Shown here one piece after another: positions 1 through 63,202 of a stretch of 63,202 nucleotides of DNA (the first letter of the stretch is position 1; each line of letters starts with the position of its first letter). Origin of the DNA: a virus. Its lineage: Duplodnaviria; Caudoviricetes. A program made the position numbers and the translations under genes. The DNA is taken from the IMG/VR virus record IMGVR_UViG_3300030329_003706, positions 1 to 63,202 of that record, one strand, 5' to 3'. The notes beneath the pieces are model-generated. The model had not been told where the DNA came from and ran no database searches. It saw nothing but the letters and a program-made list of their open reading frames with translations.

Positions 1-36
1 CCCCTCAATCTTATCTACTAATAATCTACTGGTCAT
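1..36 (-). CDS. 5' fragment of a small tail-fibre/adhesin gene (MTSRLLVDKIEG...), running off the window edge
   Basis: ATG overlaps the stop of 33..494. The N-terminus resembles MSTLSVDTIQGK and MSTLRVDNLRG of neighbouring paralogues. Probably continues into 62637..63202. Confidence 0.7.
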   Translation of the reverse strand, partial: MTSRLLVDKIEG

Positions 37-494
37 ACTATTGTATACACTCCGTTAACTGTAACAGTAGCACTTGAAACTGTAATCGGACCTGCTGATA
101 GTCCATTTGTGCCACTTGGTATTGTTATATCTGCTGTAATACTGTTGCCGTTGGTTCGTATTATACTATTGTTTCCCAGAAAAGGGTAGCGTGTATCTGA
201 TTCTGCTTTGGAGTAACTATTAGCTATTGTGAAAGCATCATAAACAATTATTTCTATAACATCATTAAGAGAAGCTCCTGTTTCCAGTACCATTGTTGTA
301 CCAGAGGTAGCTGTATAATCTGTAGAAGGCTTTAATAATACCCCATTCTGAAACACATCAACATATTCACCATCTGGATAGGAAAGAGAATTTGCATTGG
401 CATCTGACCCACTAAACGAGGTCTGCCCTGCTGTGGCTTGGTATATAAACCTAGTCCTTACTCCTTGATTTGGTGCTTTCCCTATATATGGCAT
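33..494 (-). CDS. Tail fibre-associated virion protein
   Basis: MPYIG N-terminus, VFQNGVLL beta motif and C-terminal SAGPITV motif; paralogous to 3719..4168; lies in the tail cluster. Confidence 0.65.
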   Translation of the reverse strand: MPYIGKAPNQGVRTRFIYQATAGQTSFSGSDANANSLSYPDGEYVDVFQNGVLLKPSTDYTATSGTTMVLETGASLNDVIEIIVYDAFTIANSYSKAESDTRYPFLGNNSIIRTNGNSITADITIPSGTNGLSAGPITVSSATVTVNGVYTIV

Positions 495-1744
495 TAACCG
501 TCCTCTAACTTTTTGATACGAGTTTCTAGTGCATCATTCTTTGCTGATAATTCTTGTATGGCTTTGGTAAGCATTGGTATTAGAAAGGAAGGTGCTAAAC
601 GCTGTCTGCCATCATCATTCTCTGACCAAAACTCATCATAATTTTTTACCTCTGAATGATTATCTAATACTGTCTTTACTTCTTGTGCTATAAAACCGTG
701 ATATAATTCGTCTTTAGCGTTCATAACTCTTGTTGTAGAGTCTTTTACATAAGCTCTGTGGTCTGATGGTATATCTTTCTCCATTTTCCACTTGTAAGTA
801 ACAGGTCTTAAATCATTTATAAACCCAAGTCCTGCTGTAGATGTTTCTATACTTTCTTTATATCTCTGGTCAGAAGGTGCAGAAATAGATGTGCCACCGT
901 TAGATACAGCACTATCTGAAGCTCCTGTACCAAAAGTAAAAGAACTGTTTCCACTTGCTGTCACACTGTTCCCTAAAACAGTTTGGTCAAACGCACCTGT
1001 AGCACTTACATCACATTGATACCCAACAACTGTACATCTGTTTGCTGTAGTGCCAGTATCACCTGCACCAAGCCCAAAAAAACTATTATGTTCGCCTGTT
1101 GTAATAGCACCACCAGAACCATACCCAACAGCAGTATTATTTCTTGCAGTTGAGCTTGCAGTTGTTTGTAATTTTAAAGCACCCCAACCTACGGCAACAT
1201 TATTATTGTCACCCACCATTGTTTTTCCTGCTTCACCACCAATTAATACATTGTTAGTGCCAATAGTAAGGGCGGCTCCTGCTTCATATCCAACAAACAC
1301 ACTTTGCACACCAGTTGTAAGAGCTGTTCCTGCTTCAAAACCTACAGCTACGTTAAGATTGTCAGCATCAGAATTTTGATTTGCTAAAGAAGCATGACCT
1401 ACTGCAACATTTTTACGTCCTGTATCTTCAGCACCTAATGCATCTCTACCAATAGCTACGTTGTTAAATCCTGTAGTTAAAGCATCACCTGCTTGATACC
1501 CTAAAATAGAATTTGCGTATCCTGTATTAACACTTTCTCCTGCTTTATATCCTACTACACTATTATTGTCTCCTGTAGTGATTGCTGTACCTGCTTCATC
1601 CCCTATACAAACATTATAATTACCACCACTTTCGATAGAGTTACCTGCATTTACTCCTCCTATAAAGTTTGAAGTACCTGCTGTATCAGTAGTTATTTCG
1701 TCAACAGCACCTATACCTTTGCCTGTTATTTTAGTTAAAGCCAC
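494..1744 (-). CDS. Tail fibre/spike with YadA-like (N.A.G..A) repeats and C-terminal intramolecular chaperone (peptidase S74-like) domain
   Basis: Repeated NVAIG/NVAVG units, SDQRYKESI autocleavage motif, GFIAQEV motif and terminal coiled coil. Confidence 0.85.
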   Translation of the reverse strand: MALTKITGKGIGAVDEITTDTAGTSNFIGGVNAGNSIESGGNYNVCIGDEAGTAITTGDNNSVVGYKAGESVNTGYANSILGYQAGDALTTGFNNVAIGRDALGAEDTGRKNVAVGHASLANQNSDADNLNVAVGFEAGTALTTGVQSVFVGYEAGAALTIGTNNVLIGGEAGKTMVGDNNNVAVGWGALKLQTTASSTARNNTAVGYGSGGAITTGEHNSFFGLGAGDTGTTANRCTVVGYQCDVSATGAFDQTVLGNSVTASGNSSFTFGTGASDSAVSNGGTSISAPSDQRYKESIETSTAGLGFINDLRPVTYKWKMEKDIPSDHRAYVKDSTTRVMNAKDELYHGFIAQEVKTVLDNHSEVKNYDEFWSENDDGRQRLAPSFLIPMLTKAIQELSAKNDALETRIKKLEDG

Positions 1745-1753
1745 TTCTTACTC

Positions 1754-2164
1754 CTATGGTTTACTTGGAAAGGTTACACTACTCATGTCTAATTGACCAT
1801 TACTATCTAGCTTTGGGTCGGAACTTGCAGGTAAATCTCTAAGCTGTTGTCTATACGTTTTCATGTTATTTGACATAGTTACATCGCCTAACGCTGTCCA
1901 ATCGGTTTCTGCTAGTAATCTATCTCTTTCTACACGAAGTAATCGCATCGGTTCACGGCTTTGTAGTAACGTCTTTTCACCTGATACCTGCTCCCAAGTC
2001 ACACCCCAGTCTTTAGGGTCTGCACTTTCTATAGCTGTGCCACTACTATCTGCTCCTGTGACTTTGCGAAACATAGAGTTAAACTCATCTTCGCTTGTAG
2101 GTTCTCCCCTCAGTACCCATTCTTTAATTCCTAAACTCGTTAATGCTGTTGCTATTGTTGTCAT
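1754..2164 (-). CDS. Tail fibre assembly chaperone-like protein
   Basis: R..RDRLLAETDW...YRQQLRDLP motif. Confidence 0.75.
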   Translation of the reverse strand: MTTIATALTSLGIKEWVLRGEPTSEDEFNSMFRKVTGADSSGTAIESADPKDWGVTWEQVSGEKTLLQSREPMRLLRVERDRLLAETDWTALGDVTMSNNMKTYRQQLRDLPASSDPKLDSNGQLDMSSVTFPSKP

Positions 2165-2673
2165 TGTGCTATCTCCTGTAAAACCATTGTTGACTTTGTA
2201 TCTCCGTTGAGAGCATTATAGTTATTCCAAAATACTGTTCCTGCACTATTTTGTAGCAAATATATTTGGTAGACAATGGAGCTTGTTGAACCTGCTGTTT
2301 CATAATAGTGATACGAATTTGAATACGTTCCGTAATGAGCTTCATCACCTGCTGTGGTATAACCCATTGTGCTTTGAAACCTATGTACGCTAGAAGCACC
2401 TGCTCCACCAATATCTTTATAAAGTTCTTGTATACAATGTCTACCAGTTGAACTCATATACATTCCGTTGAGGCTGACCTGAACTAAGATTTTACTAGTG
2501 CTGAATTTAGGTGTTATCGTAGCTGTAACTGGAATTGAAAAGGCAGATGTACTGGTTGAACTCCCATACGTTTCATATTCCGAATAAACAGTTTGAATTA
2601 CTACACCAGCAGGGAAAGCCACTGTTCCTGCTGTTGTCTTACCCTGTATGGTGTCTACTGAGAGTGTACTCAT
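2161..2673 (-). CDS. Small tail fibre/adhesin protein
   Basis: MSTLSVDTIQG N-terminus, ITPKFSTSKILV and terminal QEIAQ; paralogue of 2670..3164 and 62637..63185. Confidence 0.65.
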   Translation of the reverse strand: MSTLSVDTIQGKTTAGTVAFPAGVVIQTVYSEYETYGSSTSTSAFSIPVTATITPKFSTSKILVQVSLNGMYMSSTGRHCIQELYKDIGGAGASSVHRFQSTMGYTTAGDEAHYGTYSNSYHYYETAGSTSSIVYQIYLLQNSAGTVFWNNYNALNGDTKSTMVLQEIAQ

Positions 2674-3164
2674 TGGGCAATCTCCATAGCTGTGATGTTA
2701 ACCAATCCTGATGATTGCTGACCTACGTTTACTTGATTTGTGTTATAACTTTTTAATTGTCCTTTATATATACAAGTATCTGTTGTTGCAGGAGAATCTA
2801 AAAAACTATAAGACATAGAACACATAAATTCTTGAGTAGTAGGGGTTGTTATTCCTTGTCTGTCTGCAACTTGACAAACATCTGAAAAAGAGCCACCATT
2901 TATGTTTCTTACAATTTTTAGATAAAGTGAATTTGCCGCATCAGTATTAGTAACAAAAGTATCTGGAAAATTTGCAACAATCAAAACTTTACTAGTGGTA
3001 TATAATGGAGTAATGGTAACACTCATTCCACTTATATCAGCATAAGATGTCGAGGTTGATTGTGTTCTTGCACCACTAGAAGAACCATTTACAACCTGCA
3101 CCACATACCTATTCGTGCCATCTGCTGTCTGTCCTCGTAAGTTGTCTACTCTTAATGTACTCAT
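2670..3164 (-). CDS. Small tail fibre/adhesin protein
   Basis: ITPLYTTSKVLI and terminal MEIAQ, shared with 2161..2673. Confidence 0.65.
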   Translation of the reverse strand: MSTLRVDNLRGQTADGTNRYVVQVVNGSSSGARTQSTSTSYADISGMSVTITPLYTTSKVLIVANFPDTFVTNTDAANSLYLKIVRNINGGSFSDVCQVADRQGITTPTTQEFMCSMSYSFLDSPATTDTCIYKGQLKSYNTNQVNVGQQSSGLVNITAMEIAQ

Positions 3165-3167
3165 TGT

Positions 3168-3722
3168 TTATCCTAAAAATGTAACATTAAAGTAAAAGTA
3201 TCGTTGTTCGTCATCAGAAGGGTGTGTTACTGTGTCTGATTGTGTTCTCATCATTGAAGCTACTGATTTACCTGCTATTAAATGTTTACAAAAATGTATA
3301 CCACCAGTTATATCCTGCTTCTCTGCAAAATTCCAAAGTGTTGTAAGACCTTGATTACTATCATTACTATCCCCTGTAACAACTCCTAAACCTATATAAT
3401 CACCTACTGTTTCAGCATATCCAAACCATAGATTAATCATATAAAGTCCTGATATGGGTACAGTAAATATTCCAGTCGAATTGTCATAATGATTTCCATA
3501 ATTTTCAGTAACAGTAGAAAAATTTCTCATAAGTTTCCAATTAGAATCAAGGGCTGAACCATTAATAGTTGGACCTGCACTTGCGTTATCTGATGTAGCT
3601 GAAAACCCTAATGCAAAAAAATGAGGTCTTGCAGTTGTAGTTAATAAACGTCCACTACTATCTATTGTCTGAGCCGTAGTGCCATTGGTGTGCTTTATAT
3701 TTTGTACTAGAAGATTGCTCAT
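3168..3722 (-). CDS. Tail adhesin with C1q-like domain
   Basis: YDNSTGIFTVPISGLY motif; close paralogue of 61345..61890. Confidence 0.7.
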   Translation of the reverse strand: MSNLLVQNIKHTNGTTAQTIDSSGRLLTTTARPHFFALGFSATSDNASAGPTINGSALDSNWKLMRNFSTVTENYGNHYDNSTGIFTVPISGLYMINLWFGYAETVGDYIGLGVVTGDSNDSNQGLTTLWNFAEKQDITGGIHFCKHLIAGKSVASMMRTQSDTVTHPSDDEQRYFYFNVTFLG

Positions 3723-4168
3723 ATTATTGCTAGATTACCTCCAGAGTTTACTGTGATGGTTATACCAGAAGATACTGTCAAAGGTCCTGTGGCTGTGGCA
3801 TTCTCTGTTGCCTCTATCGTTGTGTCCACATCTACAGTTTGTGAGTTAACTCTAAACATACCACCATTCTTAAAGTTGCCTTTGTTCTGTGTGGGTATCG
3901 TAATACTTGTATCTGTTGCACCAAGATACATAACAAAGATATTGCCTGTACCACTTGATGGAGCGGCTGTAAATGTAAGATTTGTGCCATTTGGCACTGT
4001 AAATGCGTCTACACTCTCCTGTATTACACCGTCAACGCTTACTACGATATCTTCTTGGGCAACAGTCTGGTTTAACGTAAAGACCGTTGTAGAGCCATCT
4101 CCGTTGAATTCCTGCGTGGCAGGTCTTGACGAAAAACTAGAACCAACTTGACTTCCTATGTATGCCAT
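3719..4168 (-). CDS. Tail fibre-associated virion protein
   Basis: FNGDGSTTVFTL, VSVDGVIQ and LTFTAAP motifs; paralogue of 33..494. Confidence 0.65.
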   Translation of the reverse strand: MAYIGSQVGSSFSSRPATQEFNGDGSTTVFTLNQTVAQEDIVVSVDGVIQESVDAFTVPNGTNLTFTAAPSSGTGNIFVMYLGATDTSITIPTQNKGNFKNGGMFRVNSQTVDVDTTIEATENATATGPLTVSSGITITVNSGGNLAII

Positions 4169-4497
4169 TATGCGATCTCCATTATACTTGCTACTGTATC
4201 CATGCTATTTGCCGTATTAGATGACACTTGTAACGTATGACCTGCCTCCATAATAATTTTGTTTCCTGCCATGTATTCAAATGACGATCCAGAAGGTATC
4301 GGTATATTTTTAGCAAGAAACACATTAGCACCTGCACTAAGTTTAATATCGGCTGTTATTTGGCTTGTTGTCGTATTGGCTAACGTCAACCCTATAACAA
4401 CCGTAGTTGTACTTGAAGGCACAGTGTACACATTCATTGTTGCATCGGCTATGGTACTTGAACCATCGAATACTTTATTTTTAAAGGTATTAGCCAT
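4168..4497 (-). CDS. Virion structural protein (tail region)
   Basis: Beta-rich MANTFK...YTVPSSTTTVVIGL protein, translationally coupled within the tail operon. Confidence 0.55.
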   Translation of the reverse strand: MANTFKNKVFDGSSTIADATMNVYTVPSSTTTVVIGLTLANTTTSQITADIKLSAGANVFLAKNIPIPSGSSFEYMAGNKIIMEAGHTLQVSSNTANSMDTVASIMEIA

Positions 4498-4508
4498 TTA
4501 TTTATCCT

Positions 4509-4979
4509 TTATACGCTCACATCATGCAACAGAGCCGCCACTAAACAAGTTGCTGACGCATCTCCTACTCCATCTAAATCTGAGCTAATTGCGTGTAAAT
4601 CGGCAACTGTCACACTAGGTAATCTCCCAAACCATGTTTGAGAAGGTCCGATATATATACCGTCTGCTAAGTTATAAGCCGCCGTTCCTGCATCAATAGA
4701 CAGCATTATGCCATCTGTGGAGCTTTGATTTTGAACTAGAAGAAACTTTACTTGATCCCCTGATGCAACTGCTTCCATACCACTTCCTACGGTAACGGCA
4801 GTATAATCTATATAGTTTCCTGAAATTAAATCTGTGCTAGTGGTGGTTACAGTAGTTTTTTTGAAGTACCACTTCTCGTCATCTCCTGCAGGGGTAACTG
4901 TCATTGTACCTGATATTGTTTTCGCAATCTCATCGGGCAATATAGTTGCTGAGATTGTTACTGTTGCGTCATTTGCCAT
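4509..4979 (-). CDS. Putative virion structural protein
   Basis: AGGAG RBS; position in the structural operon. Confidence 0.5.
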   Translation of the reverse strand: MANDATVTISATILPDEIAKTISGTMTVTPAGDDEKWYFKKTTVTTTSTDLISGNYIDYTAVTVGSGMEAVASGDQVKFLLVQNQSSTDGIMLSIDAGTAAYNLADGIYIGPSQTWFGRLPSVTVADLHAISSDLDGVGDASATCLVAALLHDVSV

Positions 4980-4994
4980 ATCTATTCTCCTTTA

Positions 4995-6512
4995 CTATCC
5001 AAGGGCAATCGCTAATGCTGTCGGGTCGTCTTTAGAAAACCCCTCACTGGTCATAAATGTAGTTACCACACTCATATCCATTCTCTTAATTGTACCTGCA
5101 TCACTTACAAGTAACTCATCTGTACTCGCTAAACCAGAAGCTAACTCCGTTTGACTACTAATTACATTGTCATTCAGCATTGAAGCCTCTACTGCATCTG
5201 CCTGTATTGTTGTTGCTCCAGTAGAAGCTATACCTACATCTCCAGACATTGCTACTTCTTCATAACTTGCACCATCACCAACCAGTATTTTACCAGACGT
5301 TACATCTGGCAATATTATCTTACTTACAGTTGTTTCACCAAAAACTGCGTTCCCTACAGTTCCACTAAATACTTCAGAAGAATTTGTAGCATCAGGAATA
5401 ACGGTAAACGCTGTAGCACTGTCGTCATATCCAAAGAACCCAATTTTAGCGGCAGAGCCGTTGTGCCATCTAAACTCAATACCTCTATCTTTATTATCGT
5501 CACTTCCAGGTGCTGTGTCTCCACCAAGAGTAAAGATTGGGTCATCTACTGTAGTCGTAGTGCTATTTATTGTTGTAGTTGTGCCATTAACTGTCAGAGT
5601 TCCTCCTATAGTAACATTATCAGTTACTGTAACACTGTCTACATAAGCATCTTTAAACCTAACACCAGTTGTCCCCAAATCAACATCACTATCTGTTTCT
5701 GGACCTAATATACCGTCTGCCACATACACTTGCTCTGCATTGGAAGCATAGAAATGTATTTCATCGGCTGTTTCAAAGTCTATTTTTGTCTGGTCGTCTT
5801 CACCAATCTTTATATCCGTAGCCAATAAAGAAGTTATACCTGTTTGAGCCGCATCTACTGTAATAGTTAAATCATAAGGATCACCATCTGTACCATTATC
5901 TGTATCTGTCCAGTTTGTTGTAACGCCTGATCCAATTATCTTAACTTCTTTGCTCTCGGTTATCTGTACTTCAGTACCATCATCATCCTCTAAATAAAAC
6001 CCATCTCCCATGCTTTGTTGGTTGTCTACATAGGCTTTTACGGATTGCTGACTCGGTATGCCTGTGGCACTGTTGGAAGACATATCATCTTCATCTACAA
6101 AACTCTTACCACTTAGAATATTTAATTCTGCGGCAGTGGAGGAGACAGCCGTACTATTTATTTTTAAGGAAGGAACATCTACTGCGTTAGAAGCATCTTT
6201 AATCACCATCTTACTAGCAGGTATAGTTATAAATACGTCTTTTGTTCCTGCACCTAAGTTAACAGCACTATTACTGTTTGAACTAGCTATAATTGTTGTT
6301 CTCGCTAAAGTGGTTCCAGATGAGGTAAATGTACCTAAACCAACCTCAAAAGCACCATTAGTATTATCAACAATCGCATAATAAGTAGTATCTGAATTAG
6401 ACAGGTTTGCAGTAAAAGTTTCAAAATTACTTACAGCACCACCAAGAGCTATTGTTCCTGTACCTGTGGTGACTGTAGTTTCTCGTACTCTATCTGCGAT
6501 TGTTAGTGCCAT
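4995..6512 (-). CDS. Tail fibre protein
   Basis: ADRVRETT.TTGTG N-terminal anchor; Thr/Ser/Gly-rich; SQQSVKAYVD motif; C-terminal ALAIALG. Confidence 0.75.
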   Translation of the reverse strand: MALTIADRVRETTVTTGTGTIALGGAVSNFETFTANLSNSDTTYYAIVDNTNGAFEVGLGTFTSSGTTLARTTIIASSNSNSAVNLGAGTKDVFITIPASKMVIKDASNAVDVPSLKINSTAVSSTAAELNILSGKSFVDEDDMSSNSATGIPSQQSVKAYVDNQQSMGDGFYLEDDDGTEVQITESKEVKIIGSGVTTNWTDTDNGTDGDPYDLTITVDAAQTGITSLLATDIKIGEDDQTKIDFETADEIHFYASNAEQVYVADGILGPETDSDVDLGTTGVRFKDAYVDSVTVTDNVTIGGTLTVNGTTTTINSTTTTVDDPIFTLGGDTAPGSDDNKDRGIEFRWHNGSAAKIGFFGYDDSATAFTVIPDATNSSEVFSGTVGNAVFGETTVSKIILPDVTSGKILVGDGASYEEVAMSGDVGIASTGATTIQADAVEASMLNDNVISSQTELASGLASTDELLVSDAGTIKRMDMSVVTTFMTSEGFSKDDPTALAIALG

Positions 6513-6985
6513 TATGCTATCCTTATTATTGCGTTACTTGCATCTGCTGTTGGGAAAGTTACCGTGAAATCTCCCGAAGAAGAGGATTTATCTGATCCAA
6601 AATCTAATACACATACAGCAGGATTGGTTAAACTTGACCCCCCTTTATCATTAGCACTTGGGGTACTATTATAAATCAAAGCTCCCCTTGCATTAGAAAT
6701 AGTAGAACTACCCCATGTTTCATTATCAAATGTTACAAAAGCAGTTGTTCCACTCGTATTGGGGTAAGTAGCACTTGTTAAAGCAAGTGATCCTCCTCCT
6801 GCGGTGTAGTTTGTACCTGAACATTCATTACTTGAGCTGTATGCTGTTGTATCAGCGTTTAAAGTCGCACTATTTGTATATAGGGCAATTTTAAATGTAT
6901 CACCTCCAGAATAATGAAAATCATGCACTGCTAATAAAAGCTCTTGCTTAAAAGATGTACACATAAAATTTCCGTCAAAAGCCAT
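6512..6985 (-). CDS. Virion structural (tail) protein
   Basis: CTSFKQELL...DTFKIALY...YTAGG...ARGALIYN pattern typical of phage structural proteins. Confidence 0.65.
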   Translation of the reverse strand: MAFDGNFMCTSFKQELLLAVHDFHYSGGDTFKIALYTNSATLNADTTAYSSSNECSGTNYTAGGGSLALTSATYPNTSGTTAFVTFDNETWGSSTISNARGALIYNSTPSANDKGGSSLTNPAVCVLDFGSDKSSSSGDFTVTFPTADASNAIIRIA

Positions 6986-7269
6986 TACATTCTCCTTATT
7001 TGTTCAGCAAGTTTTTCATAACCTGCGTCTTTTATAGCATTATATATCGTAGTTCTGTCCGATATTATAGCCTCTTTCATAAAAAAAGTTATCGTTTTTT
7101 CTAAAGCCTCTCTAAACGCTCTTGCCTGTTCTTGTATTTCAGGAGGAGCATTATCTCCAATAGATATAATTCTATCCACACAACGAGCCGCAACCTCTTC
7201 TGGTGTAAACCCTCTATTATTAGTTGTATGTACTTCTACAATGGGTGTCTTTGGAAGTTCCATTAGCAT
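6985..7269 (-). CDS. Hypothetical phage protein
   Basis: Coupled ORF within the structural operon. Confidence 0.55.
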   Translation of the reverse strand: MLMELPKTPIVEVHTTNNRGFTPEEVAARCVDRIISIGDNAPPEIQEQARAFREALEKTITFFMKEAIISDRTTIYNAIKDAGYEKLAEQIRRM

Positions 7270-7919
7270 TATTGTTTACCTCTTAAAACTAATCCTGTTC
7301 TATACGCATCTGTTGATTCTTTGGATTCACCAAAACTTTTTAACCCTCCTACAGCTTCTACAAATCTTTGATTATAGTTTTGTAACACATCTGGTTCGCC
7401 TTTCATAAAAGTATACGCCTCTATTAAGCTACCATACAACATTGCGTTAGGAGCATTTGTGCTTAACCATGTTGTACCAGAATCACTTCCTGCTGTTAAA
7501 CTAGCAGGTCTGTAAAAATAATGTATCTCTACGGCATAAGTGCTATTAGGAGTAGGTGCGATTATAAAGTTATCATTGTCGTAATGGGCGTAATATTTAG
7601 GTGATCCTGTGGTAGAAGAGTTAGGGTTTACCGTCTGTATAAAGTTTACATCTTTATAATCTAAAAACACTTTTTCACTGCTAGAATTCGTAAAACTTAA
7701 TGAAAAAGGAGCCAGAAAATCACTGGGACAACCTAAATATTGATTACTTGATGTAAACGCCGCCGTCGCATTCTTACGAAAAACACTTAATTGGACATTC
7801 TTTAAAATACGCTCTTCAGCCTGCTTTATAAAAACAGATAAATTATTGGTGAATGTCGTTTCCGAATTTTCAGTGTAGTCTTGGATAGCTGTTTTTAAAG
7901 TGGCATATGTAAAACTCAT
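7269..7919 (-). CDS. Head-tail adaptor / tail tubular A-like protein
   Basis: LKTAIQDY...FIKQAE.RI, G.PKYY, APTPNSTY and LYGSLIEA motifs. Confidence 0.65.
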   Translation of the reverse strand: MSFTYATLKTAIQDYTENSETTFTNNLSVFIKQAEERILKNVQLSVFRKNATAAFTSSNQYLGCPSDFLAPFSLSFTNSSSEKVFLDYKDVNFIQTVNPNSSTTGSPKYYAHYDNDNFIIAPTPNSTYAVEIHYFYRPASLTAGSDSGTTWLSTNAPNAMLYGSLIEAYTFMKGEPDVLQNYNQRFVEAVGGLKSFGESKESTDAYRTGLVLRGKQ

Positions 7920-8230
7920 GGTGTACTCACCGTTACTGTTCCAACACTTGCAGTTACTTCAAAAGCTGTAAGTGATGTACCTATAATACCCTCTTTATAA
8001 TTTGTGTACACAGCAAAATCTGAAGTTTCTACATCATTATCTGAACGTGCATCAAACAGGGCTTCAGGATCGACTTTTTTCTGACGAGGTTCTAATTGTG
8101 GGTGCTTTATTTCAAAGCATTCAGGACAAACTTTTAAGTTATTCCACTCTTTGCGTAATTGCATATAAGGATACTCAAACCCACACCTATCACACATTCC
8201 TTTAGACTTTTTACCAATAGCATAATTCAT
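7916..8230 (-). CDS. Zn-ribbon phage protein
   Basis: CDRCG...VCPEC..KHPQL. Confidence 0.6.
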   Translation of the reverse strand: MNYAIGKKSKGMCDRCGFEYPYMQLRKEWNNLKVCPECFEIKHPQLEPRQKKVDPEALFDARSDNDVETSDFAVYTNYKEGIIGTSLTAFEVTASVGTVTVSTP

Positions 8231-8907
8231 GTTATAAACGTATAGTAATCCCTACTTGGAGTTAAACTTAAACTTGCTCTATCTCTATCTTCAGCGGCGG
8301 CTCTTTCAAATTCTTCTTCATAAACGGCTTTTAATACTTGAATTCTTTCAGGTGCTTTCTTTAGAGCTATGTAATAAGCTAATCCTGCAGATAAACAAGG
8401 ATAAAATCTAAAAGGAACATCTAAAGTGTTTGTAAAAGTATCTGCATCATCTATTCTTGTTAATCTATCATACACAATAGTATAAGTATCATCAGGAGTG
8501 GGATAAAGCTTTATAGAAGGTGTTACTTGTCTATCTACATAATACTGAGTGGGTTTAGCTTGAGTATTTTTACTGGGTATGGCTAAATACGCATCTCGAC
8601 TTATTCTTGTTAAAGCAGTGTCTGATTGGCTAGTTCCTGTTCCTGTTCTTACAACAGCACTTAATACATCAATAGTATCTGCTCCTAAACTATAAGATAA
8701 AGTCCCCGAACTAGTCGTGGTTGAAGTTTGGGCTATTGTCCAACGATTCAAACCACGATTAGCCCAGTCAGCTAGCAACAGATTAAGAGACCTTTTAGCG
8801 GTTTTTAAATCATAGCCTGTACGAACCTCAAGACCACATCTTTCAAATGCTTCTTCTATATAATCCGCTACATCTAACTCAAAATCTGTGGATCCTGATA
8901 CTGCCAT
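8227..8907 (-). CDS. Head-tail connector/adaptor protein
   Basis: IEEAFERCG, ARRS-like LNLL..DWANRG, PTQYY and LYPTPD motifs. Confidence 0.65.
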   Translation of the reverse strand: MAVSGSTDFELDVADYIEEAFERCGLEVRTGYDLKTAKRSLNLLLADWANRGLNRWTIAQTSTTTSSGTLSYSLGADTIDVLSAVVRTGTGTSQSDTALTRISRDAYLAIPSKNTQAKPTQYYVDRQVTPSIKLYPTPDDTYTIVYDRLTRIDDADTFTNTLDVPFRFYPCLSAGLAYYIALKKAPERIQVLKAVYEEEFERAAAEDRDRASLSLTPSRDYYTFIT

Positions 8908-8915
8908 AATTCATC

Positions 8916-9173
8916 CTAACTGTGTGGTCCTTTTATAAGTTTGCCCTTTAAATATTTAAGAGCTTTTATTGGGCTAATACGACCTTCCTGTACCGCTATG
9001 GATCTTTTTGTCATATCCTCTGGCGTTGTTCCTGACTTAAATTTTTGGCGTTTTTTCATCATACCACCACCCATTTTTTTGGGTCTTCCTACTTTACTTC
9101 CATATGTTCCTGGTCCTTTTGGCATTTTACCTCCTTTTGTTATTTGATTCTCTATTTTGCCACGAGTAATCAC
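8916..9173 (-). CDS. Small basic protein (true start possibly at MPKGPG)
   Basis: Lys/Gly-rich; GGAGG lies upstream of the second Met. Confidence 0.45.
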   Translation of the reverse strand: MITRGKIENQITKGGKMPKGPGTYGSKVGRPKKMGGGMMKKRQKFKSGTTPEDMTKRSIAVQEGRISPIKALKYLKGKLIKGPHS

Positions 9174-9179
9174 AGCACA

Positions 9180-9338
9180 CTAAAACAATCGTTCTACACC
9201 TGAAGCAATGACAATCAAAACCGCTAGACCCCACATTCGCATATCGAGTTTATCCAAAGTTTTTTCTATTTTGGCATACCTTCGATTACACTCTTCTTCA
9301 TGCTTTTCTAGCAGTTTTAATATATCACTTGTTTTCAT
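9180..9338 (-). CDS. 52-aa coiled-coil plus C-terminal TM protein, not in the ORF track
   Basis: Hand translation MKTSDILKLLEKHEEECNRRYAKIEKTLDKLDMRMWGLAVLIVIASGVERLF; fills the gap in the operon. Confidence 0.65.
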   Translation of the reverse strand: MKTSDILKLLEKHEEECNRRYAKIEKTLDKLDMRMWGLAVLIVIASGVERLF

Positions 9339-9344
9339 TCTAAC

Positions 9345-9947
9345 CTACGCATAAAAGAACGTCATCATATCCGCAACATCAACGGTGTATTGAACACTCA
9401 TACCACTTGCAAATAGCACTCCTTGCTCAGGAATAGTTCTATCAGTAGCTGTATTAGCTGTACCTATAGTTCTTGCTTTAAACAAGACCGTACCATCTTC
9501 AGGAGCACCGTCATAAAAAGAAACTGTGCCTGCTGTACCACCTGAAATAATGGACATGCCCTTTAACCGAACACGAGCACCATCTCCTACAGCCTGAGCA
9601 CAAAGAGTACCCGAACCAACTGTTATGTTCGCCGCATATTGTGCAGAACATTCAACTGCGGATACAGTCAAGAAATACTTAGTTCCTGCAACAGTTTCTG
9701 CTGAACTAGTTGATGTTATAACTTCCGTCATAGCATCACCAAAAACATCTGTACCTGTGATAGTGCAGGTTTTTCCATTATCGCCTGTTCCTGCGGTTGT
9801 CACAGTTACGTTTCTTGCCGCTCCTCCTGCATGAGTAGTCGCCGCCATAGTTGCTGAAGTGTCGGGTCGTGCCGCAGTCACTAAACGATCAGCATCTGCG
9901 GCATTTTCATCGTTAATGGTTAGAGCTTTTACGTCTGAACCTGCCAT
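9345..9947 (-). CDS. Virion structural protein
   Basis: Ala/Thr/Gly-rich; downstream of the capsid gene. Confidence 0.55.
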   Translation of the reverse strand: MAGSDVKALTINDENAADADRLVTAARPDTSATMAATTHAGGAARNVTVTTAGTGDNGKTCTITGTDVFGDAMTEVITSTSSAETVAGTKYFLTVSAVECSAQYAANITVGSGTLCAQAVGDGARVRLKGMSIISGGTAGTVSFYDGAPEDGTVLFKARTIGTANTATDRTIPEQGVLFASGMSVQYTVDVADMMTFFYA

Positions 9948-9968
9948 ATCAATTTCCCCTATTTAAAA

Positions 9969-10595
9969 TTAAGCTTCATATCCATATAATTCTATTAGCA
10001 ACTTACCTGCTGTGTAATCAGCATTTGTTGTAGCACCTAGAGTTAGATACAAGTATGAATCTGCCGCAGGAACGGCTGATAAAATAACAACACTACCTAG
10101 TGATGCGTCACCTGCATTAACCAATAAAGTTTCTGTCAAATCTGAGATAGCCCCATCTTCAACACCTGTTGCTTCAGTTGCAGAATGAATATTGATATCT
10201 GGGTCACCACCTGCAGGAGCTTCAAAACAAGTCATTCTGCCTGCAAGTATAGTTCCGTTTCTCGCGGCGGTTATCTGCCCAATGTGACAAGCATTAGATG
10301 TACCATCAACACCAATAATGTCGCCACTAGCTGTTGATCTTAGTCCTGTAAGGTCAATTAGGATACTTGTGGTAATAATACCACCTGACCTAAGAACCGA
10401 ACTTTTGTAAATAGTACCTGTACCACCTGTGATACCTGTACCTGCTTCTGTAGCCATTGTATTAGCATCAAGCGAAGTAAAGCCTGCAGATGAAATGGAC
10501 ATTTGTGTTGTTTCTGCACCTGTAGATGTGGCTGTAGCTATTGAAGAGTAGCCTCCCTCAGATCGTAAAGTGCCTTTAAATGTAGTATTAGCCAT
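9969..10595 (-). CDS. Virion structural protein (possible capsid fibre/decoration)
   Basis: MANTTFKG N-terminus; first gene after the capsid terminator; AGGAG RBS. Confidence 0.55.
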   Translation of the reverse strand: MANTTFKGTLRSEGGYSSIATATSTGAETTQMSISSAGFTSLDANTMATEAGTGITGGTGTIYKSSVLRSGGIITTSILIDLTGLRSTASGDIIGVDGTSNACHIGQITAARNGTILAGRMTCFEAPAGGDPDINIHSATEATGVEDGAISDLTETLLVNAGDASLGSVVILSAVPAADSYLYLTLGATTNADYTAGKLLIELYGYEA

Positions 10596-10663
10596 GTTTT
10601 ATCTCCTTGTCTTGGCTGTTGTCAATCACACCATGTGATTGTCAAGGTTATTAAACTGTACAT

Positions 10664-10694
10664 AAAAAAAGAGCGACTGACAAGCCGCTCTTTT
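10664..10694 (-). terminator. Intrinsic terminator after the major capsid gene
   Basis: AAAAGAGCG...CGCTCTTTT stem followed by a T-run on the - strand. Confidence 0.7.
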
Positions 10695-10715
10695 AAAATG
10701 TTTTATGTGAAACAG

Positions 10716-11624
10716 TTAAGCTCCAGGAGAACCAAACACACATCTTGGGTCAGAAACACCAAAACTATAACGCTCTCTAGCCTTATAGCGAACATTGCCT
10801 GTTTCAAAATCCCCTTCCATAGAGGTTTTGATAGCACTTCTTTCAAAATGCTTAAAACCATTTGGAGCATCTGTTTTGATAAAAAACGCATCAGTATCGG
10901 TTAAGAAGTGATTTACCACATAACCATCTGGTAGCATTCCCATGTTCTTAACAGCATTTACATCATTATCTGCTGTTCCAGATCTCAGGTTAGAAGCCAT
11001 CAATCTTTCTGCAACAAACTGTAATGCAGGTGGGATAATTAATTTCCTACCTTGTAATGCAATTTTCAAACCTCTTTCATCAATAAAAGCGGCGATATCG
11101 ATTAACGATTGCTCTAGTGATGTTTCATTAAGGTCTGCGGCTGTTGAAAGCTCGTTACGGAAAGTTCCTCCACCTACTGTTGGATGATCAGTCGCACAAA
11201 GCTCTTTACTATCGCCTATTGCGTAACTGCTGTCAAACGCATTGTTTAGTACAGAAGCCGCCTTGACTTGCTTAGTATTAGCCATTGATCTTGCTAATGC
11301 ACGAGTATAACGAGAGCTAAGTCTGTCATAGAGATTATCCTCTACAGCTTCCTCAGTAATCGCAAAAGCAAGTGCAATAGTTTCATGGGTATACCTTGCT
11401 GTAAAAGCTTCGTTTGCAGAGTCATATGCGACTGCCGCTCCCTCACCTTTCACTGGGGCTTGTCCAAAACCAGACAACATTACTTCCTCTTCAAACGCTC
11501 TGTCTGAAGATTCGGTTTCAAAAATTTCGGCATGCTCATTGTCATACCTATCGTACTCCATTCCGAACAAGGCATTTAATCCTGGTTCTAATTCTTTAAG
11601 GAGTTGTGATCTACTTATAGCCAT
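10716..11624 (-). CDS. Major capsid protein
   Basis: MAISRSQLLKELEPGLNALFG...YKARERYSFG..DPR.VFGSPGA, a recognisable MCP family; strong GGAGG RBS; followed by a terminator. Confidence 0.9.
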   Translation of the reverse strand: MAISRSQLLKELEPGLNALFGMEYDRYDNEHAEIFETESSDRAFEEEVMLSGFGQAPVKGEGAAVAYDSANEAFTARYTHETIALAFAITEEAVEDNLYDRLSSRYTRALARSMANTKQVKAASVLNNAFDSSYAIGDSKELCATDHPTVGGGTFRNELSTAADLNETSLEQSLIDIAAFIDERGLKIALQGRKLIIPPALQFVAERLMASNLRSGTADNDVNAVKNMGMLPDGYVVNHFLTDTDAFFIKTDAPNGFKHFERSAIKTSMEGDFETGNVRYKARERYSFGVSDPRCVFGSPGA

Positions 11625-11635
11625 ATTATACCTCC

Positions 11636-12253
11636 TTAAATACCTGCTATCGTACCATTTTGGCTGTAGCCGTAAAAATGGTTCGTAAGTTTAACAATCG
11701 CCAAACGCCCTGCACTTGAGGCATCACTGCTTGAAGGTGTATCTTCAAAACCCATGATTCTCATGTTCAAAGTGTTTGTAGTTGCAACAGTAGAAACTGC
11801 TAACTCACCAGAGGATTTACCTGTGGAAGAATCACCAGAAGTGGCTGTAGCAAAATTGGCGTTTGCGTGAATGGTTGCGTCTGCGGCGGCGGCATCACAA
11901 TTGATCAAAAATAATTGGTCAGGGTGACACGCAACTAATGCAGTCGCGGCGGTCGAACTCTTAAGAGAACTCGTTCCAGGGTACTTGTTCGTAAAGGTTG
12001 GAGTTCCGTCTGTAGCGGTATACTCACAACCAATAAATGCTCCGAGCAGAGGAACAGTTCCACCATTAGCATTGCCCACAATATCAATCATTCCATTCGC
12101 CAACGGTATGACAGGAGTTCCTTCGTATATTACACTGGAAGTTCCCGCCGTCGCTGATGTTTGAATCTTGAAAGAGACAATACCATTAGTGTTTGCTCCT
12201 GCACCAAGCATTTTATAGGGTCTTAACCCAAAGGCGGCGTCTAAATTTGCCAT
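11636..12253 (-). CDS. Capsid decoration/cement-like protein
   Basis: MAN.DAAFGLRP N-terminus; immediately upstream of the MCP. Confidence 0.6.
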   Translation of the reverse strand: MANLDAAFGLRPYKMLGAGANTNGIVSFKIQTSATAGTSSVIYEGTPVIPLANGMIDIVGNANGGTVPLLGAFIGCEYTATDGTPTFTNKYPGTSSLKSSTAATALVACHPDQLFLINCDAAAADATIHANANFATATSGDSSTGKSSGELAVSTVATTNTLNMRIMGFEDTPSSSDASSAGRLAIVKLTNHFYGYSQNGTIAGI

Positions 12254-12280
12254 CGCTTAGTCCTTTCTTCAAAATTAAAA

Positions 12281-12757
12281 TTATTCAGAAGTATTTTGAT
12301 TACCTCCGAAGGTTACACGAGATTGCCTTTCAGGTTTACTGATAGGCATTGACGGATGTTGTTCCCTCATTAAATCGTTATCTACGGCAGTCATTTGATC
12401 AGCTGTTTGCTGACGGTAATAAGTTGTCCGTTGATCACGAGTTTCTTTTGGGAATCTTGCAAGTACCAATCCTCCTACACCTATTACTCCTGCATGTTTT
12501 CCATCTTGGATAGTAGGTGCTTCAAAATCTGGGTACTCATCTGCACGAACAAGCTCAAAGCCTTCGCGAAGCCTAGCAGAAAGATTCTTTTTGTCATCAT
12601 ATCCCATTACAGATTCACGAATCCATCGATGAACAAATCCTTCTGGAGGGGGTGGTGCGTCCAGTGTAGACGGTGGTCGCCACGGAGCGTTGCGACTAGT
12701 TTTCTCCCTTGTCTGGGAATTGCGTGGGTTTCTATTGGTCATTTTTACCTTCCTCAC
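12281..12757 (-). CDS. Conserved head-module protein
   Basis: WRPPSTLDAPPPPEGFVHRWIR motif; lies between scaffold and capsid genes. Confidence 0.6.
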   Translation of the reverse strand: MRKVKMTNRNPRNSQTREKTSRNAPWRPPSTLDAPPPPEGFVHRWIRESVMGYDDKKNLSARLREGFELVRADEYPDFEAPTIQDGKHAGVIGVGGLVLARFPKETRDQRTTYYRQQTADQMTAVDNDLMREQHPSMPISKPERQSRVTFGGNQNTSE

Positions 12758-13674
12758 GATTGTAAGCGTAACTTTTGTTTCGCATATTGTTCATTACTTA
12801 TACCAAGTTTGCGAGCGATTGCAACTTCAGATTGAGTTAACTTGACTTTTTGTTGCCCTCCTCGTTGATTTCCACGATTTGCTCCACCCACAGGAGGGGC
12901 AGATCTACCATTAGCTTTTTGTTGAAACTTATGGGGAAATTCGTTTCTTATTCTTTTATCGAGCTCTTCATAGTACTCATCAGAAGTCCCATCGTAGCCT
13001 TCTTGCTCTATCATTCGCTTATGAAAGCTAAAAGCAGTTAAAGTCATAGGCTCATCAACACCAAACCAAGTGTTTTTATCTGCCCAAGCTTTAGCTTTTG
13101 GATGAGGCTCTTGTGCTTGTGCCACAGGAGGTTCTTTAACTTCTTCCTCTTTAGAAACATTTTGTTCTTCTTTCTGTTGCTTTACATAAGATAATCTTTC
13201 ATTATCTTGTGCTAATTGTGCCAAGTTTTTCTGGGCTTCAACTTGAGCATCAACATCTCCTCTGTCAATAGCATCTTTTAGCTGTTGTTTAAGCATTTGA
13301 TCCTGATACTTAATCCTGTTTTCAAACTCATTAACAAATGTGGTATCTAGTTTTTGTGTTTTCTGGTTTTGTTCTTCAAGTTCTTTTTTCACAGATTGAG
13401 CATAGTCTAAAGCCGCTTTTTCTCTACGTTCAGCTTCACGCATCTTGGCAGTAAGCTTACTAATTCGTTTCTGAACACCTTCACTATAGTTCTCTAACTC
13501 ATCTTTTTGATCAGATTCATTTTCTACAACAGCTTCTTTAGATTGTTCTTGTTCTGGTGTCTTTTCAGCCTCTGCTTGTGTCTCTTGAGCAACAGGTTCC
13601 TCCTTTTCAGGAGTATCTTCTATAATTTCTAATTCTAGTTCTTGTTGAGTTTCTTGCTGTGCTTCAGCTTGCAT
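12754..13674 (-). CDS. Capsid scaffolding protein
   Basis: Acidic coiled coil; AKAWADKNTWFG; C-terminal AIARKLGISNEQYAK. Confidence 0.7.
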   Translation of the reverse strand: MQAEAQQETQQELELEIIEDTPEKEEPVAQETQAEAEKTPEQEQSKEAVVENESDQKDELENYSEGVQKRISKLTAKMREAERREKAALDYAQSVKKELEEQNQKTQKLDTTFVNEFENRIKYQDQMLKQQLKDAIDRGDVDAQVEAQKNLAQLAQDNERLSYVKQQKEEQNVSKEEEVKEPPVAQAQEPHPKAKAWADKNTWFGVDEPMTLTAFSFHKRMIEQEGYDGTSDEYYEELDKRIRNEFPHKFQQKANGRSAPPVGGANRGNQRGGQQKVKLTQSEVAIARKLGISNEQYAKQKLRLQS

Positions 13675-13688
13675 GGTTTACCTCCATG

Positions 13689-14159
13689 TTAAATATGCAA
13701 AATGTCATTAGGGTCTTTAATTCTGGCTAAAATTTCATCATCGTTTAAAATTCTAACCTCTCCACCTTCTATTTTAAAGCGACTTCCTGCGTATCTACCA
13801 AAGATTACCCAATCGCCTTCTCTACACCACGGACCTCCAAGTGGAAACTTATCATAATCATGATAAGCAAGAGGACCTACTCGTAACACATACCCACAAA
13901 CAGTGCCAACTGCTTCTTTTTCCCGTACATCATCAGGAATGTATATACCTCCAGATGTCTTCTTTTTTCCCTGAAATGGTAATAATAAAATTCTCCACCC
14001 TGTAGGCTGAGGCATTTTATCTATAGCATTTTCTGAAAGTTTTGTTGGATCTAGAACTCGATCCTCTTCTTTTACATAGGCTTTTTCTAATTCACCCTGT
14101 TGTTCTTTTTCTTTTTTCTTTTTTATAAAACTATCTGGCACATAAAGTGTCTTAGTCAT
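13689..14159 (-). CDS. groES: GroES-like co-chaperonin
   Basis: P.GWRILL, TSGGIYIPD, VGPLAY, GDWVIFGRYAG and RILNDDEILA motifs. Confidence 0.9.
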   Translation of the reverse strand: MTKTLYVPDSFIKKKKEKEQQGELEKAYVKEEDRVLDPTKLSENAIDKMPQPTGWRILLLPFQGKKKTSGGIYIPDDVREKEAVGTVCGYVLRVGPLAYHDYDKFPLGGPWCREGDWVIFGRYAGSRFKIEGGEVRILNDDEILARIKDPNDILHI

Positions 14160-14343
14160 TATTTACCCTTTCTAGCAGGTCTTTTAGTTCCTGTTCTGTT
14201 TGAGCAAGCTCACTGAGTTTTGCCCTTAACTCTTTAAAAGCTGTATAATCGCCTACAGCACCATAACAAATAGTCTCTTCAACTGATTTGCGTCTTTGTT
14301 GCAGTAGCTTAATCATATTTTCATAAATGTAAAGGTCGTTCAT
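14152..14343 (-). CDS. Hypothetical protein
   Basis: Coupled ORF between the endolysin and groES. Confidence 0.55.
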   Translation of the reverse strand: MNDLYIYENMIKLLQQRRKSVEETICYGAVGDYTAFKELRAKLSELAQTEQELKDLLERVNND

Positions 14344-14346
14344 GAA

Positions 14347-14850
14347 TTATTTTTCCATCATATGTAAAGCAGTTTCCTTAGTTTCATTGTTTCTTCGTGT
14401 CCAACCTTTACCAAAAGTGCTAAAAGTTTTTAAACTTTCATAAAAATCTTGTCTTATTTTGTGCATCTGTTCAATAACGTAACTTGTGTCTTGCATGTTT
14501 ATTAAAGCTAGTGTTTTAGGACCAATCGCTCCATCTTGCCCTGCTCCACATATTTTCTGTATGGCTTTTGCGGCTCTACCTGTACCACTATTAACTGCCC
14601 AATCAAAAACTGCCCAATCTACACCGCTCTCTAAATCATCACACTTGCACCTATCCCAATATTCTTTTTTATAAATAGGAGCTACATCTTCTACAGTGAG
14701 GTCTTTCATATCCTTAGTACCTCCCCATTTTTCATAAACTCTTTTAGTTACTCCAAGGTTAGTTTCGCCTCCTGGATCTTTTGGGTGATTCACATACCCT
14801 CCCTCATGCTTTAATAACATTTTTAGGCATTCATCAAAATTATTCTTCAT
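14347..14850 (-). CDS. Endolysin, glycoside hydrolase family 108 with peptidoglycan-binding domain
   Basis: HEGGYVNHPKDPGGETNLGVT, FDWAVNSG, DGAIGPKT and FGKGWTRR motifs. Confidence 0.92.
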   Translation of the reverse strand: MKNNFDECLKMLLKHEGGYVNHPKDPGGETNLGVTKRVYEKWGGTKDMKDLTVEDVAPIYKKEYWDRCKCDDLESGVDWAVFDWAVNSGTGRAAKAIQKICGAGQDGAIGPKTLALINMQDTSYVIEQMHKIRQDFYESLKTFSTFGKGWTRRNNETKETALHMMEK

Positions 14851-15148
14851 CTTTTTTCTCCTTTTCAGTAATCTCAGCGTTATCTAAAATAAAATCCATC
14901 CAATCTTTTGCAATATCGTAAGAATAAAAACCCTCACAATACATACAAGCTAATCGATCATTAAGTTTCTCCATAGAATGACCACAAACATCACATCTAA
15001 TTGATGGAGGCGTGACTATCATCCATAAGGTTTTTAAAGAACTCTCTATCTTTTGGTAGATATACTTCCACATAGGTATCACAACTAGGACATGACAAAT
15101 TTGTAACCATCGTGTACTCTTCACAGTCTTCAATATCATGGTCACCAC
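14840..15148 (-). CDS. Small Zn-finger protein (true start probably further downstream)
   Basis: CDVCG...CMYC. Confidence 0.4.
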   Translation of the reverse strand: MVTMILKTVKSTRWLQICHVLVVIPMWKYIYQKIESSLKTLWMIVTPPSIRCDVCGHSMEKLNDRLACMYCEGFYSYDIAKDWMDFILDNAEITEKEKKDEE

Positions 15149-15185
15149 CCCAAGTTAGTTCTGTATTACAATGCCAACATTTCAT
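14997..15185 (-). CDS. Small Zn-finger protein
   Basis: MKCWHC..WGGDHD...NLSCPSC; ATG overlaps the holin stop. Confidence 0.65.
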   Translation of the reverse strand: MKCWHCNTELTWGGDHDIEDCEEYTMVTNLSCPSCDTYVEVYLPKDREFFKNLMDDSHASIN

Positions 15186-15583
15186 TTTGTTATTCCTTTT
15201 TGCTTTTCATAAGTCCTAAGACCCCCAATACCTAACATTCCACCTAAAACAGTAAGCAACGTACCCATATCAAACTCGGGTAGCTCTGGAATATCTATAC
15301 CTGCAAAAGAGCAACCAAATATAATTAAATCTTTAATAATAAAATGGTAAGCAAACGCAATCGCACACACCCAACCAACAGCAGGTCGCCAACCCCCTTT
15401 AAAAATAGAACCACTCGCCGCTTCTGCTTTATTAACTTCTATTTGGGCAATACTTAATTCTTGGGCATGTTTTTGACTCATTGTGGCAATTTCATGTGCC
15501 AATGCCGCTTTTTGATCTTTATCTTCTATAAATTTATCTAATAATCCTGTTACAGGACCAACTAAGGAATTTAATAAGCTCAT
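15182..15583 (-). CDS. Holin (3TM/GTA-holin-like)
   Basis: QIEVNKAEA, GWRPAVGWVC and LGGMLGIGGLRTYEK; close to the GH108 endolysin. Confidence 0.85.
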   Translation of the reverse strand: MSLLNSLVGPVTGLLDKFIEDKDQKAALAHEIATMSQKHAQELSIAQIEVNKAEAASGSIFKGGWRPAVGWVCAIAFAYHFIIKDLIIFGCSFAGIDIPELPEFDMGTLLTVLGGMLGIGGLRTYEKQKGITK

Positions 15584-15587
15584 TGGA

Positions 15588-15827
15588 TTAACTTTTTATA
15601 ATTTCTGGTTTAGGTACTTCTGGTATTTTTAGGTTTCTTTCATCCTGTAAATCTGTAGGAATATCTTCCCAAGGATCAGGATACGGAATAATAGGCACAC
15701 CCATTATATCTGTTTCCCACCCAAAAGTGGCTGTCCTTTTACTTTTACCCTTTTTTAACTTATTCTGCTTTTTTGTCCAAGCACTTTGACTTTGCTTTGA
15801 ACCTGCTATTTGATCACTTTTACTCAT
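15588..15827 (-). CDS. Hypothetical protein
   Basis: ORF preceded by a GGGAG RBS. Confidence 0.45.
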   Translation of the reverse strand: MSKSDQIAGSKQSQSAWTKKQNKLKKGKSKRTATFGWETDIMGVPIIPYPDPWEDIPTDLQDERNLKIPEVPKPEIIKS

Positions 15828-15927
15828 AGTTAATCTCCCTAAGCTCCATCTTTACATAAGCATACTTCACATTTTCTATTTAATAAAGCACACCATAGTC
15901 TACGAATATATTTCATTATCACAGCTC

Positions 15928-16251
15928 CTATTGTTTTTTACTTATCCATGCCGATGTTCCCATGTAAGTTCCTACTATACCTGCCATAGAAATATAAAAC
16001 AAGTTACTTACATCACTTAACGCTTTTAATCGTTCTAAAGGTACAAGGGGAGTAAACAACACAAAAGTAAAAACCCCCATAGCAACAAGACTTGCAGTCG
16101 CCATGCGTCTCTGAGCCCTAAGTTTTCTTCCTTCTGCCTCTGCTTCATTAATTTCTTTAACTGCTTGTAGCTCTTCATCCGTTACAACTCCGTCTTGATC
16201 GAGGTCGTATTTGGCGTACTTACTTTCGGGCTGTAGTTTCTTAGCGTTCAA
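15928..16251 (-). CDS. Membrane protein with EF-hand-like loop
   Basis: DLDQDGVVTDEE followed by two hydrophobic segments. Confidence 0.55.
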   Translation of the reverse strand: MNAKKLQPESKYAKYDLDQDGVVTDEELQAVKEINEAEAEGRKLRAQRRMATASLVAMGVFTFVLFTPLVPLERLKALSDVSNLFYISMAGIVGTYMGTSAWISKKQ

Positions 16252-16586
16252 AACACACCTTTAAACTTTATACCTTTTAAAGTTGCTCCCGCTCCACGAG
16301 AAACAAAAGGCGTTCCTGCTCTGTCTTCTGTAGCATTCATCAAAGCGGCATTTTCTCCTCCACTAGGGCTTCCCATTGACCGCATTATTCTTTCACCATG
16401 CCCACCATGTTTAGCCATAACTCTCTTTTTTGTTTTCTTATTAGACTTTTTAGCATATTTACCCAAATGCCAGTCAGGATCTAGTTGAAAAATTTCTGCC
16501 TCTATTTCCGATTGGTTATCATCGGTTAACGAACCTTCTAGTTCTTTTATACGGTTTATATCATCTTTTCCTATTGTATCAGCCAT
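16248..16586 (-). CDS. Hypothetical protein
   Basis: Coupled to the portal stop; C-terminal SRGAGATLKG.KFKGVF. Confidence 0.5.
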   Translation of the reverse strand: MADTIGKDDINRIKELEGSLTDDNQSEIEAEIFQLDPDWHLGKYAKKSNKKTKKRVMAKHGGHGERIMRSMGSPSGGENAALMNATEDRAGTPFVSRGAGATLKGIKFKGVF

Positions 16587-18958
16587 TAGTTTCCTCCTTT
16601 AACTGATTGTTGTGTTCGTTCTCTTGCTATTTGAGCTCTCATATTAGCAATATCCTCTGTTGATTGTATTCGCTCTCTTGCTATGTCGGCTGTATCTTTA
16701 TTTTTCATAGCATCTTGCTGTAACTTTTGTTCATCTACTTGGGCATCTTGGTTAATTTGCTTCTCACGCAAGGCTACCTCTTGTTTCTTAATTTCTACAA
16801 GTGGGTCTTGGTCTGTTTGTGGTGGGTTTTGTTGTTGGAACTCCATTATTAACTGTGCTTGTATTTGTGCGAGCATTTGTGCATGAGCCTCGGGCGGTTG
16901 TTGCTGTGCCTGTGGGTCTTGTGCCATTTGTTGATCATGAACTACTTGTGCTTTCATACCGAGATGTTCGTAAATATGCTTTTCTAATGTCAACAACAAC
17001 GGTGGTTGCATCTGGGCAACCTTACTATTCATATAAGCCAAGTGTACAGCAATATGAGCATCGTGGTCTTGTTGAGGAAATGCCTGTATCTGCGTTTGTC
17101 CTTCTGCGGCTTGACTGGCTTTTTGGTTTTCTGTTGCAGGATCCAATGGCTGTGGTGGCTCTTTCGGGGTCAATATCTGCTCGACATTATTCACACCCAA
17201 TGCTTCATAAACTCGACGGTAAGCCTCGTGCATATTGTGCAATTCTGGAGCCGCAGTCGCCAATTTTAACTGTTCTTGTGCCAAAACCACTCTTTGTGAC
17301 ATACTAAAAATATTAGGGTCACTAACAGGTAATATATCAACACGGTTATCAAAATCTTGTGCCTTAATTTGATTATCCGCACCAACTTCATAAGGATAAG
17401 GGGTAGGATCCTCACCAAATAAAGAACTCAATAACCTTAATTCACTTTTCATACTCGCATGTAACCGTTTATGCACAGCACTAACTATCTTTGCTCCTCT
17501 TTCAAGTAAAGCAATGGTTGTACCTACAGGCATTTCTTGGTTTCCATCCCCAACACCCATATCTGTAGTACCAATAAACTTCTGAGCCGCACTCACCACA
17601 AACCCCATTAACTGAAATAACGTACCAGAAGGTTCTTTATAGGGCAAAGGCATCAAACTTGTGCGTAAATCACCTCCAGGAACATCAACATCTCTAAATT
17701 CTCCTGGAGATAAAGGGTTTTGGTCATCAGCAATACGCAAACCCCGAGCTTTAAATCCCGCAGGCATATTACTCAACGTTCCCGCATCGATTAATTGGCG
17801 TAAATTCGCTGTAGCTGTGCGTGAAAGATTAGAAAGTAGGTGTATTAACCCAAAACCATAAAATCCAAGTCCTGGAGTAAACTTATACTGCACAAAATGG
17901 GGTATTTTATCCTTATTTACATCATCTGGGCGGTAATTTCTGCGTATTGAAAGCACCTCATGGCTTGTTTCACTCACAGTAACTACATAAGGTAACTTAA
18001 TTTCAGTCAATTGACCGCTTTCATCGGTATCTGGGTACTCATCCAAGTCCAAATAACAATGGCACTCATATAAAATCACCTCATCTGAATCATTAGCAGG
18101 GCTAACTCCTTCAAGTTTTTCATACGCTTTCTTAATTTCATTGTTTGGCTCATCACTATCCTTAGAAATATCAATTTCTTTGTAAAAACCCTTTACCTGT
18201 AGCTTCCGAAGGTCATTTTGCGACATACGAATAATATGAGTCACACGGTCAGCAGTCTTTAAATCAACAGCAGTGTACGGTACAATCACATCTTCCGCAG
18301 GTACAAACTTACTAACAGGGCGATTTAATACATCATCTTTATAAATTTTCTTAAAAGTTGATCCCGCCAACCCCAAATAATACAACATCTGGTCAAACTC
18401 TGGCTCATACTCCTCCATCTGGTACATTATCTGGTAATTCATATAATCTTGAACACGCTTCGCCTGCTTTTCCGTTTCGATACTAGGCACTCCTACAATA
18501 TTAGCTCGCACAGGACCACCACTCGGCAACATCTCCTTATATGCTCCTGCCTGAAACTGCGTAACGGCTTCATTCAAAACAGGGTGGATTACACCTGTTG
18601 CTCCATCAAAAGGTTCAGTACGGGACTCATACTTCAAACCAAGCAAATCTAAACCCTTTGTATATGTCTCTACCCACTCCTCTCTACTATTCTTATCCTC
18701 TTCTACGTTTTCAATTACCATAGAAGCAATATCAGTAAGGGTGCTATCCTCTAAATTATCTACTAAGTTATCGAAAAAATCATCAGGTTCAGTACCCATA
18801 ACCTGCTCTTCACCAAAAATAACTTCCGCACCACCATCTTCCGTTTCTATAGCCTCTACTTCAACATCTAAAGGTTGTTCTGCCTCCATCTCCATAGGGG
18901 TAAGCATATCATCTGGGGCTTGCAAAAGTGATCTATCTACATTACTTGGTTTTGCCAT
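16586..18958 (-). CDS. Portal protein
   Basis: 790 aa directly after TerL; EAVTQFQA, PGLGFYGFGL and RQLIDAGTLSN motifs; long Gln-rich C-terminal coiled coil. Confidence 0.88.
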   Translation of the reverse strand: MAKPSNVDRSLLQAPDDMLTPMEMEAEQPLDVEVEAIETEDGGAEVIFGEEQVMGTEPDDFFDNLVDNLEDSTLTDIASMVIENVEEDKNSREEWVETYTKGLDLLGLKYESRTEPFDGATGVIHPVLNEAVTQFQAGAYKEMLPSGGPVRANIVGVPSIETEKQAKRVQDYMNYQIMYQMEEYEPEFDQMLYYLGLAGSTFKKIYKDDVLNRPVSKFVPAEDVIVPYTAVDLKTADRVTHIIRMSQNDLRKLQVKGFYKEIDISKDSDEPNNEIKKAYEKLEGVSPANDSDEVILYECHCYLDLDEYPDTDESGQLTEIKLPYVVTVSETSHEVLSIRRNYRPDDVNKDKIPHFVQYKFTPGLGFYGFGLIHLLSNLSRTATANLRQLIDAGTLSNMPAGFKARGLRIADDQNPLSPGEFRDVDVPGGDLRTSLMPLPYKEPSGTLFQLMGFVVSAAQKFIGTTDMGVGDGNQEMPVGTTIALLERGAKIVSAVHKRLHASMKSELRLLSSLFGEDPTPYPYEVGADNQIKAQDFDNRVDILPVSDPNIFSMSQRVVLAQEQLKLATAAPELHNMHEAYRRVYEALGVNNVEQILTPKEPPQPLDPATENQKASQAAEGQTQIQAFPQQDHDAHIAVHLAYMNSKVAQMQPPLLLTLEKHIYEHLGMKAQVVHDQQMAQDPQAQQQPPEAHAQMLAQIQAQLIMEFQQQNPPQTDQDPLVEIKKQEVALREKQINQDAQVDEQKLQQDAMKNKDTADIARERIQSTEDIANMRAQIARERTQQSVKGGN

Positions 18959-20418
18959 TAATAATATATCCTTTGTACTGGACCACGAGGCTCATCTTCA
19001 TAATCCTCAGGGTGTTGTATAAAACCGCCTTCTCTAAATCTTCGCAAAGCCTGTGTAACAGTATCAACGTAATCATCGTGTTCTCCTGCTGGAAAAGCCG
19101 CACATTCCTCAATTACCTCCTCAGCCCAACGAGTATCTGGACACCATACTAACCCACTTTCTAGCAACGGTGCAATAGAATTTACTCGACTAAATTTATC
19201 ATTTCCTCTACTTGGGCTGTAATTAGTCACTGGAATACCCATGTTTCTTAGCTCTTGGGTCAGCGGCATACCCGAAGCTTTTGCCTCGATTAATACACAT
19301 TCAGGATCCCAATACTTAAACTCCTCTAACGCTCGCCGTCGCAAATCAGGAAAATCCCATCGTCCACGCTTGGCATCAACTAGAATAATGTTTGGTGGTT
19401 TCCCTTCCTCTGGGTAAAAAACACCCCATGTGGTAATCGCACTAAAATCAGCATTAGTCTGCTTACTATACGCCGTATCATAACTCTGCATAACATACTC
19501 CAACGGTGGTAACTCATCCTTCCACGTCTGCCACCAATCACGCTTTAATATCGCCGCTCCCTCACTTGTAGGGTTCTGTTGCCATTGGGCTTCCCACTTA
19601 TTAATAGAAAGTGATCCCTTAACCGATAATAAATCCTCTTTTTTCCAAAATTCTCCCCACAACGGCTCCTCTGTATCAGGCATCAACGCAGGGAATTCAA
19701 CTATCTCCCACTTATCCGCTAATATATCTCTCGCTTGTTGCTTAACCAATTTACCTGTCAAATCGTTTTCTGCCCATCGGGTCATAATCATTACAATACT
19801 CCCTCCTGGTTGTAAACGCTGTCTAGGTCCACTAGTATACCATTCATACGCATGCTCCATAGCCGTCGGCGATAAAGCATCTTGCTCACTGTGGGGGTCA
19901 TCAATAATCAATAAATCCGCACCACGTCCAGTAACCGCACCTCCAACTCCAGCCGCGAAATATTCACCCCCCTTATCCGTCTCCCATCGTCCCGCCGCTT
20001 GGCTATCCGCTCGCAAAGAAACATTGTCGAATATAGCTCCGTATTCACTCGAATTCATCAAATTACGCACCTTACGTCCAAATCTAAATGCCAACTCAGC
20101 CGTATGCGTAGTCTGCATAATCTTTAACTTCGGGTTTCTACCCATCAACCACGCAGGTAGTAAATAACTTCCGAATTCAGATTTCGTGTGTCTCGGTGGC
20201 ATATTCACTATCAATCGCTTTAACTCACCTCGGGCTATACGGTTAAACTTCTCAGCCATTATCTTATGGTGGCGTCCATTTATAAACTCCACCCAAACAG
20301 CCTGTACAAAGCACATAAAATCCTCTCGGGCTTTTTCCGCTTGGTCTAAACTCTTAGCTCTATCCAATAAATGGGCAAACTTCTTAAGGCTTTCCTCAGG
20401 TATACGTTCTAAGTCCAT
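18958..20418 (-). CDS. terL: Terminase large subunit
   Basis: MPPRHTKS Walker A variant; GRGADLLIIDDP Walker B; nuclease motifs SYDTA, DFSA and HDDYVD. Confidence 0.95.
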   Translation of the reverse strand: MDLERIPEESLKKFAHLLDRAKSLDQAEKAREDFMCFVQAVWVEFINGRHHKIMAEKFNRIARGELKRLIVNMPPRHTKSEFGSYLLPAWLMGRNPKLKIMQTTHTAELAFRFGRKVRNLMNSSEYGAIFDNVSLRADSQAAGRWETDKGGEYFAAGVGGAVTGRGADLLIIDDPHSEQDALSPTAMEHAYEWYTSGPRQRLQPGGSIVMIMTRWAENDLTGKLVKQQARDILADKWEIVEFPALMPDTEEPLWGEFWKKEDLLSVKGSLSINKWEAQWQQNPTSEGAAILKRDWWQTWKDELPPLEYVMQSYDTAYSKQTNADFSAITTWGVFYPEEGKPPNIILVDAKRGRWDFPDLRRRALEEFKYWDPECVLIEAKASGMPLTQELRNMGIPVTNYSPSRGNDKFSRVNSIAPLLESGLVWCPDTRWAEEVIEECAAFPAGEHDDYVDTVTQALRRFREGGFIQHPEDYEDEPRGPVQRIYY

Positions 20419-20613
20419 ATTTCCTCTATATATCGAAAATTTTCCAAAGGCAATGAACCTATAATCAATATACAGTGTTCAGGGGGGTAGCAACTTTAAT
20501 AATTTTTCGATTACCCTTGAATCGGAAAAAACATGGTTTTACACGCAAAACCAAGGGAAGAATTCTCGCACAGGGGGGTCGCAAATTTGCAACCGTGCCG
20601 ATGGGTAAAATGG

Positions 20614-20643
20614 GCTAGGGGGTAACCTTAGTTACCCCCTAGC
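20614..20643 (-). terminator. 13-bp perfect hairpin terminator after 20651..21088
   Basis: GCTAGGGGGTAAC-CTTA-GTTACCCCCTAGC. Confidence 0.75.
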
Positions 20644-20650
20644 GTTAAAA

Positions 20651-21088
20651 TTAACTAGCTGTAGGCTGTACAACTAATTTAATGTAGCAAGTACCCCAAT
20701 AGCTACTGCTTGGGCTGTAGCCACCGTTTAAAAGTGCAAACAAGCAATTTGGGTTTTTGGCACTATGACCAAGCTTACTAGCGTTTGCCAAAACGACAGC
20801 CAAACTAGTGTTTGTTTTGTGGGCGTTTAAAATACTATTTTGTATTGTAGCCCTTACGCCTTGCCCACTACCACCGTAGCCAAACGGTGTAGGTTTAGCA
20901 CTACCAAGCTTTACGTTTGATAGTGGTACTATTTGCACATTGGCTAACTGCCCTTGAGCGTGTGTATTTACCCACTTGTAAAAGCTAGTGGCATTGTACG
21001 GCGTTTGACCACACCCTACGCCACCGTAAACGACAGCTTTGGTGCTAACAGCATTTTTACTGTTATTTTTTGGTTTAGTGTTTTGCAT
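20651..21088 (-). CDS. Early protein of unknown function, Asp/Glu-free paralogue of 21863..22324
   Basis: Own promoter, AAGGAG RBS and terminator. Shares PFGYGGS..GVR.TIQ, KLGHS.K.PNC and NGGYSPSS.YWGT.YIKLVVQ with the paralogue. Confidence 0.85.
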   Translation of the reverse strand: MQNTKPKNNSKNAVSTKAVVYGGVGCGQTPYNATSFYKWVNTHAQGQLANVQIVPLSNVKLGSAKPTPFGYGGSGQGVRATIQNSILNAHKTNTSLAVVLANASKLGHSAKNPNCLFALLNGGYSPSSSYWGTCYIKLVVQPTAS

Positions 21089-21129
21089 AATATACTCCTT
21101 TTTGGTTGTTATGCGTTTGCGTTAATATC

Positions 21130-21200
21130 AGAGTAAACGTTTTTTAAAAGCTTGTAAATAGTTTTTTTAACTTTTTTTAACTTTTTTTAATTTTTATTTT
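21130..21200 (-). promoter_or_regulatory. Sigma70-type promoter TTTACA-N17-TACTCT with phased A-tracts (UP-like)
   Basis: -35 at 21153-21158, -10 at 21130-21135, and about four A-tracts at 10-bp period at 21161-21200. Confidence 0.7.
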
Positions 21201-21378
21201 TGATTGATGCGATTGAGTTGAGTTGATTTGACTCATTATATAAAGAGATAGACAGACACAGATGCACACAGATGAACACCTATCCCCTTGCGATGGGAAG
21301 GGAATGGGAGCTATCGCCCCCACACCATATATAGAAAGCCTAAGAATATACCGATACAAAGTAAGAATGCGATTACCA

Positions 21379-21600
21379 TTAGCAATCCTCCCAACCTGGA
21401 GGTCCACTGTACGCTGTTTCCCTTTTTTTAACCTCGCATGGGTCACATAACTCAGTATGCCCACCGTATCCTGTCATGCCACATTTACTAGGGACATGCT
21501 TTGCTTCCTCCCACTCCAATGTTAATGCAGATTGTCCTGCAGGTTTTAGTAAAGTGATAGGTTTACCACAACCTCTAAAATTTCCCATATACCAATTCAT
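21379..21600 (-). CDS. Small Cys-containing early protein
   Basis: AAGGAG RBS and its own promoter at 21642-21682. Confidence 0.65.
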   Translation of the reverse strand: MNWYMGNFRGCGKPITLLKPAGQSALTLEWEEAKHVPSKCGMTGYGGHTELCDPCEVKKRETAYSGPPGWEDC

Positions 21601-21641
21601 TTTGTGCTCCTTTCAATATACACAGTTTGCGTTAATAATTA

Positions 21642-21682
21642 ACATTAACGCACCACGTATCACTGGACTATTCTTATTTACT
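21642..21682 (-). promoter_or_regulatory. Phage promoter, variant (TAGTCC-N17-TAATGT plus AAATAAGA box)
   Basis: Same spacing and upstream box as the TTATCA promoter family. Confidence 0.55.
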
Positions 21683-21700
21683 CAGCAGAAGAGAATCCTT

Positions 21701-21773
21701 GAAGATCTTTCTTGATCTTTCTAGATCTTTCTAGATCTTTATTGATCATATATATGTTTATACATATGATCAA
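21701..21773. repeat. Five GATC-containing decamers plus an inverted repeat
   Basis: GATC at 21704, 21714, 21724, 21734, 21744 and 21768; TTGATCATAT...ATATGATCAA inverted repeat at 21742-21773. Confidence 0.9.
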
Positions 21774-21818
21774 GTCAAATCAAATCTTGTCCTCTTTCAT
21801 CCTCCGGAGATGGGAGTC

Positions 21819-21851
21819 AAAAAAATAGGGGACGCCACCAGACGTCCCCTA
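21819..21851 (-). terminator. Intrinsic terminator after 21863..22324
   Basis: TAGGGGACG...CGTCCCCTA stem plus T7 on the - strand. Confidence 0.8.
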
Positions 21852-21862
21852 AATATTTGAGG

Positions 21863-22324
21863 TTAACCTTGAACCACCAATTTGATGTAAGGAGTTCCCC
21901 AATATTTACTTGATGGGGAGTAACCACCGTTCATCGCGGCGAGCACACAGTTTGGACGTTTTTTACTGTGTCCAAGTTTCGCGGCTTTCGCGAGTACAGT
22001 TTTAAGGGACGTGTCACCATCAACACCAAAAATTATCCAGTCTTGTATGGTTTGACGAACGCCACCTTTTGACCCACCGTATCCAAAAGGCAGTGGCTCA
22101 CTGCCAGTCTTGTCAACATTAGGTAAGCATTCAATTTTGACATTCGCCTCATTGCCTCCTGCTTGCTCAGCAATAAACTTAGTGATGTCGGTGTAATCAA
22201 GAGTCTTGCCGTCCTTAACAACTAACTCTACAGACTTTACGACTGCCTTAGGAGTCGCTGCCTTTGATTTTGGTTTAATGTTATTCATGAGTATCTCCTT
22301 TCTACGAGAATTATTTTTTAACAT
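21863..22324 (-). CDS. Early protein of unknown function, paralogue of 20651..21088 (true start probably MNNIKPK at 22288)
   Basis: AGAAAGGAG RBS before the second Met; own promoter and terminator. Confidence 0.85.
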   Translation of the reverse strand: MLKNNSRRKEILMNNIKPKSKAATPKAVVKSVELVVKDGKTLDYTDITKFIAEQAGGNEANVKIECLPNVDKTGSEPLPFGYGGSKGGVRQTIQDWIIFGVDGDTSLKTVLAKAAKLGHSKKRPNCVLAAMNGGYSPSSKYWGTPYIKLVVQG

Positions 22325-22330
22325 TAATTA

Positions 22331-22380
22331 AGAGTACCATAATAAACGTCACTTGATAAGTCTTTTTTTATCTTATTTTA
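22331..22380 (-). promoter_or_regulatory. Phage promoter TTATCA-N17-TACTCT
   Basis: Member of the repeated family, with upstream AAATAAGA-like boxes. Confidence 0.7.
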
Positions 22381-22484
22381 TCTGTCAAATCAAATCAAAT
22401 CCAGTCATTCTTCTTCTTTCATCATCTATCAGATAACATTCTAAGAGGACGATTGACGAAGATTGATGAACCGTTTTCCCTCCT

Positions 22485-22949
22485 CTATGATGGGAGCTGA
22501 GAAGATTTGATTTTCCCCTCCTTGGTGATGGGAGAAGATGATGTTAGAATATGATTGATGAGACCGTTCCAATCGTAAGGAGATCGGGAACTCCAGTCAG
22601 GGGTTAATGGTCCGTCAATCATGGACTCTCCGCTTATTTCCATCGCTCTACTACCACAAAATATATTTATAGTGGCTGACGAAGGATGCTCAACCAAGTT
22701 CATGACGATTCCAGAATATCCGATATATCTTATCTGCCAAGCGATTTGGTGTGGACTCAGCTTTATATTTTTTAGCGACTTTAACCTATGGACTTTCAAT
22801 TCTAGCCAAAAACTCAGTCCATCTTTAACACCATGCACATCAGGGACACCAGGACTAGACCAGGACTCTAGGCGTGTCCAAAACACACCCAGATCCTTAG
22901 TTCCCTCCCTTAATTTATGCCACAGTTTAGACTCAGGCTTTACGGTCAT
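22485..22949 (-). CDS. PD-(D/E)XK nuclease (VRR-NUC / Holliday junction resolvase-like)
   Basis: ESKLW...RLES...PGVPD...FWLELK...LSPHQIAW. Confidence 0.8.
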   Translation of the reverse strand: MTVKPESKLWHKLREGTKDLGVFWTRLESWSSPGVPDVHGVKDGLSFWLELKVHRLKSLKNIKLSPHQIAWQIRYIGYSGIVMNLVEHPSSATINIFCGSRAMEISGESMIDGPLTPDWSSRSPYDWNGLINHILTSSSPITKEGKIKSSQLPS

Positions 22950-23111
22950 TCAATTTCCATACTTATTTTTTGGGCGAACTCAAACAACTCCTCATTCGTA
23001 AGACCTTCTCCCTCATGTTGCAGTATGAGTTCTTGATCAATATTTTGCTTAGAGCTGTAGTACCAGTCATATGTCCAAGTGACTTCAGTTTGTAAAGATT
23101 CCCTCATCATA

Positions 23112-23246
23112 TTACTCCTTTGCATCTATTGCGTCTTCAAGAACTTGTTTAATTTTAAGCAACTCTTCTAGAGTTAACTCATCTCTTATAAAATACATGA
23201 TTTCATGAACTTTATTTTTAAGCATTATTTTTCTATCTTCATTCAT
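23112..23246 (-). CDS. Small hypothetical protein (44 aa), not in the ORF track
   Basis: Hand translation MNEDRKIMLKNKVHEIMYFIRDEL...; GGGAG RBS. Confidence 0.5.
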   Translation of the reverse strand: MNEDRKIMLKNKVHEIMYFIRDELTLEELLKIKQVLEDAIDAKE

Positions 23247-23425
23247 GTTTAACTCCCTTCTTCATTAAAATGGTTTTTTATGACTTCATGGTCAGGACAC
23301 TCACCACAAACACTGCACACATATCCTTCCATGACATACATATCATTGTTGCTATCTGGGACTTCTTGTTCAAAAGATTCTAAATTATCTAAACAGTTAT
23401 GCTCTTTCATATCATAGTCCTCCTT

Positions 23426-23638
23426 TTAACAAGCTTCTATCTGTTCAATTTCGGGGTGTAAATTAGCTTCAAGATAAAGACAAACTTTTTGCCAAGTGTT
23501 GCAGTTGGGATCACCAATATCGGCAAATTCCTCCCCCTCATCTCCGTACGCAACTATAAAATTGCTGTTTTCCTCAATAGTACCGTAGCACTCGCAAGTA
23601 CCACCGTCTTTACGATTGTATGTGTATGTTGCTGACAT
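23426..23638 (-). CDS. Hypothetical early protein
   Basis: TAGAAAGGAG RBS; promoter at 23682. Confidence 0.65.
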   Translation of the reverse strand: MSATYTYNRKDGGTCECYGTIEENSNFIVAYGDEGEEFADIGDPNCNTWQKVCLYLEANLHPEIEQIEAC

Positions 23639-23681
23639 TTGTTAACTCCTTTCTAAAATTAACTGGTTTGGTCATATTATA

Positions 23682-23725
23682 ATTATATGGCAAGACTATT
23701 TAAACGATAAATCTTATTTGTTCTG
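23682..23725 (-). promoter_or_regulatory. Phage promoter TTATCG-N17-TATAAT
   Basis: Family member with an AAATAAGA box. Confidence 0.7.
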
Positions 23726-23735
23726 CTTGCCTCTT

Positions 23736-24170
23736 TTATTTTCCTAGTACCCACTGATGATCACTTAAATCATCAACACTAATAACTGCTAACTTAGTGT
23801 ACTCTTTCATTGAGCCTTCTGGTATTTGGTAAAAATCAATTTCTATGTTTATTCCCTCAAGCCCTCCGTCTTGGGTAGGTACATAATACTCAAAGCTAAA
23901 CCAATGATCTAATTTAGCAGACTTGCTCCTTAACTCATTTAATCCCTGAATGAACGAAGCAGTGGTTGTCGCCTTTTCCGTATTATAACATTTTTTAGGA
24001 CCTCTAAGGTTTTGGCTTATGACTTCATCTACTGCACTAAAAGCGACTTTTTGAATAAGCTTTTCCTCAGGGTTAATTGTGTCCTTAGGTTTTGTATAAT
24101 AGGGCAGATTTGGATACATGTACTGTAACCATCCATCCCAAACATCAAAATGTTTTAAATCAACTTGCAT
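23736..24170 (-). CDS. Hypothetical early protein
   Basis: TAGAAAGGA RBS; promoter at 24211. Confidence 0.65.
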   Translation of the reverse strand: MQVDLKHFDVWDGWLQYMYPNLPYYTKPKDTINPEEKLIQKVAFSAVDEVISQNLRGPKKCYNTEKATTTASFIQGLNELRSKSAKLDHWFSFEYYVPTQDGGLEGINIEIDFYQIPEGSMKEYTKLAVISVDDLSDHQWVLGK

Positions 24171-24210
24171 AACACGATTCCTTTCTATGACTGTGTTTTG
24201 TTATACTTCA

Positions 24211-24250
24211 ACAATAACAGTTAAGCTGTCTTGTGATAACTCTTTTATTT
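24211..24250 (-). promoter_or_regulatory. Phage promoter TTATCA-N17-TATTGT
   Basis: Family member. Confidence 0.6.
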
Positions 24251-24796
24251 TCCTTTTTTGTCTGGCTCTACGACTTCAGCTTCAATAACCAAATTGTCAT
24301 CACTGATCACACCCAGAGCAGGATACTCTTCTTGAAGTCTTTTGATTTCTTTCATAACCTCGTCTTTACTCATCTGATCAATATTTCCATGGAGTATTTC
24401 TTTACGATCAATGTAGAGTCCAGCCGCTTGACCTCTGGATTTTTCAGCCGCGACTGCCGCAGGATAATTGTTGTTCTGCATTGCTAGATCACGTATTTCT
24501 GCAAGTTTTTTTACATGTCCCTCAAAAGTCACCTCATACTTACGGGACAACTCTTGCTTTAACTCCCGAATTCTTTCAACAACATGGGGGTATCGTTGTC
24601 CGTTTAATAGTTGGGAGGCGATTGCATGGGCAGATTTCTCAGAGTATCCTGCTTTGAGAGCCGCTTCTGTCTGGGAAACATCTTCACAAACATAGATTCT
24701 ACAAAACTCCTCCTGTTTGGGTGTGATGCTTTTTTCTGTCCGTGGATTTCCCACGACAGACAGTGTATGTTTGTGAGTTGCTTTTGCGATTGCCAT
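24245..24796 (-). CDS. terS: Terminase small subunit
   Basis: ITPKQEEFCRIY...QTEAALKAGYSEKSAHAIASQLL helix-turn-helix typical of TerS. Confidence 0.85.
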   Translation of the reverse strand: MAIAKATHKHTLSVVGNPRTEKSITPKQEEFCRIYVCEDVSQTEAALKAGYSEKSAHAIASQLLNGQRYPHVVERIRELKQELSRKYEVTFEGHVKKLAEIRDLAMQNNNYPAAVAAEKSRGQAAGLYIDRKEILHGNIDQMSKDEVMKEIKRLQEEYPALGVISDDNLVIEAEVVEPDKKGK

Positions 24797-24883
24797 TTTG
24801 TTACTCCTCCTCCGAGCTGATGGGATACTTTGTATAATAGGGCAGATTTCAAATCATGTTAATTTTTATTTTATCAAAATTAA

Positions 24884-25040
24884 TTTTCGCGTAGACCCGA
24901 AAGTTACTGTCTAGATATTGAATTCTTGGTCATTGTTCCCTGCTAAGTTATTGTAGATATGGGGATACTGAGATATTGTATATTATCAATTCTTAAAAAA
25001 CAAATTTACTCTCATCCGTATTTCACTCCTATATAGCAAA
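24884..25040. repeat. Three-part cis element, copy 1
   Basis: TTTTCGCGTAGACCCGAAAGT, AGATATTGTATAT and TATTTCACTCCTATATAGCAAA, all identical to 45021-45118. Confidence 0.9.
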
Positions 25041-25138
25041 CTGGTTATAGAGCCGTGTAAAGTGGTCAAAAATTTTTGGGCTACTGTGGGGTATTAAGGG
25101 GGGCTTGAGTTAGTCGAGTGGCGTCGGAAATGGGGCTT

Positions 25139-25180
25139 AAAAAAAGAGACCCCCTACCGTTTGGGTGTTCGGGTAGGGGG
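25139..25180 (-). terminator. Intrinsic terminator closing the early-gene run
   Basis: CCCCTACC...GGTAGGGG stem followed by a T-run on the - strand. Confidence 0.7.
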
Positions 25181-25216
25181 TGAAGTGGGAGGAATATTAT
25201 CATGAAGATAAACTAT

Positions 25217-25516
25217 TCACCCCAAGCCTAGCATTGATTTCAATTTTTGCCAACCTTTTTGAAAGAGATTTGGAGAGGCTGTGAGATTTTGTGTTAATTT
25301 TTGGTGATTTTCCATTGACCCTACATTGGCGATAATCTCTTCTTTTGTGAGAGTTGATTTATGCTTGGGTCGGGTTTTGGTGCGACCATACAGTATGTAT
25401 TTAATTTGACCAGGACGCAGATTAAACTCTTCCCCGATGCTAAACAGAGTGTATCCTGCTTTATGCTTCTTGGTAACTGAAGTGATTAGCTGTTTTGTGT
25501 ATTTGACTTTTGCCAT
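25217..25516 (-). CDS. Putative HTH DNA-binding protein
   Basis: GYTLFSIGEEFNLRPGQIKYIL HTH-like pattern; AGGAG RBS. Confidence 0.5.
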   Translation of the reverse strand: MAKVKYTKQLITSVTKKHKAGYTLFSIGEEFNLRPGQIKYILYGRTKTRPKHKSTLTKEEIIANVGSMENHQKLTQNLTASPNLFQKGWQKLKSMLGLG

Positions 25517-25527
25517 AAGAGTCTCCT

Positions 25528-25770
25528 CTAATTAAGGTTTGTTTTATAGAGTTTCATATAACACGCTAATAGAGCTTTGGTAAACACAAGCTCAAACTCT
25601 AGGTGTTTGTGGATAAACGTACTCATTAAGTCGGTATCCCCTTTGAACACCTTATTTTGTGCCATTTTGTCAAGCACTTTTTTACCGAAAGGAGTTTGTA
25701 GCAGTTTATCTAGGTCGTCGTCTGGTAAGAATTCAGCTAATTCGTTAAACATATTTAATTCTTTGTTCAT
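25528..25770 (-). CDS. Hypothetical protein
   Basis: GGAGG RBS; coupled ORF. Confidence 0.55.
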   Translation of the reverse strand: MNKELNMFNELAEFLPDDDLDKLLQTPFGKKVLDKMAQNKVFKGDTDLMSTFIHKHLEFELVFTKALLACYMKLYKTNLN

Positions 25771-26072
25771 TTACCCTCCTGTCTTTTTTTGGTTTCTAAG
25801 TAACGCACATTATTCTTTTCTAACAGAGCAACGGATCGTGCTTTTTCATTAATGTATTGCATCAATTGATCCCTTGCTTTTTTGTTTTGAGTACAAATTG
25901 CTGTGAGAATAAAGATTAGTGTACCACTACTATCGTAGTAATGGGCAGACTTTTTGAATTCTTCAGCTGTCATTTCTCTTTCAAGCCTATACTCTTTTTC
26001 TCCAAGGTTGAGGAGCTGACCAACAGCTCCCCTTACCTCATTATAACGTATAGCCATCGTTACCACCAACAA
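25767..26072 (-). CDS. Hypothetical protein
   Basis: Coupled ORF. Confidence 0.5.
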   Translation of the reverse strand: MLVVTMAIRYNEVRGAVGQLLNLGEKEYRLEREMTAEEFKKSAHYYDSSGTLIFILTAICTQNKKARDQLMQYINEKARSVALLEKNNVRYLETKKRQEGK

Positions 26073-26464
26073 CTATACATTATCCCTTTTCCTTTTTTCA
26101 AGGCTTCAAGGGCTTCTTTAACAAAAGCTTTGTCCTGCTCGTTATACTCTTTTACCGATTCGTCCTGGAATTGGTGTCCGTAGAAAAAGCCTCCCTCGCT
26201 TTGGCAGGTTTCGTAGCCTGATTCTACTTGTTTAGCTAACGACAGTATATCCTCCTCTGTAAGCCAGAGTTGGTTGCAGTTGAGCTCGGTAGCGGACTTT
26301 TGTGTTTTTTCCACAAACAGGTCTTCCATAAACTTTTGCAGACGAGCATGTTTCCTCCAGTAGAACTCTTTTTCTGCGTCGTTTCGTGTTTGTGTTGTTT
26401 TTGTCTTAGCATTGTAGCTAGTGATGGTTTCGGCGTTGATGTAAGCGTATTGATCTAACCCCAT
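26060..26464 (-). CDS. Conserved phage protein (MGLDQY...YWRKH family)
   Basis: MGLDQYAY, YWRKH, GFFYG and terminal YSCWW pattern common in phages. Confidence 0.7.
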   Translation of the reverse strand: MGLDQYAYINAETITSYNAKTKTTQTRNDAEKEFYWRKHARLQKFMEDLFVEKTQKSATELNCNQLWLTEEDILSLAKQVESGYETCQSEGGFFYGHQFQDESVKEYNEQDKAFVKEALEALKKGKGIMYSCWW

Positions 26465-26501
26465 AATTATGTCCTCCTTGGTTGTTGTTTAAAGATTTTC
26501 A

Positions 26502-26747
26502 TTACTTAATTCCTTTTGGTTGTCGCTTGTTTAAAATATTGTCTAATTCAAATGCAGAAAATCTAAACTCTTCAAACTCCTCTAGCTTAAAACTTCTCCA
26601 TTCTGTTACACCTAGCTTGGCTGAAAGATAAAATTTTTCATTAGTAGGGTTTCGTTTTATTTCTTGAATTTCAAGCCATTTCCCAGACCAAAGACTTCCA
26701 TCTTTTTTGCGTTTTGCTTTACTTAAATAATCCATTTTAATAATCAT
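26502..26747 (-). CDS. Hypothetical protein
   Basis: AGGAGG RBS. Confidence 0.5.
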   Translation of the reverse strand: MIIKMDYLSKAKRKKDGSLWSGKWLEIQEIKRNPTNEKFYLSAKLGVTEWRSFKLEEFEEFRFSAFELDNILNKRQPKGIK

Positions 26748-27029
26748 TTAAAGCCTCCTGATAACCAATAGCAGTAAGCCACGACGAGCACCCATGCTGA
26801 ACACAGCATGAGTACCCCATAGATAAACTCGGGAGAGTATATCATATTAATAACTTCAGTCATTACTTTACTCCTTAACTATTTCATATTCAGGATTATC
26901 ATTCTTCAGATACTCTACGGCATCATCAAGAAACTTATCTATTTGTATATAGATTTTCATTTCGCCATCTTCGTCAAACTGAATATATTGATTAATATCA
27001 ATAGTTAACTTTGTAAGGATTGTCATTAC

Positions 27030-27275
27030 TTAGCCTCCTCTTTTAAAGCCATCAAACTTATTAATTTTGAATTTGGCAAAGTGATCATAGACGTCTTGTA
27101 AAAGATAAGTTGCTTGTTTATTTGCTTTTTCAAGCTCGTCTACTTTTAGGCTAAGTTTACCGAGTTCACGGTTCATTATTTTTAGGCGTGTGCTTAGAAT
27201 ATCAACCGTATTATCAACAGGCATATCCCGAACAGTATTAGAAATCCTATCATTATTTTTACTCTTTCTTTCCAT
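27030..27275 (-). CDS. Hypothetical coiled-coil protein
   Basis: TAGAAAGGAG RBS; promoter at 27389. Confidence 0.6.
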   Translation of the reverse strand: MERKSKNNDRISNTVRDMPVDNTVDILSTRLKIMNRELGKLSLKVDELEKANKQATYLLQDVYDHFAKFKINKFDGFKRGG

Positions 27276-27388
27276 GTGCTCTCCTTTCTAAAAAGCGTTT
27301 GTTGGTGTGAGGCGTAAGATTCGCTCGCAACTGATTCTCTTACTTTAATAATAGTACCTAGGACTGCGAGTATTAACCCCACTAATAA

Positions 27389-27432
27389 ATATTACTACAG
27401 CATTTGTCGTATGATAAGTCTTATTTGTTCTT
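27389..27432 (-). promoter_or_regulatory. Phage promoter TTATCA-N17-TAATAT
   Basis: GATAAGTCTTATTTGTTCT on the + strand. Confidence 0.7.
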
Positions 27433-27816
27433 GTATTTTCTTAAAACGCCCTCAATATCAGGAGGTTTGTAGCTTGGTCCTTTGAGTATTTTGCCATCTT
27501 TACGATAAATAGGTTTTCCCTCGTCATCAAGTTTTGACATATTGCTTTTATGAACTTCTGTGAATAATGGATCAAGGTCTATGCCAAAAGAGTGACCAAT
27601 CCCGTAAACAACATATAGTAAATCGGTTAAGCCATCAGCAATACCTATTATATCTTTTTCTGCTAGTGCTTTATAGAACTCTGCTAATTCTTCCTCTAGC
27701 AATAGCATACCAAGTTTTGAGGTATCTTCATCAGGAAAGGTTGGTGTGTCGTGGACTTTATGCCCGAAAGTCTTCATAAATATTTTTACTTTCCCAGAGT
27801 TTGAAAAACCTGTCAT
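27421..27816 (-). CDS. MazG-like/PRA-PH-family nucleoside triphosphate pyrophosphohydrolase
   Basis: EELAE...ADGLTDLLYVVYG...EVHKSNMSK...RKDGKILKGP. Confidence 0.85.
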   Translation of the reverse strand: MTGFSNSGKVKIFMKTFGHKVHDTPTFPDEDTSKLGMLLLEEELAEFYKALAEKDIIGIADGLTDLLYVVYGIGHSFGIDLDPLFTEVHKSNMSKLDDEGKPIYRKDGKILKGPSYKPPDIEGVLRKYKNK

Positions 27817-28049
27817 CTAATCCTCCATATTCTTACCGTACCATCTGGCATTTGCCTTTGAGTAAGGACAATATTGTAGTTAAAGTGAATCCACGCTTGT
27901 ATCTTTTGTGCTTCTTTTAAGCTCTTTACTTTAAAGCTGTCACCAATCTCCATTTCAGTTACAAAGGAGTATGTACCTAGACTATGGTGTGTTTGTCTTG
28001 GTTTCCCCGATCGTTTGGGTGGAAGTGGAATATCTTTTTCTATTTTCAT
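27813..28049 (-). CDS. Conserved small phage protein
   Basis: KIEKDIPLP...MEIGDSF...VRIWR pattern. Confidence 0.65.
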   Translation of the reverse strand: MKIEKDIPLPPKRSGKPRQTHHSLGTYSFVTEMEIGDSFKVKSLKEAQKIQAWIHFNYNIVLTQRQMPDGTVRIWRIR

Positions 28050-28061
28050 TTAAGTCTCCAT

Positions 28062-28361
28062 TCAGTATCTATCTGAAAGACGATTCATTATCAAGCCCTT
28101 ACTACGGACTTTGTTTAAAAACTCTAGTATAAGGTCAAAATCGACTGTCTCAAACAACCTAATGAGTTCTGTTTCTTTTACAGAGAGGTGGTGAGTTGTG
28201 CCTTGTTGTCTAGAAAAGAAATCATTTTCTTTCTTCCAGTCTTCCCAACAATTAAATCCTTTTTCTGTTGGTAATCGTAAGGCGAGGAGAGCGGGAGTCG
28301 CTTTAGACTCCCACACCCAGTCTGCTATAATATCGTAAGGTATAGGGATTTTTACTGCCAT
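28062..28361 (-). CDS. Hypothetical protein
   Basis: Coupled ORF. Confidence 0.5.
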   Translation of the reverse strand: MAVKIPIPYDIIADWVWESKATPALLALRLPTEKGFNCWEDWKKENDFFSRQQGTTHHLSVKETELIRLFETVDFDLILEFLNKVRSKGLIMNRLSDRY

Positions 28362-28609
28362 TAACTCATTCCTTCTGGTTTAGGTAAGGGAACTCTCATA
28401 TATGTCGGATATTCTTCTACTTCAACACAGTTTCGTTTACCGACCCAAGGATCACTTCTTTGATTAAGAGCTGAAGCGATATACATACAAGTTTCGTAAT
28501 CATGAAACACAAGTCTGTGTATTTGGTGCTTATCGGTTTCAATATCGGGTAGGGTGATTAAAAACAAAGTAAAATAAGTGATGGTAGTATTCATATTCCT
28601 TCCCTCCAT
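28361..28609 (-). CDS. Hypothetical protein
   Basis: Hydrophobic N-terminus and a Cys pair. Confidence 0.5.
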   Translation of the reverse strand: MEGRNMNTTITYFTLFLITLPDIETDKHQIHRLVFHDYETCMYIASALNQRSDPWVGKRNCVEVEEYPTYMRVPLPKPEGMS

Positions 28610-28761
28610 TGCCTAAGTATCTCCTCAGCATGTTCTTTAGCCATTGTACCGAGTTCTTTTTCTATAACCTTTAGAGCCTGCTCGTTTGTGGCTCCTTCAG
28701 TGTTAAGCAGATGATAAAGTTCCTCTTCTGCTTGGATAAGTAAATCTTTAACTTTTCCCAT

Positions 28762-29316
28762 TTATTTACCTCCTTTTTTCTTTATTGGTTCTTCAATTTC
28801 CCACTGACCCAGATAAGTTAAGGCTTCGCTCGCAACTATAGGTCGGTAGTTTTCTATTTCATATTCAGCATTTGAAGGGAGATCTACTTTCCACACATGA
28901 AAGTTACAACAAAAGGCAACTGTCCCACTACGGTGTTCATTTTCACCCATGTTTGTGAAATAATCAAATACTTCATATATATCGTTGCTTGTTCTCCATC
29001 TAAAAACATTAGAACCAAAGAAATGATAGGGTTGGTTGGTTGAATCTTTGGTTTGTATCATGGGCTTACCCATGACTTTACCGTCTTTAGAGACACAGTC
29101 AGGGTTGTACACTTTTCTGGTATATATCCAGTTTATTTTTTTACGCATGGTTATCCTCCGATAATAATTTTTGGTGAAATGCGTTATGCTCGGCTTCAGT
29201 TTGATGTTTTGCAATGAAACGCATATTTTCGTATTTGCCCCAAATCTCTTTTTGATATTTAAGCCATGTTTTGAAGTGCTTGATTGCCTTGTGCTGAGAA
29301 ACAGCAACATAATCAT
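28762..29316 (-). CDS. Hypothetical protein (true start probably MRKKINW near 29148)
   Basis: GGAGG lies before the internal Met; the upstream part overlaps 29141..29356. Confidence 0.55.
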   Translation of the reverse strand: MIMLLFLSTRQSSTSKHGLNIKKRFGANTKICVSLQNIKLKPSITHFTKNYYRRITMRKKINWIYTRKVYNPDCVSKDGKVMGKPMIQTKDSTNQPYHFFGSNVFRWRTSNDIYEVFDYFTNMGENEHRSGTVAFCCNFHVWKVDLPSNAEYEIENYRPIVASEALTYLGQWEIEEPIKKKGGK

Positions 29317-29356
29317 TGCCCTGAACTAAATACAGATAATGATATTTTATACACAT
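29141..29356 (-). CDS. Hypothetical early protein
   Basis: TAGAAAGGAG RBS; promoter at 29397. Confidence 0.6.
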   Translation of the reverse strand: MCIKYHYLYLVQGNDYVAVSQHKAIKHFKTWLKYQKEIWGKYENMRFIAKHQTEAEHNAFHQKLLSEDNHA

Positions 29357-29396
29357 TTATTAACTCCTTTCTACGAGTTTTATTTGCTATACTTAC

Positions 29397-29447
29397 ATTC
29401 TAGGGCAACAATAGTCTGTTGATAAGTCTAATTTGCTCTTATTTATT
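29397..29447 (-). promoter_or_regulatory. Phage promoter TTATCA-N17-TAGAAT
   Basis: Family member with two upstream boxes. Confidence 0.7.
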
Positions 29448-30093
29448 CTTCTTGTTTTAGGCAGTCACAAGACGGTTCGCCTTGTTCGTAAGTGTTATCA
29501 CATTCGGGGCATATGTTTTCGTAGTAGAAAAAGAGTTTTTGGTTGTGGTGAGTTTTTCTTATTCCTAGCTCACCTGCGTTCTTTTTATCGTAGGGTGACA
29601 TAGAACTCCAAAACGCCCAATTTGTGTGACCCATAGCCTCTTCACATATATCGTCAATTTTTTCTGATGTATCACGCATTTCTTTTTCTCCTTCTATCTG
29701 TTATACGCATTACTTTTTCTATCATTTCTAATTGACCATTAAAGTTGGATTGCTCCCTTGAGCTATGACCTCCATAGTAAATGCTATTTATCTCTTTTTT
29801 TGTTTCACGACAAAAGTCTCTAAGGTTTTCAATGATAGCTTTGTAATATTCAACATCTCTATTCATTTTCATTCTACCAACTCCGATTCACCTACAAACA
29901 TTTCATTTAATGGTGTGATACATTCTTCACCGTTCTTAAAAACTTTAATACTTAATCCTGAACTCCATGGAAAAAACTTTTCATCTAGTTTAGCTACTCT
30001 TATAGAAAAACCATCTACTTCTAGCCATGCTCTCTTTTCTTTAAGAACATAGTCTTTATCTAATATAAAACTTTTCATTACTGACCCTCCCAT
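29443..30093 (-). CDS. Three small coupled hypothetical genes (29443..29679, 29672..29872, 29869..30093)
   Basis: Overlapping start/stop codons in an early operon. Confidence 0.5.
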
Positions 30094-30325
30094 TTGCGTA
30101 TTTGATCTAGCAAACTTGTCGCGGCTTCATTCCTGCCAATGTAAATATCATCTGTGCCGTCTGATGTTACCCAATCTTCACCATTTTCTTTAGCATCAAC
30201 AAACTCTTGACTGTCTTCTATTTCATTTTCAAGCCATTCTTTGACCTTGTTTAGCACCCTCCCCTCGTGTGAAGGGAAGATGCTTTTTAACCATGAGGTT
30301 AATTGTTGAAAAGAAAAGCTCACTG

Positions 30326-30733
30326 TCAATACTCCGATGGCAGGAAGAATACTGTACGTTCTCCACTTTTCTGCATATAAAATTTCCATGTTCCAGGAAA
30401 AGCGTCAGTAAACTCGATTTCACGCTCAAAAAGGGTAGGACTAGTAGCATCGTTCCCATCACTGGCAGTGATTATTGCTTTTTTGTCCTTTACATAAAGA
30501 AACACAACTAAGAAATCATGTTTTTCCATTAGTGGAGCAATTTCGGTAGCGACTATGTCGTTAAACCAATAGGCTCCCCCACTACACTTTTCAAAGAAGT
30601 AACGTGTCCCATCAGTGTAGCAATAGTTATGGACTAAGGGGTGTTTGAAATATTGACTTGTTCCAGTAAACATGTTCAAATTTTGCATAAACTCGTTCAC
30701 CTTAGGATCCTGAAGATTAATTACGTTGTTCAT
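30326..30733 (-). CDS. Conserved hypothetical protein (DUF6876-like)
   Basis: FTGTSQYFKH...YTDG...GAYWF.D...DGND...IEFTD.FP...LPSEY. Confidence 0.65.
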   Translation of the reverse strand: MNNVINLQDPKVNEFMQNLNMFTGTSQYFKHPLVHNYCYTDGTRYFFEKCSGGAYWFNDIVATEIAPLMEKHDFLVVFLYVKDKKAIITASDGNDATSPTLFEREIEFTDAFPGTWKFYMQKSGERTVFFLPSEY

Positions 30734-30765
30734 TTATTCCTCCTTTCTATAAGGAATTAAGTTAA

Positions 30766-31135
30766 AAAACAAAGAGCAGAGGCAAAAATGTTTAGTGGTA
30801 TAGAAAAACATTGTGAAAATAACACCTCTGCTCCAACAGATTTGGGTAGAACTTTTCAAGCTAAACGCAAACTCAACCAGAAAGGAATGTTCTACCCAAG
30901 CCTAGTATAAGAATAACAAATAAAAGCATCGTTGATAAGTCTTATTTGTTCTTATTTATTCCGCTAAAAAGAGGGGAGCAAAAGTAGAAAGGAATGTTAA
31001 AACTATGCAAATTAACAGATTTGCTCCCCAAGTGAGCAGTAATTGGAGATTAAAAGCCCTCAAAGTTTAAGAAAGCTACTTTCGTGTCCACCAACGAAAA
31101 ACTCTTCCTTTAACTAACCGTGCTTTTAATTCACA
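30766..31135 (-). ncRNA. Putative small-RNA cassette of large-loop hairpins
   Basis: No ORF. Stems at 30774-30833, 30842-30899, 30973-31029 and about 31049-31130, lying directly downstream of promoters 30910 and 31142. Confidence 0.55.
30910..30960 (-). promoter_or_regulatory. Phage promoter TTATCA-N17-TATTCT
   Basis: GATAAGTCTTATTTGTTCTTATTTATT on the + strand. Confidence 0.7.
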
Positions 31136-31141
31136 CTATAA

Positions 31142-31191
31142 ATAATACACTATTTTTTATCTATGATAAGTCTTATTTGCTCTTATTTATT
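31142..31191 (-). promoter_or_regulatory. Phage promoter TTATCA-N16-TATTAT
   Basis: GATAAGTCTTATTTGCTCTTATTTATT on the + strand. Confidence 0.7.
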
Positions 31192-31389
31192 CTTCCAAGT
31201 AGAACCTATTAAGAATCCACACTCTGCACAAGAAATACCTCCTTCTTGTTTGGGCTTTTCTTCCTCTGTCACAAGGTGAAAAACATTACTCCCACAAAGA
31301 GAACACATTAAAACTCTCACTTGTTTTTCTTCTACGGTAGGTTTAGTCTCTCTCCTGAAGGGGATTACATTACTTTTTTGCTTTTCCAT
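31183..31389 (-). CDS. Small Zn-ribbon protein
   Basis: CSLCG...CAECG. Confidence 0.6.
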   Translation of the reverse strand: MEKQKSNVIPFRRETKPTVEEKQVRVLMCSLCGSNVFHLVTEEEKPKQEGGISCAECGFLIGSTWKNK

Positions 31390-31433
31390 ATCTGACCTTT
31401 TTATTGCCTGTAATAATACACCATATTAAGCAA

Positions 31434-31646
31434 TTAGCTCGTTGACTTTTCCTTTTTGTTCCTTTTTTGTTGTTTTTTGCCCTTATTATTGAATAAATCA
31501 GGAGAAATCACCGAGTTTTTCGCTTCTTTTTGCATTTCTTTCCATGCTTTTAACACTTCTGGCTTGAGAAATCGTACATGTTTGACCCTTTTATCAGGTT
31601 CTATTTTTTTCAACGCAAATTGTTCTTCCAGTGAGGTTTTTGTCAT
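31434..31646 (-). CDS. Hypothetical basic protein
   Basis: AAGGA RBS. Confidence 0.45.
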   Translation of the reverse strand: MTKTSLEEQFALKKIEPDKRVKHVRFLKPEVLKAWKEMQKEAKNSVISPDLFNNKGKKQQKRNKKEKSTS

Positions 31647-31658
31647 TTTATTTCCTTT

Positions 31659-31907
31659 TCAGTTCATTACAAATTTAGTATAGCAGTCTTTACAATAGCT
31701 TGATGTGGGTATGGCTACTTCTCCACATTCACATTTAAGAGCTCCGTTTAACAACACACGGTGACAAGCACCACAATAGACATCAGTTTTATGATCATCC
31801 TCATAAATTCTGCCTCTTGTTTGTTCTCCACAATAATCACAACTTATAAAGGTTTTCCAATGTCGTTTGTACCGTAGAGGGTTCTTTATTTTTGAGGGTA
31901 ATTGCAT
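31659..31907 (-). CDS. Small Zn-finger protein
   Basis: CDYC, CGAC, CEC and CKDC motifs; AGGAG RBS. Confidence 0.6.
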   Translation of the reverse strand: MQLPSKIKNPLRYKRHWKTFISCDYCGEQTRGRIYEDDHKTDVYCGACHRVLLNGALKCECGEVAIPTSSYCKDCYTKFVMN

Positions 31908-32472
31908 TTATAATCTCCTGTACTTGCTGAAATTCATCCAGTTTTCTATAGTTTTCTTGCAAATAGTTAATTCCCTTTATGAAAACATCTTCCGCAAGAG
32001 AATTTCCTGTTTGCATTAGTCTATAACAATGGAGAATAAGTTCAAGCTTATCTGCTATATCGCATAAAGATTTTTCAAGCACCGTTACTTTATAGATTCT
32101 ACTACCCACCCCTATTTTATCTTCATGGTCGTTTTCCACTTGTTCCATTAATTTATTCAGCTGTGGGTATTTCCACTTAGTCGTTGCAGGCATATCCCCT
32201 GTTTCTGCTTCTGCCACATCATGATACATTAGGTGAATCATGCAGTTTTTACTTACGTCAGGAAAAAGTGTTTGTAAAATAACCATCGCCCTCCATGTAT
32301 GAGCGGCGACATTCTGCCCCTCTGATAACTCTGGTCGAGTATGGTAGCGAACAACATGTCCTGCTTTTAGACGTTCGTGTAGTCTTTGCAAAATAAGTGC
32401 TTTGCTGAATTTAAGTCGTATTGATTTTAAGTCAACATCTGGCTGTGTTGACTCTTGAGTCCTCTTGTCCAT
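31837..32472 (-). CDS. HD-domain phosphohydrolase (YfbR-like 5'-deoxynucleotidase)
   Basis: VVRYHT...QNVAAHTW...YHDVAEAETGDMPATTK...ADKLE. Start placed at the GGAG-preceded ATG 32472 (track start 32508). Confidence 0.85.
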   Translation of the reverse strand: MDKRTQESTQPDVDLKSIRLKFSKALILQRLHERLKAGHVVRYHTRPELSEGQNVAAHTWRAMVILQTLFPDVSKNCMIHLMYHDVAEAETGDMPATTKWKYPQLNKLMEQVENDHEDKIGVGSRIYKVTVLEKSLCDIADKLELILHCYRLMQTGNSLAEDVFIKGINYLQENYRKLDEFQQVQEIINAITLKNKEPSTVQTTLENLYKL

Positions 32473-34343
32473 GGCTTCTCCGTAAATGTTTGTTTTGCCT
32501 CCCCCCAATTTGGTCCAAATTCAGCGTCAACTACTGAGGGAACTTCTAGTTGGACGCAGTTTTCCATGATTTCTGTGATTTGTTTAGCCTGTTGTTCGTC
32601 CTCTACAGAAATATCTAGTTCATCGTGAACTTGAATCATGGGTAGTATACCTTCTTCCGCTAATGCGACCATCGCCGCTTTTGTTTGATCAGCCGCTGAC
32701 CCTTGTATCAGTTTATTCAAGGCTTTATATGTAAACGCTCTTTTGATGGCAGGACCATGCTCTCCGTAAGCTTCTTGGTAGCTCATGGGTTTCCAACTTC
32801 CATATTTGTTAGGCTCCCATTTATCGAATCTACAACGCCTCCCTAACAAAGTGCGTATAACCCCCCGATTACTCGCTCTATTTGAGGTGTATTCACTTAA
32901 TTCTCTTACAAAAGGCACTTTGTCGTGGTAGGTGGAGAATAAATCTTGAGCATCTTCGTATTCGAGTCCTAAACTAGCGGCGAGTTTCTTACTTCCCATA
33001 CCATAAAACAGTCCTAAGTTAATGTCTTTGGCTTGTTTGCGTGGAACTCCTACAATATCAGCCGCCATTTGGTGGAAATCTGTTCTTGCGTTTTGGTTGT
33101 ATTGCTCAGAGAACTCTGAAGCCCCTCTGAACCCCATCAACTTAGCATAATGAACAACTATGCGTGGTTCTTGGCTAGAGTAGTCGAACGCACCCCATAA
33201 GGCTCCTTCTTCTGGTAAGAATAGGCTACGTATCATTGGTCCAATTTCACCATGCCTAGCAGGGATTTGTTGTAGGTTTGGATTGCTGTAGCTAAACCTA
33301 CCTGTGACTGTACCCCCTTGATCGCTTCTCAAGGGGTGTAGCTCAGCGTGAATACGTCCATTCACCTGATGTTTTAAAACGGTGTCTACAAAAGTAGACC
33401 TTGCTTTTTGATATTCACGAGCCTGCACTATCATTTTAGGTATTTCATGGGGGTGATTAGCTAAAAATCCTTTAGTAAAAGAAGGAGCTTCGGTTTTTTC
33501 TGTTTTGGTGTAGCTAAGATTTAAAGAATCAAACACTTTTGCCACACTTTCGGCTGACCAGATTTCTACTGCAACCCCTGTCTTTTTAAGAATAGTCGTT
33601 AGAAGATTATTTTCCCTAACTAATAAATCTTCTTTTATCTTCTCTGCTTTGTCTAGGTCTACTCTAACTCCTCTTTGTCTCATAGGAATAATGGTTTTTA
33701 AAACTTTAAGCTCTAAATTAAAGATATCCTGAATGTCCTCCTTAATAATTAAGGATTTAAAGTGCTTCCATAACCTTAATGTAAGCGAGGCATCTTGTTC
33801 TGCGTATTTGCCTACATGAGCCGCAGGGAGTTTATACATTTCGCTTTTTGCATTTACTCCAAAAGCTTCGGCGGCTTCTCTTAATTCAACCTCACTTTTA
33901 CGCTCTTGTAGGTAATCTCTTCCCAAAGCATTTAGAGCATAACTAAACCTGTTCTCATCTAGTAAAGGAGCAACAACCATTGTGTCAACAATTCTGCCGT
34001 GAATGGTTACGTTTTCAGCGAGTAACCAACCGACATCGTAAGGAGCATTGTGGAAAATGTAATCTCGGTCTATTTTACAAACAGAAGCTAACCACTTTAA
34101 TGTCATATCGGGATCGAAATTAGGTCCGATTTCGTGGCGAATGGGAAAATACCATTGGTCTCCTTCTACAGCTACGGCTACTCCTATTATACAGCCATCT
34201 TTTCTAGCCCAACCACTTCCCATAGAGGAAAGATTAGGATCTTTGGTTTCAAGATCTATTGATACTTCTTTAGCATGACTTAAATCTGGGTAGCCATCTG
34301 GCATAACCCATTCAGTCGGGGGTTGAAATAGGGGGTACTGCAT
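32427..34343 (-). CDS. polA: DNA polymerase family A with 3'-5' exonuclease
   Basis: DLET, HNAPYD and YAEQD exonuclease motifs; TGRFS..NPNLQQIP; DYSSQEPR; RKQAKDINLGLFYG; VHDEL. Confidence 0.97.
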   Translation of the reverse strand: MQYPLFQPPTEWVMPDGYPDLSHAKEVSIDLETKDPNLSSMGSGWARKDGCIIGVAVAVEGDQWYFPIRHEIGPNFDPDMTLKWLASVCKIDRDYIFHNAPYDVGWLLAENVTIHGRIVDTMVVAPLLDENRFSYALNALGRDYLQERKSEVELREAAEAFGVNAKSEMYKLPAAHVGKYAEQDASLTLRLWKHFKSLIIKEDIQDIFNLELKVLKTIIPMRQRGVRVDLDKAEKIKEDLLVRENNLLTTILKKTGVAVEIWSAESVAKVFDSLNLSYTKTEKTEAPSFTKGFLANHPHEIPKMIVQAREYQKARSTFVDTVLKHQVNGRIHAELHPLRSDQGGTVTGRFSYSNPNLQQIPARHGEIGPMIRSLFLPEEGALWGAFDYSSQEPRIVVHYAKLMGFRGASEFSEQYNQNARTDFHQMAADIVGVPRKQAKDINLGLFYGMGSKKLAASLGLEYEDAQDLFSTYHDKVPFVRELSEYTSNRASNRGVIRTLLGRRCRFDKWEPNKYGSWKPMSYQEAYGEHGPAIKRAFTYKALNKLIQGSAADQTKAAMVALAEEGILPMIQVHDELDISVEDEQQAKQITEIMENCVQLEVPSVVDAEFGPNWGEAKQTFTEKPWTRGLKSQHSQMLT

Positions 34344-34512
34344 TTCGTTTTATCCTCATTGATTGTTTACATCTTTTACAGATGGGAAATTTGTTTTTTA
34401 ATGCTCGAAAGGTAATTATCTTACTTGTTCCACAGTCATCACACACGGCTCTAATTGTGTTATCTAGTTTTCCATTCGCACCTGTCTTCACGAAACATAT
34501 CCTCCTCTTCAT
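34312..34512 (-). CDS. Small Zn-ribbon protein
   Basis: CDDC...CKRC. Confidence 0.5.
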   Translation of the reverse strand: MKRRICFVKTGANGKLDNTIRAVCDDCGTSKIITFRALKNKFPICKRCKQSMRIKRNAVPPISTPD

Positions 34513-34882
34513 GAGATATTCTACTAGGGTGATCTAAACCATCTGTATCATAAGACTCATGGTTATTATCCTTTCTAAGAATTTCTGCTTCTACAAGCAT
34601 AAGATACCTGCGTAAATCTTTGATATCATCAATAACACCCTCTGGTCGAGTATCTAACTGAGCTGTTTTGAATATATCATAGTTATGCTCCGTGACTTGC
34701 TTTTCAAGCCTGTCCCATTTACGAGCAAGCATCATAAACGCCCCTACACCTCCACGCTGTTTCCAGCTGTCACCGTAGCTTTGTTCAGATTTATGCAACC
34801 CTTCTACATCTTGCTTTGCTACTTTTTCTACAAGTGCTATCATCGTGCTGTATTGTGTCATTTTTTCCTCCTTTTTAACCAT
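34460..34882 (-). CDS. Nucleotide-modification-associated all-alpha protein (Nmad1/DUF1599-like)
   Basis: SYGDSWKQRG...ARKWDRLE...DDIKDLRRY; adjacent to the TS homologue. Confidence 0.6.
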   Translation of the reverse strand: MVKKEEKMTQYSTMIALVEKVAKQDVEGLHKSEQSYGDSWKQRGGVGAFMMLARKWDRLEKQVTEHNYDIFKTAQLDTRPEGVIDDIKDLRRYLMLVEAEILRKDNNHESYDTDGLDHPSRISHEEEDMFREDRCEWKTR

Positions 34883-35835
34883 TCAACACACGCCTTACGC
34901 CATGCTCTGTCTTCTATTTTAAAAGCATACTTAAAAGCCGAACTCATATTCTTTTGTTTCCACATATGCCACGATTTTCTCATCATAGCCGCCGTCTTGC
35001 CCAAGAATTCATTTTTATAATTGAATAAATCTTCATCTATAAACCATTTTTGCAATTCTTCATCAAAACAACTTGGGTCTGAAACAATAGGGGGAGAACT
35101 GTAACTCAACCCATCATCCGCAATGGTGAGGTAAGGTTCTCTGTCTATTTGCATACCGTCTAACTTTTTTAAAGGCTCTACATAGGCATGAAGATTATTA
35201 CTGAATTGGTAATAGTCGCCCACCTTACAGCCTGTCATAGATGCCATATACTCTTGCAGTATAGACATATGCACAGCATTAGCTCCATAAGCTCCCCATA
35301 TCATATCATTACTACGATTAACTACTGTCATGTGAAGTTCACTTTTTCGTTTCCAAAAGAAGATTTGTGTATTACAGGGGTGATCTTTACCACCATTACT
35401 TCTATGGAGGTCTTGTATGGGATCCCACATATTTATAACCACTCTCCTATCGTTGGGATAAGTGGTTAATCTAAATATGGCAATTTCTAACTGATCTTTA
35501 CCAAACCATGTTCTCCACCTGTAACCGTAAGCTCCATGTGAAGTTATTCCATCATCACTGTATTCCACCATTCGCTTATTGTAGTTTTGTATAAACTCTA
35601 CATCGTTTCTACCTGCTAACATCCAAAGGGATTCCATTAAATGGAAATAGGGGTTAGCGTCCCTTTCTGGATAAAACAATACTCTTTCTCTACTGTGTGT
35701 ATAGGTCGTTACAACTGGACCAGGAAACTCCAATGCTAACCCATTACGAGTTTCCACTTCTATACCTGAAGATTCTAAAGCATCTTTGCCTATGGCTAAA
35801 GCTTCACTAACATTACGAACCCATATTTCTTGCAT
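34858..35835 (-). CDS. Thymidylate synthase-family enzyme, probably dUMP hydroxymethylase
   Basis: ETRNG, HGAYGYRWR, catalytic KDHPCN, NRSND..WGAYGAN (Asn, dUMP-type) and NLHAY; lies in the modification cluster. Confidence 0.85.
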   Translation of the reverse strand: MQEIWVRNVSEALAIGKDALESSGIEVETRNGLALEFPGPVVTTYTHSRERVLFYPERDANPYFHLMESLWMLAGRNDVEFIQNYNKRMVEYSDDGITSHGAYGYRWRTWFGKDQLEIAIFRLTTYPNDRRVVINMWDPIQDLHRSNGGKDHPCNTQIFFWKRKSELHMTVVNRSNDMIWGAYGANAVHMSILQEYMASMTGCKVGDYYQFSNNLHAYVEPLKKLDGMQIDREPYLTIADDGLSYSSPPIVSDPSCFDEELQKWFIDEDLFNYKNEFLGKTAAMMRKSWHMWKQKNMSSAFKYAFKIEDRAWRKACVEWLKRRKK

Positions 35836-36508
35836 CTGCTACATCCTTTCTTATCCAACAACTGTTAGGTTCAATGAGTTTAGGCAATGAACCTTTTTTA
35901 TTTGCAACTCTTTCAGTCCACTTTAATAAGTATCCCTTAGAACGTAAAAGCTCCCACTTTCGCTGTTTTATTTCTTCCTGCTCCTCTCTATACTCTTTAG
36001 TGGTATTGCCCTTAATAGCTACATAATCTTCTGTGATTATTTCTTCTGGAAACACTTGCCAACTGTAAGCAGATAATATGTTTTTATCATTGCCTTCTGT
36101 ATCTATCTTTAATATGTCCACATGGGTAATATTGTGTTCCTTGAATAAAGTGTCTAAAGTTTTAAGGGGAACAGTTTGATACTCATCTGTTAAATGCTGT
36201 GAAATATATTCGGTGTCCTTTAATAAAGAAGAACGCATACATTTTTCTTTTTGTGCAGGACTACGTCTGTTCATAAATCCATATTTCCCCATATATAATT
36301 TACCTACACCATCTTCATTGCTTATGGCACAATGTTCATACTTGAAATCACACCCCGATAAGCTTTTAAATATTTCCTCTTTTAAATGAATATTGGGTTC
36401 TACCATCAAACCAAACCATTTTTCTCTTTTACGATGCAATAACTTATTAGCTAGAGATAATGTTCTGGCATTAAAGCACCCAATGTCTACAATTACCTTT
36501 TTGTTCAT
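35813..36508 (-). CDS. FkbM-family SAM-dependent methyltransferase
   Basis: VDIGCF, VEPN, CAIS, TLDTL and DILKIDTEG motifs. Start placed at the AGGAGG-preceded ATG 36508 (track start 36553). Confidence 0.85.
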   Translation of the reverse strand: MNKKVIVDIGCFNARTLSLANKLLHRKREKWFGLMVEPNIHLKEEIFKSLSGCDFKYEHCAISNEDGVGKLYMGKYGFMNRRSPAQKEKCMRSSLLKDTEYISQHLTDEYQTVPLKTLDTLFKEHNITHVDILKIDTEGNDKNILSAYSWQVFPEEIITEDYVAIKGNTTKEYREEQEEIKQRKWELLRSKGYLLKWTERVANKKGSLPKLIEPNSCWIRKDVADARNMGS

Positions 36509-36582
36509 ATAACGCCTCCTCGACGTAGTTAGTGGTTTTGCTACCCTGTACACCTAAAAAGGCGTAGAGGGGGTCGAGTGGC

Positions 36583-37677
36583 TTAAATACGCCCCTCAAA
36601 AAAGCTTAAATACTGTTTTCCTATAACTTTTGGGCTGTGTAGAGCTAATGCCTTGCTACCGTTCTCTCTATAAAAAGATAAAGGCGTTGAAGTAGAAGAG
36701 TACTGTGTTCCCATCACTCCTGCGTTAGATGCTACTCCCATACTCTTTCTGGGTATAGAATCGTTGGGGGAATCTATACTGTTTATAAGTTCAGCTAATT
36801 CTTCTGCTGTGCTTACGACTAAACAATTGATATCTGGCTTCATATCGTCTGGCTCATCCAGTAACCACTTAGAATGAATAATAGGAATACATCCTGCGTT
36901 CCATGCTTCAAGCCAAGTGTACTGTGTTCCCCCTCCATCGCCTACTATTTGGGTCATATCTACATTAAAGATATATTTTTTCATAAGGTTAAACGCATGA
37001 TCATTTTCTCTTGGGTAGTGAGCCTTAGACTGTACCCATTCAGGATACTTAGGCACTATCTTAAAGCGAGTGTATATTCTGTTTTCAAATCCCCTTATGT
37101 TTATTTTCTTGTTATCTGGTAATAAACGGTTAGCATCAAGCAAAACTTCTGTGTGCTTATCAAAATCTATTCTAGAAGTACTGATAGCAATTCCTCCACG
37201 AGTGCTTATATTGTTTGGGGTTTGAGAAGTAAAGGGGGAGTAGGGGTGTCTTATGAAAGTAGAACCCTTTAATGTCCTTGCCCCAATTTGTCTTATACTG
37301 ATACACCTATTGGGATCTAAGTTTTCAGGCAAGTTTTTCAACTCAGTAGGATCATGCACCACTATGAAAGCACCGTTGTCATATAGCTGTTGTGTTTGTT
37401 CCTTGAACTGTTTGGCTCCTGCGACAACAAGCTTAATCTCTGATCGCATAGAATTACTTGAAAAGTTACCATTGTATTTGTTAAAAACATCATCCAAAGA
37501 AATGTTTTGGTACTTTTTCCCATACCCAAAATCTCTTTGAAACTTTTCTGATTTTGGACGAACCTTGTAAAGATAAGGGGTAATCCCCACTTCTTTTAGT
37601 GCGTCCATAAGGTGACTGGTATAAGTTACCCAACCTCCATAGGGATTGGGACTTAAATAAAATAAATTTGCTCTCAT
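36583..37677 (-). CDS. GT-B fold glycosyltransferase
   Basis: N-terminal YGGWVTY, HDPTE, SRIDFDKH and GGGTQYTWLEAWNAGCIPI (GT4-like E.x.G motif). Confidence 0.75.
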   Translation of the reverse strand: MRANLFYLSPNPYGGWVTYTSHLMDALKEVGITPYLYKVRPKSEKFQRDFGYGKKYQNISLDDVFNKYNGNFSSNSMRSEIKLVVAGAKQFKEQTQQLYDNGAFIVVHDPTELKNLPENLDPNRCISIRQIGARTLKGSTFIRHPYSPFTSQTPNNISTRGGIAISTSRIDFDKHTEVLLDANRLLPDNKKINIRGFENRIYTRFKIVPKYPEWVQSKAHYPRENDHAFNLMKKYIFNVDMTQIVGDGGGTQYTWLEAWNAGCIPIIHSKWLLDEPDDMKPDINCLVVSTAEELAELINSIDSPNDSIPRKSMGVASNAGVMGTQYSSTSTPLSFYRENGSKALALHSPKVIGKQYLSFFEGRI

Positions 37678-38579
37678 TCTATTTTTCCTTTTATTGAATC
37701 TGTAAATGTTTGTTTGTACAAGCTACGAGGCTTACCCTCACCTAGCCTAACTCTTTCGTACTTGTCCCACTCACATAGGCTATGTTCAATAGTACGCATA
37801 TCTATGTCTGATTCAGAACAAATTAATTGACCATACTCTCGCTTGTATTGAAGCAAGAACCACATTTCTTCATTAGCTTGTTTTTGGCTTATCGTTTTGT
37901 TGAGGGGGCGTTCCCCAATCCTGTTAAGACCGCGAATTGCTCCAGGTCCTGCGTTTGCCCAAGTAAAACGGTCTTTTGGGCATGGTAACACAGATGTGTA
38001 GTTGAGGTCGGAAACGACCTCGTATGACATAAAACCTCCCCCTCCCCACCCTTTATAGGAAGCCATCGCATTGTGGAGACTTTGCAAGGAATTTGTTTGG
38101 GACGCCACAATAGCAAGTTTTTCCTTGTCTCGCCAGATTGGGGATAAGAAGTGGTCAACTACTACCTCCGATTTCCTAAGTTTAAGACCCTGATTCGTAA
38201 TTATATACGCTCCAGTAAATGTCCGTAAACCCTTATCTAATCTTCTTTCTATGATTTCTTTGGTGCGAGTAGGATCCCACTCTGTTACCCACCCATGTTC
38301 CTCAGCAAACTCTATAGTACCCACCATTCTAAACAAACAGCAATTAAATATTATTTCGCCATGATCACGATTATGGTTTAAATCAGTCCAGTTCCTACGC
38401 ATCCAAACGGTTACTCTATCGTTTTCCCTAAATGGATTAGTGAACTTATATTTTTGTAATATAGGGTCAGTAGTCCAAGGAGGAGGTTTACCCTCTAGCC
38501 TACGTTGATATATACGATGCCGTTCTGTTATCCAATCATATAACAAACAGGCATTTAATCTAGCTTCTTTTTCAAACAT
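37674..38579 (-). CDS. aGPT-Pplase1 / 5-hmdU DNA kinase-like protein
   Basis: ERHRIY..R..G.PPPWT.DPILQKYKFTN.FRE.DRVT, FTGAY, GFMSYEVVSD, GPGAIRGL and IEHSLCEWDKY motifs. Confidence 0.85.
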   Translation of the reverse strand: MFEKEARLNACLLYDWITERHRIYQRRLEGKPPPWTTDPILQKYKFTNPFRENDRVTVWMRRNWTDLNHNRDHGEIIFNCCLFRMVGTIEFAEEHGWVTEWDPTRTKEIIERRLDKGLRTFTGAYIITNQGLKLRKSEVVVDHFLSPIWRDKEKLAIVASQTNSLQSLHNAMASYKGWGGGGFMSYEVVSDLNYTSVLPCPKDRFTWANAGPGAIRGLNRIGERPLNKTISQKQANEEMWFLLQYKREYGQLICSESDIDMRTIEHSLCEWDKYERVRLGEGKPRSLYKQTFTDSIKGKIE

Positions 38580-38601
38580 ACTTCTCCCTTTCTATGAAGT
38601 G

Positions 38602-38632
38602 GTGTGGCTACATTGTAATATAGTAGCCACAC
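38602..38632 (-). terminator. Hairpin between the DUF932 gene and the modification operon
   Basis: GTGTGGCTAC...GTAGCCACAC; no clear T-run, so it may be a processing or stability hairpin. Confidence 0.5.
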
Positions 38633-38651
38633 TAGGACAATAATTACTTTA

Positions 38652-39683
38652 TCAAGCTACTGAGGCATATTCAAGAACCTTGCTTAGTGCTTTTCGCTTG
38701 GTGTTCGCACCTGCCCCGAACCATGCTGAATGCAAAGCATTCCCTTCAGCGTGTGAGCGTTTTTGGTGATCCATAACATAGGTAACACCATTTAGTACTC
38801 CCCACCAAGTCCCTAAGGCAGATTCCATATTAGCTCCAGGGGAAATTTCTATTGCTTCATAAACGAGCTCTGCTGTGTGCTTAAACTGATCTCGCATTGG
38901 AACATTTACCTCTGCTGAACTTTCTGCTTTGCCTCGTTCAATAAGTAAGTTTGGTTGGAACAACTCAGCAATAAAGTTATCTACATCAAAAGGTTTTGCC
39001 TTTTTACTAGCTAAAAACTCTGATTGTTCTTGGAACACTTTCATTTGCTGACCACTAATACCTAATGCCTCCTCAGCGGCTTTCTGTATTTCTTCGTCAA
39101 ACATTTGTAAATGCAATACTCGGAAACGGTTGCCTTCTATGTTAAGAGCTTGTGTTAGAGTATTATTACAAACAACTCTTATAGGTGTGAACATAATAGT
39201 CATTGCTTTACCTACCTGATGGCTATTGTTCAGTAATAAATAACCTTGTACGTCATCGTTTCCTGGAAGCCTGAATTTATCAGTAAGTTTAGCTAACCCC
39301 CACACATCTTTACCCTCTTTTAAGCTTCCTGCTGTTTCCATTGTCATTTGTCCTGCTTCGGTAAACTTTTTGAAAAACTTCATTACCTCTGCGTTTTGGA
39401 ACGGAACATAGCTATCACCACAAGAAGAAAGCACTTTGTTGTCTGAGTCTCGAACTAAAAAGTAACTTTCAGGAGCACGAATAAATCCTGCTTCTCCTGT
39501 TGGGTCGATGATATTCCAACAATCTGGCTTATCTACCGTGTAAGCAGGACGTTTGGAAACTGTCCAATCGATTTGTGCTTCGACCAACATTTGTTCAGGG
39601 GTCATTTGATTGCTAACTTTTTTACCTAGCCCATGCCAAGGAACTTGTCCTGCATAAGCCATTGTTTCAATTTCGTGTGCCAT
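38652..39683 (-). CDS. DUF932-family protein (phage/plasmid-like TIGR03299)
   Basis: MAHEIETMAY.G.VPWHGLG, ETAGSL, TPIRVVCNNTL and GTWWG..NGVT..DH motifs. Confidence 0.88.
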   Translation of the reverse strand: MAHEIETMAYAGQVPWHGLGKKVSNQMTPEQMLVEAQIDWTVSKRPAYTVDKPDCWNIIDPTGEAGFIRAPESYFLVRDSDNKVLSSCGDSYVPFQNAEVMKFFKKFTEAGQMTMETAGSLKEGKDVWGLAKLTDKFRLPGNDDVQGYLLLNNSHQVGKAMTIMFTPIRVVCNNTLTQALNIEGNRFRVLHLQMFDEEIQKAAEEALGISGQQMKVFQEQSEFLASKKAKPFDVDNFIAELFQPNLLIERGKAESSAEVNVPMRDQFKHTAELVYEAIEISPGANMESALGTWWGVLNGVTYVMDHQKRSHAEGNALHSAWFGAGANTKRKALSKVLEYASVA

Positions 39684-39960
39684 GTGTATCTCCTTTCTCT
39701 GAGTTATTAGGCATATCTATATACGGTAAAGTTTCATATGTTTTATAAGGAACATCGAGCAATACTTGGTCATTGCCACCAAGTAAAACCTGACAACGCA
39801 TTTCTACATCGTTATGGGACATATTCCATGCAACAGGGTATAGATTCCCTGCTTCCAACCATTCAAACACTTTTGGGTCAATTGAACGATTACGCTTACT
39901 GCGAATCGCTTCTTTATTTGCCTCTTGTAAGGCATCTTTAGTAAAATACTTCACTTGCAT
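39667..39960 (-). CDS. Hypothetical protein
   Basis: AGGAG RBS; promoter at 39994. Confidence 0.6.
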   Translation of the reverse strand: MQVKYFTKDALQEANKEAIRSKRNRSIDPKVFEWLEAGNLYPVAWNMSHNDVEMRCQVLLGGNDQVLLDVPYKTYETLPYIDMPNNSEKGDTHGTRN

Positions 39961-39993
39961 TTCTTTCTCCTGTGCTAGTTAGTAACAATTATT

Positions 39994-40043
39994 AATATAC
40001 ACCCAACCTTTTACATTGATAATTCTTATTAATTCTTATTTAC
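39994..40043 (-). promoter_or_regulatory. Phage promoter TTATCA-N17-TATATT upstream of the DUF932/modification/polA operon
   Basis: Family member with two AATAAGA boxes. Confidence 0.7.
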
Positions 40044-41561
40044 TCAGGCTGTTAACGAATACCCTTGACTGAACATAGGGTGTATTAAATGTAGCCTATC
40101 GGTAGCTCTTGTTAATCCCACATAAAAAACTCTAGCCTCGTCATCTTCGTAGTTATTAATCTTCCTCCACATACTGTATGGTCTTCTCATTGTATCTGTT
40201 AAAAGCATTACATTTGTAGCTTGAGCTCCTTTAGCAGAATGAATGGTAGAGATTCGTATTCTAGGAGTCTTAGTTAAACTTTCTCCTTTTCGCAAACAAG
40301 CCTTTATGTAAATTCTATCTCTTTCACTTATTTTGCCTAACCCTGTCTCCCATGAATGGGAGTGTAATAGTCCATGATCCTTTTGCAAATCTTCTAAACT
40401 ATAGAAAACACCATCTTCACCATCAGGCATTGTTTTACTGCCATAGGTAATTTGACTATTCAACATCATATGTTTATACACAAGTCGTACTTGATCAGCA
40501 TCTAACCTGTTTCCTTGCCTAAGTGATTCCCACAACCTAACAGCCTCTAGTACTCTACTATCTATACTCTTTGAGCCGTTATAAATATATAGGTGTCCTC
40601 TTCTGCGAACTTCTTCCTCTATTTGTTGAGCTCCACGAGTGGTTCTGCTTAACAGTAGCCAATCCCCACTACTTAAATCAACTTCTTCAGAATGACGATG
40701 CCAATAAATATTTCCTTCTATTTCTTTTGGTTGAAAAATCTTTTCTCTTCTTCCTACTATAGTTTTTATTACATGATGACTAAGCTTGTGATGAGAAGAT
40801 GGAATCCTGTAGGACTTATCTAGTAGAGTTACTTTACCCTCTAATCCCACAAAATGTTCTACATCTGCTCCTGCATAACGAAAAATAGCTTGGTCATCAT
40901 CTCCTGCTACATAGCAGATTTTACTGTTTTGTTCTAGCATATTAACCATCTCCCATTGAATGGGAGACAAATCCTGTGCTTCGTCAATAAACACAGCTTC
41001 TAACTTTGGGCAAAGACCGTTTTCAATAAATGTTTCAAGCATACCTGCATAGTCTTGTAAGCCATAAGAAGTTTTCCAATATGCCAAACCACGAGCAACA
41101 TATTCTACTCTAGCCCAGTCCGTTTTCAAAGGCACAGTGCTATCGTTGTATATCTTGCGTAAAGGTTGGCGTAATACCCGAGCCATGTTTATAATTTCTA
41201 AAAACTTATCGCCATAACCAAAGTCCTTGTACGGACCTTGCTCCATAACTGTTCCTGTGTAGAATTTTCCTATCTTTAACCAATCAGCCACTTCTTGATA
41301 TTTTTCAGGCGTAATGATTTGGGAGTGTGTTAACCCTGACATCATAAAGGCAAGACTGTGTAATGTCCTAAAATAGGGGAGCTCTTTCTTTGATAAATTA
41401 AACTTTTCACATGCTCGGTCTACTGCCTCTGTTGCGGCTCTTCTTGTAAAGGCAAAATAGCCTATTCTATCAGGAGCGACTCCTGAGGTTAAATACTGCT
41501 CTACTAAACTGAGTAGTTTTGTTGTTTTTCCTGTTCCAGGAGGACCTAATACAATCTGCAC
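40044..41561 (-). CDS. UvrD/Rep-like SF1 helicase
   Basis: GPPGTGKT, DEAQD, GDDDQAIF, STIHSAKG and YVGLTRA motifs. Confidence 0.93.
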   Translation of the reverse strand: MQIVLGPPGTGKTTKLLSLVEQYLTSGVAPDRIGYFAFTRRAATEAVDRACEKFNLSKKELPYFRTLHSLAFMMSGLTHSQIITPEKYQEVADWLKIGKFYTGTVMEQGPYKDFGYGDKFLEIINMARVLRQPLRKIYNDSTVPLKTDWARVEYVARGLAYWKTSYGLQDYAGMLETFIENGLCPKLEAVFIDEAQDLSPIQWEMVNMLEQNSKICYVAGDDDQAIFRYAGADVEHFVGLEGKVTLLDKSYRIPSSHHKLSHHVIKTIVGRREKIFQPKEIEGNIYWHRHSEEVDLSSGDWLLLSRTTRGAQQIEEEVRRRGHLYIYNGSKSIDSRVLEAVRLWESLRQGNRLDADQVRLVYKHMMLNSQITYGSKTMPDGEDGVFYSLEDLQKDHGLLHSHSWETGLGKISERDRIYIKACLRKGESLTKTPRIRISTIHSAKGAQATNVMLLTDTMRRPYSMWRKINNYEDDEARVFYVGLTRATDRLHLIHPMFSQGYSLTA

Positions 41562-43084
41562 TAAATTATACCTTCTCCTGCAGGAAGCTCAGGTAACGGT
41601 ATTTGATCTTGGTCATCATTGAAAAACTCTTGTGGTAACGACCAAACATGAATTCCCTTTCCTCTCACTCTCCAAAACATTTTTTCTGCCTGTATATCCT
41701 GCAGTCTTAATGTTATTTTATTAGAAGTGTAGTGGTTAAAGTCGTTTACAGATAAATGCTTTTTTACGTCTTTTACTTGAAAATAAACTCTACCTTCAAC
41801 CCAAACAGCTACACCTTGAAGTATATCTTCTCGTTCCTCCCCTTTAGCTCTTTCTGAACAGAACGCATGAAGCAAGTCTTCAAACTCACCTTTTAGTGTA
41901 GCATCTGGTGGAACTTCTACAATAGTTAAATTATCCAATAAAAGCTGTATTCTGGTTTGCCATGCTCTCTGGTTCACTGCTATAGGAAATTTGTTAATTT
42001 GGGAAACACATTCCTTTTGAAACTGAGCTTGACTGGTCAACCCATTAGTGCTTAATTCCACACGTTGACCATCTACATTTAATATCCATATAGGGGGGTC
42101 ACCATCTATTTTGGTAAGACTAGACATATCGTTACCAACCCCTGAAGGACCAACACCATACTTCCTACTTTTACATACCTCTTTATCACAAAAGGGCTTT
42201 ATAGGTTGGTCTTCACATTTATAAAAATAATCTTTTTTCTTTAATTGCCGAATAACAACACCCACCTCATTATGAGAAAGGGGAGGCTTTAGGTAATCCA
42301 TATTATATTTCTGCACCAACACTTCCCAATCATCTTCGTTATACATTCTTGCATAAACACCCAAGTTGAATAGGGCATTGTTCCGTGAGCCTTCCCCAAA
42401 ACCCTTACTGCATAGATGCTGTAGGCAAGGAGGACCTTCCTTTAGTATACCTTCTTTTGTGCCAAAACTCATTGTTAACTTACGGAACTTGGCAGGAGTG
42501 ATAACAAAAGGTTTTGCATATTCTAAAAACTCTTGTACCTGTAAAGCTTTACCCTCGTCATCAAAAGCATACCTAGTGGTTTTATCGCTTCCGTGATAAG
42601 GCATATTTAAGAAATTTCCTGTGTCACCCCTATCTAATAAAATAGTTGTTTGTTTGGGAAATATTTCACTGCCCGAAAATCCTAGAGCCGCACTCAGCTC
42701 TATCATTTTCCTTTGCATTTCCTCTGCTTCAATAGTCTGTGTTAAAAATATCCATATATGAGCTCCCCCTGATTTTGTTCTTCCCACAATGGCAGGGATA
42801 TTATTAGCTCTTAAAGTGGTGACTAATTGTTTATGGTTAATGTCATATTTGTCTATATCTATAGCACCCCATTGACAGGTGTTGTCACTACGAATGGGGA
42901 TTATTCCTAGCCCTGTGCCTCCCTTAAGATGTTCTTCCCACATAGCAATAGTGGTCGATTCTCTTATAACTTTAGCCGTTCCTTGTTTCTTACCATCAGA
43001 TCGGCGTGTGCTAACAACATATGTTCCATGAGCAATATCACTACCTAAAAATAAATAGAAAAATTGTTGTGCGAGTGATGTCAT
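41561..43084 (-). CDS. Primase (AEP-type with PriCT domain)
   Basis: WGAIDID, TKSGGAH, NLPY-like NMPY, PPCL and EGSRNNALF motifs. Confidence 0.85.
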   Translation of the reverse strand: MTSLAQQFFYLFLGSDIAHGTYVVSTRRSDGKKQGTAKVIRESTTIAMWEEHLKGGTGLGIIPIRSDNTCQWGAIDIDKYDINHKQLVTTLRANNIPAIVGRTKSGGAHIWIFLTQTIEAEEMQRKMIELSAALGFSGSEIFPKQTTILLDRGDTGNFLNMPYHGSDKTTRYAFDDEGKALQVQEFLEYAKPFVITPAKFRKLTMSFGTKEGILKEGPPCLQHLCSKGFGEGSRNNALFNLGVYARMYNEDDWEVLVQKYNMDYLKPPLSHNEVGVVIRQLKKKDYFYKCEDQPIKPFCDKEVCKSRKYGVGPSGVGNDMSSLTKIDGDPPIWILNVDGQRVELSTNGLTSQAQFQKECVSQINKFPIAVNQRAWQTRIQLLLDNLTIVEVPPDATLKGEFEDLLHAFCSERAKGEEREDILQGVAVWVEGRVYFQVKDVKKHLSVNDFNHYTSNKITLRLQDIQAEKMFWRVRGKGIHVWSLPQEFFNDDQDQIPLPELPAGEGII

Positions 43085-43179
43085 CTCGTTCTCCTTAAAG
43101 TGGAAGAAGAACTCAGTAAGCTACCTCACCAAGTTCTTCCTCCGCAGTTACAAGGCGATCAACCCTTGTATCTGTCTGG

Positions 43180-43983
43180 TTACATTACGCTATTGTTTTC
43201 AGCCTTAGAGTCAGAGGCAGAAGTATCTTCCTGCACCTGTACTGTCCCTGCTGTTACCGACTTACCAAACGCTAACCCCATATTGAATAAAAATTCATCC
43301 TCAGAGTTTTCTAAGTCGAGTTGTCGCACCCTGTTGATTTCCCAACCAAACCAAGAACCTTTATCGTTCTGCTCTGGAATAGTGGATAATTTGTACACTT
43401 GCGACATCAATGGTAATGTATAAACTCCATTGGCTCCTTTTGCCGTTATGGATTGGGCTTGTGTCAGCCACTTACGAGACTTCTTTAATTGTGTTGAAGT
43501 CATTGTAATCAGAGCTCGCTGTGCTCCCATTGTCTTGTGTAAAAACAACACAAAAAATTGAGCAGTATTGGATAAGTAATTACCATTTGGTAATACATCA
43601 CGCCCCTGATCATCTCGGTTTGTACTCGACACCACAGGATCATCACTTGAATAGGATTCAACGTACCCCCCACCTTTTTCTCGTGGTGTCCATTCAACAT
43701 AACGCCTATTATAATGGCATGGGATTACTTCAATACCTTCTTCGCCGTTATAGGCTTCATTTAAGACTGTATTAAAAATCATGCCTGCGTGAGCATCTTC
43801 AACATAAGCACCATCTCTTTTGTTTACTTGCGGACTCATCTGAGCCAATATTCGCAAGAACGGAATAGCTAAGTCATCTGAAGCGACCTCACTAAACCCT
43901 GCTGAGCTCACTTTTTCAAAACCCTCATATATCATGGGGGTCTTATTTCCTGCGTTTGCAGTTACTTCGTTTTTATTCACCAT
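43180..43983 (-). CDS. Probable single-stranded DNA-binding protein
   Basis: DLAIPFLRIL, YVEWTPR, MTSTQLKKSRKW and GSWFGW motifs; lies in the replication block. Confidence 0.65.
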   Translation of the reverse strand: MVNKNEVTANAGNKTPMIYEGFEKVSSAGFSEVASDDLAIPFLRILAQMSPQVNKRDGAYVEDAHAGMIFNTVLNEAYNGEEGIEVIPCHYNRRYVEWTPREKGGGYVESYSSDDPVVSSTNRDDQGRDVLPNGNYLSNTAQFFVLFLHKTMGAQRALITMTSTQLKKSRKWLTQAQSITAKGANGVYTLPLMSQVYKLSTIPEQNDKGSWFGWEINRVRQLDLENSEDEFLFNMGLAFGKSVTAGTVQVQEDTSASDSKAENNSVM

Positions 43984-43994
43984 GTACTTTCTCC

Positions 43995-44543
43995 TTACTT
44001 CTTAGTGATTACGGCTTTTTGCCCAATATACAAACCGAATAAGTCCTGTGGTATATTTACGCCTTTTTCGGTTGTGTCTTTTGCCCATGCTTTTAAGGTC
44101 ATCGGCTCTACCCATTTACGAGTATTAACAGGCATACCACGACCTGTTAACTCATCAGCAAATTGTTCTGCTTGGTCTTCTTGTCCACGCACAAAGTTTG
44201 TTGAAACTTGGTTTTTAATTAAATCACCATACTCATTTTCAACAAGCCATTCAAAAGCTTCTTCAGCTTTAGCTTTAGGGATAGAAGCACTGTAGAACTT
44301 TACAACATTTATTTCTGTACCATCAGTCATGGAAAAGACTTTTATGTTGTGTTCTGCTAATAATTCAGGCAACTCTTCTTCTTGTATAGTTCTAAAGTTT
44401 GCCTTAACTTCTTTAATTTCAGCCTCCAACTGTTCTTGTCTTTGCTGAAGTGTTACTAGTTTATTTACAAGTTTACTCACTTTACTCAAGCCTTGCTCGG
44501 TGATTTGGCTGAGCTCGCCTGCTACATTTTCGAAACTACTCAT
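43995..44543 (-). CDS. Conserved replication-module protein
   Basis: Coiled coil followed by AFEWL..N.YGDLIKN and VEPMTLKAW. Confidence 0.6.
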   Translation of the reverse strand: MSSFENVAGELSQITEQGLSKVSKLVNKLVTLQQRQEQLEAEIKEVKANFRTIQEEELPELLAEHNIKVFSMTDGTEINVVKFYSASIPKAKAEEAFEWLVENEYGDLIKNQVSTNFVRGQEDQAEQFADELTGRGMPVNTRKWVEPMTLKAWAKDTTEKGVNIPQDLFGLYIGQKAVITKK

Positions 44544-44877
44544 TGTTCCCTCCTGGACGATGGCTAAGATTGGCTTCCAAAGGAAAATACTTACCCTCTT
44601 GCCTGTCCCATTTTAACATTTTAAATTTTCCTGCATTGAACTGAGAAGCCAACGCCGCCGCGAGTGCGATAGCCGCTGGATCCCCTGCAAGTAACAAATA
44701 ATCTTCGTCTGAGAACTTACTAAGCTTACGAATCATACGGCTAATTGTAGGCTGAGTCGAATAACTTGTTTGTTCTCCTGCAGGAAGTAATATTTCCACA
44801 TCACCAAAACTAGTAGCATCTGTTATATCTCTTCCACGCATTTCTTGTGTAATATATACGGTCATGTCTTTCTCCAC
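44536..44877 (-). CDS. Conserved hypothetical protein
   Basis: DYLLLAGDP...LKWDRQ..KY. Confidence 0.6.
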   Translation of the reverse strand: MEKDMTVYITQEMRGRDITDATSFGDVEILLPAGEQTSYSTQPTISRMIRKLSKFSDEDYLLLAGDPAAIALAAALASQFNAGKFKMLKWDRQEGKYFPLEANLSHRPGGNNE

Positions 44878-45020
44878 ATGTTGGTTTATTCGTTATAGCA
44901 TATATTGTACTAACAGCGTTAGTCTTATTTAGTCATTTTTACTCCGCTATATTTAATATATACAACTTTGCTTATTACAGGGTAAAACCCATTGAAAGAA
45001 AACACTTTTTTTATCTTTTG

Positions 45021-45118
45021 TTTTCGCGTAGACCCGAAAGTAGCTATCAGATATTGTATATCGGAGAAAGTTAAAATTTGAATTAACAGTAATTTATATT
45101 TCACTCCTATATAGCAAA
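45021..45118. repeat. Three-part cis element, copy 2, in the divergent intergenic region
   Basis: The same three blocks, in the same order, as 24884-25040. Confidence 0.9.
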
Positions 45119-45189
45119 GTTAGGCTGATAACAAAAGATTAGTCCTGTTTTTGTTTTTGTGCTATTTATAAAAGTAACAGCAAACTGTA

Positions 45190-45283
45190 GCAGGTTGAAG
45201 CCAATAGTTCGAAAAGGCAGAAGGCTTCTTTAATAGTTGATCTGGCTTGGGGATTGATCAACCCACTATCAAACAACACCTGC
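45190..45283 (+). ncRNA. Structured 5' leader (three-way junction) of the SNF2 helicase gene
   Basis: GCAGGT/ACCTGC closes two internal stems, GAAGCC/GGCTTC and ATAGTTGATC/GATCAA..ACTAT. Confidence 0.45.
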
Positions 45284-45299
45284 GTCTAGAAAGTAAGTT

Positions 45300-46739
45300 A
45301 TGCGATACAAATTTAAACATAAGCCGTATGAGCATCAGCTCACGGCATTAGAAAAATCCTGGGATAAGGAATATTTTGCTTATTTTATGGACATGGGTAC
45401 AGGTAAGTCTAAAGTTCTTATAGACAACATATCCATGCTCTACGATAAAGGAAATATTTCTGCATCTCTTATAATCGCCCCAAAGGGTGTGTATAAAAAC
45501 TGGGAACGCAAAGAATTACCCACTCATCTACCAGACCATATAAAAGCGAATATTGTTTCCTGGTCTCCAGAAAAAACTAAAAAGAAAACAGAAGAATTAA
45601 AAACCTTATTACAGGTTGGTGAAGACTTACAAATATTTCTTATGAACGTTGAAGCACTAAGCACTAAAAGAGGTGTAGACATAGCAGGGAATTTCTTACT
45701 GCATCACAGGTGCTTATTAGCTGTAGATGAAAGTACAACTATAAAAAGCAAGTCAGCTAGAAGAACAAAAAACCTAATAAAATTAGGTAAACAGGCTCCA
45801 TATAGGAGGATACTTACAGGATCTCCTGTTACTAAATCACCTTTAGATTTATTTACACAGTGTGAGTTTTTAGAAAATTATGTGCTGAAACAAGGAAGTT
45901 ATTGGACATTTCAAAACAGGTATGCTAAAATGGTTCGTAGAACTATGGGAGCTCATAGTTTCAACCAAATAACAGGATACCAAAATCTTGATGAACTTAA
46001 TGGTATCATTGAACCTTTCAGCTTTCGTGTTCGTAAAGAAGATTGTTTAGATTTACCTGATAAGGTGTACACCAAGCGTACTGTAGAGTTAACAGATGAA
46101 CAGAAAAAACTTTATGAACAAATGCGTCGTACAGCTCTTGCTGTTATAGAAAATGAAGGTATGGTTACTGCTCCAACAGTATTGACACAATTACTAAGGC
46201 TTCAACAAGTATGTTCGGGGTTTGCTAAGTTAGAAGATGGCAGGGTGATAACTGTTAAAACTAACAAACTTCAAGAACTAATGGACGCTTTGGAGGAAGT
46301 CGATGGGAAAGTTATTATTTGGGCAAACTTTACCCATGATTTAATTAGCATAAAATCAACATTAGATAAAGTTTATGGGGAGGGCTGTGCAGAGTTGTTT
46401 TATGGTGAAACTCCTGCTAATGAACGACAATTAATTGTTGAACGTTTTCAAGACCCTAATAGTTCACTTAGGTTTTTTGTAGGACAACCACGCACAGGAG
46501 GCTATGGTCTAACTCTTACAGAAGCGAAAACAGTTATATACTATAGCAATGGATATGATTTAGAGGTTAGACTACAAAGTGAGGATAGAGCTCATAGAAT
46601 AGGACAAACAAATAAAGTAACCTATATAGACATTATCGCTGAAAAAACAGTTGATGAAAAGATAATCAAGGCGTTAAGAAATAAAATTGATATAAGTAGT
46701 AGTGTATTGGCAGAGGGACATAGGGAATGGATAATATAA
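45300..46739 (+). CDS. SNF2-family helicase
   Basis: MDMGTGKS, VDEST, LTGSP, GYGLTL and QSEDRAHRIGQ motifs. Confidence 0.93.
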   Translation: MRYKFKHKPYEHQLTALEKSWDKEYFAYFMDMGTGKSKVLIDNISMLYDKGNISASLIIAPKGVYKNWERKELPTHLPDHIKANIVSWSPEKTKKKTEELKTLLQVGEDLQIFLMNVEALSTKRGVDIAGNFLLHHRCLLAVDESTTIKSKSARRTKNLIKLGKQAPYRRILTGSPVTKSPLDLFTQCEFLENYVLKQGSYWTFQNRYAKMVRRTMGAHSFNQITGYQNLDELNGIIEPFSFRVRKEDCLDLPDKVYTKRTVELTDEQKKLYEQMRRTALAVIENEGMVTAPTVLTQLLRLQQVCSGFAKLEDGRVITVKTNKLQELMDALEEVDGKVIIWANFTHDLISIKSTLDKVYGEGCAELFYGETPANERQLIVERFQDPNSSLRFFVGQPRTGGYGLTLTEAKTVIYYSNGYDLEVRLQSEDRAHRIGQTNKVTYIDIIAEKTVDEKIIKALRNKIDISSSVLAEGHREWII

Positions 46740-46771
46740 CTCTTATCGCATTGCTTTATTTGTTTGGGGTG

Positions 46772-46954
46772 TTAGTCTTGCTTGTTTTCAACCACTAGGG
46801 GTTTACAATAAGCTGAATAATTCCTTGTTTTACCTGCTAATGAGTTATTTATAGTTTCTTCATACCATTTACATTTTTGATAGCTAGGATATGTTATTTC
46901 TCCCTCTGGTTGGGTGTTGTTCATAACAGTCAGAATAAATACTAATGTTTTCAT
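46772..46954 (-). CDS. Small hypothetical protein
   Basis: Coupled ORF with a Cys pair. Confidence 0.5.
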   Translation of the reverse strand: MKTLVFILTVMNNTQPEGEITYPSYQKCKWYEETINNSLAGKTRNYSAYCKPLVVENKQD

Positions 46955-47454
46955 TTAAAACTATCGTTTAACGAATCTACCACACTATCTATATTTGGTT
47001 CTTTACCATTTGGATCATATTTACATTGATATTCCATTGGGCATTGACCTTCTACCACTAATGTATATGTATCATTAGCTCCTTTATACAAACACACTTC
47101 CTGTCCATTTTTTGCTTTTCTTCTTTTATATCTTCTACAAGTTATGTATTTTGGGTCTTCTCTTATGCCTTTTCGTATTTCTTGTTCCCAAGTCCAATCA
47201 CTAAATTTCTTTAAGAAACAGGTAAAACATTGCTTTATATTTTCTGATTTAGCTAGATATATTATTTCACCATCAGCACATAGCCACTCAAATGTTTCTT
47301 GTCCACCGTCTCTTCTTAAACAATTAATCCCACCATCCTCTGTCGACCCCCATGAGGGAGTAAGTGAATAGACCAAGAACAGCCAAACCAATAGAAAGAA
47401 CAACAACGAGGGCAACAATCCCAATGATTTTTTCTCTAAATTTTTGTCTATCAT
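46951..47454 (-). CDS. Cys-rich putative exported or membrane-anchored protein
   Basis: N-terminal hydrophobic stretch and 8 Cys; overlaps the upstream gene by 131 bp. Confidence 0.55.
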   Translation of the reverse strand: MIDKNLEKKSLGLLPSLLFFLLVWLFLVYSLTPSWGSTEDGGINCLRRDGGQETFEWLCADGEIIYLAKSENIKQCFTCFLKKFSDWTWEQEIRKGIREDPKYITCRRYKRRKAKNGQEVCLYKGANDTYTLVVEGQCPMEYQCKYDPNGKEPNIDSVVDSLNDSFK

Positions 47455-47821
47455 ATATTTCTTTTTGCCTTCTTTTACGAATTTGACCTTCCATTGCTAA
47501 TAACTCATCCCACGCTTTACTTCCATGAGTGAACATTAAAAATTGTTTCAGTTCATATCTTTGTTCTTCTAATTTCTTTTTTGCCGTAAACGCCTCAATC
47601 GCTTCTTGTTCAATACTACCCCCACCAAACACTTTTCGTATCATAGAGGGATTTTTTGCTGATTTATGAGCATTGTCTACATCACTTACAGCACCCATCC
47701 ATCTTGATAAATCTTGAGACATTGATTCCAAATCACGTCCTGCTTGAAAGGCTCTCTTTATGCCTGCGAAAGCTGTAGAAGCTGTGCTTACAGCTACAGA
47801 AATACTAACTGGATCGAACAT
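47324..47821 (-). CDS. Membrane protein with C-terminal TM helix
   Basis: MFDPVS..A.STA.TAF N-terminus; coiled coil; terminal TM segment. Confidence 0.6.
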   Translation of the reverse strand: MFDPVSISVAVSTASTAFAGIKRAFQAGRDLESMSQDLSRWMGAVSDVDNAHKSAKNPSMIRKVFGGGSIEQEAIEAFTAKKKLEEQRYELKQFLMFTHGSKAWDELLAMEGQIRKRRQKEIYDRQKFREKIIGIVALVVVLSIGLAVLGLFTYSLMGVDRGWWD

Positions 47822-47824
47822 TAT

Positions 47825-50800
47825 TTATCCTAAAAGGGTGTTTATCCCGCCTGTAGGCGATCTTCTTTTTGCAATGGCGATGGCTGTAGCATCGTTTGGA
47901 AATAAACTGGCAACATCTGTGGTAGATTGTTGATTGGGCATCAAACTGGTTGTTGGTCCGATGATTCTAGAAAGAGGAGGAGGTTGTATCGGAGGCTGAA
48001 AGGTTTCTTCTTTTTTAGGTCTTGGTTGAGGTTCTGTTATGGGTTCAGTTGTTATGTTTGGTAAAAGCTCTATAGTTTCTGTTCCAACAGGTCCTGAAAC
48101 ACTTTCACTTAAAGATTCCCCATAATCCACACCAAGAGTATACAGGTAGGCGTTTATAAATCTTTTGTTTTTCTCTGTAATACCACCAGAACTTACTCCA
48201 TTTTGTTCTTCAACTAATCGTTTTGCCAGAGTAGGATTAAACATAGCTTCTCTAAATAAAGCATCTGCCCTTGCACTAGTTCTAGATGAAAGTGCTCTAA
48301 AAAGCCCCCAAGCGGCGACTGATTTAGGTCCAACACGCTTTTCTTGCAAAGCTACAAACCTTGTTGCTAAAGCAGGAGGGCTTGATCCAAAAGCTTGTGT
48401 GAATTTTTCAATAGCTCCTTCGGGTATTATACCTGTGCCTCCTGGTTCAATTCCTGTTGCGATCGCTCTTTCTGTGGCATCAGCAAGTAACCACATATTA
48501 TCAACATGGGATTTATCAAGAGCAATATCTAATATTTTGTGGTGCTTGTTTAGTGCAGATTTAAAAGCAACTGGATCCTGCCATGTTTTTTCAGGGAACA
48601 ATCTGCTTATGATCGCCGCATTAAACACCTCCGTTGCTTCATTACTAGACATAACACTGTTTTTCAAACTTGCTTCTCTGGTAACAGCTTTTTTCAGGTC
48701 AAGCATTAATTTAGGACTTCTTAAAGCATCATCTAGCAATTTGTCAGGAGAATTGTATCCCTGTGTGTTTCTTAAAAGTGTTTTCATTAACAAGTTAGAA
48801 TTTATTGCTTTCCTTCTGTTAACTAATGATTCTTGTCTTTTTAGTAAAGATCTAAGTAAAGTCTCTGTGTTTGAAATATCTTCAAACAAACCAAGCTCAG
48901 AAAGAACTTCACTATTCTTGTTTATGTAGGTATTTAATTTATCAGGATCAAGTACGCTTTTATTTTTGTTGTACACTTGGTTATGAATCTTATCAAGAAT
49001 TATGTTTTTCATATGTTTTTGAGCTAACGGATCATTTTCAAAAACTTGCATGAAGTGTTTTGCAGAAACAGAATCAGTTAAAAAAGCATCTGCTACTTTT
49101 TCTCCTGGAAGGATGTAATGGGAATATTGCATACCACTTTCGGCTAATTCTTTACTAATGTTTGGAGCAAGTACTCTAGTCACTCCTCCTTTTTCAAAAG
49201 GAACAACTACGTTTTCGGAGTACCATGTTTTAAACGTATTAAAGTTTTCATTTGTTTTGCCAAAAGTGGTGGCTAACTTGTCTAATGTTTCTCCTAATAT
49301 GGTTAAGTTTCTTACATCTTGTTTATTACCTCTGGCGAAAGCAACCCCTATCTCACTTCCAACTTGATCCCTAAATGTTTTCCAATCTTGAAAAGACATT
49401 CTGCCGTTTTTAAAATCTGTTTCCATAAATTTTTTAAGAGTTTTTGGTAGCCCTGCATAAGAAATTGAAGTGACCCCTTCTTTTGGTAGAAACATTCCTT
49501 TTAATAGTTCTTGGGCGTCCACCACCTCTGTGCCTTTTGACAAAGGATCAGCAGTATTAATTCTTAGTTTTCTGGCTAACGTCTCAGCATCTTTTTTAGC
49601 TCTGTCACGAGCTGTTTTAAGAATGGTACGAATTGCCTCTCCCTCTTGTGCTACTTCTGTTCCTGTGCTTTTCTTTATTTTAGGGATAACACCTGTGTTC
49701 GAATTTGATACTATCTCTAGTTTATTGGCAACCTCTTTTTCCGCATTGCCCATTTTACCTATTAGATGTTGGTATTTATTATTGGCTTGATCAAAAACCC
49801 ACATAGGTCCATCGTCAACGGCATTCCCACTAAAGTTATCGTCCCAAAAGTTTTTAACGGCTGTTAATATGTTTGCTTTTCTATTAGCGTTTATTCTTGA
49901 AAAAGAAGGAGTACCACCTGCCTCTACTCTTTTTTGAGTTGCTAATAAAGAAGCATCTAAAGTTTGTTCTGCAGGACTGTATACAATCGGACCTTCTTGT
50001 GTGTAAGGGTTAAGTAATGTTTCTATTTCTGTAGCTTTTTCAACATTTTTTATTCCTGTGGCTGTAGTCGCCGCCGCATCTATTTCTGCTTCCACACCTT
50101 TCCTTACTTGAGCACCTTTAACTCCTGCTCCTGGATCTTGTTTACCTGAAGAAACACCTAAATTGTCCGCAGTATCAAAAATTTTATTCTTCAACCAACC
50201 AATACCTTGACCAATAGGTGATTTAGTTACAGCATAGTAAGAGACAAAAGGAGCAAAGGGTAAAAATCCTCCTAACCCCACTTGGTACTTCTCAGGTAAT
50301 AGCTCTTTTTCTAAAGCTATACCTCCACCCGATAAAGCACCTACTGTTCCTTCAAGGGCAGTTGTTACTCCAGGAGAGGTTAAATAGGGGTCAGTTATAG
50401 CTTTTTTTACACCCTCATATGTAGTCTGAGGTATTACCTTAGGAGTTTGTGCAGAAAGGTTCGCCGCTCTACCTGTTAATCCCGCAAAAGGAACAGCAAA
50501 AGCTCCACCTTGTCCCATTCCTCTAGAAAATTTAGCTAAAGTAGAATCACCACTTAAATCTCCTTTTTCTCCCAAACCAATATTTAAAACATATGGAATT
50601 AAGGGTTTTACTTTTTCATAATCCCCTGCATTAAAGATTCTTGTTAAATAGTTTCTATCAACCATATCTTTTTCAGGTATTATACCTAATCTTTCTCCTA
50701 TTTCGGCTACTGCATTTATGGCGGTATCTGGTAAAGCTAATATAATTTCATTAAAGCCGTGTAAAAAATCACTAGCTAACCCAAAATCACCATACCCTGT

Positions 50801-50956
50801 TGCATCTCTTGCACTAACTTTCTTTACCTCCGCATTAAGTTTTTCCATTTCTGGGGTTACACCAAAACCTACGTTTTCGGAGGCAGTTTGTCCTATTGCA
50901 TGAGGACTAGTCTCTAATTCTTCTTTAGTTGGGGCTGTTATTTTTATACTTGCCAT
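47825..50956 (-). CDS. Large internal virion / DNA ejection protein
   Basis: 1043 aa, helical, last of a run of large genes following the tail stabiliser. Confidence 0.6.
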   Translation of the reverse strand: MASIKITAPTKEELETSPHAIGQTASENVGFGVTPEMEKLNAEVKKVSARDATGYGDFGLASDFLHGFNEIILALPDTAINAVAEIGERLGIIPEKDMVDRNYLTRIFNAGDYEKVKPLIPYVLNIGLGEKGDLSGDSTLAKFSRGMGQGGAFAVPFAGLTGRAANLSAQTPKVIPQTTYEGVKKAITDPYLTSPGVTTALEGTVGALSGGGIALEKELLPEKYQVGLGGFLPFAPFVSYYAVTKSPIGQGIGWLKNKIFDTADNLGVSSGKQDPGAGVKGAQVRKGVEAEIDAAATTATGIKNVEKATEIETLLNPYTQEGPIVYSPAEQTLDASLLATQKRVEAGGTPSFSRINANRKANILTAVKNFWDDNFSGNAVDDGPMWVFDQANNKYQHLIGKMGNAEKEVANKLEIVSNSNTGVIPKIKKSTGTEVAQEGEAIRTILKTARDRAKKDAETLARKLRINTADPLSKGTEVVDAQELLKGMFLPKEGVTSISYAGLPKTLKKFMETDFKNGRMSFQDWKTFRDQVGSEIGVAFARGNKQDVRNLTILGETLDKLATTFGKTNENFNTFKTWYSENVVVPFEKGGVTRVLAPNISKELAESGMQYSHYILPGEKVADAFLTDSVSAKHFMQVFENDPLAQKHMKNIILDKIHNQVYNKNKSVLDPDKLNTYINKNSEVLSELGLFEDISNTETLLRSLLKRQESLVNRRKAINSNLLMKTLLRNTQGYNSPDKLLDDALRSPKLMLDLKKAVTREASLKNSVMSSNEATEVFNAAIISRLFPEKTWQDPVAFKSALNKHHKILDIALDKSHVDNMWLLADATERAIATGIEPGGTGIIPEGAIEKFTQAFGSSPPALATRFVALQEKRVGPKSVAAWGLFRALSSRTSARADALFREAMFNPTLAKRLVEEQNGVSSGGITEKNKRFINAYLYTLGVDYGESLSESVSGPVGTETIELLPNITTEPITEPQPRPKKEETFQPPIQPPPLSRIIGPTTSLMPNQQSTTDVASLFPNDATAIAIAKRRSPTGGINTLLG

Positions 50957-50964
50957 TGTCTTTC

Positions 50965-53406
50965 CTAAAAATTGATTTGGTCACCTATTTTTAAATCCAC
51001 ATGAGATTCACCTTGTGGTACAAGATGCCCTAGACCTTGCCTAACAGCTTCTGCTTTTGTCATTCTTATAAATTTGCCTGCAAGTCTTGCTTTTCCTCCT
51101 GGTTTTGCTGACAATATCATTAAAGTATCATATTGTCCATGTCCACTAAACAAGAAAGGATCGTTAGCTGTTCCTGTGGGCATTGCAGTTAAATATGGAA
51201 TTTCTAACTTCTCTTCTACAAGACCTCTATTATAACTTAATTCGTTTTGTAAGTTTCTCAAAATCTCAACAAACTTAACCTCACTCATTTTGGCACTTTT
51301 CCAAAAGCCTTTAGGATCTTGAGCCAACTCTTTGATCATTTCTTGCTCTTTTACAGCAAATCTGTCAGATAAAGCGACTGCGGCAATTAATTCTCTTGAC
51401 CAAAGATTCATAGCCTGTCTGCCTCTTGCTGTTGCCGCGAAATCAACTAAAGCACTCCAACTATCAGGTGAAAATCCTCCTACCCAATTAGAAGTCCAAT
51501 CTTTTATCGAGTTGTAAGGACCTATTGCATCTCCAATCAAACTTAAGACTTCTTCTCCTGCGGCGATAGCTTTTGTATTAGCTATTATTTTCCTGTGCAT
51601 TTTATTAACTTGTTCGTTTGAAAAATGAGCATACGGTATTCCAGGAGATTTAATAGTTTTGACTAAAGGATCTCCACTTAATAAAGCATTATTTGCATCT
51701 CTTACAGGAATTTGTAGTTCATATGCAAAACCCAAACTGTCATCTAGTCCCTCTATTTTAGTCAAGAACCTTTGTCCTTGTCTTGGACCTACTTTGATAG
51801 TGGCGAATATTCTGCCTCCATCTGCTTCAGAAATCTCAATAGCATCATTCATCCCTCCGATGAGAAATCCTCTAGGGGCTAATTTAGGAGCTCCCCCTCC
51901 TCCAGGAGTATACCAAAAAGAGCCGTTTAAATAAAAACCTGCATACTGATTATATCCTGTTTTGGATTTACCTGTTGGATCAGGAAGTAACATTTTGTCT
52001 ATTTTCTTAGCTTCCGATAAATCTACCGCCGCATTTGGGTTAGATGCCGCAAGAGCATTTTTATCATAAGGAACATATCCCGCAGGAACCTTAACCCAGT
52101 CATTTGTTTCTGGGTCAAGATATTTGACGGTATCTTGAAATCTTCTAACTCCAATCACGTCTATCTTACTTTTTCCTTCAGATGTAATAACCTTTGCCCA
52201 AGTCTCACTACCTAAAGCGGCGAATTGATTATTTGCTTGCCACATCATTCTTACTGTATCATTGAACTTTTTAACCTCTGCTTGTGATTGAAGAATACCC
52301 TTATTAACTGCATCTTTTTGAGCGGCTAAAATGGCTTGCTCAACATTGTTTTGGGCTGAAGCATTTCTAGCAAGAGCCGCATTAGCAATGGATATTTCTT
52401 GAGCTTGTCTTGTTCTATCGATTTCTTTTGATTCTTGTATAGAAGCAAGCTTCAAGGCACGTTCTTTTTCACTTAGATCTGAAGCGATTTTTTGAAATCC
52501 AGGAGCAGATTCTCCTGCGGCGGCTGTCGCCGCTTGTAATAAGTTTTCTGGAGACTGAGCTATATTAGCTCCCATTTTCATAAGCTCTAAAAACCCCTGT
52601 GTTTTTGCTGAATCTCTGTCTGATTCACCAAACATTTCTTGGTATTCTTGTAATATCTCTTCAGAAGACCTTTTCTTTGGTAAATAAGGACTTAACTGAG
52701 CAATTGAAGCATCTACTCCAGGACCTGATCCTCCTGTCAATGCTTCTAAATAAGGAGACATCAAACTCATGTATTGGGTTGAGTAATCTTTTACCATAGA
52801 AGGGTTTATAGCCAGTAATGGAGGTGGTGATAAATTTGATGATAAATAAGGAGTGTTAAGGTTATAGTTTCCTATATTAAAATCAGTTGAGGTTGAGTTG
52901 ATTTTACCATAGGGCAAATGACTTTTTATATTGTCGTAAACATTTTCAGCATCTGTACTACCACTTTGACGATAAATAGGTTGTTCCCCCATAGCAATAC
53001 GCATACTTGCTTCTTCTGTTCCAGGAGCTTGTATAGGCACGTCAGAAATGCCTCCTTCTGGGGCTTGTTGTGCCACCTCTAATATAGTTAAGGTAGGCTG
53101 TACGAGCGTTAAAACGGTCTCAGGGGTTTGTTCTGCATCTTCTTTACCAACATACATAGCTAATTCATTGTAACGCTCCTCCATACTGGCATTGTCACCC
53201 CGAATAGCGTTTATTGTTTCTTCAGGCGTTTCTGAAGCATCAATTTTATTAAACATATCTTGCACACCACCTGCTACTTGACCTAATCCTTGTTCAGTGA
53301 CCATTTGTTCTTGTTGCATTGGGTCAGTTAAACCAGAGGTGATTCCTACCCCTTCTGCTGAGGGCATAGGTGCATTAAACATTGGTCTATTCATTGGATT
53401 CATCAT
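50965..53406 (-). CDS. Internal virion / DNA ejection protein
   Basis: MNRPMF...GITSGL N-terminus; Ala/Gln-rich coiled coil. Confidence 0.6.
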   Translation of the reverse strand: MMNPMNRPMFNAPMPSAEGVGITSGLTDPMQQEQMVTEQGLGQVAGGVQDMFNKIDASETPEETINAIRGDNASMEERYNELAMYVGKEDAEQTPETVLTLVQPTLTILEVAQQAPEGGISDVPIQAPGTEEASMRIAMGEQPIYRQSGSTDAENVYDNIKSHLPYGKINSTSTDFNIGNYNLNTPYLSSNLSPPPLLAINPSMVKDYSTQYMSLMSPYLEALTGGSGPGVDASIAQLSPYLPKKRSSEEILQEYQEMFGESDRDSAKTQGFLELMKMGANIAQSPENLLQAATAAAGESAPGFQKIASDLSEKERALKLASIQESKEIDRTRQAQEISIANAALARNASAQNNVEQAILAAQKDAVNKGILQSQAEVKKFNDTVRMMWQANNQFAALGSETWAKVITSEGKSKIDVIGVRRFQDTVKYLDPETNDWVKVPAGYVPYDKNALAASNPNAAVDLSEAKKIDKMLLPDPTGKSKTGYNQYAGFYLNGSFWYTPGGGGAPKLAPRGFLIGGMNDAIEISEADGGRIFATIKVGPRQGQRFLTKIEGLDDSLGFAYELQIPVRDANNALLSGDPLVKTIKSPGIPYAHFSNEQVNKMHRKIIANTKAIAAGEEVLSLIGDAIGPYNSIKDWTSNWVGGFSPDSWSALVDFAATARGRQAMNLWSRELIAAVALSDRFAVKEQEMIKELAQDPKGFWKSAKMSEVKFVEILRNLQNELSYNRGLVEEKLEIPYLTAMPTGTANDPFLFSGHGQYDTLMILSAKPGGKARLAGKFIRMTKAEAVRQGLGHLVPQGESHVDLKIGDQINF

Positions 53407-54374
53407 ACTATCATGCCTAAGTTTTTCATGGCTCCGTAACCACCGAGTGCTGTTGTTCCTGCTCCCACGAGTTGATTTAATACACTTGGTGAGGGCGAAC
53501 TAGAAGTAAGTGCTGTTGTTTGTCCACTTGGTAAGCCTTGTAATATATCACTGTAGAAACCAATCCGTTTATAAGGTTCATATAAATTAGCCATTTTTGT
53601 TTGGTAATCTGCCTCTAAACCTGCTTGATCTGTTTTTTGCTCTGTACTACCAAAGTTCATAAGTTGATTAAGTTGGTCACCTGTAAGTCCTGCCATTAAC
53701 TGCCCGATACCTGCCTGTTGTCCACCAAGAGTTCCCATAGCCGACCCTAATGCTCCTTGTGTAGCGGCGAGTTGACCTATTCCTTGCCCTGCCATCATTG
53801 CTCTTTTTAATTCATCTTGAGCCGCTTTCTGTGCCTGCATGAAATTTTGTGCTTGGCTTTGAGCAAGAGCTGAAGCACGATTACGATCTATTTCTGTTCC
53901 TTCAATCGCCGCTCTTGACCCACCAAAAGCTGATGGACCTCCAGGAGTACCTGTTGCTCTACCTTGTGCCTGTGATTTTTGTATATCATATGCTCTGTTA
54001 ATTTCTGCCTGAACAGCATCTTGGTAGGGGTTCATATACCCTTGTATCATCTCTTCAGATGGAGCACCTACCCCCATACCATAGAGATTTGCACCTTGTC
54101 CCACAAGACTCAATCCTCCTTGAAAAGTAGGAAGTCCTGCCCCCATTGTGGTGTAACCTGATTGTAAATAAGGCATAAAGTTTCCAATACCTGATTTAGA
54201 TAAATCGATAGCTGTTTGCTGTGTATCTGTTAAATCTGCTGACTTAACATCAGGTAGACCTCCTGCAGGAGGTTTACTAACTAAATCTTTTGTTTGGTCT
54301 AATAAACCAAGATAATAAGCCTGTTTTTCGGGATCAGGTAAAACCTGCGTAATTGTTTTTTCTACTTTAGCCAT
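53403..54374 (-). CDS. DNA transfer/pilot (ejection) protein
   Basis: YMNPYQ and AFGGSRA motifs; Gly/Ala/Gln-rich. Confidence 0.65.
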   Translation of the reverse strand: MAKVEKTITQVLPDPEKQAYYLGLLDQTKDLVSKPPAGGLPDVKSADLTDTQQTAIDLSKSGIGNFMPYLQSGYTTMGAGLPTFQGGLSLVGQGANLYGMGVGAPSEEMIQGYMNPYQDAVQAEINRAYDIQKSQAQGRATGTPGGPSAFGGSRAAIEGTEIDRNRASALAQSQAQNFMQAQKAAQDELKRAMMAGQGIGQLAATQGALGSAMGTLGGQQAGIGQLMAGLTGDQLNQLMNFGSTEQKTDQAGLEADYQTKMANLYEPYKRIGFYSDILQGLPSGQTTALTSSSPSPSVLNQLVGAGTTALGGYGAMKNLGMIV

Positions 54375-55552
54375 TATGCTACTCCCGCTTTTTCAGCATC
54401 TTTTTCAAATTGTTTCATCATAGCGTACATCTTTTTAGCCCCTTTGTTAACATCTCCTTTTCCTGCACCTCTTACAGCTTTAGCTGTGTGTATGAATTCA
54501 TTGTTACTTATCATGGCGGGAATAGAATCACTGGTTTCTGTTCCAGGACCAACGGCTAATCCACCTACGTTAGCTTTCATATAAAAAGGGTTATCCCCAT
54601 AAAATAAAGCAGGATCAAATCCATAATAGCCTCTATTTGCTTCGTATCGTTCTCTACCGCCTTGAATATCTGGTAGTTCTTCATCTTTATCGGCTAGCAT
54701 ATCAGCTATAGCTAAACCACCTAATGTTGTTCCCATAAGAGGACCAAACTTTTTCATAAACCCTGCATCCGCAGGTAGCCCTGCTCTGCTTGGGCTTAAA
54801 TGTTTAGCATAGAAACTCTCATCACCAACAAATTTATCTTTTAATCCACCTATACCTGCTTTAACAGATTGTGAAAATGTTTGTGGAGGTACTAAACTGG
54901 AGTCTGCCATTGCTGTCGCAGAACTGACATTTGGTCCTCCTGCTAAACTTTGAGGTCTAATCACTTTTCCTCCTGGATACATTTGGTTACTTGCTTGATA
55001 ACCAGGAAAGTTAGCCCTTTTTGAACCTAGAAATTTGCCACTCGGACCAAAATAACTACCGATTCCTGCCATTCCTCCTGTTAGAAGAGCACTTTTTAAA
55101 GCATCTTCTGGGGAGGCTCCTCCTACTATATTCCCTGCAAAACTACCAAGACCTGCGGACAAAGCCATAGGCATAGCAGGAAGCATAAAAGGCATAGCAA
55201 CTGCAAGAGCAATGGGAGCTACTTTCTTAACAACATCTTTCAACCCACTAAAAATATCTTTTAAAAAGAATTCAGGTTGTCCTGTTTCTGGGTTAATACT
55301 ATTTAATTCATTACCCACTATGTAGCGTTCAGGTTCTAAACCCATTTCACGCATTTGCTTAAAAATCATTTTCTTCATGCGTGGATTAGATTCCAACACT
55401 TCCATTGGAATAACTGTTTCACCCTCAGCGGCATGGACAATATAGGTATCGCCTTCTCTTCCATAAGAAGAAACAATATCAGCGGCATCTTTTATAGAGA
55501 AAATACCATCTGTTGGAAAAGTTTGCTGTTTAAGTGTTTCTATACCAGTCAT
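54374..55552 (-). CDS. Internal virion protein with TM segments
   Basis: GREGDTYIVH..GE, INPETGQPEFF and GPGTETSDSIPAM.SNNEF motifs. Confidence 0.65.
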   Translation of the reverse strand: MTGIETLKQQTFPTDGIFSIKDAADIVSSYGREGDTYIVHAAEGETVIPMEVLESNPRMKKMIFKQMREMGLEPERYIVGNELNSINPETGQPEFFLKDIFSGLKDVVKKVAPIALAVAMPFMLPAMPMALSAGLGSFAGNIVGGASPEDALKSALLTGGMAGIGSYFGPSGKFLGSKRANFPGYQASNQMYPGGKVIRPQSLAGGPNVSSATAMADSSLVPPQTFSQSVKAGIGGLKDKFVGDESFYAKHLSPSRAGLPADAGFMKKFGPLMGTTLGGLAIADMLADKDEELPDIQGGRERYEANRGYYGFDPALFYGDNPFYMKANVGGLAVGPGTETSDSIPAMISNNEFIHTAKAVRGAGKGDVNKGAKKMYAMMKQFEKDAEKAGVA

Positions 55553-55642
55553 TTATCTACCTATTGCCATTGAGCAGGGACAGCGAAATCCTGATATACG
55601 CTTAAAACCATATAATAATTGTACTTTCATCATTTTGCAACC

Positions 55643-55942
55643 TTAACCTGTTGTTACCGACACTGAGCCTATTCCCATTGTACCCCCTGTACCCTGTGGG
55701 TGAGGAATATCTACCTTACTTATTTTTAAAACCCCTCGCACTTCAAACACTGCTCCTGTTTCTAAACTTACATCTGTTTCACTGGGTACGGCTGTCATTG
55801 TGATTTTTGTTACACGCCCTTCACCTGGATTACGTTGTTGTTCTATGTATGTGCCAAAAGCTCTCACAATTTCTGCAAAATACTGTTGTTGGTAATCTAT
55901 TGGTGGGTAAGGAAAAAATGGAGCAGGTAAATTTCTAGACAT
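55643..55942 (-). CDS. Small virion protein
   Basis: Coupled to the tail stabiliser gene. Confidence 0.5.
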   Translation of the reverse strand: MSRNLPAPFFPYPPIDYQQQYFAEIVRAFGTYIEQQRNPGEGRVTKITMTAVPSETDVSLETGAVFEVRGVLKISKVDIPHPQGTGGTMGIGSVSVTTG

Positions 55943-58290
55943 TATCTTCTCCCATCTGGTCTTACTTCAAGCCGAGGAACACCTAATCTCCACATCACAC
56001 CTGTAGCACTACTTTCTATTTTGAAAGCAAAGGCTCTGCCTCTTAAACGTATATGAAGTTGGTCAGTGTAGGCTTCTACAGGACTTGTTGCTGTTCGGGT
56101 TACATTACTACTAGAAGTTTCATTAAAATTGATTCCAGGAGCATTGGTAGCTTTTACTGTCATACTTACAACAGGAGTGTTAGCAGTGCTGTCCTTAAAA
56201 GTTACATCAGGTATAACTTTTTGTATAAGAGCAAATTTATCTCCTTGGTCTAAATCTAATTGACTTGATTCTATATTTGCTGTAATTGCTGAAGCAGGGT
56301 TAGTGCTTCCATCATCTTGACCGAATTCATGATAATACAAAGTATTATCTGTACCTGCGGCGATGGGATATTGATTAATACCTCTATCTACCCATGCTGT
56401 TCTTGTAAGAGTGCCGTAATACCATGCTTGTTCTTGGTAATTATACACAACGTATCTATCGTTTGTAGTACTGTCTTTAGAAGGATAAAACCACCATACT
56501 TCAGCATAAGAAGAATTATGTCCTGCTGTAACTTTACCTATTTGGTCACGGTTAAAATCACTAAACACATAATCTAATACGGTACAAGGCAACCGTTGAA
56601 CAGTACCACCAAAAGCATAAAACTCTTTTGATCCCATCCAAAAAACTAAGTCGTTTACAGCCACCACTGCCATAGGACTAGCTACCGTAATGTTTCTTGA
56701 TATTTCAGATAAACCAAAAGTAAAAGGAGGTCCAAGATACTGTAGCCCATGCAAAGACACATCTGTGAATACAAGAATTTGCTGTTTGGTTTGTATAGCA
56801 ATAACTATTTCACTGCCTGTAGAAATGCGTAATTCGCCTGCTGAATTAGTAGCTAGGGTTTGCCATTGGGTTAGGCTTTCTTGATCGCTGAAACGAATGA
56901 TCAGTGGGTCTTGGGTTCCGATAGAAGACTCACCGTCACAGCCAAAAGCGATAACATGCCGTGATTGGTCACTTACCATAATTTGTTTAGCTAATGTGGG
57001 AGCAAAGCTACTGCCAGAAATATCTTTTAATTCTATAGCTCGTGTAGAAGTGCCTGTGGTACGATCCCAGTAAAAAATGCCACCATTTTTTATATTCATT
57101 AATAAATCTTCACCAAAGTTATCATGTGTCCAATTAGAAAGGTTTGCTCCAGGAACAGTGCTTGTCGCAGGCATTCCCCACCCCTGACTCGCTTCTATTA
57201 CAGCTATATTATCAGCATGTGTCGCCGCAGTTGTTCCAAAAGACCCTCTGTTTAACCCTGTAAAAGTGGTAGAAGTAGTGCCTGTATATTCTATAATTTC
57301 ATCTTGAATTTTTATATAACCTGAACTTGCAAAATTAGCGGCTGAATCTACTGTTGCCGTAGTTACTGTCACATCTGAAGCTAATCCACTGCCGTTAATA
57401 AGCGTTACATAATCATCAGAGGCTTGTGCTGTTGCATTTCCAACGGCAAGTGTAACCGTTGTTCCGTTTAAATGTGTCGCCGCTGTTGACCCACCGTATC
57501 CTCGTGTTACGGTTAAAGTATTAGTAGAAATAGTCCCCACTAACATTAATTCATCTTCAACTTGTATTATATCACCAGAACTCGCCGCTATTCCTGTGGC
57601 ACTTGTTACATCAACCTCTGTTTCCGAAGCATCTAACTCTTCGTTGAGAGTCGTGGTTAATGCGTCAGTATCCACTCCACTCCATGTACCTGCCCCGAAC
57701 CCTGTGCCAAAGAAATTGCTGTCTAACCCTGTGTTTATTTGGTAGTTAGCTACAACAGACCCACCACCATTATTTGTATCAGAACTATTCGCCGCTGATG
57801 CTAACGTAATAGTATAAGTGTTGTTATTGACAATAGAAGCTATTTGATGTTCTGCATTTAACACGGTTGCTGTTACAGTTCCTCCTAAAGAAGCGGCTCC
57901 TGAAAAGGTTACATAATCATTAGCTACAGCTCCGTGAGCGGAATCAGTTACAGTTAAAGTGGTGCTTGTATTAGACGCTGAAAAGACCACCGCATTTGTT
58001 GTTGTTTTACGAACAGGGGTAATGTCATTGTATGTACCCCCATCAGCTATGTAATATTTTAAATTAGTTCCAAGCCCTAAATATTTAGTACCATCTAACG
58101 CTACCCAACTAAACAAGGCTCTACATGTTCCTAAAAAAGTATTTTCACTATACTTTGACCACCCACCTATTTTTTCAGGTAATCCTAGTCGGAATCGTAT
58201 TTTATTACCATCAAACCACCCACCTTCATTAGAGTACGAAGTTCCTTCACGATTGATTCCAGGTTTGAATTTTAAAGGTGTAAAAGGCAT
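55942..58290 (-). CDS. Tail tubular B / head-stabilising (nozzle) protein
   Basis: LKFKPGINRE.T.Y..EG.W.D..KIRFR.G.PEKIGGW; IRFSDQE; terminal WRLG.PR...RPDGRR. Confidence 0.75.
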   Translation of the reverse strand: MPFTPLKFKPGINREGTSYSNEGGWFDGNKIRFRLGLPEKIGGWSKYSENTFLGTCRALFSWVALDGTKYLGLGTNLKYYIADGGTYNDITPVRKTTTNAVVFSASNTSTTLTVTDSAHGAVANDYVTFSGAASLGGTVTATVLNAEHQIASIVNNNTYTITLASAANSSDTNNGGGSVVANYQINTGLDSNFFGTGFGAGTWSGVDTDALTTTLNEELDASETEVDVTSATGIAASSGDIIQVEDELMLVGTISTNTLTVTRGYGGSTAATHLNGTTVTLAVGNATAQASDDYVTLINGSGLASDVTVTTATVDSAANFASSGYIKIQDEIIEYTGTTSTTFTGLNRGSFGTTAATHADNIAVIEASQGWGMPATSTVPGANLSNWTHDNFGEDLLMNIKNGGIFYWDRTTGTSTRAIELKDISGSSFAPTLAKQIMVSDQSRHVIAFGCDGESSIGTQDPLIIRFSDQESLTQWQTLATNSAGELRISTGSEIVIAIQTKQQILVFTDVSLHGLQYLGPPFTFGLSEISRNITVASPMAVVAVNDLVFWMGSKEFYAFGGTVQRLPCTVLDYVFSDFNRDQIGKVTAGHNSSYAEVWWFYPSKDSTTNDRYVVYNYQEQAWYYGTLTRTAWVDRGINQYPIAAGTDNTLYYHEFGQDDGSTNPASAITANIESSQLDLDQGDKFALIQKVIPDVTFKDSTANTPVVSMTVKATNAPGINFNETSSSNVTRTATSPVEAYTDQLHIRLRGRAFAFKIESSATGVMWRLGVPRLEVRPDGRR

Positions 58291-58292
58291 TA

Positions 58293-59690
58293 TTATCCTG
58301 GTCTTAGTTCAACGGCTAAATAAGTAAAGTTTCCTGAGTCTACTGATACAGATGCTCCGTTGGGTAGTATAGTGGCTACATCATCATATGTACCGCTATC
58401 ACCATCGCTCATGTCTAAAGTTTTTCCTGTACCGTTAATGGTAACAGTGAAACTACGATTTCCTGAGCTAGTGGAACGCCCAGAGATAAATACAGGGTAT
58501 CCTGTACTGTTCGTGTAAGAGCTATCAGTTCCTGTGCTATGAAGAGTAGCACTGTTTGTAATCCAACTATTTTTCATTGCTACCGTAGAAGCACTTGTTT
58601 CTTCTAGACCATTGCCTACTGCACTGTGTTTATCGTCACCCACAGAATCCACATATGCTTTAATAGATTGTTGCGTTGCTAATTTAGTAGCAGAATTAGA
58701 AGACATATTATCTTCATCTTTAATTCCTGTTACGGTGGCTCCATCACCTGCAATAGTTAAACTGGTGCTTGCAGTAATTCCCCCACCATCGGCTATAGTT
58801 ATAGCATTATCACCATCTGTGTAGCCTATGTTTGTTGTTTGCAATTCACCTGCTAAGTTTAAATTACCACTTGTATCTATTGTTACTTTGGTGGCATATG
58901 AACCAGACGTTTTACTTTGCCATGTGATTGTGCCACCATCTGCAAAGTTAATTTTCCAATTATCAGCATTATCATCTCCTTGATCAGCAATCATAGTGAG
59001 AGCCAAAGGCTGACCTTCTACATTAGCTTTAATTTCTAAGCTATTTTCACCATCTTCATCATAACCAACCACTACATCTTGGTCGTTGCCAAACTTTATG
59101 TACTTATCATCGGCTATGTAAACATCACCAAATTCTGCCGAACTAGAACCAATATCTGCTCCACCAGAAGCATCAGGTAAAATAGAAGTATTGGCTGTGA
59201 TGGTAGTACCTACAATAGTAGAAGGGGAACTAGAACCAATAGCTACTCCATCAACAGCCACAGATGAAAACAATGCTGATAAATCTGTTACAGCACCATT
59301 AGTATCACCTTCTCCATCTGCAAATATAATAGCTCCTTTTCCATTAGCTATTGTTACAGTTGACCCTGAACTTCCTTGCTTAAAAATAACCGATTGACCA
59401 CTAGCGTTTTTTACAAAATACAGCTTTTCTGCGTTGGAAGGGTCTATTGTTATTGTATTTGTACCAGAAGGTGATCCTCCTAAAACTAAAACCTTAAACA
59501 TTCCGTTTGATAAACTACCATCACTTGTAGTCAATGTGTGTGTAGTGCCTGATAAGGTTATCGCACCGACACCATTTATTAGTCTATCTATTATATCGAA
59601 ATTATTATTTGTAGTAGTACCCCAAGTTCCTGCCTGTTCACCAAGACCTATCTTTTCTATACCACCACTATCTGTATATTCTGATCCCAT
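58293..59690 (-). CDS. Tail fibre protein
   Basis: GEQAGTWGTTTN.N anchor motif; ATQQSIKAYVD. Confidence 0.75.
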   Translation of the reverse strand: MGSEYTDSGGIEKIGLGEQAGTWGTTTNNNFDIIDRLINGVGAITLSGTTHTLTTSDGSLSNGMFKVLVLGGSPSGTNTITIDPSNAEKLYFVKNASGQSVIFKQGSSGSTVTIANGKGAIIFADGEGDTNGAVTDLSALFSSVAVDGVAIGSSSPSTIVGTTITANTSILPDASGGADIGSSSAEFGDVYIADDKYIKFGNDQDVVVGYDEDGENSLEIKANVEGQPLALTMIADQGDDNADNWKINFADGGTITWQSKTSGSYATKVTIDTSGNLNLAGELQTTNIGYTDGDNAITIADGGGITASTSLTIAGDGATVTGIKDEDNMSSNSATKLATQQSIKAYVDSVGDDKHSAVGNGLEETSASTVAMKNSWITNSATLHSTGTDSSYTNSTGYPVFISGRSTSSGNRSFTVTINGTGKTLDMSDGDSGTYDDVATILPNGASVSVDSGNFTYLAVELRPG

Positions 59691-59699
59691 AATTTACCT

Positions 59700-60059
59700 C
59701 TATGCTACTTCTGTCCAAGTTTGCGTGGATCCTGGGTCTACTGTTGTCCATGATGGACTGCTAGAAGGACTCACGGTTGTGTACTCTGTTCCTGGAGCAG
59801 GAACTTCCATGCCCCATACTATAACACTTGTTGTAGAAAGTGTACCAAAAATTCCTGTTACCGAAACATTTGCTTTTCCTATAATGGTTACATCATCACC
59901 CTGAGAAACAGTAATACTAAACCCTGTTACAGACTGATTTACTTCTGTACTTACTCCTTCTTGCCCAAGAGTAGCTGTTCCACTAACTCCTGAAGCATGA
60001 GCAAAAATATTAGGAAGTTGAGCAAAGGCTAACTCCGATATGGAGCTAAAGCCAAGCAT
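59700..60059 (-). CDS. Tail-associated protein
   Basis: MLGFSSISE N-terminus; Thr/Ser-rich. Confidence 0.55.
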   Translation of the reverse strand: MLGFSSISELAFAQLPNIFAHASGVSGTATLGQEGVSTEVNQSVTGFSITVSQGDDVTIIGKANVSVTGIFGTLSTTSVIVWGMEVPAPGTEYTTVSPSSSPSWTTVDPGSTQTWTEVA

Positions 60060-60232
60060 CAGTCAGCGTCCTTTATGGTTAGTGTACCTTCCTTTACTTG
60101 TGCGAGTATTTCTTGGTAATCTGTGTTGTCATTTGCAAGTGGGACGTAATATGCTTTACTTCCATCCATGACTTTAACAGCATTTATATTTCCATCTATA
60201 TCTTTAGTGTATTGAGCATTATCTATATTCAT
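60059..60232 (-). CDS. 57-aa tail-fibre accessory protein, not in the ORF track
   Basis: Hand translation MNIDNAQY...VPLANDNTDYQEILAQVKEGTLTIKDAD; TGATG overlap with the next gene. Confidence 0.7.
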   Translation of the reverse strand: MNIDNAQYTKDIDGNINAVKVMDGSKAYYVPLANDNTDYQEILAQVKEGTLTIKDAD

Positions 60233-60233
60233 A

Positions 60234-61340
60234 CTATAACTCCGAAATAAACTCTAAATAAGCATCATCATCATTGTTAGCTCTCCATAGACCAATTTTT
60301 CCTGCTTCATTATTATCTGGTGTCGTGCCATAAAAATTCACAGATGAACCACTTGTAGCTGTATTTATCTGAAGACTTGATATAGCTCTATCTGCCCCTT
60401 CTATATTTGCAGCAAAACTACCTCCTGAAGAAAAAGTTGGTGTCCCTCTCATCATAGGACTTAAATAATAATGACCAAAAGCATATGTATCACCGTGCAT
60501 GACAGCATCAGTGGCTACATCATGGGTAGAATTAGCTAACCATTTAAAATAATACCTTTTACATTTTTCAAACGTAACTGCAAAAGGCTCATGCTCAAAC
60601 TCTGTTGGGTTCTGCCCTATTTCTAACTGAACGCCTGTAAGATAAAAATCATTAGAAGCACTTGATGTTATATTTGCTACTTGTCCGTTAAACATTTTCG
60701 CATTGGCAAAAGCACTCCAAGAACTACTCGCTGTTCCTGTCCTGTCTGACCCTGTTCCCAAAGCAAAATTTATATAAAATCCTGCACCATTATCATCATC
60801 AATAACTCCTGTTGTATCTCCCTCAAATGTAATAGTTTTCTTTTCCCATGTATCAGCACTTGATATAGAATAAGTTGAATTTATTATTCTATCGTCATCT
60901 GGCTGATATATTGAGACAGCAAATGTACTAGTAAGGTTAGACCTTACCCAAAAAGATAATGTAATTGTTTTAGCATCTGATGTTCCGTAATTAAGTAACT
61001 GAAGATTTTGAGCTTCTATACCATGCAATATTCTTATATATTCATCTGAAGCTAATGCTGACTCTGCTGTAGTTATATCTACTTTCATGGAGTTAGCAAA
61101 ACCTTGACCAGATGGAACGCTTGAGTCTTGCGTAACTGTTAAATGAAGTTCGTCCATACCACTCGTGTCTAGTTTAAATCTATCTAATACATAGCCAGAT
61201 GTCGTACCATCATGGTCGATAGTGTCACTTCCTCTTTGATAGACGTTCATTGCACCATTGATGATGACATTCCTGTTTACTCCACCACCACCCATGTTGA
61301 TGTTGCCTATAAGGTTTGCTAAATCTGCCGCTTTGCTCAT
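60234..61340 (-). CDS. Tail fibre with carbohydrate-binding-like domain
   Basis: NRNVIINGAM.VYQRG, TLSFWVRS, TGVQLEIG..PTEFEH and CKRYY motifs. Confidence 0.75.
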   Translation of the reverse strand: MSKAADLANLIGNINMGGGGVNRNVIINGAMNVYQRGSDTIDHDGTTSGYVLDRFKLDTSGMDELHLTVTQDSSVPSGQGFANSMKVDITTAESALASDEYIRILHGIEAQNLQLLNYGTSDAKTITLSFWVRSNLTSTFAVSIYQPDDDRIINSTYSISSADTWEKKTITFEGDTTGVIDDDNGAGFYINFALGTGSDRTGTASSSWSAFANAKMFNGQVANITSSASNDFYLTGVQLEIGQNPTEFEHEPFAVTFEKCKRYYFKWLANSTHDVATDAVMHGDTYAFGHYYLSPMMRGTPTFSSGGSFAANIEGADRAISSLQINTATSGSSVNFYGTTPDNNEAGKIGLWRANNDDDAYLEFISEL

Positions 61341-61344
61341 GGTG

Positions 61345-61890
61345 TTATCCTATATGCGTTATACTAAAGCGAAAATAATCTATGCCTGTGTTTGGATAGG
61401 TGTAAGTTGTTTCTCTAAACATTATGCAAACATCATTTCCTGCTGTTAATAATTTCATCATTGAAATGGTACTGTTGTGTCCTGTTGTGTCTGTATCTTG
61501 ATCCCAGTTATGTGTTAATCCAATTATTCCGTGATCACTAGATGTTCCAGTCACCCAACTCATTCCAATAGTATTAGTTGCCGCTTTGAAACCATATCCT
61601 GCTGTAAGATAGTATATTCCAGTAATAGGCACACGAAAAAATCCAGTTGAGTTATCGTAATGACTACCTTGATTTTCTGTAACTTCATCTGCGTTATAAT
61701 GAATACCCCATGATTCATCCATAGTTTGACCATTAATAGTAGGTGTAGCTGTAGTAACTGAGCCAAAACCTCTACAAAACACATGAGGTCTATTAGTTGA
61801 CGTAGTTATTCTGCCTGTTGAATCAATAGTCATAGCCGTATTAGAGTTTGTTGCGTCTTGTATGGTATTTACTTTAAGTATTGATGCCAT
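61345..61890 (-). CDS. Tail adhesin with C1q-like domain
   Basis: YDNSTGFFRVPITGIY; paralogue of 3168..3722. Confidence 0.7.
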   Translation of the reverse strand: MASILKVNTIQDATNSNTAMTIDSTGRITTSTNRPHVFCRGFGSVTTATPTINGQTMDESWGIHYNADEVTENQGSHYDNSTGFFRVPITGIYYLTAGYGFKAATNTIGMSWVTGTSSDHGIIGLTHNWDQDTDTTGHNSTISMMKLLTAGNDVCIMFRETTYTYPNTGIDYFRFSITHIG

Positions 61891-61898
61891 TGTTTATC

Positions 61899-62117
61899 CT
61901 ATGACGGTTTAGTAGGAAAGTCAGACTCGTCCAACTTAGGACTATTAGACAAAAACTTAGGTGTTGCTGTCTTTGTTAAGTCTCTAAGTGCCTGTCTATA
62001 TGTTGCCCATTCTTTTTTCTTTTCCTCTGACAAAGGACTATCTGGTGATTGTGTCCAATCGCTGTCTACTAACTTTTTATTTCTTACTGCTCTAAAAATT
62101 CTTAATTCTACATTCAT
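61899..62117 (-). CDS. Tail fibre assembly chaperone-like protein
   Basis: RNKKLVDSDWTQ.PDSPL...W.TYRQALRD. Confidence 0.8.
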   Translation of the reverse strand: MNVELRIFRAVRNKKLVDSDWTQSPDSPLSEEKKKEWATYRQALRDLTKTATPKFLSNSPKLDESDFPTKPS

Positions 62118-62121
62118 ACTA

Positions 62122-62637
62122 TTATCCTATTAAATGACCACCAAAATGTGTATAAGTTCCATAATAATCAGAACCTGTTGATGCTCTTATATCAACATAG
62201 TCAGAGGCAGTTAAATCAAGAATAACTGTTCCAGAAATTGTTTCATCTTGAGCACCATTTGTTTGACCCCCTTGAAAGTCATAATTACCAGAAGAGGCTG
62301 TTGTTATAGCCGAACCATTTTTGTATAAACGAAAAGCATTAACAGAGTCGCTGTTAAAAGTGTAACAAAGAAAAGTAAATATGTATTTTCCTGCTATTGG
62401 TGCAACAAAACGATTATTGCTTGTATCAAAATCACCTCCAATATCAAAACAATTACCACTACTTACATCATTAAAAGGCACAACATCACCAGTGGACAGA
62501 GTTGCCCATGAACCAGTGCTATTACACGCTTGAAAAGAAGGCTTTGTTGGTTGGCTTACTCGCCCTTCTGCATCTATCGTCATGGCACTTGTGCCACCAG
62601 AATGTTTTATTGAATCTACATGAAGTTCACTTGCCAT
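62122..62637 (-). CDS. Tail adhesin with C1q-like domain
   Basis: FDTSNNRFVAPIAGKYIF, LYKNG and L.ASDYV motifs. Confidence 0.75.
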   Translation of the reverse strand: MASELHVDSIKHSGGTSAMTIDAEGRVSQPTKPSFQACNSTGSWATLSTGDVVPFNDVSSGNCFDIGGDFDTSNNRFVAPIAGKYIFTFLCYTFNSDSVNAFRLYKNGSAITTASSGNYDFQGGQTNGAQDETISGTVILDLTASDYVDIRASTGSDYYGTYTHFGGHLIG

Positions 62638-63202
62638 TACTGTGCTATCTCCTGTACTGTTACAGACCCTTCAATTCCTGAATTTGAAAAGGTATTGTTA
62701 CCACCAAAAACCACTATAGAGTCAAAATCACAAGAAGCATATAAAGCAAAATTTACTGTTGTTCCTGCCCCTACTGTTGAAGAGGGTGTAAATAATTTAT
62801 GGTAAGCCGTAACTCTATCCATATTAAAGTATCGTTCATCATAAAGTCCTGATGAATAATAAGCATCAGCCGCTGTAAAAATCAAATTACTTGAATTTGT
62901 ACCAGTAATTGTTTCTCTATCAAAACTAACTCCTGCAACTGGGTCATAGTCTGAGGAACTACTTGAGACAGCTCCTGTTTTAAAGCCAAGACCAAGCCCT
63001 CTATCCCTATCCAAGTTACCTGTGCTATCTCCTTTTCTTATAGATGCAATAACAGACACATAAAATTTACTCCCTGCTCCCTTTGTAACAAAGGAACATT
63101 CAAGACATTTAGCATTGGTATTATTTATAGATACTTTATCCGTTGCTGTGGCTTGAGCAATTTGAATTATATGATTCGGTATCATAATGGTTGTTGAGGT
63201 TG
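62637..63202 (-). CDS. Small tail fibre/adhesin protein, 5' end probably beyond the window edge
   Basis: Reading frame is open to the window end; terminal QEIAQ shared with 2161..2673. Confidence 0.65.
   Translation of the reverse strand, partial: TSTTIMIPNHIIQIAQATATDKVSINNTNAKCLECSFVTKGAGSKFYVSVIASIRKGDSTGNLDRDRGLGLGFKTGAVSSSSSDYDPVAGVSFDRETITGTNSSNLIFTAADAYYSSGLYDERYFNMDRVTAYHKLFTPSSTVGAGTTVNFALYASCDFDSIVVFGGNNTFSNSGIEGSVTVQEIAQ

Follow-up and report, generated by a model that had tools for sequence, protein, structure and literature searches.

What, if anything, is specified by a 449-nt gap (30734-31182) in a phage genome that holds a series of long-looped hairpins and no sizeable open reading frame (ORF)? 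The window, that is the whole stretch of DNA analysed here, is a complete virus record of 63,202 nt with 38.5% G+C. Its source is an uncultured marine HTVC023P-like phage, the family A DNA polymerase being 51-56% identical to those of 023Pt_psg01, DSL-LC04 and the Pelagibacter phages HTVC023P and HTVC027P. All of the 60-odd called genes but one, a helicase (45300-46739, + strand), lie on the - strand. The gap separates a Zn-finger gene from a gene for a DUF6876 protein (Table 1), at the transition from the replication module (primase, helicases, polymerase, HD hydrolase) to a run of small genes. A tRNA scan found no tRNA, and at Rfam gathering thresholds the region had no match (best score 23.8 bits against a threshold of 45, E at least 0.19). 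A preliminary description of the locus had read it as a source of trans-acting antisense RNAs. Our preferred, still tentative, explanation is that the gap consists of two tandem non-coding promoter-to-terminator units, A and B, and that anti-Shine-Dalgarno (anti-SD) pairing by their RNAs would lower translation initiation.

Table 1. Positions in the window of the gap features, the flanking genes and the proposed target, in the direction of predicted transcription.
Feature	Position	Strand	Remarks
Zn-finger gene (small)	31183-31389	-	68 aa; upstream of the slot; conserved in relatives
P1, family promoter	31159..31203	-	-35 TTATCA 31169-31164; -10 TATTAT 31147-31142; predicted start ~31135
H4, imperfect hairpin	31049-31130	-	37-nt arms, 70% complementary; 5' end of predicted unit A RNA
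H3	GGGGAGCAAA 30973-30982 / TTTGCTCCCC 31020-31029	-	10-bp GC-rich stem (6 GC), 37 nt between arms
13-mer AACATTCCTTTCT, H3 copy	30986..30998	-	loop of H3, unpaired in MFE fold
U-run TCTTTTT	30966..30972	-	directly after H3; presumed 3' end of unit A RNA and of the upstream replication operon
P2	30910..30972	-	-35 TTATCA 30938-30933; -10 TATTCT 30915-30910; predicted start ~30903
H2	TTGGGTAGAAC 30842-30852 / GTTCTACCCAA 30889-30899	-	11-bp stem, 36 nt between arms
13-mer AACATTCCTTTCT, H2 copy	30879..30891	-	last 5'-arm bases and 5' side of loop; partly paired (MFE)
H1	GAGCAGAGG 30774-30782 / CCTCTGCTC 30825-30833	-	9-bp perfect stem, 42 nt between arms
U-run TTTGTTTTTT	30764..30773	-	after H1; presumed conditional 3' end of unit B RNA
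DUF6876 start region	30731..30755	-	AUUCCUU-AUAGAAAG-GAGGAAU hairpin, AGAAAG in loop; AUG 30733-30731
DUF6876 gene	30326-30733	-	135 aa; PF21781, E 1.6e-24; gene presumably served by unit B
Start region of gene 23736-24170	24160..24192	-	sole - strand site with AGAAAGGAAT (complement of the 13-mer); best candidate trans target, not above chance

The window's hairpins were absent from all 80 related loci fetched by their polymerase (70-87% identity; 45 carry both flanking genes), the promoter box being the only match in a blastn search with the gap, and a phage collection held no DNA match to the gap. Stem-pattern scans of IMG/VR returned 1, 1 and 13 unrelated matches, none of them beside Zn-finger or DUF6876 homologues, and a search of IMG/VR with the DUF6876 protein gave no close relative. 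In a metagenome collection the same protein matched one identical contig (L087) and one fragment of 1094 nt (L088). The latter is the sole partial relative; it covers the window from 30863 downward and ends inside H2, so that H1 alone could be compared. Four marine runs, one from each of four studies, yielded contigs that, when compared over positions 30300-31700, were identical to the gap where they covered it and offered no covariation.

Within the 449-nt gap, described previously as an ORF-free stretch of about 400 bp, the longest ORF on either strand is 41 aa. We consider it very unlikely that the gap encodes small proteins, either from + strand ORFs of 21 aa (31005-31070) or 40 aa (30788-30910), or from a 41-aa ORF on the - strand with a TTG start (30859-30734). 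RBS-like sequences precede both + strand ORFs (TAGAAAGGAAT in the case of the 21-aa ORF), and the 41-aa ORF, whose stop lies one base ahead of the DUF6876 AUG, is still open in L088 despite +1 and -1 indels. However, an indel cuts the 40-aa ORF down to nine codons in L088, no + strand promoter was called within the gap of this genome with its one + strand gene, and the 41-aa ORF combines a TTG start that has no SD with a 15-codon block that is frameshifted between the two genomes. When the gap was compared by tblastx with the relatives and with the remainder of this genome, no coding relic emerged (best E 0.027).

The strand on which the gap is structured can be told from several observations. 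Over 396 nt the - strand folds with a z-score of -4.6, and its fold energy is -104.6 kcal/mol vs -90.1 kcal/mol for the + strand. Two stem-adjacent substitutions in L088 turn G-U pairs into A-U or G-C pairs when read on the - strand; at the same two sites the window versions would be mismatches on the + strand. The U-runs that abut H1 and H3 lie on the - strand side only. From the lack of ORFs, the better - strand fold, the G-U changes and the one-sided U-runs we conclude that the gap in all probability does not code for protein and that its structure can be understood as that of a - strand RNA. There is no RNA run among those listed as holding the sequence. The same observations bear on the idea of a DNA-level element, a replication origin or a protein-binding site. 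An AT-rich gap that ends a replication module and contains tandem promoters and inverted repeats can be likened to the primary origin of T7. The site has no iterons, and the GC skew is flat across it, which is uninformative because the genes lie on one strand; the strand-specific pairing that depends on G-U and the one-sided U-runs indicate RNA instead, and an origin or binding site is in our opinion most improbable.

Two promoters of a family that recurs in this genome point into the hairpins, as had been reported: the 15-mer AAATAAGACTTATCA has exact - strand matches at 31164-31178 and 30933-30947. At up to three mismatches there are 16 matches to it, vs 5.6 +/- 2.4 in shuffles, and about eight of the family are convincing, on the - strand without exception. 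They consist of a TTATCA -35, a 16-17-nt spacer, a TAnnnT -10 and AAATAAGA boxes, and the other members drive genes via leaders of 20-50 nt. P1 has AATAAATAAGA boxes upstream and overlaps the Zn-finger stop codon; by position it is orthologous to the one promoter that relatives have between the flanking genes. P2 duplicates P1 (82% over 45 nt, 28/29 in the core), and the two form direct repeats that flank unit A. Since P1 is orthologous to the promoter of the relatives and P2 is its duplicate, unit A can be regarded as a non-coding cassette between direct promoter repeats; in a tandem-duplication test the two units aligned only weakly outside their promoters. The predicted starts fall a few bases ahead of H4 and H2.

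The three stems with large loops (9-11 bp, 36-42 nt) are present where the preliminary description had placed them. Across the genome, perfect stems of 9 bp or more that enclose 20-60 nt are no more frequent than in shuffled sequence (12 vs 10.9 +/- 3.7); three of them within 300 nt were obtained in 2 of 200 block shuffles, and singly H1, H2 and H3 have fold z-scores of -3.6 to -4.6. The H1 stem lengthens to 11-12 bp (6 GC) when G-U pairs are counted. In H2 the loop is predicted to fold on into a near-continuous helix of ~25 bp (-22.7 kcal/mol, z -3.6); this hairpin has no U-run and would occupy the extreme 5' end of the unit B RNA. H3 (-18.2 kcal/mol, z -4.6) leaves CAUUCCUUUCUACU unpaired on the 3' side of its loop in the MFE fold. 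Inner helices of 6-7 bp are predicted inside the large loops; the one in H1 is not kept in L088. H4, which did not figure in the earlier list of hairpins, pairs the SD-like AAAGGAAGAG with GCUUUCUU (-26.3 kcal/mol, z -2.6). It also encloses a micro-ORF of 14 codons with TTG/GTG starts, which we judge unlikely to be coding.

Two of the hairpins, H3 and H1, are followed by U-runs on the - strand, in agreement with the earlier account, and their 3' arms have TGCTC plus the U-run in common. They are two of only four strong elements of this kind that a search for U-runs next to GC-rich stems (seven or more pairs) finds on the - strand of the whole genome. In both, a GC-rich stem directly abuts a U-run on the transcribed strand, as in a terminator. 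The loop of a typical intrinsic terminator is 3-8 nt; those of H1 and H3, at 42 and 37 nt, are far outside this range, and a consensus terminator scan did not call them because their loops are long. H3 and P2 together form what appears to be a terminator-then-promoter composite.

H1 is the hairpin for which L088 provides an evolutionary comparison. The DUF6876 gene of L088 is 94.8% identical to that of the window (21/405 positions differ), and the 133 nt up to and including the start codon contain 14 differences. None of the 18 stem positions of H1 has changed, where fewer than one change would be expected by chance, vs 9 of 28 in the 3' half of its loop. With that loop half set aside, the leader differs at 5/105 positions and is conserved no better than the coding sequence. 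Because the stem is kept while half of the loop varies and the inner helix is lost, the role of H1 appears to be structural, most probably that of a terminator, and not that of a loop presenting a seed.

Relatives, too, have long leaders with apparent structure. Those of L035 and L053, ahead of a DUF6876 homologue, are 105-125 nt long, with a 10-bp stem around a variable inner hairpin and CCUUUACCUUUC unpaired on the 3' side; in both, CCTTTCT adjoins the 3' arm of this large-loop hairpin. In L018 a 16-bp stem with a CU-rich loop of 23 nt and a U-run comes right after the promoter, and in L013 and L021 leaders of 129-164 nt have a U-run at their end.

The most distinctive sequence of the gap is the 13-mer AACATTCCTTTCT shared by hairpins 2 and 3, which the preliminary description had pointed out; on the - strand of the 63 kb it occurs in these two loops only. 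The copies are identical in flanks that are otherwise 52% alike. The 13-mer is the complement of the phage RBS module TAGAAAGGAG, and the motif that both predicted RNAs would contain, UUCCUUUCU, is complementary to the consensus module UAGAAAGGAG; TAGAAAGGA is found at seven - strand gene starts. In many bacteria the 3' tail of 16S rRNA is GAUCACCUCCUUUCU(A) (PMC6288834), and for a host of this type the module UAGAAAGGAG(G) is therefore a full-length SD sequence. Of the last ten bases of the tail CUCCUUUCUA, the H3 loop (UUCCUUUCUA) copies nine and the H2 loop (UUCCUUUCUG) eight. This match would apply to the phage's own host if its 16S 3' end is CCUCCUUUCU(A). The MFE folds show no pairing between the H2 motif and the RBS ahead of DUF6876; that RBS lies in a hairpin of 7 bp that presents AGAAAG in its loop.

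Relatives supply a second indication. CCTTTCT ranks first among the 35 C3T4 heptamers in the sense-strand intergenic DNA of the 80 loci, with 15 occurrences in eight distinct contexts (0.239 per kb intergenic vs 0.037 per kb coding); in L032 and L033 the context is a terminator loop. We rejected a general rule that long-loop hairpins of the family carry anti-SD motifs: an anti-SD pentamer or hexamer was found in 3 of 53 intergenic hairpins, two of which are H2 and H3. That count was based on perfect stems of at least 8 bp and left out hairpins containing G-U pairs, such as those of L018 and L035.

The earlier proposal assigned loop 3 a particular partner, the start of gene 23736-24170, and the resemblance of the loop to the complement of that start was borne out: 11 contiguous bases can form Watson-Crick pairs with UAGAAAGGAAU, and a second block (nine bases with one G-U pair; 9-12 further pairs over AUGCAAGUU(GAU)) can extend the duplex. 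The complementarity of loop 3 to the RBS module is real. Loop 3 might then belong to a dedicated trans antisense RNA that covers both the SD and the AUG of this gene and silences it. By duplex energy the start region is first of 119 (-26.3 kcal/mol; runner-up -22.7 kcal/mol) and second among about 6300 sliding windows, and AGAAAGGAAT is found nowhere else on the - strand. However, when loop 3 was shuffled with the 11-mer kept, 40 of 300 shuffles equalled the energy of the target duplex. When the whole unit A RNA was cofolded with the genome down to position 22422 of the window, the start gained -11.8 kcal/mol and took rank 65 of 2017 windows (mean -5.8, sd 2.9). Of the seven RBS-module sites, five others checked in the same way ranked from 134th to about 1400th of 2017, mostly mid-field, and nothing stood out in cofolding of unit B. 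The extension of the pairing over the start codon of gene 23736-24170 was not shown to exceed chance, and we consider a dedicated antisense RNA decidedly doubtful. A role purely in trans is not borne out either, as unit B lies directly before the DUF6876 gene in cis and half of the H1 loop varies in L088. What survives of the antisense interpretation is a probably non-coding gap with two promoters, the terminator-like H1 and H3, G-U pairing that fits the - strand and a complement of the RBS module; the dedicated trans target is not supported.

A further conceivable mechanism is one in which the two RNAs mimic the 3' tail of 16S rRNA, compete with ribosomes by loop-loop pairing and turn down all module-bearing genes together. 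The strongest RBSs of the phage would then be a fixed module, UAGAAAGGAG, displayed in small hairpin loops. The RegB nuclease of T4 cuts early SD sequences, and the mimic RNAs, if real, would be its RNA counterpart. If this were true, the enrichment of the motif in the non-coding transcribed DNA of relatives would make the strategy a family trait, arrived at each time from unrelated sequences. We think such mimicry improbable.

The main rival to our preferred reading arises from the variability of the locus. In relatives the slot between the two flanking genes is hypervariable: its 24 distinct versions (a set from which eight more loci were left out) are between 21 and 862 nt long and usually comprise a single family promoter, a leader of 20-50 nt, the module TCGTAGAAAGGAG and 0-3 small protein genes. 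The gap might accordingly represent boundary and recombination cassettes and nothing else, with the promoters as recombination scars of an inserted cassette, the short RNAs as by-products and the 13-mers as relics of inverted RBS modules. This would agree with the direct promoter repeats on either side of unit A, with the lack of conservation of the hairpins, with half of the H1 loop varying freely and with the absence of an outstanding target; in addition, relatives such as L009 have short-loop leader hairpins that the stem of H1 resembles. It leaves unexplained, however, why the 13-mers are identical amid diverged flanks, why CCTTTCT is the top C3T4 heptamer in the relatives' sense-strand intergenic DNA and why two promoters are aimed straight at terminators. 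We regard it as unlikely, though a serious contender.

A precedent for such an arrangement is found in the PeSLs (promoter-early stem-loops) of T4-type phages, where, as described in PMC4122927, a repeated promoter motif plus stem-loop bounds variable cassettes of a hyperplastic region and may be a point of recombination. The layout of H3 and P2 and the hypervariable slot resemble what is described there. The present phage belongs to another group, with an HTVC023P-type polymerase and a TTATCA -35 in place of a T4-type early promoter, and the cassette between its repeats is non-coding. Moreover, in this genome the promoter alone is repeated (about eight copies), whereas a strong upstream stem-loop is found at P2 only.

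Under the explanation that we prefer, two tandem promoter-to-terminator units with anti-SD pairing, a host RNA polymerase of the sigma-70 type would read both units from the - strand; no phage RNA polymerase was found among ten large proteins scanned, two of which (1043 and 813 aa) had no family. In unit A, transcription would start at P1, cross H4 and end at the U-run of H3, releasing a free RNA of ~170 nt, with the terminator doubling as the end of the upstream replication operon. In unit B it would start at P2 and cross H2; termination at H1 with its U-run would give an RNA of ~140 nt, whereas on read-through unit B would become the structured leader of the DUF6876 mRNA. Each RNA would carry one copy of UUCCUUUCU within a large-loop hairpin, through which unit B may act in cis on the DUF6876 gene by anti-SD pairing and unit A may pair with module-bearing phage messages generally. 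Given its cis position immediately in front of this gene, unit B could be a leader or an attenuator on no more assumptions than a trans role would need. The small RNAs and their supposed targets have the same type of promoter, so no temporal switch is evident.

Several known systems share parts of this anatomy. In Firmicutes, RsaE/RoxS and RNAIII are small RNAs that show pyrimidine-rich loops to SD sequences, and the Cuckoo/CcsR/NfeR1 RNAs of Alphaproteobacteria likewise have anti-SD-like loops, Cuckoo/CcsR being defined by two or more hairpins with CCUCCUCCC loops. The likeness lies in an anti-SD-like motif in the hairpin loops of a short RNA that ends at a (here predicted) terminator. In contrast to these RNAs, the motif of the phage is UUCCUUUCU, which corresponds to the 3'-terminal part of the 16S tail and not to UCCC or CCUCCUCCC, and there is no CCTCCTCCC on the - strand of 30700-31450. 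The phage RNAs would further differ in being phage-encoded, in having the phage's own RBS modules as obvious partners and in the lack of family conservation. In lambda, the promoter PR' is followed by the terminator tR' ahead of genes, which yields the 6S transcript unless Q antiterminates. Here, too, a putative terminator lies within about 200 nt of a promoter and would give a short RNA unless overridden, but no Q-like gene or qut-type site was identified and there are two tandem units.

A closer parallel in layout comes from virulent Pseudomonas phages. For phiKZ, PAK_P3, YuA, LUZ19, LUZ24 and 14-1, mapped by ONT-cappable-seq and northern blot, PMC10914365 describes 42 terminators in 5'UTRs just after promoters; at 34 of them the predominant RNA is <250 nt, alongside a read-through mRNA, and 29 ncRNA candidates of unknown function are proposed. 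The resemblance to those candidates consists in a terminator right after a promoter, a length of <250 nt, the absence of an ORF and a read-through mRNA of the next gene. The spacings of ~170 and ~140 nt between ends that are themselves predicted fit the <250 nt of such premature-termination ncRNAs, as does the lack of ORFs. On account of this match in anatomy our interpretation is that the gap comprises two such units with an additional anti-SD motif. The differences are that our units are predicted from sequence, are tandem duplicates, and combine large-loop hairpins with an anti-RBS motif.

To our knowledge, next to nothing is known about how the abundant, uncultured marine relatives of HTVC023P regulate their genes. 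A non-exhaustive literature search that took in the comparative paper PMC9599517 turned up no account of the group's promoters, terminators or small RNAs. If the gap is made up of boundary cassettes only, the promoter family would still show where recombination takes place in a hypervariable gene slot, in parallel with the PeSLs of T4-type phages. If the units do make mimics of the ribosome's docking tail, they would provide the phage with a compact, portable throttle on its own strongest translation signals, and a self-directed class would be added to the few characterised phage sRNAs.

Small hairpins are predicted at many minus-strand AGAAAGG sites of the window. When 42-nt segments at its 13 minus-strand AGAAAGG sites were folded (MFE), AGAAAG, part of the phage's consensus ribosome-binding sequence (RBS), fell within the loop of a small hairpin at 10 of them (raw count). 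GGAG, which belongs to the Shine-Dalgarno sequence, opens the 3' arm of these modelled hairpins, and this arrangement recurs in L035, L018 and L021, three of the relatives' loci fetched by polymerase.

Some family promoters, the phage's own promoter type, are followed by long leaders. Those of L013 and L021 (129-164 nt) are each predicted to form two strong hairpins, the fold in L021 having z = -5.2. Both end at the 3' side in UGCUUUAUUUU, right ahead of the RBS; between the two a hairpin loop is replaced, and L013 carries an additional stem-loop. A third long leader in the window genome (101 nt) has 6-bp stems enclosing 19-38-nt loops and a T-run immediately 5' of the RBS. The strong terminator that closes the small-gene module is followed by a TTTGATAATATACAATATCT-type element, and its loop in L032 and L033 is TCCCCTTTCTG. 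The conserved non-coding stretch of L060 holds AACCTTTCTGGGCG and then GGGTTCGACCTCGTCC, a succession reminiscent, as sequence, of a tRNA T-arm. The Rfam match lies closely downstream of the 302-aa gene 10716-11624.

Positions of candidate RNA features in the window and in relatives
Feature	Window	Strand	Relatives	Remarks
Leaders after family promoter			L013 10141-10330; L021 4521-4680	
Long leader	27290-27400	-		family promoter at 27412
Strong terminator closing small-gene module	about 24971-25181		L032 9200-9330	
Conserved non-coding stretch			L060 11290-11360; also L061, L081, L082	3' of stop codon
AGAAAGG sites (examples among 13)	30748, 29372, 23654, 22303, 27289, 39698	-		
Mu-gpT-DE RNA (Rfam)	10593-10647	-		58.5 bits; threshold 49
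Hairpin	38607-38645	-	L005 1534, L009 1652, L012 1480, L017 1520, L018 1637, L025 1931, L029 1679	immediately 5' of RBS CATAGAAAGGGAG of gene 37674-38579

Many relatives retain the hairpin ahead of gene 37674-38579. The window has GTGTGGCTAC/GTAGCCACAC as its stem; among the relatives the stem changes in sequence (CACTG/CAGTG, TAGTG/CACTA and CATGG/CCATG, for example) and keeps its self-complementarity, and TTGTC on the 5' side of the hairpin is invariant. From its sequence, the hairpin appears to be a conserved RNA element that lies between two genes of the replication module.

What the first reader, a model, noticed from the sequence alone, without database searches (positions are those of the whole stretch)
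34460..38579. Thymidine hypermodification operon pairing a 5-hmdU DNA kinase-like gene with a glycosyltransferase and an FkbM methyltransferase
Seen: contiguous genes for aGPT-Pplase1/HMUDK-like, GT-B glycosyltransferase, FkbM methyltransferase, TS homologue with dUMP-type Asn and Nmad1-like, followed closely by polA and an HD nucleotidase. Established: in ViI, M6 and phiW-14-type pathways, 5-hmdU is incorporated, phosphorylated on DNA by HMUDK, then substituted by an amino acid:DNA transferase (aGPT-Pplase2). I recognise no such transferase here. Inference: the 5-(phospho)methyl-dU is instead glycosylated and the sugar O-methylated, giving a base I do not know to have been described.
Basis: partly seen in the sequence, partly recalled or inferred. 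Interest (0 to 1): 0.9.

Follow-up and report, generated by a model that had tools for sequence, protein, structure and literature searches.

The report
Kinase-free sugar tagging of phage thymine

Summary
The five genes are at the stated coordinates, on the minus strand, and run on into PolA and an HD nucleotidase. HMM, structure and residue checks confirm four of them. They are a standalone aGPT-Pplase1 (Pfam "HMUDK_hel"), a GT-B glycosyltransferase, an FkbM methyltransferase, and a thymidylate-synthase homologue with the published dUMP-hydroxymethylase signature. "Nmad1-like" for the fifth gene is only a weak lead.

The "kinase-like" label misleads. The Pplase1 protein is a helix-hairpin-helix glycosylase-fold protein with no P-loop. 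This complete 63-kb genome has no 5-hmdU DNA kinase and no amino acid:DNA transferase; both searches rang in phage M6 as a positive control. A phospho-intermediate therefore has no basis.

Best reading: 5-hmdU is incorporated into DNA and glycosylated directly, as in base J or T4. FkbM probably O-methylates the sugar.

Support from relatives: of 79 IMG/VR loci with this glycosyltransferase, 40 pair it with Pplase1 and 38 with the TS homologue. In 21 others it sits beside a TET/JBP dioxygenase, the other route to hydroxymethylpyrimidine.

Pplase1 keeps a Cys-centred motif resembling the catalytic one of the transferase family. It appears only with the pre-replicative route. Its role is open.

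This scan has found the same kind of cluster on other genomes at least 14 times. I found no chemical report of the product.

The parts
37674..38579 (-). aGPT-Pplase1 (Pfam HMUDK_hel), 301 aa. It is a standalone helix-hairpin-helix glycosylase-fold protein with no kinase domain. Cys269, Glu270 and Lys273 are invariant.
   Evidence: PF18723 1.1e-51. 34% identical to M6 gp55. No Walker A. Model pLDDT 90.4. VIA-align top match is PaMx11 PUGT 8z2m at Z 10.3, followed by QNG1 and HhH DNA glycosylases. Invariant columns.
36583..37677 (-). GT-B (GT4-like) glycosyltransferase, 364 aa, in no Pfam or PHROG family. Candidate 5-hmdU DNA glycosyltransferase.
   Evidence: No HMM hit. Model pLDDT 90.1, pTM 0.90. 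Foldseek matches: HepE 6.9e-10, glycogen synthase, BshA, MshA, PimB', and T4 alpha-glucosyltransferase 1y6f/1y6g at 1e-7. 369 homologues at E<=0.001. 291 IMG/VR stretches.
35813..36508 (-). FkbM-family SAM methyltransferase. It is 231 aa from the ATG at 36508; the longer GTG frame starts at 36553. Candidate sugar O-methyltransferase.
   Evidence: PF05050 2.1e-12. TIGR01444 1.1e-12, above its cut-off. AGGAGG lies 6 nt before the ATG. Homologues in 6 of 79 loci.
34858..35835 (-). Thymidylate-synthase homologue, 325 aa, with the dUMP hydroxymethylase signature.
   Evidence: PF00303 1.4e-21 and phrog_5131 3.9e-102. 44% identical to M6 gp58. Positions by E. coli ThyA numbering: C146=C, N177=N, L143=D, D169=D. 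Best PDB sequence match is the CMP hydroxymethylase MilA. All ThyA equivalog models score far below their cut-offs.
34460..34882 (-). 140-aa protein of unknown family, possibly a distant DUF1599 relative. It is conserved next to the TS homologue in 24 of 79 loci.
   Evidence: No Pfam hit at E<=1. PF07659 finds nothing. Atlas lead: DUF1599 on 11-25% of members of the matched clusters. Locus counts.
32427..34343 (-). Family A DNA polymerase with a 3'-5' exonuclease domain.
   Evidence: PF00476 8.4e-64 and PF01612 1.1e-07.
31837..32508 (-). HD-domain, YfbR-like 5'-deoxynucleotidase. It is a homologue of M6 gp59 and probably depletes thymidine nucleotides.
   Evidence: PF12917 1.8e-10. 32% identical to M6 gp59, E 1e-11. 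A terminator-like hairpin lies just downstream at 31775-31757.
27421..27816 (-). MazG/PRA-PH-like nucleotide pyrophosphohydrolase. It lies outside the operon and is a candidate dTTP/dUTP pyrophosphatase of the pre-replicative arm.
   Evidence: PF01503 1.9e-17. phrog_671 5.3e-40. The function is inferred by analogy with the dTTPase/dUTPase gp18 of phage SH-Ab 15599 (PMC13458397, passages of section 43).

Best explanation
This is a kinase-free, sugar-type thymine hypermodification operon.

Pre-replicative arm (inferred from homology and residue signatures):
1. The TS homologue converts dUMP to 5-hydroxymethyl-dUMP.
2. Host kinases make the triphosphate.
3. The HD nucleotidase, and probably the MazG-like pyrophosphatase, run down thymidine nucleotides.
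4. The phage PolA incorporates 5-hmdU in place of T.

Post-replicative arm (inferred from fold, gene linkage and the contexts of relatives):
1. The GT-B glycosyltransferase transfers a sugar from a host NDP-sugar directly onto the free 5-hydroxymethyl oxygen of hmU in DNA. T4 glucosyltransferases do this on hmC and JGT does it on hmU. No phosphate activation is involved.
2. The FkbM methyltransferase then O-methylates that sugar. This is a lineage-specific tailoring step. Sister phages lack it or replace it with a radical SAM/SPASM enzyme, a second glycosyltransferase or another FkbM type.

aGPT-Pplase1 is a helix-hairpin-helix, base-flipping-type protein related in fold to the amino acid:DNA transferase. 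It keeps a Cys-centred motif that resembles the transferase's catalytic motif. It is a fixed partner of the TS homologue rather than of the glycosyltransferase, and its reaction is unknown.

The product would be a base-J-like 5-(glycosyloxymethyl)uracil, here probably methylated, that shields the DNA from host nucleases.
For: Shown by tools:
- Gene families and order. ATGA coupling of Pplase1 and the GT.
- The TS homologue has catalytic Cys, Asn at N177 (dUMP), Asp at L143 and Asp kept at D169. This holds in the window, in M6 gp58 and in 36 of 36 metagenomic homologues.
- PMC13326640 (sections 24 and 28 read) ties an acidic residue at L143 to hydroxymethyl products, N177 to dUMP, and D169N to 5-hydroxylases.
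- 44% identity to the TS homologue of M6, a phage whose modified T derives from 5-hmdU (PMC8989533 abstract).
- The GT has a GT-B fold at pLDDT 90. Its matches include T4 alpha-glucosyltransferase bound to HMU-containing DNA (1y6g). They also include BshA and MshA, the same PDB neighbours reported for phage GT-B enzymes shown to glycosylate 5hmC (bioRxiv 10.1101/2023.12.21.572611, section 8 passages).
- No kinase and no transferase in the complete genome, with positive controls on M6.
- Relatives: of 79 IMG/VR loci with this GT, 40 have Pplase1, 38 the TS homologue, and 0 an M6-type kinase or ADDT by blastp.
- PF18748 is found in 0 of 40 of those records, 11 of which are at least 90% complete. 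PF18724 is found in 0 of 40 above its cut-off.
- In the other 39 loci, 21 have a Tet_JBP dioxygenase next to the GT and 14 a ParB. This is the post-replicative route to hydroxymethylpyrimidine, so two independent contexts point to the same acceptor.
- The GT tree separates the two contexts into two clades, except for L047.
- Sugar-related accessory genes sit inside sister operons. A cytidylyltransferase plus mannose-6-P-isomerase cupin occurs in 7 loci, TAGT in 4, and a second FkbM type in 4.
- The cultured Brevibacterium phage LuckyBarnes has TS-GT-GT-Pplase1 with GTs unrelated in sequence and no PF18748.
Against: - No chemistry: nothing here shows the DNA is modified at all.
- The GT matches no curated family, and its closest solved structures act on small molecules, lipids or glycans rather than DNA. 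T4 AGT ranks only 25th to 31st.
- The donor sugar is unknown, and this genome has no NDP-sugar gene that I found. tblastn with the sister-locus cytidylyltransferase/cupin gives nothing. I did not run Pfam on every ORF of the structural half.
- FkbM is present in only 6 of 79 related loci plus the window. FkbM-family enzymes methylate varied acceptors, so a sugar O-methylation is inference.
- The L143 rule is a correlation reported in a paper, not a proof of product.
- Pplase1 has no assigned step in this scheme, so the scheme may be incomplete.
- The Tet_JBP neighbours of the sister clade could be 5mC rather than T dioxygenases. I did not test for nearby C5-methyltransferases.
Confidence: 0.55

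Rival explanations
1. The HMUDK-like protein phosphorylates 5-hmdU on DNA, and the glycosyltransferase then displaces or decorates the 5-phosphomethyl group.
For: Pfam names the family '5-hmdU DNA kinase, helical domain'. In SP10 the domain is fused to the kinase (PMC5889632, Table 3: gp186N and gp186C).
Against: - The protein has no Walker A motif.
- It matches PF18723 only. The kinase family PF18748 is absent from the genome at E<=10, and M6 gp54 finds nothing. Both searches ring in M6.
- The fold is that of an HhH glycosylase, not a P-loop.
- Leloir-type GT-B enzymes transfer to hydroxyl nucleophiles, not to phosphate esters acting as leaving groups (established knowledge).
Confidence: 0.03
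2. Pplase1 is the key DNA-modifying enzyme, not a bystander. It uses its invariant cysteine to attack C6 of hmU, or of glycosyl-hmU, as the amino acid:DNA transferase does. It then either converts part of the hmU back to thymine or exchanges the C5 substituent. On this view the final DNA carries a mix of T and sugar-T set by sequence context, or a base other than a simple O-glycoside.
For: - Best structural match is the 5-PmdU glycinyltransferase PUGT (Z 10.3, 220 residues aligned).
- Leu268-Cys269-Glu270 and Lys273 are invariant in 27 of 27 sequences.
- The window motif E-H-S-L-C lines up with E-T-V-L-C of M6 gp51. In PUGT this motif is Glu243/Thr244 (metal) and Cys247 (nucleophile), per PMC11472151, sections 14 and 22 passages.
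- Pplase1 is present in 37 of the 38 TS-homologue loci; the exception, L018, is cut just upstream. It is present in 0 of 24 dioxygenase-type records searched.
[quoted passage not shown] I saw no enzyme named for the thymidine branch in the passages read.
Against: - The hhalign match is not significant (E 0.058, 21 columns), so the motif equivalence is inference.
- Glu265 is Gln in 9 of 27 sequences and His266 varies.
- M6 gp55 and ViI gp160 were not needed for the reconstituted steps (PMC8989533, section 16 passages).
- Without a kinase there is no good leaving group on hmU.
- Most dioxygenase-type records are fragments. Only 3 of the 24 are at least 90% complete, and 14 were not held.
Confidence: 0.2
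3. The glycosyltransferase and FkbM act on something other than DNA, such as host surface glycans, a virion protein or a small molecule. They merely ride in the replication operon, and the DNA carries plain 5-hmdU or an unknown Pplase1 product.
For: The nearest solved structures are glycan, lipid or small-molecule GTs. Pyle et al. found that about 65% of phage GT contigs have no base-modification neighbour (bioRxiv 10.1101/2023.12.21.572611, section 9). FkbM is sporadic.
Against: - The GT start overlaps the Pplase1 stop.
- The GT stays next to Pplase1 and the TS homologue in 40 loci across GT identities from 82% down to about 35%, with gene order shuffled.
- The sister clade sits next to Tet_JBP in 21 loci.
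- An unrelated GT family occupies the same slot in LuckyBarnes.
Confidence: 0.1
4. The TS homologue makes a product other than 5-hm-dUMP, such as dTMP or a 5-hydroxy pyrimidine like the 5-hydroxy-dCMP synthases of RB69 and DLP3. The sugar would then go elsewhere, or directly onto a 5-hydroxyl.
For: TS homologues of phages have recently been shown to make 5-hydroxy-dCMP that is then glycosylated (PMC13326640, abstract and sections 24 and 28).
Against: - The diagnostic D169N substitution is absent: Asp is kept in the window and in 36 of 36 relatives.
- The substrate residue is Asn (dUMP), not Asp.
- L143 is Asp, not a bulky hydrophobic residue.
- ThyA equivalog models score 19-82 bits against cut-offs of 108-576.
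Confidence: 0.07

Closest known systems
Thymidine hypermodification clusters of Pseudomonas phages M6/YuA and PaMx11, also ViI, PhiW-14, SP10 and SH-Ab 15599 (PMC5889632, PMC8989533, PMC11472151, PMC13458397)
   Same: - TS homologue with the same active-site signature, 44% identical to M6 gp58.
- aGPT-Pplase1, 34% identical to M6 gp55.
- HD hydrolase, 32% identical to M6 gp59.
- PolA in the same neighbourhood and order.
- The logic is the same: incorporate 5-hmdU first, modify it on the polymer afterwards.
   Different: - No 5-hmdU DNA kinase, no amino acid:DNA transferase, no PLP, rSAM or FAD tailoring enzymes, and no Nmad5.
- A GT-B glycosyltransferase and an FkbM methyltransferase occupy that place.
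- The predicted linkage is an O-glycoside on the hydroxymethyl group, not a substitution of phosphate.
Base J of kinetoplastids (JBP thymine hydroxylase plus the JGT glucosyltransferase) and the phage T-dioxygenase/ParB/GT clusters (PMC13229309)
   Same: The predicted product class is a sugar on 5-hydroxymethyluracil in DNA. Homologues of this very GT family sit beside Tet_JBP, with or without ParB, in 21 of 79 loci.
   Different: - Here hmU is made before replication by a TS homologue, not by oxidation of T in DNA. tblastn with a Tet_JBP representative and a ParB representative finds nothing in this genome.
- JGT is described as GT-A-like in the preprint passages I read; this enzyme is GT-B.
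- Pplase1 is added here.
T4 alpha- and beta-glucosyltransferases and the phage GT-B DNA glycosyltransferases GT53, GT66 and GT94 (bioRxiv 10.1101/2023.12.21.572611; later Cell Rep 2024 per the reference list of PMC13229309)
   Same: GT-B fold. T4 AGT is among the Foldseek matches (1y6f, 1y6g at E 1e-7). BshA and MshA are shared top PDB neighbours (preprint section 8). The acceptor is a hydroxymethylpyrimidine in DNA.
   Different: - Those enzymes act on 5hmC.
- I detected no sequence relation; I did not hold the GT53, GT66 or GT94 sequences, so homology to them is untested.
- tblastn of this GT against 50,697 phage records, T4 presumably among them, finds nothing at 1e-5.
HTVC023P-type pelagiphage 'partner AMGs' TS plus aG/PT-PPlase1 (PMC9599517)
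   Same: That paper notes TS and Pplase1 side by side near PolA. In some genomes it also notes a 5'-deoxynucleotidase and a putative glucosyltransferase (passages of sections 7 and 10). This is the same gene set in marine podovirus-like genomes of about 60 kb.
   Different: It is reported there only as annotation. The paper does not note the missing kinase and transferase, does not mention FkbM (0 occurrences), and proposes no product.
Brevibacterium phage LuckyBarnes, NC_047851 (PMC6588365)
   Same: A cultured phage with TS homologue, two glycosyltransferases and Pplase1 in a row near PolA. No PF18748 kinase. Its TS homologue has the same N177=N and L143=D signature.
   Different: Its GTs are unrelated in sequence to this one. 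It has no FkbM and infects an actinobacterial host. The announcement calls the TS homologue a dCMP hydroxymethylase and reports no DNA chemistry (passage read).

Membership tests
5-hmdU DNA kinase (5-HMUDK, Pfam PF18748 HMUDK_HMUD1) | P-loop (Walker A) nucleotide kinase domain matching PF18748 | tested here: not met
   PF18748 gives no match at E<=10 in the six-frame search of the complete genome. M6 gp54 protein gives no match at E<=10. The 301-aa protein has no Walker A motif. Positive control: M6 scores 65.8 bits and gp54 7.7e-18.
aGPT-Pplase1 (Pfam PF18723 HMUDK_hel) | Full-length match to the family model above its gathering score | tested here: met
   176.4 bits against a cut-off of 25, covering model positions 7-278 of 281. 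34% identical to M6 gp55, which itself scores 8.1e-56.
aGPT-Pplase1 (Pfam PF18723 HMUDK_hel) | Helix-hairpin-helix DNA-glycosylase-like fold, as predicted by Iyer et al. 2013 and cited in PMC8989533 | tested here: met
   The model has pLDDT 90.4. VIA-align gives 23 chains at Z>=5, all of the PUGT, QNG1 or HhH-glycosylase kind; the top is 8z2m at Z 10.3, rmsd 4.1 over 220 residues. Caveats: the protein is all-helical and Foldseek alone gave no E<=0.001.
Amino acid:DNA transferase (ADDT, aGPT-Pplase2, PF18724) | Match to PF18724 anywhere in the genome | tested here: not met
   No match at E<=1. Positive control in M6: 159.7 bits. The Pplase1 profile finds no PDB sequence at E<=10.
GT-B glycosyltransferases (GT4-like, retaining) | Two Rossmann-like domains with the GT-B topology | tested here: met
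   pLDDT 90.1, pTM 0.90. Foldseek probability 1.00 to HepE, glycogen synthase, GlgM, BshA, MshA, PimB' and T4 AGT, with TM 0.54-0.64.
GT-B glycosyltransferases (GT4-like, retaining) | Sequence membership in a curated GT family (Pfam Glycos_transf_1 or similar) | tested here: not met
   No Pfam, PHROG or NCBIfam hit for the window protein. Only 2 of the 120 listed homologues carry a precomputed PF13524.
GT-B glycosyltransferases (GT4-like, retaining) | Nucleotide-sugar donor and a retaining mechanism | not testable with these tools
   Invariant Arg169, Lys174, Glu198 and Glu257 are compatible with the diphosphate- and sugar-binding residues of GT4 enzymes. That assignment rests on recall, not on a call.
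FkbM family methyltransferases | Match above the curated cut-off to PF05050 and TIGR01444 | tested here: met
   PF05050 47.9 bits against 22.7. TIGR01444 48.6 bits against 37.7.
FkbM family methyltransferases | O-methylation of a sugar hydroxyl as the reaction | not testable with these tools
   Inferred from what family members are known for (recalled) and from the GT next door. No PDB sequence relative at E<=1.
dUMP hydroxymethylase branch of the thymidylate synthase family | TS fold with the catalytic Cys and the phosphate-binding arginines | tested here: met
   PF00303 77.2 bits. C146, R21, R126, R127, R166, S167, E58 and Y94 are conserved.
dUMP hydroxymethylase branch of the thymidylate synthase family | Asn at E. 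coli N177 (dUMP rather than dCMP) | tested here: met
   Asn in the window, in M6 gp58 and in 36 of 36 relatives. Criterion from PMC13326640, section 24.
dUMP hydroxymethylase branch of the thymidylate synthase family | Acidic residue instead of Leu at E. coli L143 (hydroxymethyl rather than methyl product) | tested here: met
   Asp in the window, in M6 gp58 and in 36 of 36 relatives. The criterion is a correlation from PMC13326640, sections 24 and 28.
5-hydroxy-dCMP synthases (RB69 gp48 type) | Asn at E. coli D169 together with Asp at N177 | tested here: not met
   D169 stays Asp and N177 stays Asn.
Canonical thymidylate synthase ThyA | Score above an NCBIfam ThyA equivalog cut-off | tested here: not met
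   The best is TIGR03283 at 81.8 bits against 174.55. The other models score 19-64 bits against 108-576.
Nmad1 / DUF1599 (the 140-aa protein) | Match to PF07659 | tested here: inconclusive
   No Pfam hit at E<=1 and none in the six-frame search. The Atlas gives feature score 0.95 and TM 0.56/0.83 to viral clusters in which 11-25% of members carry DUF1599. That DUF1599 equals 'Nmad1' is my recollection.
Base J type pathway (TET/JBP hydroxylase plus GT) | A TET/JBP dioxygenase in the genome | tested here: not met
   tblastn of one Tet_JBP and one ParB representative from related loci against the window finds nothing at E<=0.01. PF12851 itself was not run on the genome.

The most novel reading that the evidence does not exclude
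aGPT-Pplase1 is an active, cysteine-dependent DNA base enzyme and the fixed partner of the pre-replicative hmU route.

It would decide the fate of each hmU. The leading candidate reaction is the long-missing conversion of hmU back to thymine at sites that are not to be modified. An alternative is preparation of hmU for the transferase.

If so, the operon writes a sequence-patterned mix of T and O-methyl-glycosyl-hmU. That base is not described for any DNA, and it would be made without any phosphate activation.
Probability: 0.15. Interest if true: 0.85.

Novelty: new variant of a known kind. Interest (0 to 1): 0.6.

Why it matters
- Every thymine hypermodification pathway solved so far starts with a DNA kinase and an amino acid or polyamine transferase. 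This operon, and the many like it in marine and other viromes, would make a sugar-type modified thymine by a shorter route.
- That would extend base-J-like chemistry from trypanosomes to phages, and here add a methylated sugar.
- Such DNA should resist restriction enzymes and may hamper sequencing and cloning. The enzymes could also become tools for labelling 5-hmU.
- The gene set is common: 291 IMG/VR stretches encode this GT family.
- It also isolates the one conserved component with no known job, aGPT-Pplase1, in a minimal setting where its function could be worked out.
- A cultured phage with the analogous set, LuckyBarnes, makes the question testable now.

Tried and rejected
**Searches that found nothing**
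- DNA search of the operon against 50,697 phage records, blastn distant mode: no match.
- tblastn of the GT against the same records: no match at 1e-5.
- Pplase1 by sequence against PDB: only chance-level hits. Its profile: none at E<=10.
- FkbM against PDB: none at E<=1.
- Foldseek of the Pplase1 model: no E<=0.001. VIA-align was then used.
- M6 gp61 (DUF3310) against the 140-aa protein: no similarity.
- Nmad5 (PF18757): absent.
- tblastn of sister-locus accessory genes against the window: only the FkbM cross-hit. The queries were c15, the cytidylyltransferase/cupin, TAGT, rSAM, c30, the Pyr_excise-like gene, Tet_JBP and ParB.
- Promoter and terminator scan of 31000-40200: not above shuffles, 22 promoter-like sites against 25.6 expected and 4 terminator-like against 6.7. 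I draw no operon boundary from it beyond noting a hairpin after the HD gene.

**Complex prediction.** Complex prediction on GT plus Pplase1 gave no answer: score 0.00, controls not run. This is neither for nor against binding.

**Idea dropped.** I considered that Pplase1 is a dedicated partner subunit of the GT. The GT family occurs without it in the dioxygenase context, so I dropped the idea.

**Literature.** Searches for a published glycosylated hmU from a phage of this kind returned none among the papers listed. The supplementary figures of PMC8989533, PMC13229309 and the Pyle et al. preprint may show clusters like this one.

**Not done**
- I did not run Pfam on all structural-half ORFs.
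- I did not test for C5-methyltransferases near the Tet_JBP loci.
- I did not inspect support values of the GT tree.
- I did not examine the GVMAG-type GT context beyond one Pfam call.

Full report
**What the window is.** The window is the whole of an IMG/VR virus record of 63,202 bases, rated 100% complete by CheckV. What is absent from the window is therefore absent from the assembled genome. Nearly all genes lie on the minus strand and GC is 35-43%.

**The observation.** Six-frame ORF listing puts five minus-strand ORFs exactly at 34460-38579. In the order of transcription:

| Coordinates | Length | Identification |
|---|---|---|
| 38579-37674 | 301 aa | PF18723 HMUDK_hel (formerly aGPT-Pplase1), E 1.1e-51; phrog_2396 |
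| 37677-36583 | 364 aa | no Pfam, PHROG or NCBIfam family |
| 36553-35813 | 246 aa | FkbM: PF05050 2.1e-12; TIGR01444 above its cut-off |
| 35835-34858 | 325 aa | thymidylate synthase family: PF00303 1.4e-21; phrog_5131 3.9e-102 |
| 34882-34460 | 140 aa | no family |

- PolA (34343-32427) and an HD/YfbR-like protein (32508-31837) follow.
- A DUF932 protein, a UvrD-type helicase and an AEP primase precede the cluster.
- The Pplase1 stop and the glycosyltransferase (GT) start overlap as ATGA.
- The FkbM gene most likely starts at the ATG at 36508, six bases after AGGAGG. Its homologues begin 9-17 residues inside the longer GTG frame.

**The glycosyltransferase.**
- A search of the 5.8-billion-protein collection gave 369 relatives at E<=0.001. 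Nearly all are unnamed and many come from marine surveys.
- An alignment of 62 of them gave an AlphaFold2 model with mean pLDDT 90.1 and pTM 0.90.
- Foldseek against the PDB returned 366 matches at E<=0.001, and the top of the list is uniformly GT-B glycosyltransferases. These include HepE (6.9e-10), archaeal glycogen synthase, GlgM, a methylmannose-polysaccharide mannosyltransferase, BshA, MshA and PimB'. T4 alpha-glucosyltransferase appears at ranks 25 and 31, one of its entries being a complex with DNA containing HMU.

**The 'kinase-like' gene is not a kinase.**
- In phage M6 the kinase and the Pplase1 are separate genes. gp54 (187 aa) matches PF18748 HMUDK_HMUD1. gp55 (323 aa) matches PF18723.
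- The window protein is 34% identical to gp55 and has no Walker A motif.
- A regular-expression scan of all six frames finds a Walker A in only one plausible gene, the UvrD-type helicase. The other four matches lie in ORFs with no NTPase annotation.
- PF18748 finds nothing in the genome at E<=10, and M6 gp54 finds nothing at E<=10.
- PF18724 (the amino acid:DNA transferase) finds nothing at E<=1, and Nmad5 finds nothing.
- The same tool finds PF18748 and PF18724 in M6, at 65.8 and 159.7 bits. The negatives therefore mean something.
- The Pfam name 'helical domain of the kinase' apparently reflects the SP10 fusion gp186N/gp186C listed in Table 3 of PMC5889632.
- In M6 and ViI the clade-1 proteins gp55 and gp160 could be left out of the reconstituted reactions (PMC8989533, section 16 passages).

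**The TS homologue.**
- It is 44% identical to M6 gp58.
- I aligned it with E. coli ThyA (fetched), M6 gp58, two cultured-phage homologues and 36 metagenomic homologues.
- The catalytic Cys146 and the phosphate-binding arginines are kept. Position N177 is Asn, L143 is Asp and D169 is Asp. This holds in the window, in M6 gp58 and in 36 of 36 metagenomic sequences.
- PMC13326640 (sections 24 and 28 read) gives the criteria. N177 sets dUMP against dCMP. A bulky hydrophobic L143 goes with methyl products and an acidic residue with hydroxymethyl products. D169N marks 5-hydroxy-dCMP synthases.
- By these criteria the enzyme is a dUMP hydroxymethylase, not a thymidylate synthase and not a 5-hydroxylase.
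- Consistent with that, the best PDB sequence match is the CMP hydroxymethylase MilA (1.6e-15) ahead of true TSs. All ThyA equivalog models score far below their cut-offs.
- The L143 rule is a correlation, so the product remains inferred.

**Nucleotide-pool genes.** The HD protein is a homologue of M6 gp59 (32% identity, E 1e-11). A MazG/PRA-PH-like pyrophosphohydrolase lies at 27421-27816. By analogy with the dTTPase/dUTPase of phage SH-Ab 15599 (PMC13458397, section 43 passages), these probably deplete dTTP and dTMP. That is inference.

**Relatives and context.** 291 stretches encode a relative, and the best 80 were kept as 79 loci. I ran blastp of the window's proteins and five M6 proteins against all ORFs of at least 60 aa in these loci, at E<=1e-5.

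| Protein | Loci with a match, of 79 |
|---|---|
| Pplase1 | 40 |
| TS homologue | 38 |
| PolA | 32 |
| HD | 29 |
| 140-aa protein | 24 |
| FkbM | 6 |
| M6 kinase | 0 |
| M6 ADDT | 0 |
| M6 Nmad5 | 0 |

- Family searches of the whole records behind the 40 Pplase1-bearing loci find PF18748 in 0 of 40, 11 of which are at least 90% complete.
- PF18724 is above its cut-off in 0 of 40. One 17.8-bit sub-threshold hit falls, by its coordinates, inside the Pplase1 gene of that record.
- Gene order varies. Pplase1 lies before or after the GT, and other genes are inserted, but the trio stays together.

**The other 39 loci.**
- Clustering the neighbours and running Pfam on representatives shows a Tet_JBP dioxygenase next to the GT in 21 loci and a ParB-N protein in 14. 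A terminase usually lies just downstream.
- This is the architecture described for phage T-dioxygenase pathways. There, GTs are the commonest neighbours (31%) and C5-methyltransferases are rare (6%) (PMC13229309, section 12 passage).
- PF18723 is absent from the 24 such records that could be searched. Fourteen were not held, and only 3 of the 24 are at least 90% complete.
- One locus in this group, L018, has the TS homologue but is cut just upstream of the GT.
- About 11 loci, several labelled GVMAG, have another context that I did not resolve.
- A FastTree of the distinct GT sequences, midpoint-rooted with supports not inspected, puts the TS/Pplase1-linked GTs in one clade, except L047, and the rest in the other.
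- One GT family thus sits beside two unrelated ways of making a hydroxymethylpyrimidine in DNA. This is the strongest computational argument that its acceptor is that base.

**Tailoring genes.**
- FkbM of the window's type occurs in 6 loci, all among the window's nearest relatives. It sits either between the GT and TS genes or after TS. The nearest sister lineages (L003 type, L010) lack it.
- Other loci carry a radical SAM/SPASM enzyme (18 loci, 15 of them with Pplase1).
- Four loci carry a TET-associated glycosyltransferase and four carry a second, distant FkbM type.
- Seven loci carry a cytidylyltransferase fused to a mannose-6-phosphate-isomerase cupin. Its best NCBIfam match is the GDP-mannose enzyme GMP_PMI, well below cut-off.
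- Sugar-nucleotide and sugar-tailoring genes inside these operons fit a glycan on the base. They also fit FkbM as an optional sugar O-methyltransferase. The window itself has none of the other accessory genes.

**Pplase1.**
- The model built from 27 sequences has pLDDT 90.4.
- Foldseek gives nothing at E<=0.001.
- An exhaustive VIA-align pass gives 23 chains at Z>=5. All belong to one kind: the 5-PmdU glycinyltransferase PUGT of PaMx11 (Z 10.3, 220 residues), the queuine salvage glycosylase QNG1 (9.5), and HhH DNA glycosylases (OGG, Mag1, AlkA, EndoIII, MutY; 5.5-9.4). The next rows drop to 4.9 and below.
- The tool warns that helical proteins reach such Z values easily. The coherence of the list is what carries weight.
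- Leu268, Cys269, Glu270 and Lys273 are invariant in 27 of 27 sequences.
- hhalign against M6 gp51 aligns only this stretch, E-H-S-L-C against E-T-V-L-C. The match is not significant (E 0.058, 21 columns).
- In PUGT, Glu243 and Thr244 hold the metal and Cys247 attacks C6 of the base (PMC11472151, sections 14 and 22 passages).
- I therefore think Pplase1 is probably an enzyme working on the flipped-out base rather than a passive subunit. This is inference.
- Its distribution ties it to the TS-homologue route, whichever downstream chemistry follows (kinase plus transferase in M6, GT here). It is absent from the dioxygenase route that uses the same GT family.
[quoted passage not shown] An enzyme for the thymidine branch would be needed only where hmU replaces T wholesale, and that matches the distribution.
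- This is the boldest reading, and I give it about 0.15.
- A complex prediction of GT with Pplase1 returned no verdict and is not evidence either way.

**Cultured handle.**
- tblastn of Pplase1 finds 427 phage records, mostly M6-like phages and Ackermannviridae.
- One is Brevibacterium phage LuckyBarnes. It has TS homologue, two glycosyltransferases and Pplase1 in a row near PolA and no PF18748.
- Its TS homologue has the same N177=N and L143=D signature. Its GTs are unrelated in sequence to the window's.
- Its announcement only remarks that the enzymes 'may modify its DNA' (PMC6588365, passage).
- An unrelated GT family in the same slot argues for function over ancestry.

**What is known already.**
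- PMC9599517 noted TS plus Pplase1, sometimes with a nucleotidase and a putative glucosyltransferase, in HTVC023P-type pelagiphages. It treated them as M6-like.
- Pyle et al. found GT-B-type phage GTs associated with ThyS in about 28% of contigs (preprint section 9).
- PMC13229309 predicts sugar-type T modifications downstream of T-dioxygenases.
- None of the passages I read reports the nucleoside. My four literature searches found no such report. Supplements were closed and subscription journals are mostly not held.
- Earlier notes of this scan describe the same kinase-free sugar cluster on at least 14 other genomes, two of them with FkbM. My results agree with them and were obtained independently here.

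**Verdict.**
- This is a new variant of a known kind of system. It is widespread, chemically untested, and has one conserved enzyme of unknown role.

Noticed in passing
L032, L041-L046, L048, L050-L053, L056, L057, L063, L066, L068, L070, L075-L078 (GT at about 8000 in most): Homologues of the window's glycosyltransferase sit in ParB - Tet_JBP dioxygenase - GT - small ORF - large terminase arrays (21 loci with Tet_JBP, 14 with ParB). This looks like the T-dioxygenase pathways of PMC13229309 placed next to the packaging genes.
   Followed up: partly
L058, L061, L062, L065, L067, L069, L072-L074, L080, L081: A third context for this GT family, several of the contigs labelled GVMAG. The order is an HD plus HD_assoc protein, three ORFs without any Pfam family, the GT, then a roughly 480-aa low-complexity protein. 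No TS homologue, Pplase1 or Tet_JBP lies within the flanks.
   Followed up: partly
L082 (Brevibacterium phage LuckyBarnes, NC_047851) 3843-7858: A cultured actinophage carries TS homologue, two GTs and Pplase1 without a PF18748 kinase. Its TS homologue has the dUMP (Asn) and hydroxymethyl (Asp at L143) signature, although its announcement calls it a dCMP hydroxymethylase.
   Followed up: partly
window 27421-27816 (-): A MazG/PRA-PH-like nucleotide pyrophosphohydrolase (PF01503 1.9e-17, phrog_671 5.3e-40) lies among small early genes. It is a possible dTTP/dUTP pyrophosphatase.
   Followed up: no
window 43180-44877 (-): Three consecutive genes match the Pam3 gp34-, gp33- and gp32-like families (PF23977 1.8e-64, PF23984 7e-31, PF23992 1.1e-26). 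They lie just upstream of the AEP primase. An SNF2-type helicase is the only large plus-strand gene, at 45300-46739.
   Followed up: no
window 38652-39683 (-) and 30326-30733 (-): A DUF932 protein (5.5e-45) lies immediately upstream of the operon and is conserved in that neighbourhood in 22 of 79 loci. A DUF6876 protein (1.6e-24) lies downstream. Neither has a known role.
   Followed up: no
L003-L011, L016, L017, L019-L021, L054 (ORF just upstream of Pplase1): A roughly 210-aa ORF without any Pfam family (cluster c15) precedes Pplase1 in 16 loci. It is absent from the window, where DUF932 abuts Pplase1.
   Followed up: partly
L033 8900-13200: One Pplase1-GT-TS locus also carries homologues of the M6 radical SAM (gp53) and PLP (gp52) enzymes between GT and TS, with no blastp match to the M6 kinase or ADDT in the locus. 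This is a hybrid of the sugar and amino-acid toolkits.
   Followed up: no
window 24245-24796 (-): A small terminase subunit gene (PF03592 3.2e-15) lies among the early small ORFs, far from the large structural genes.
   Followed up: no
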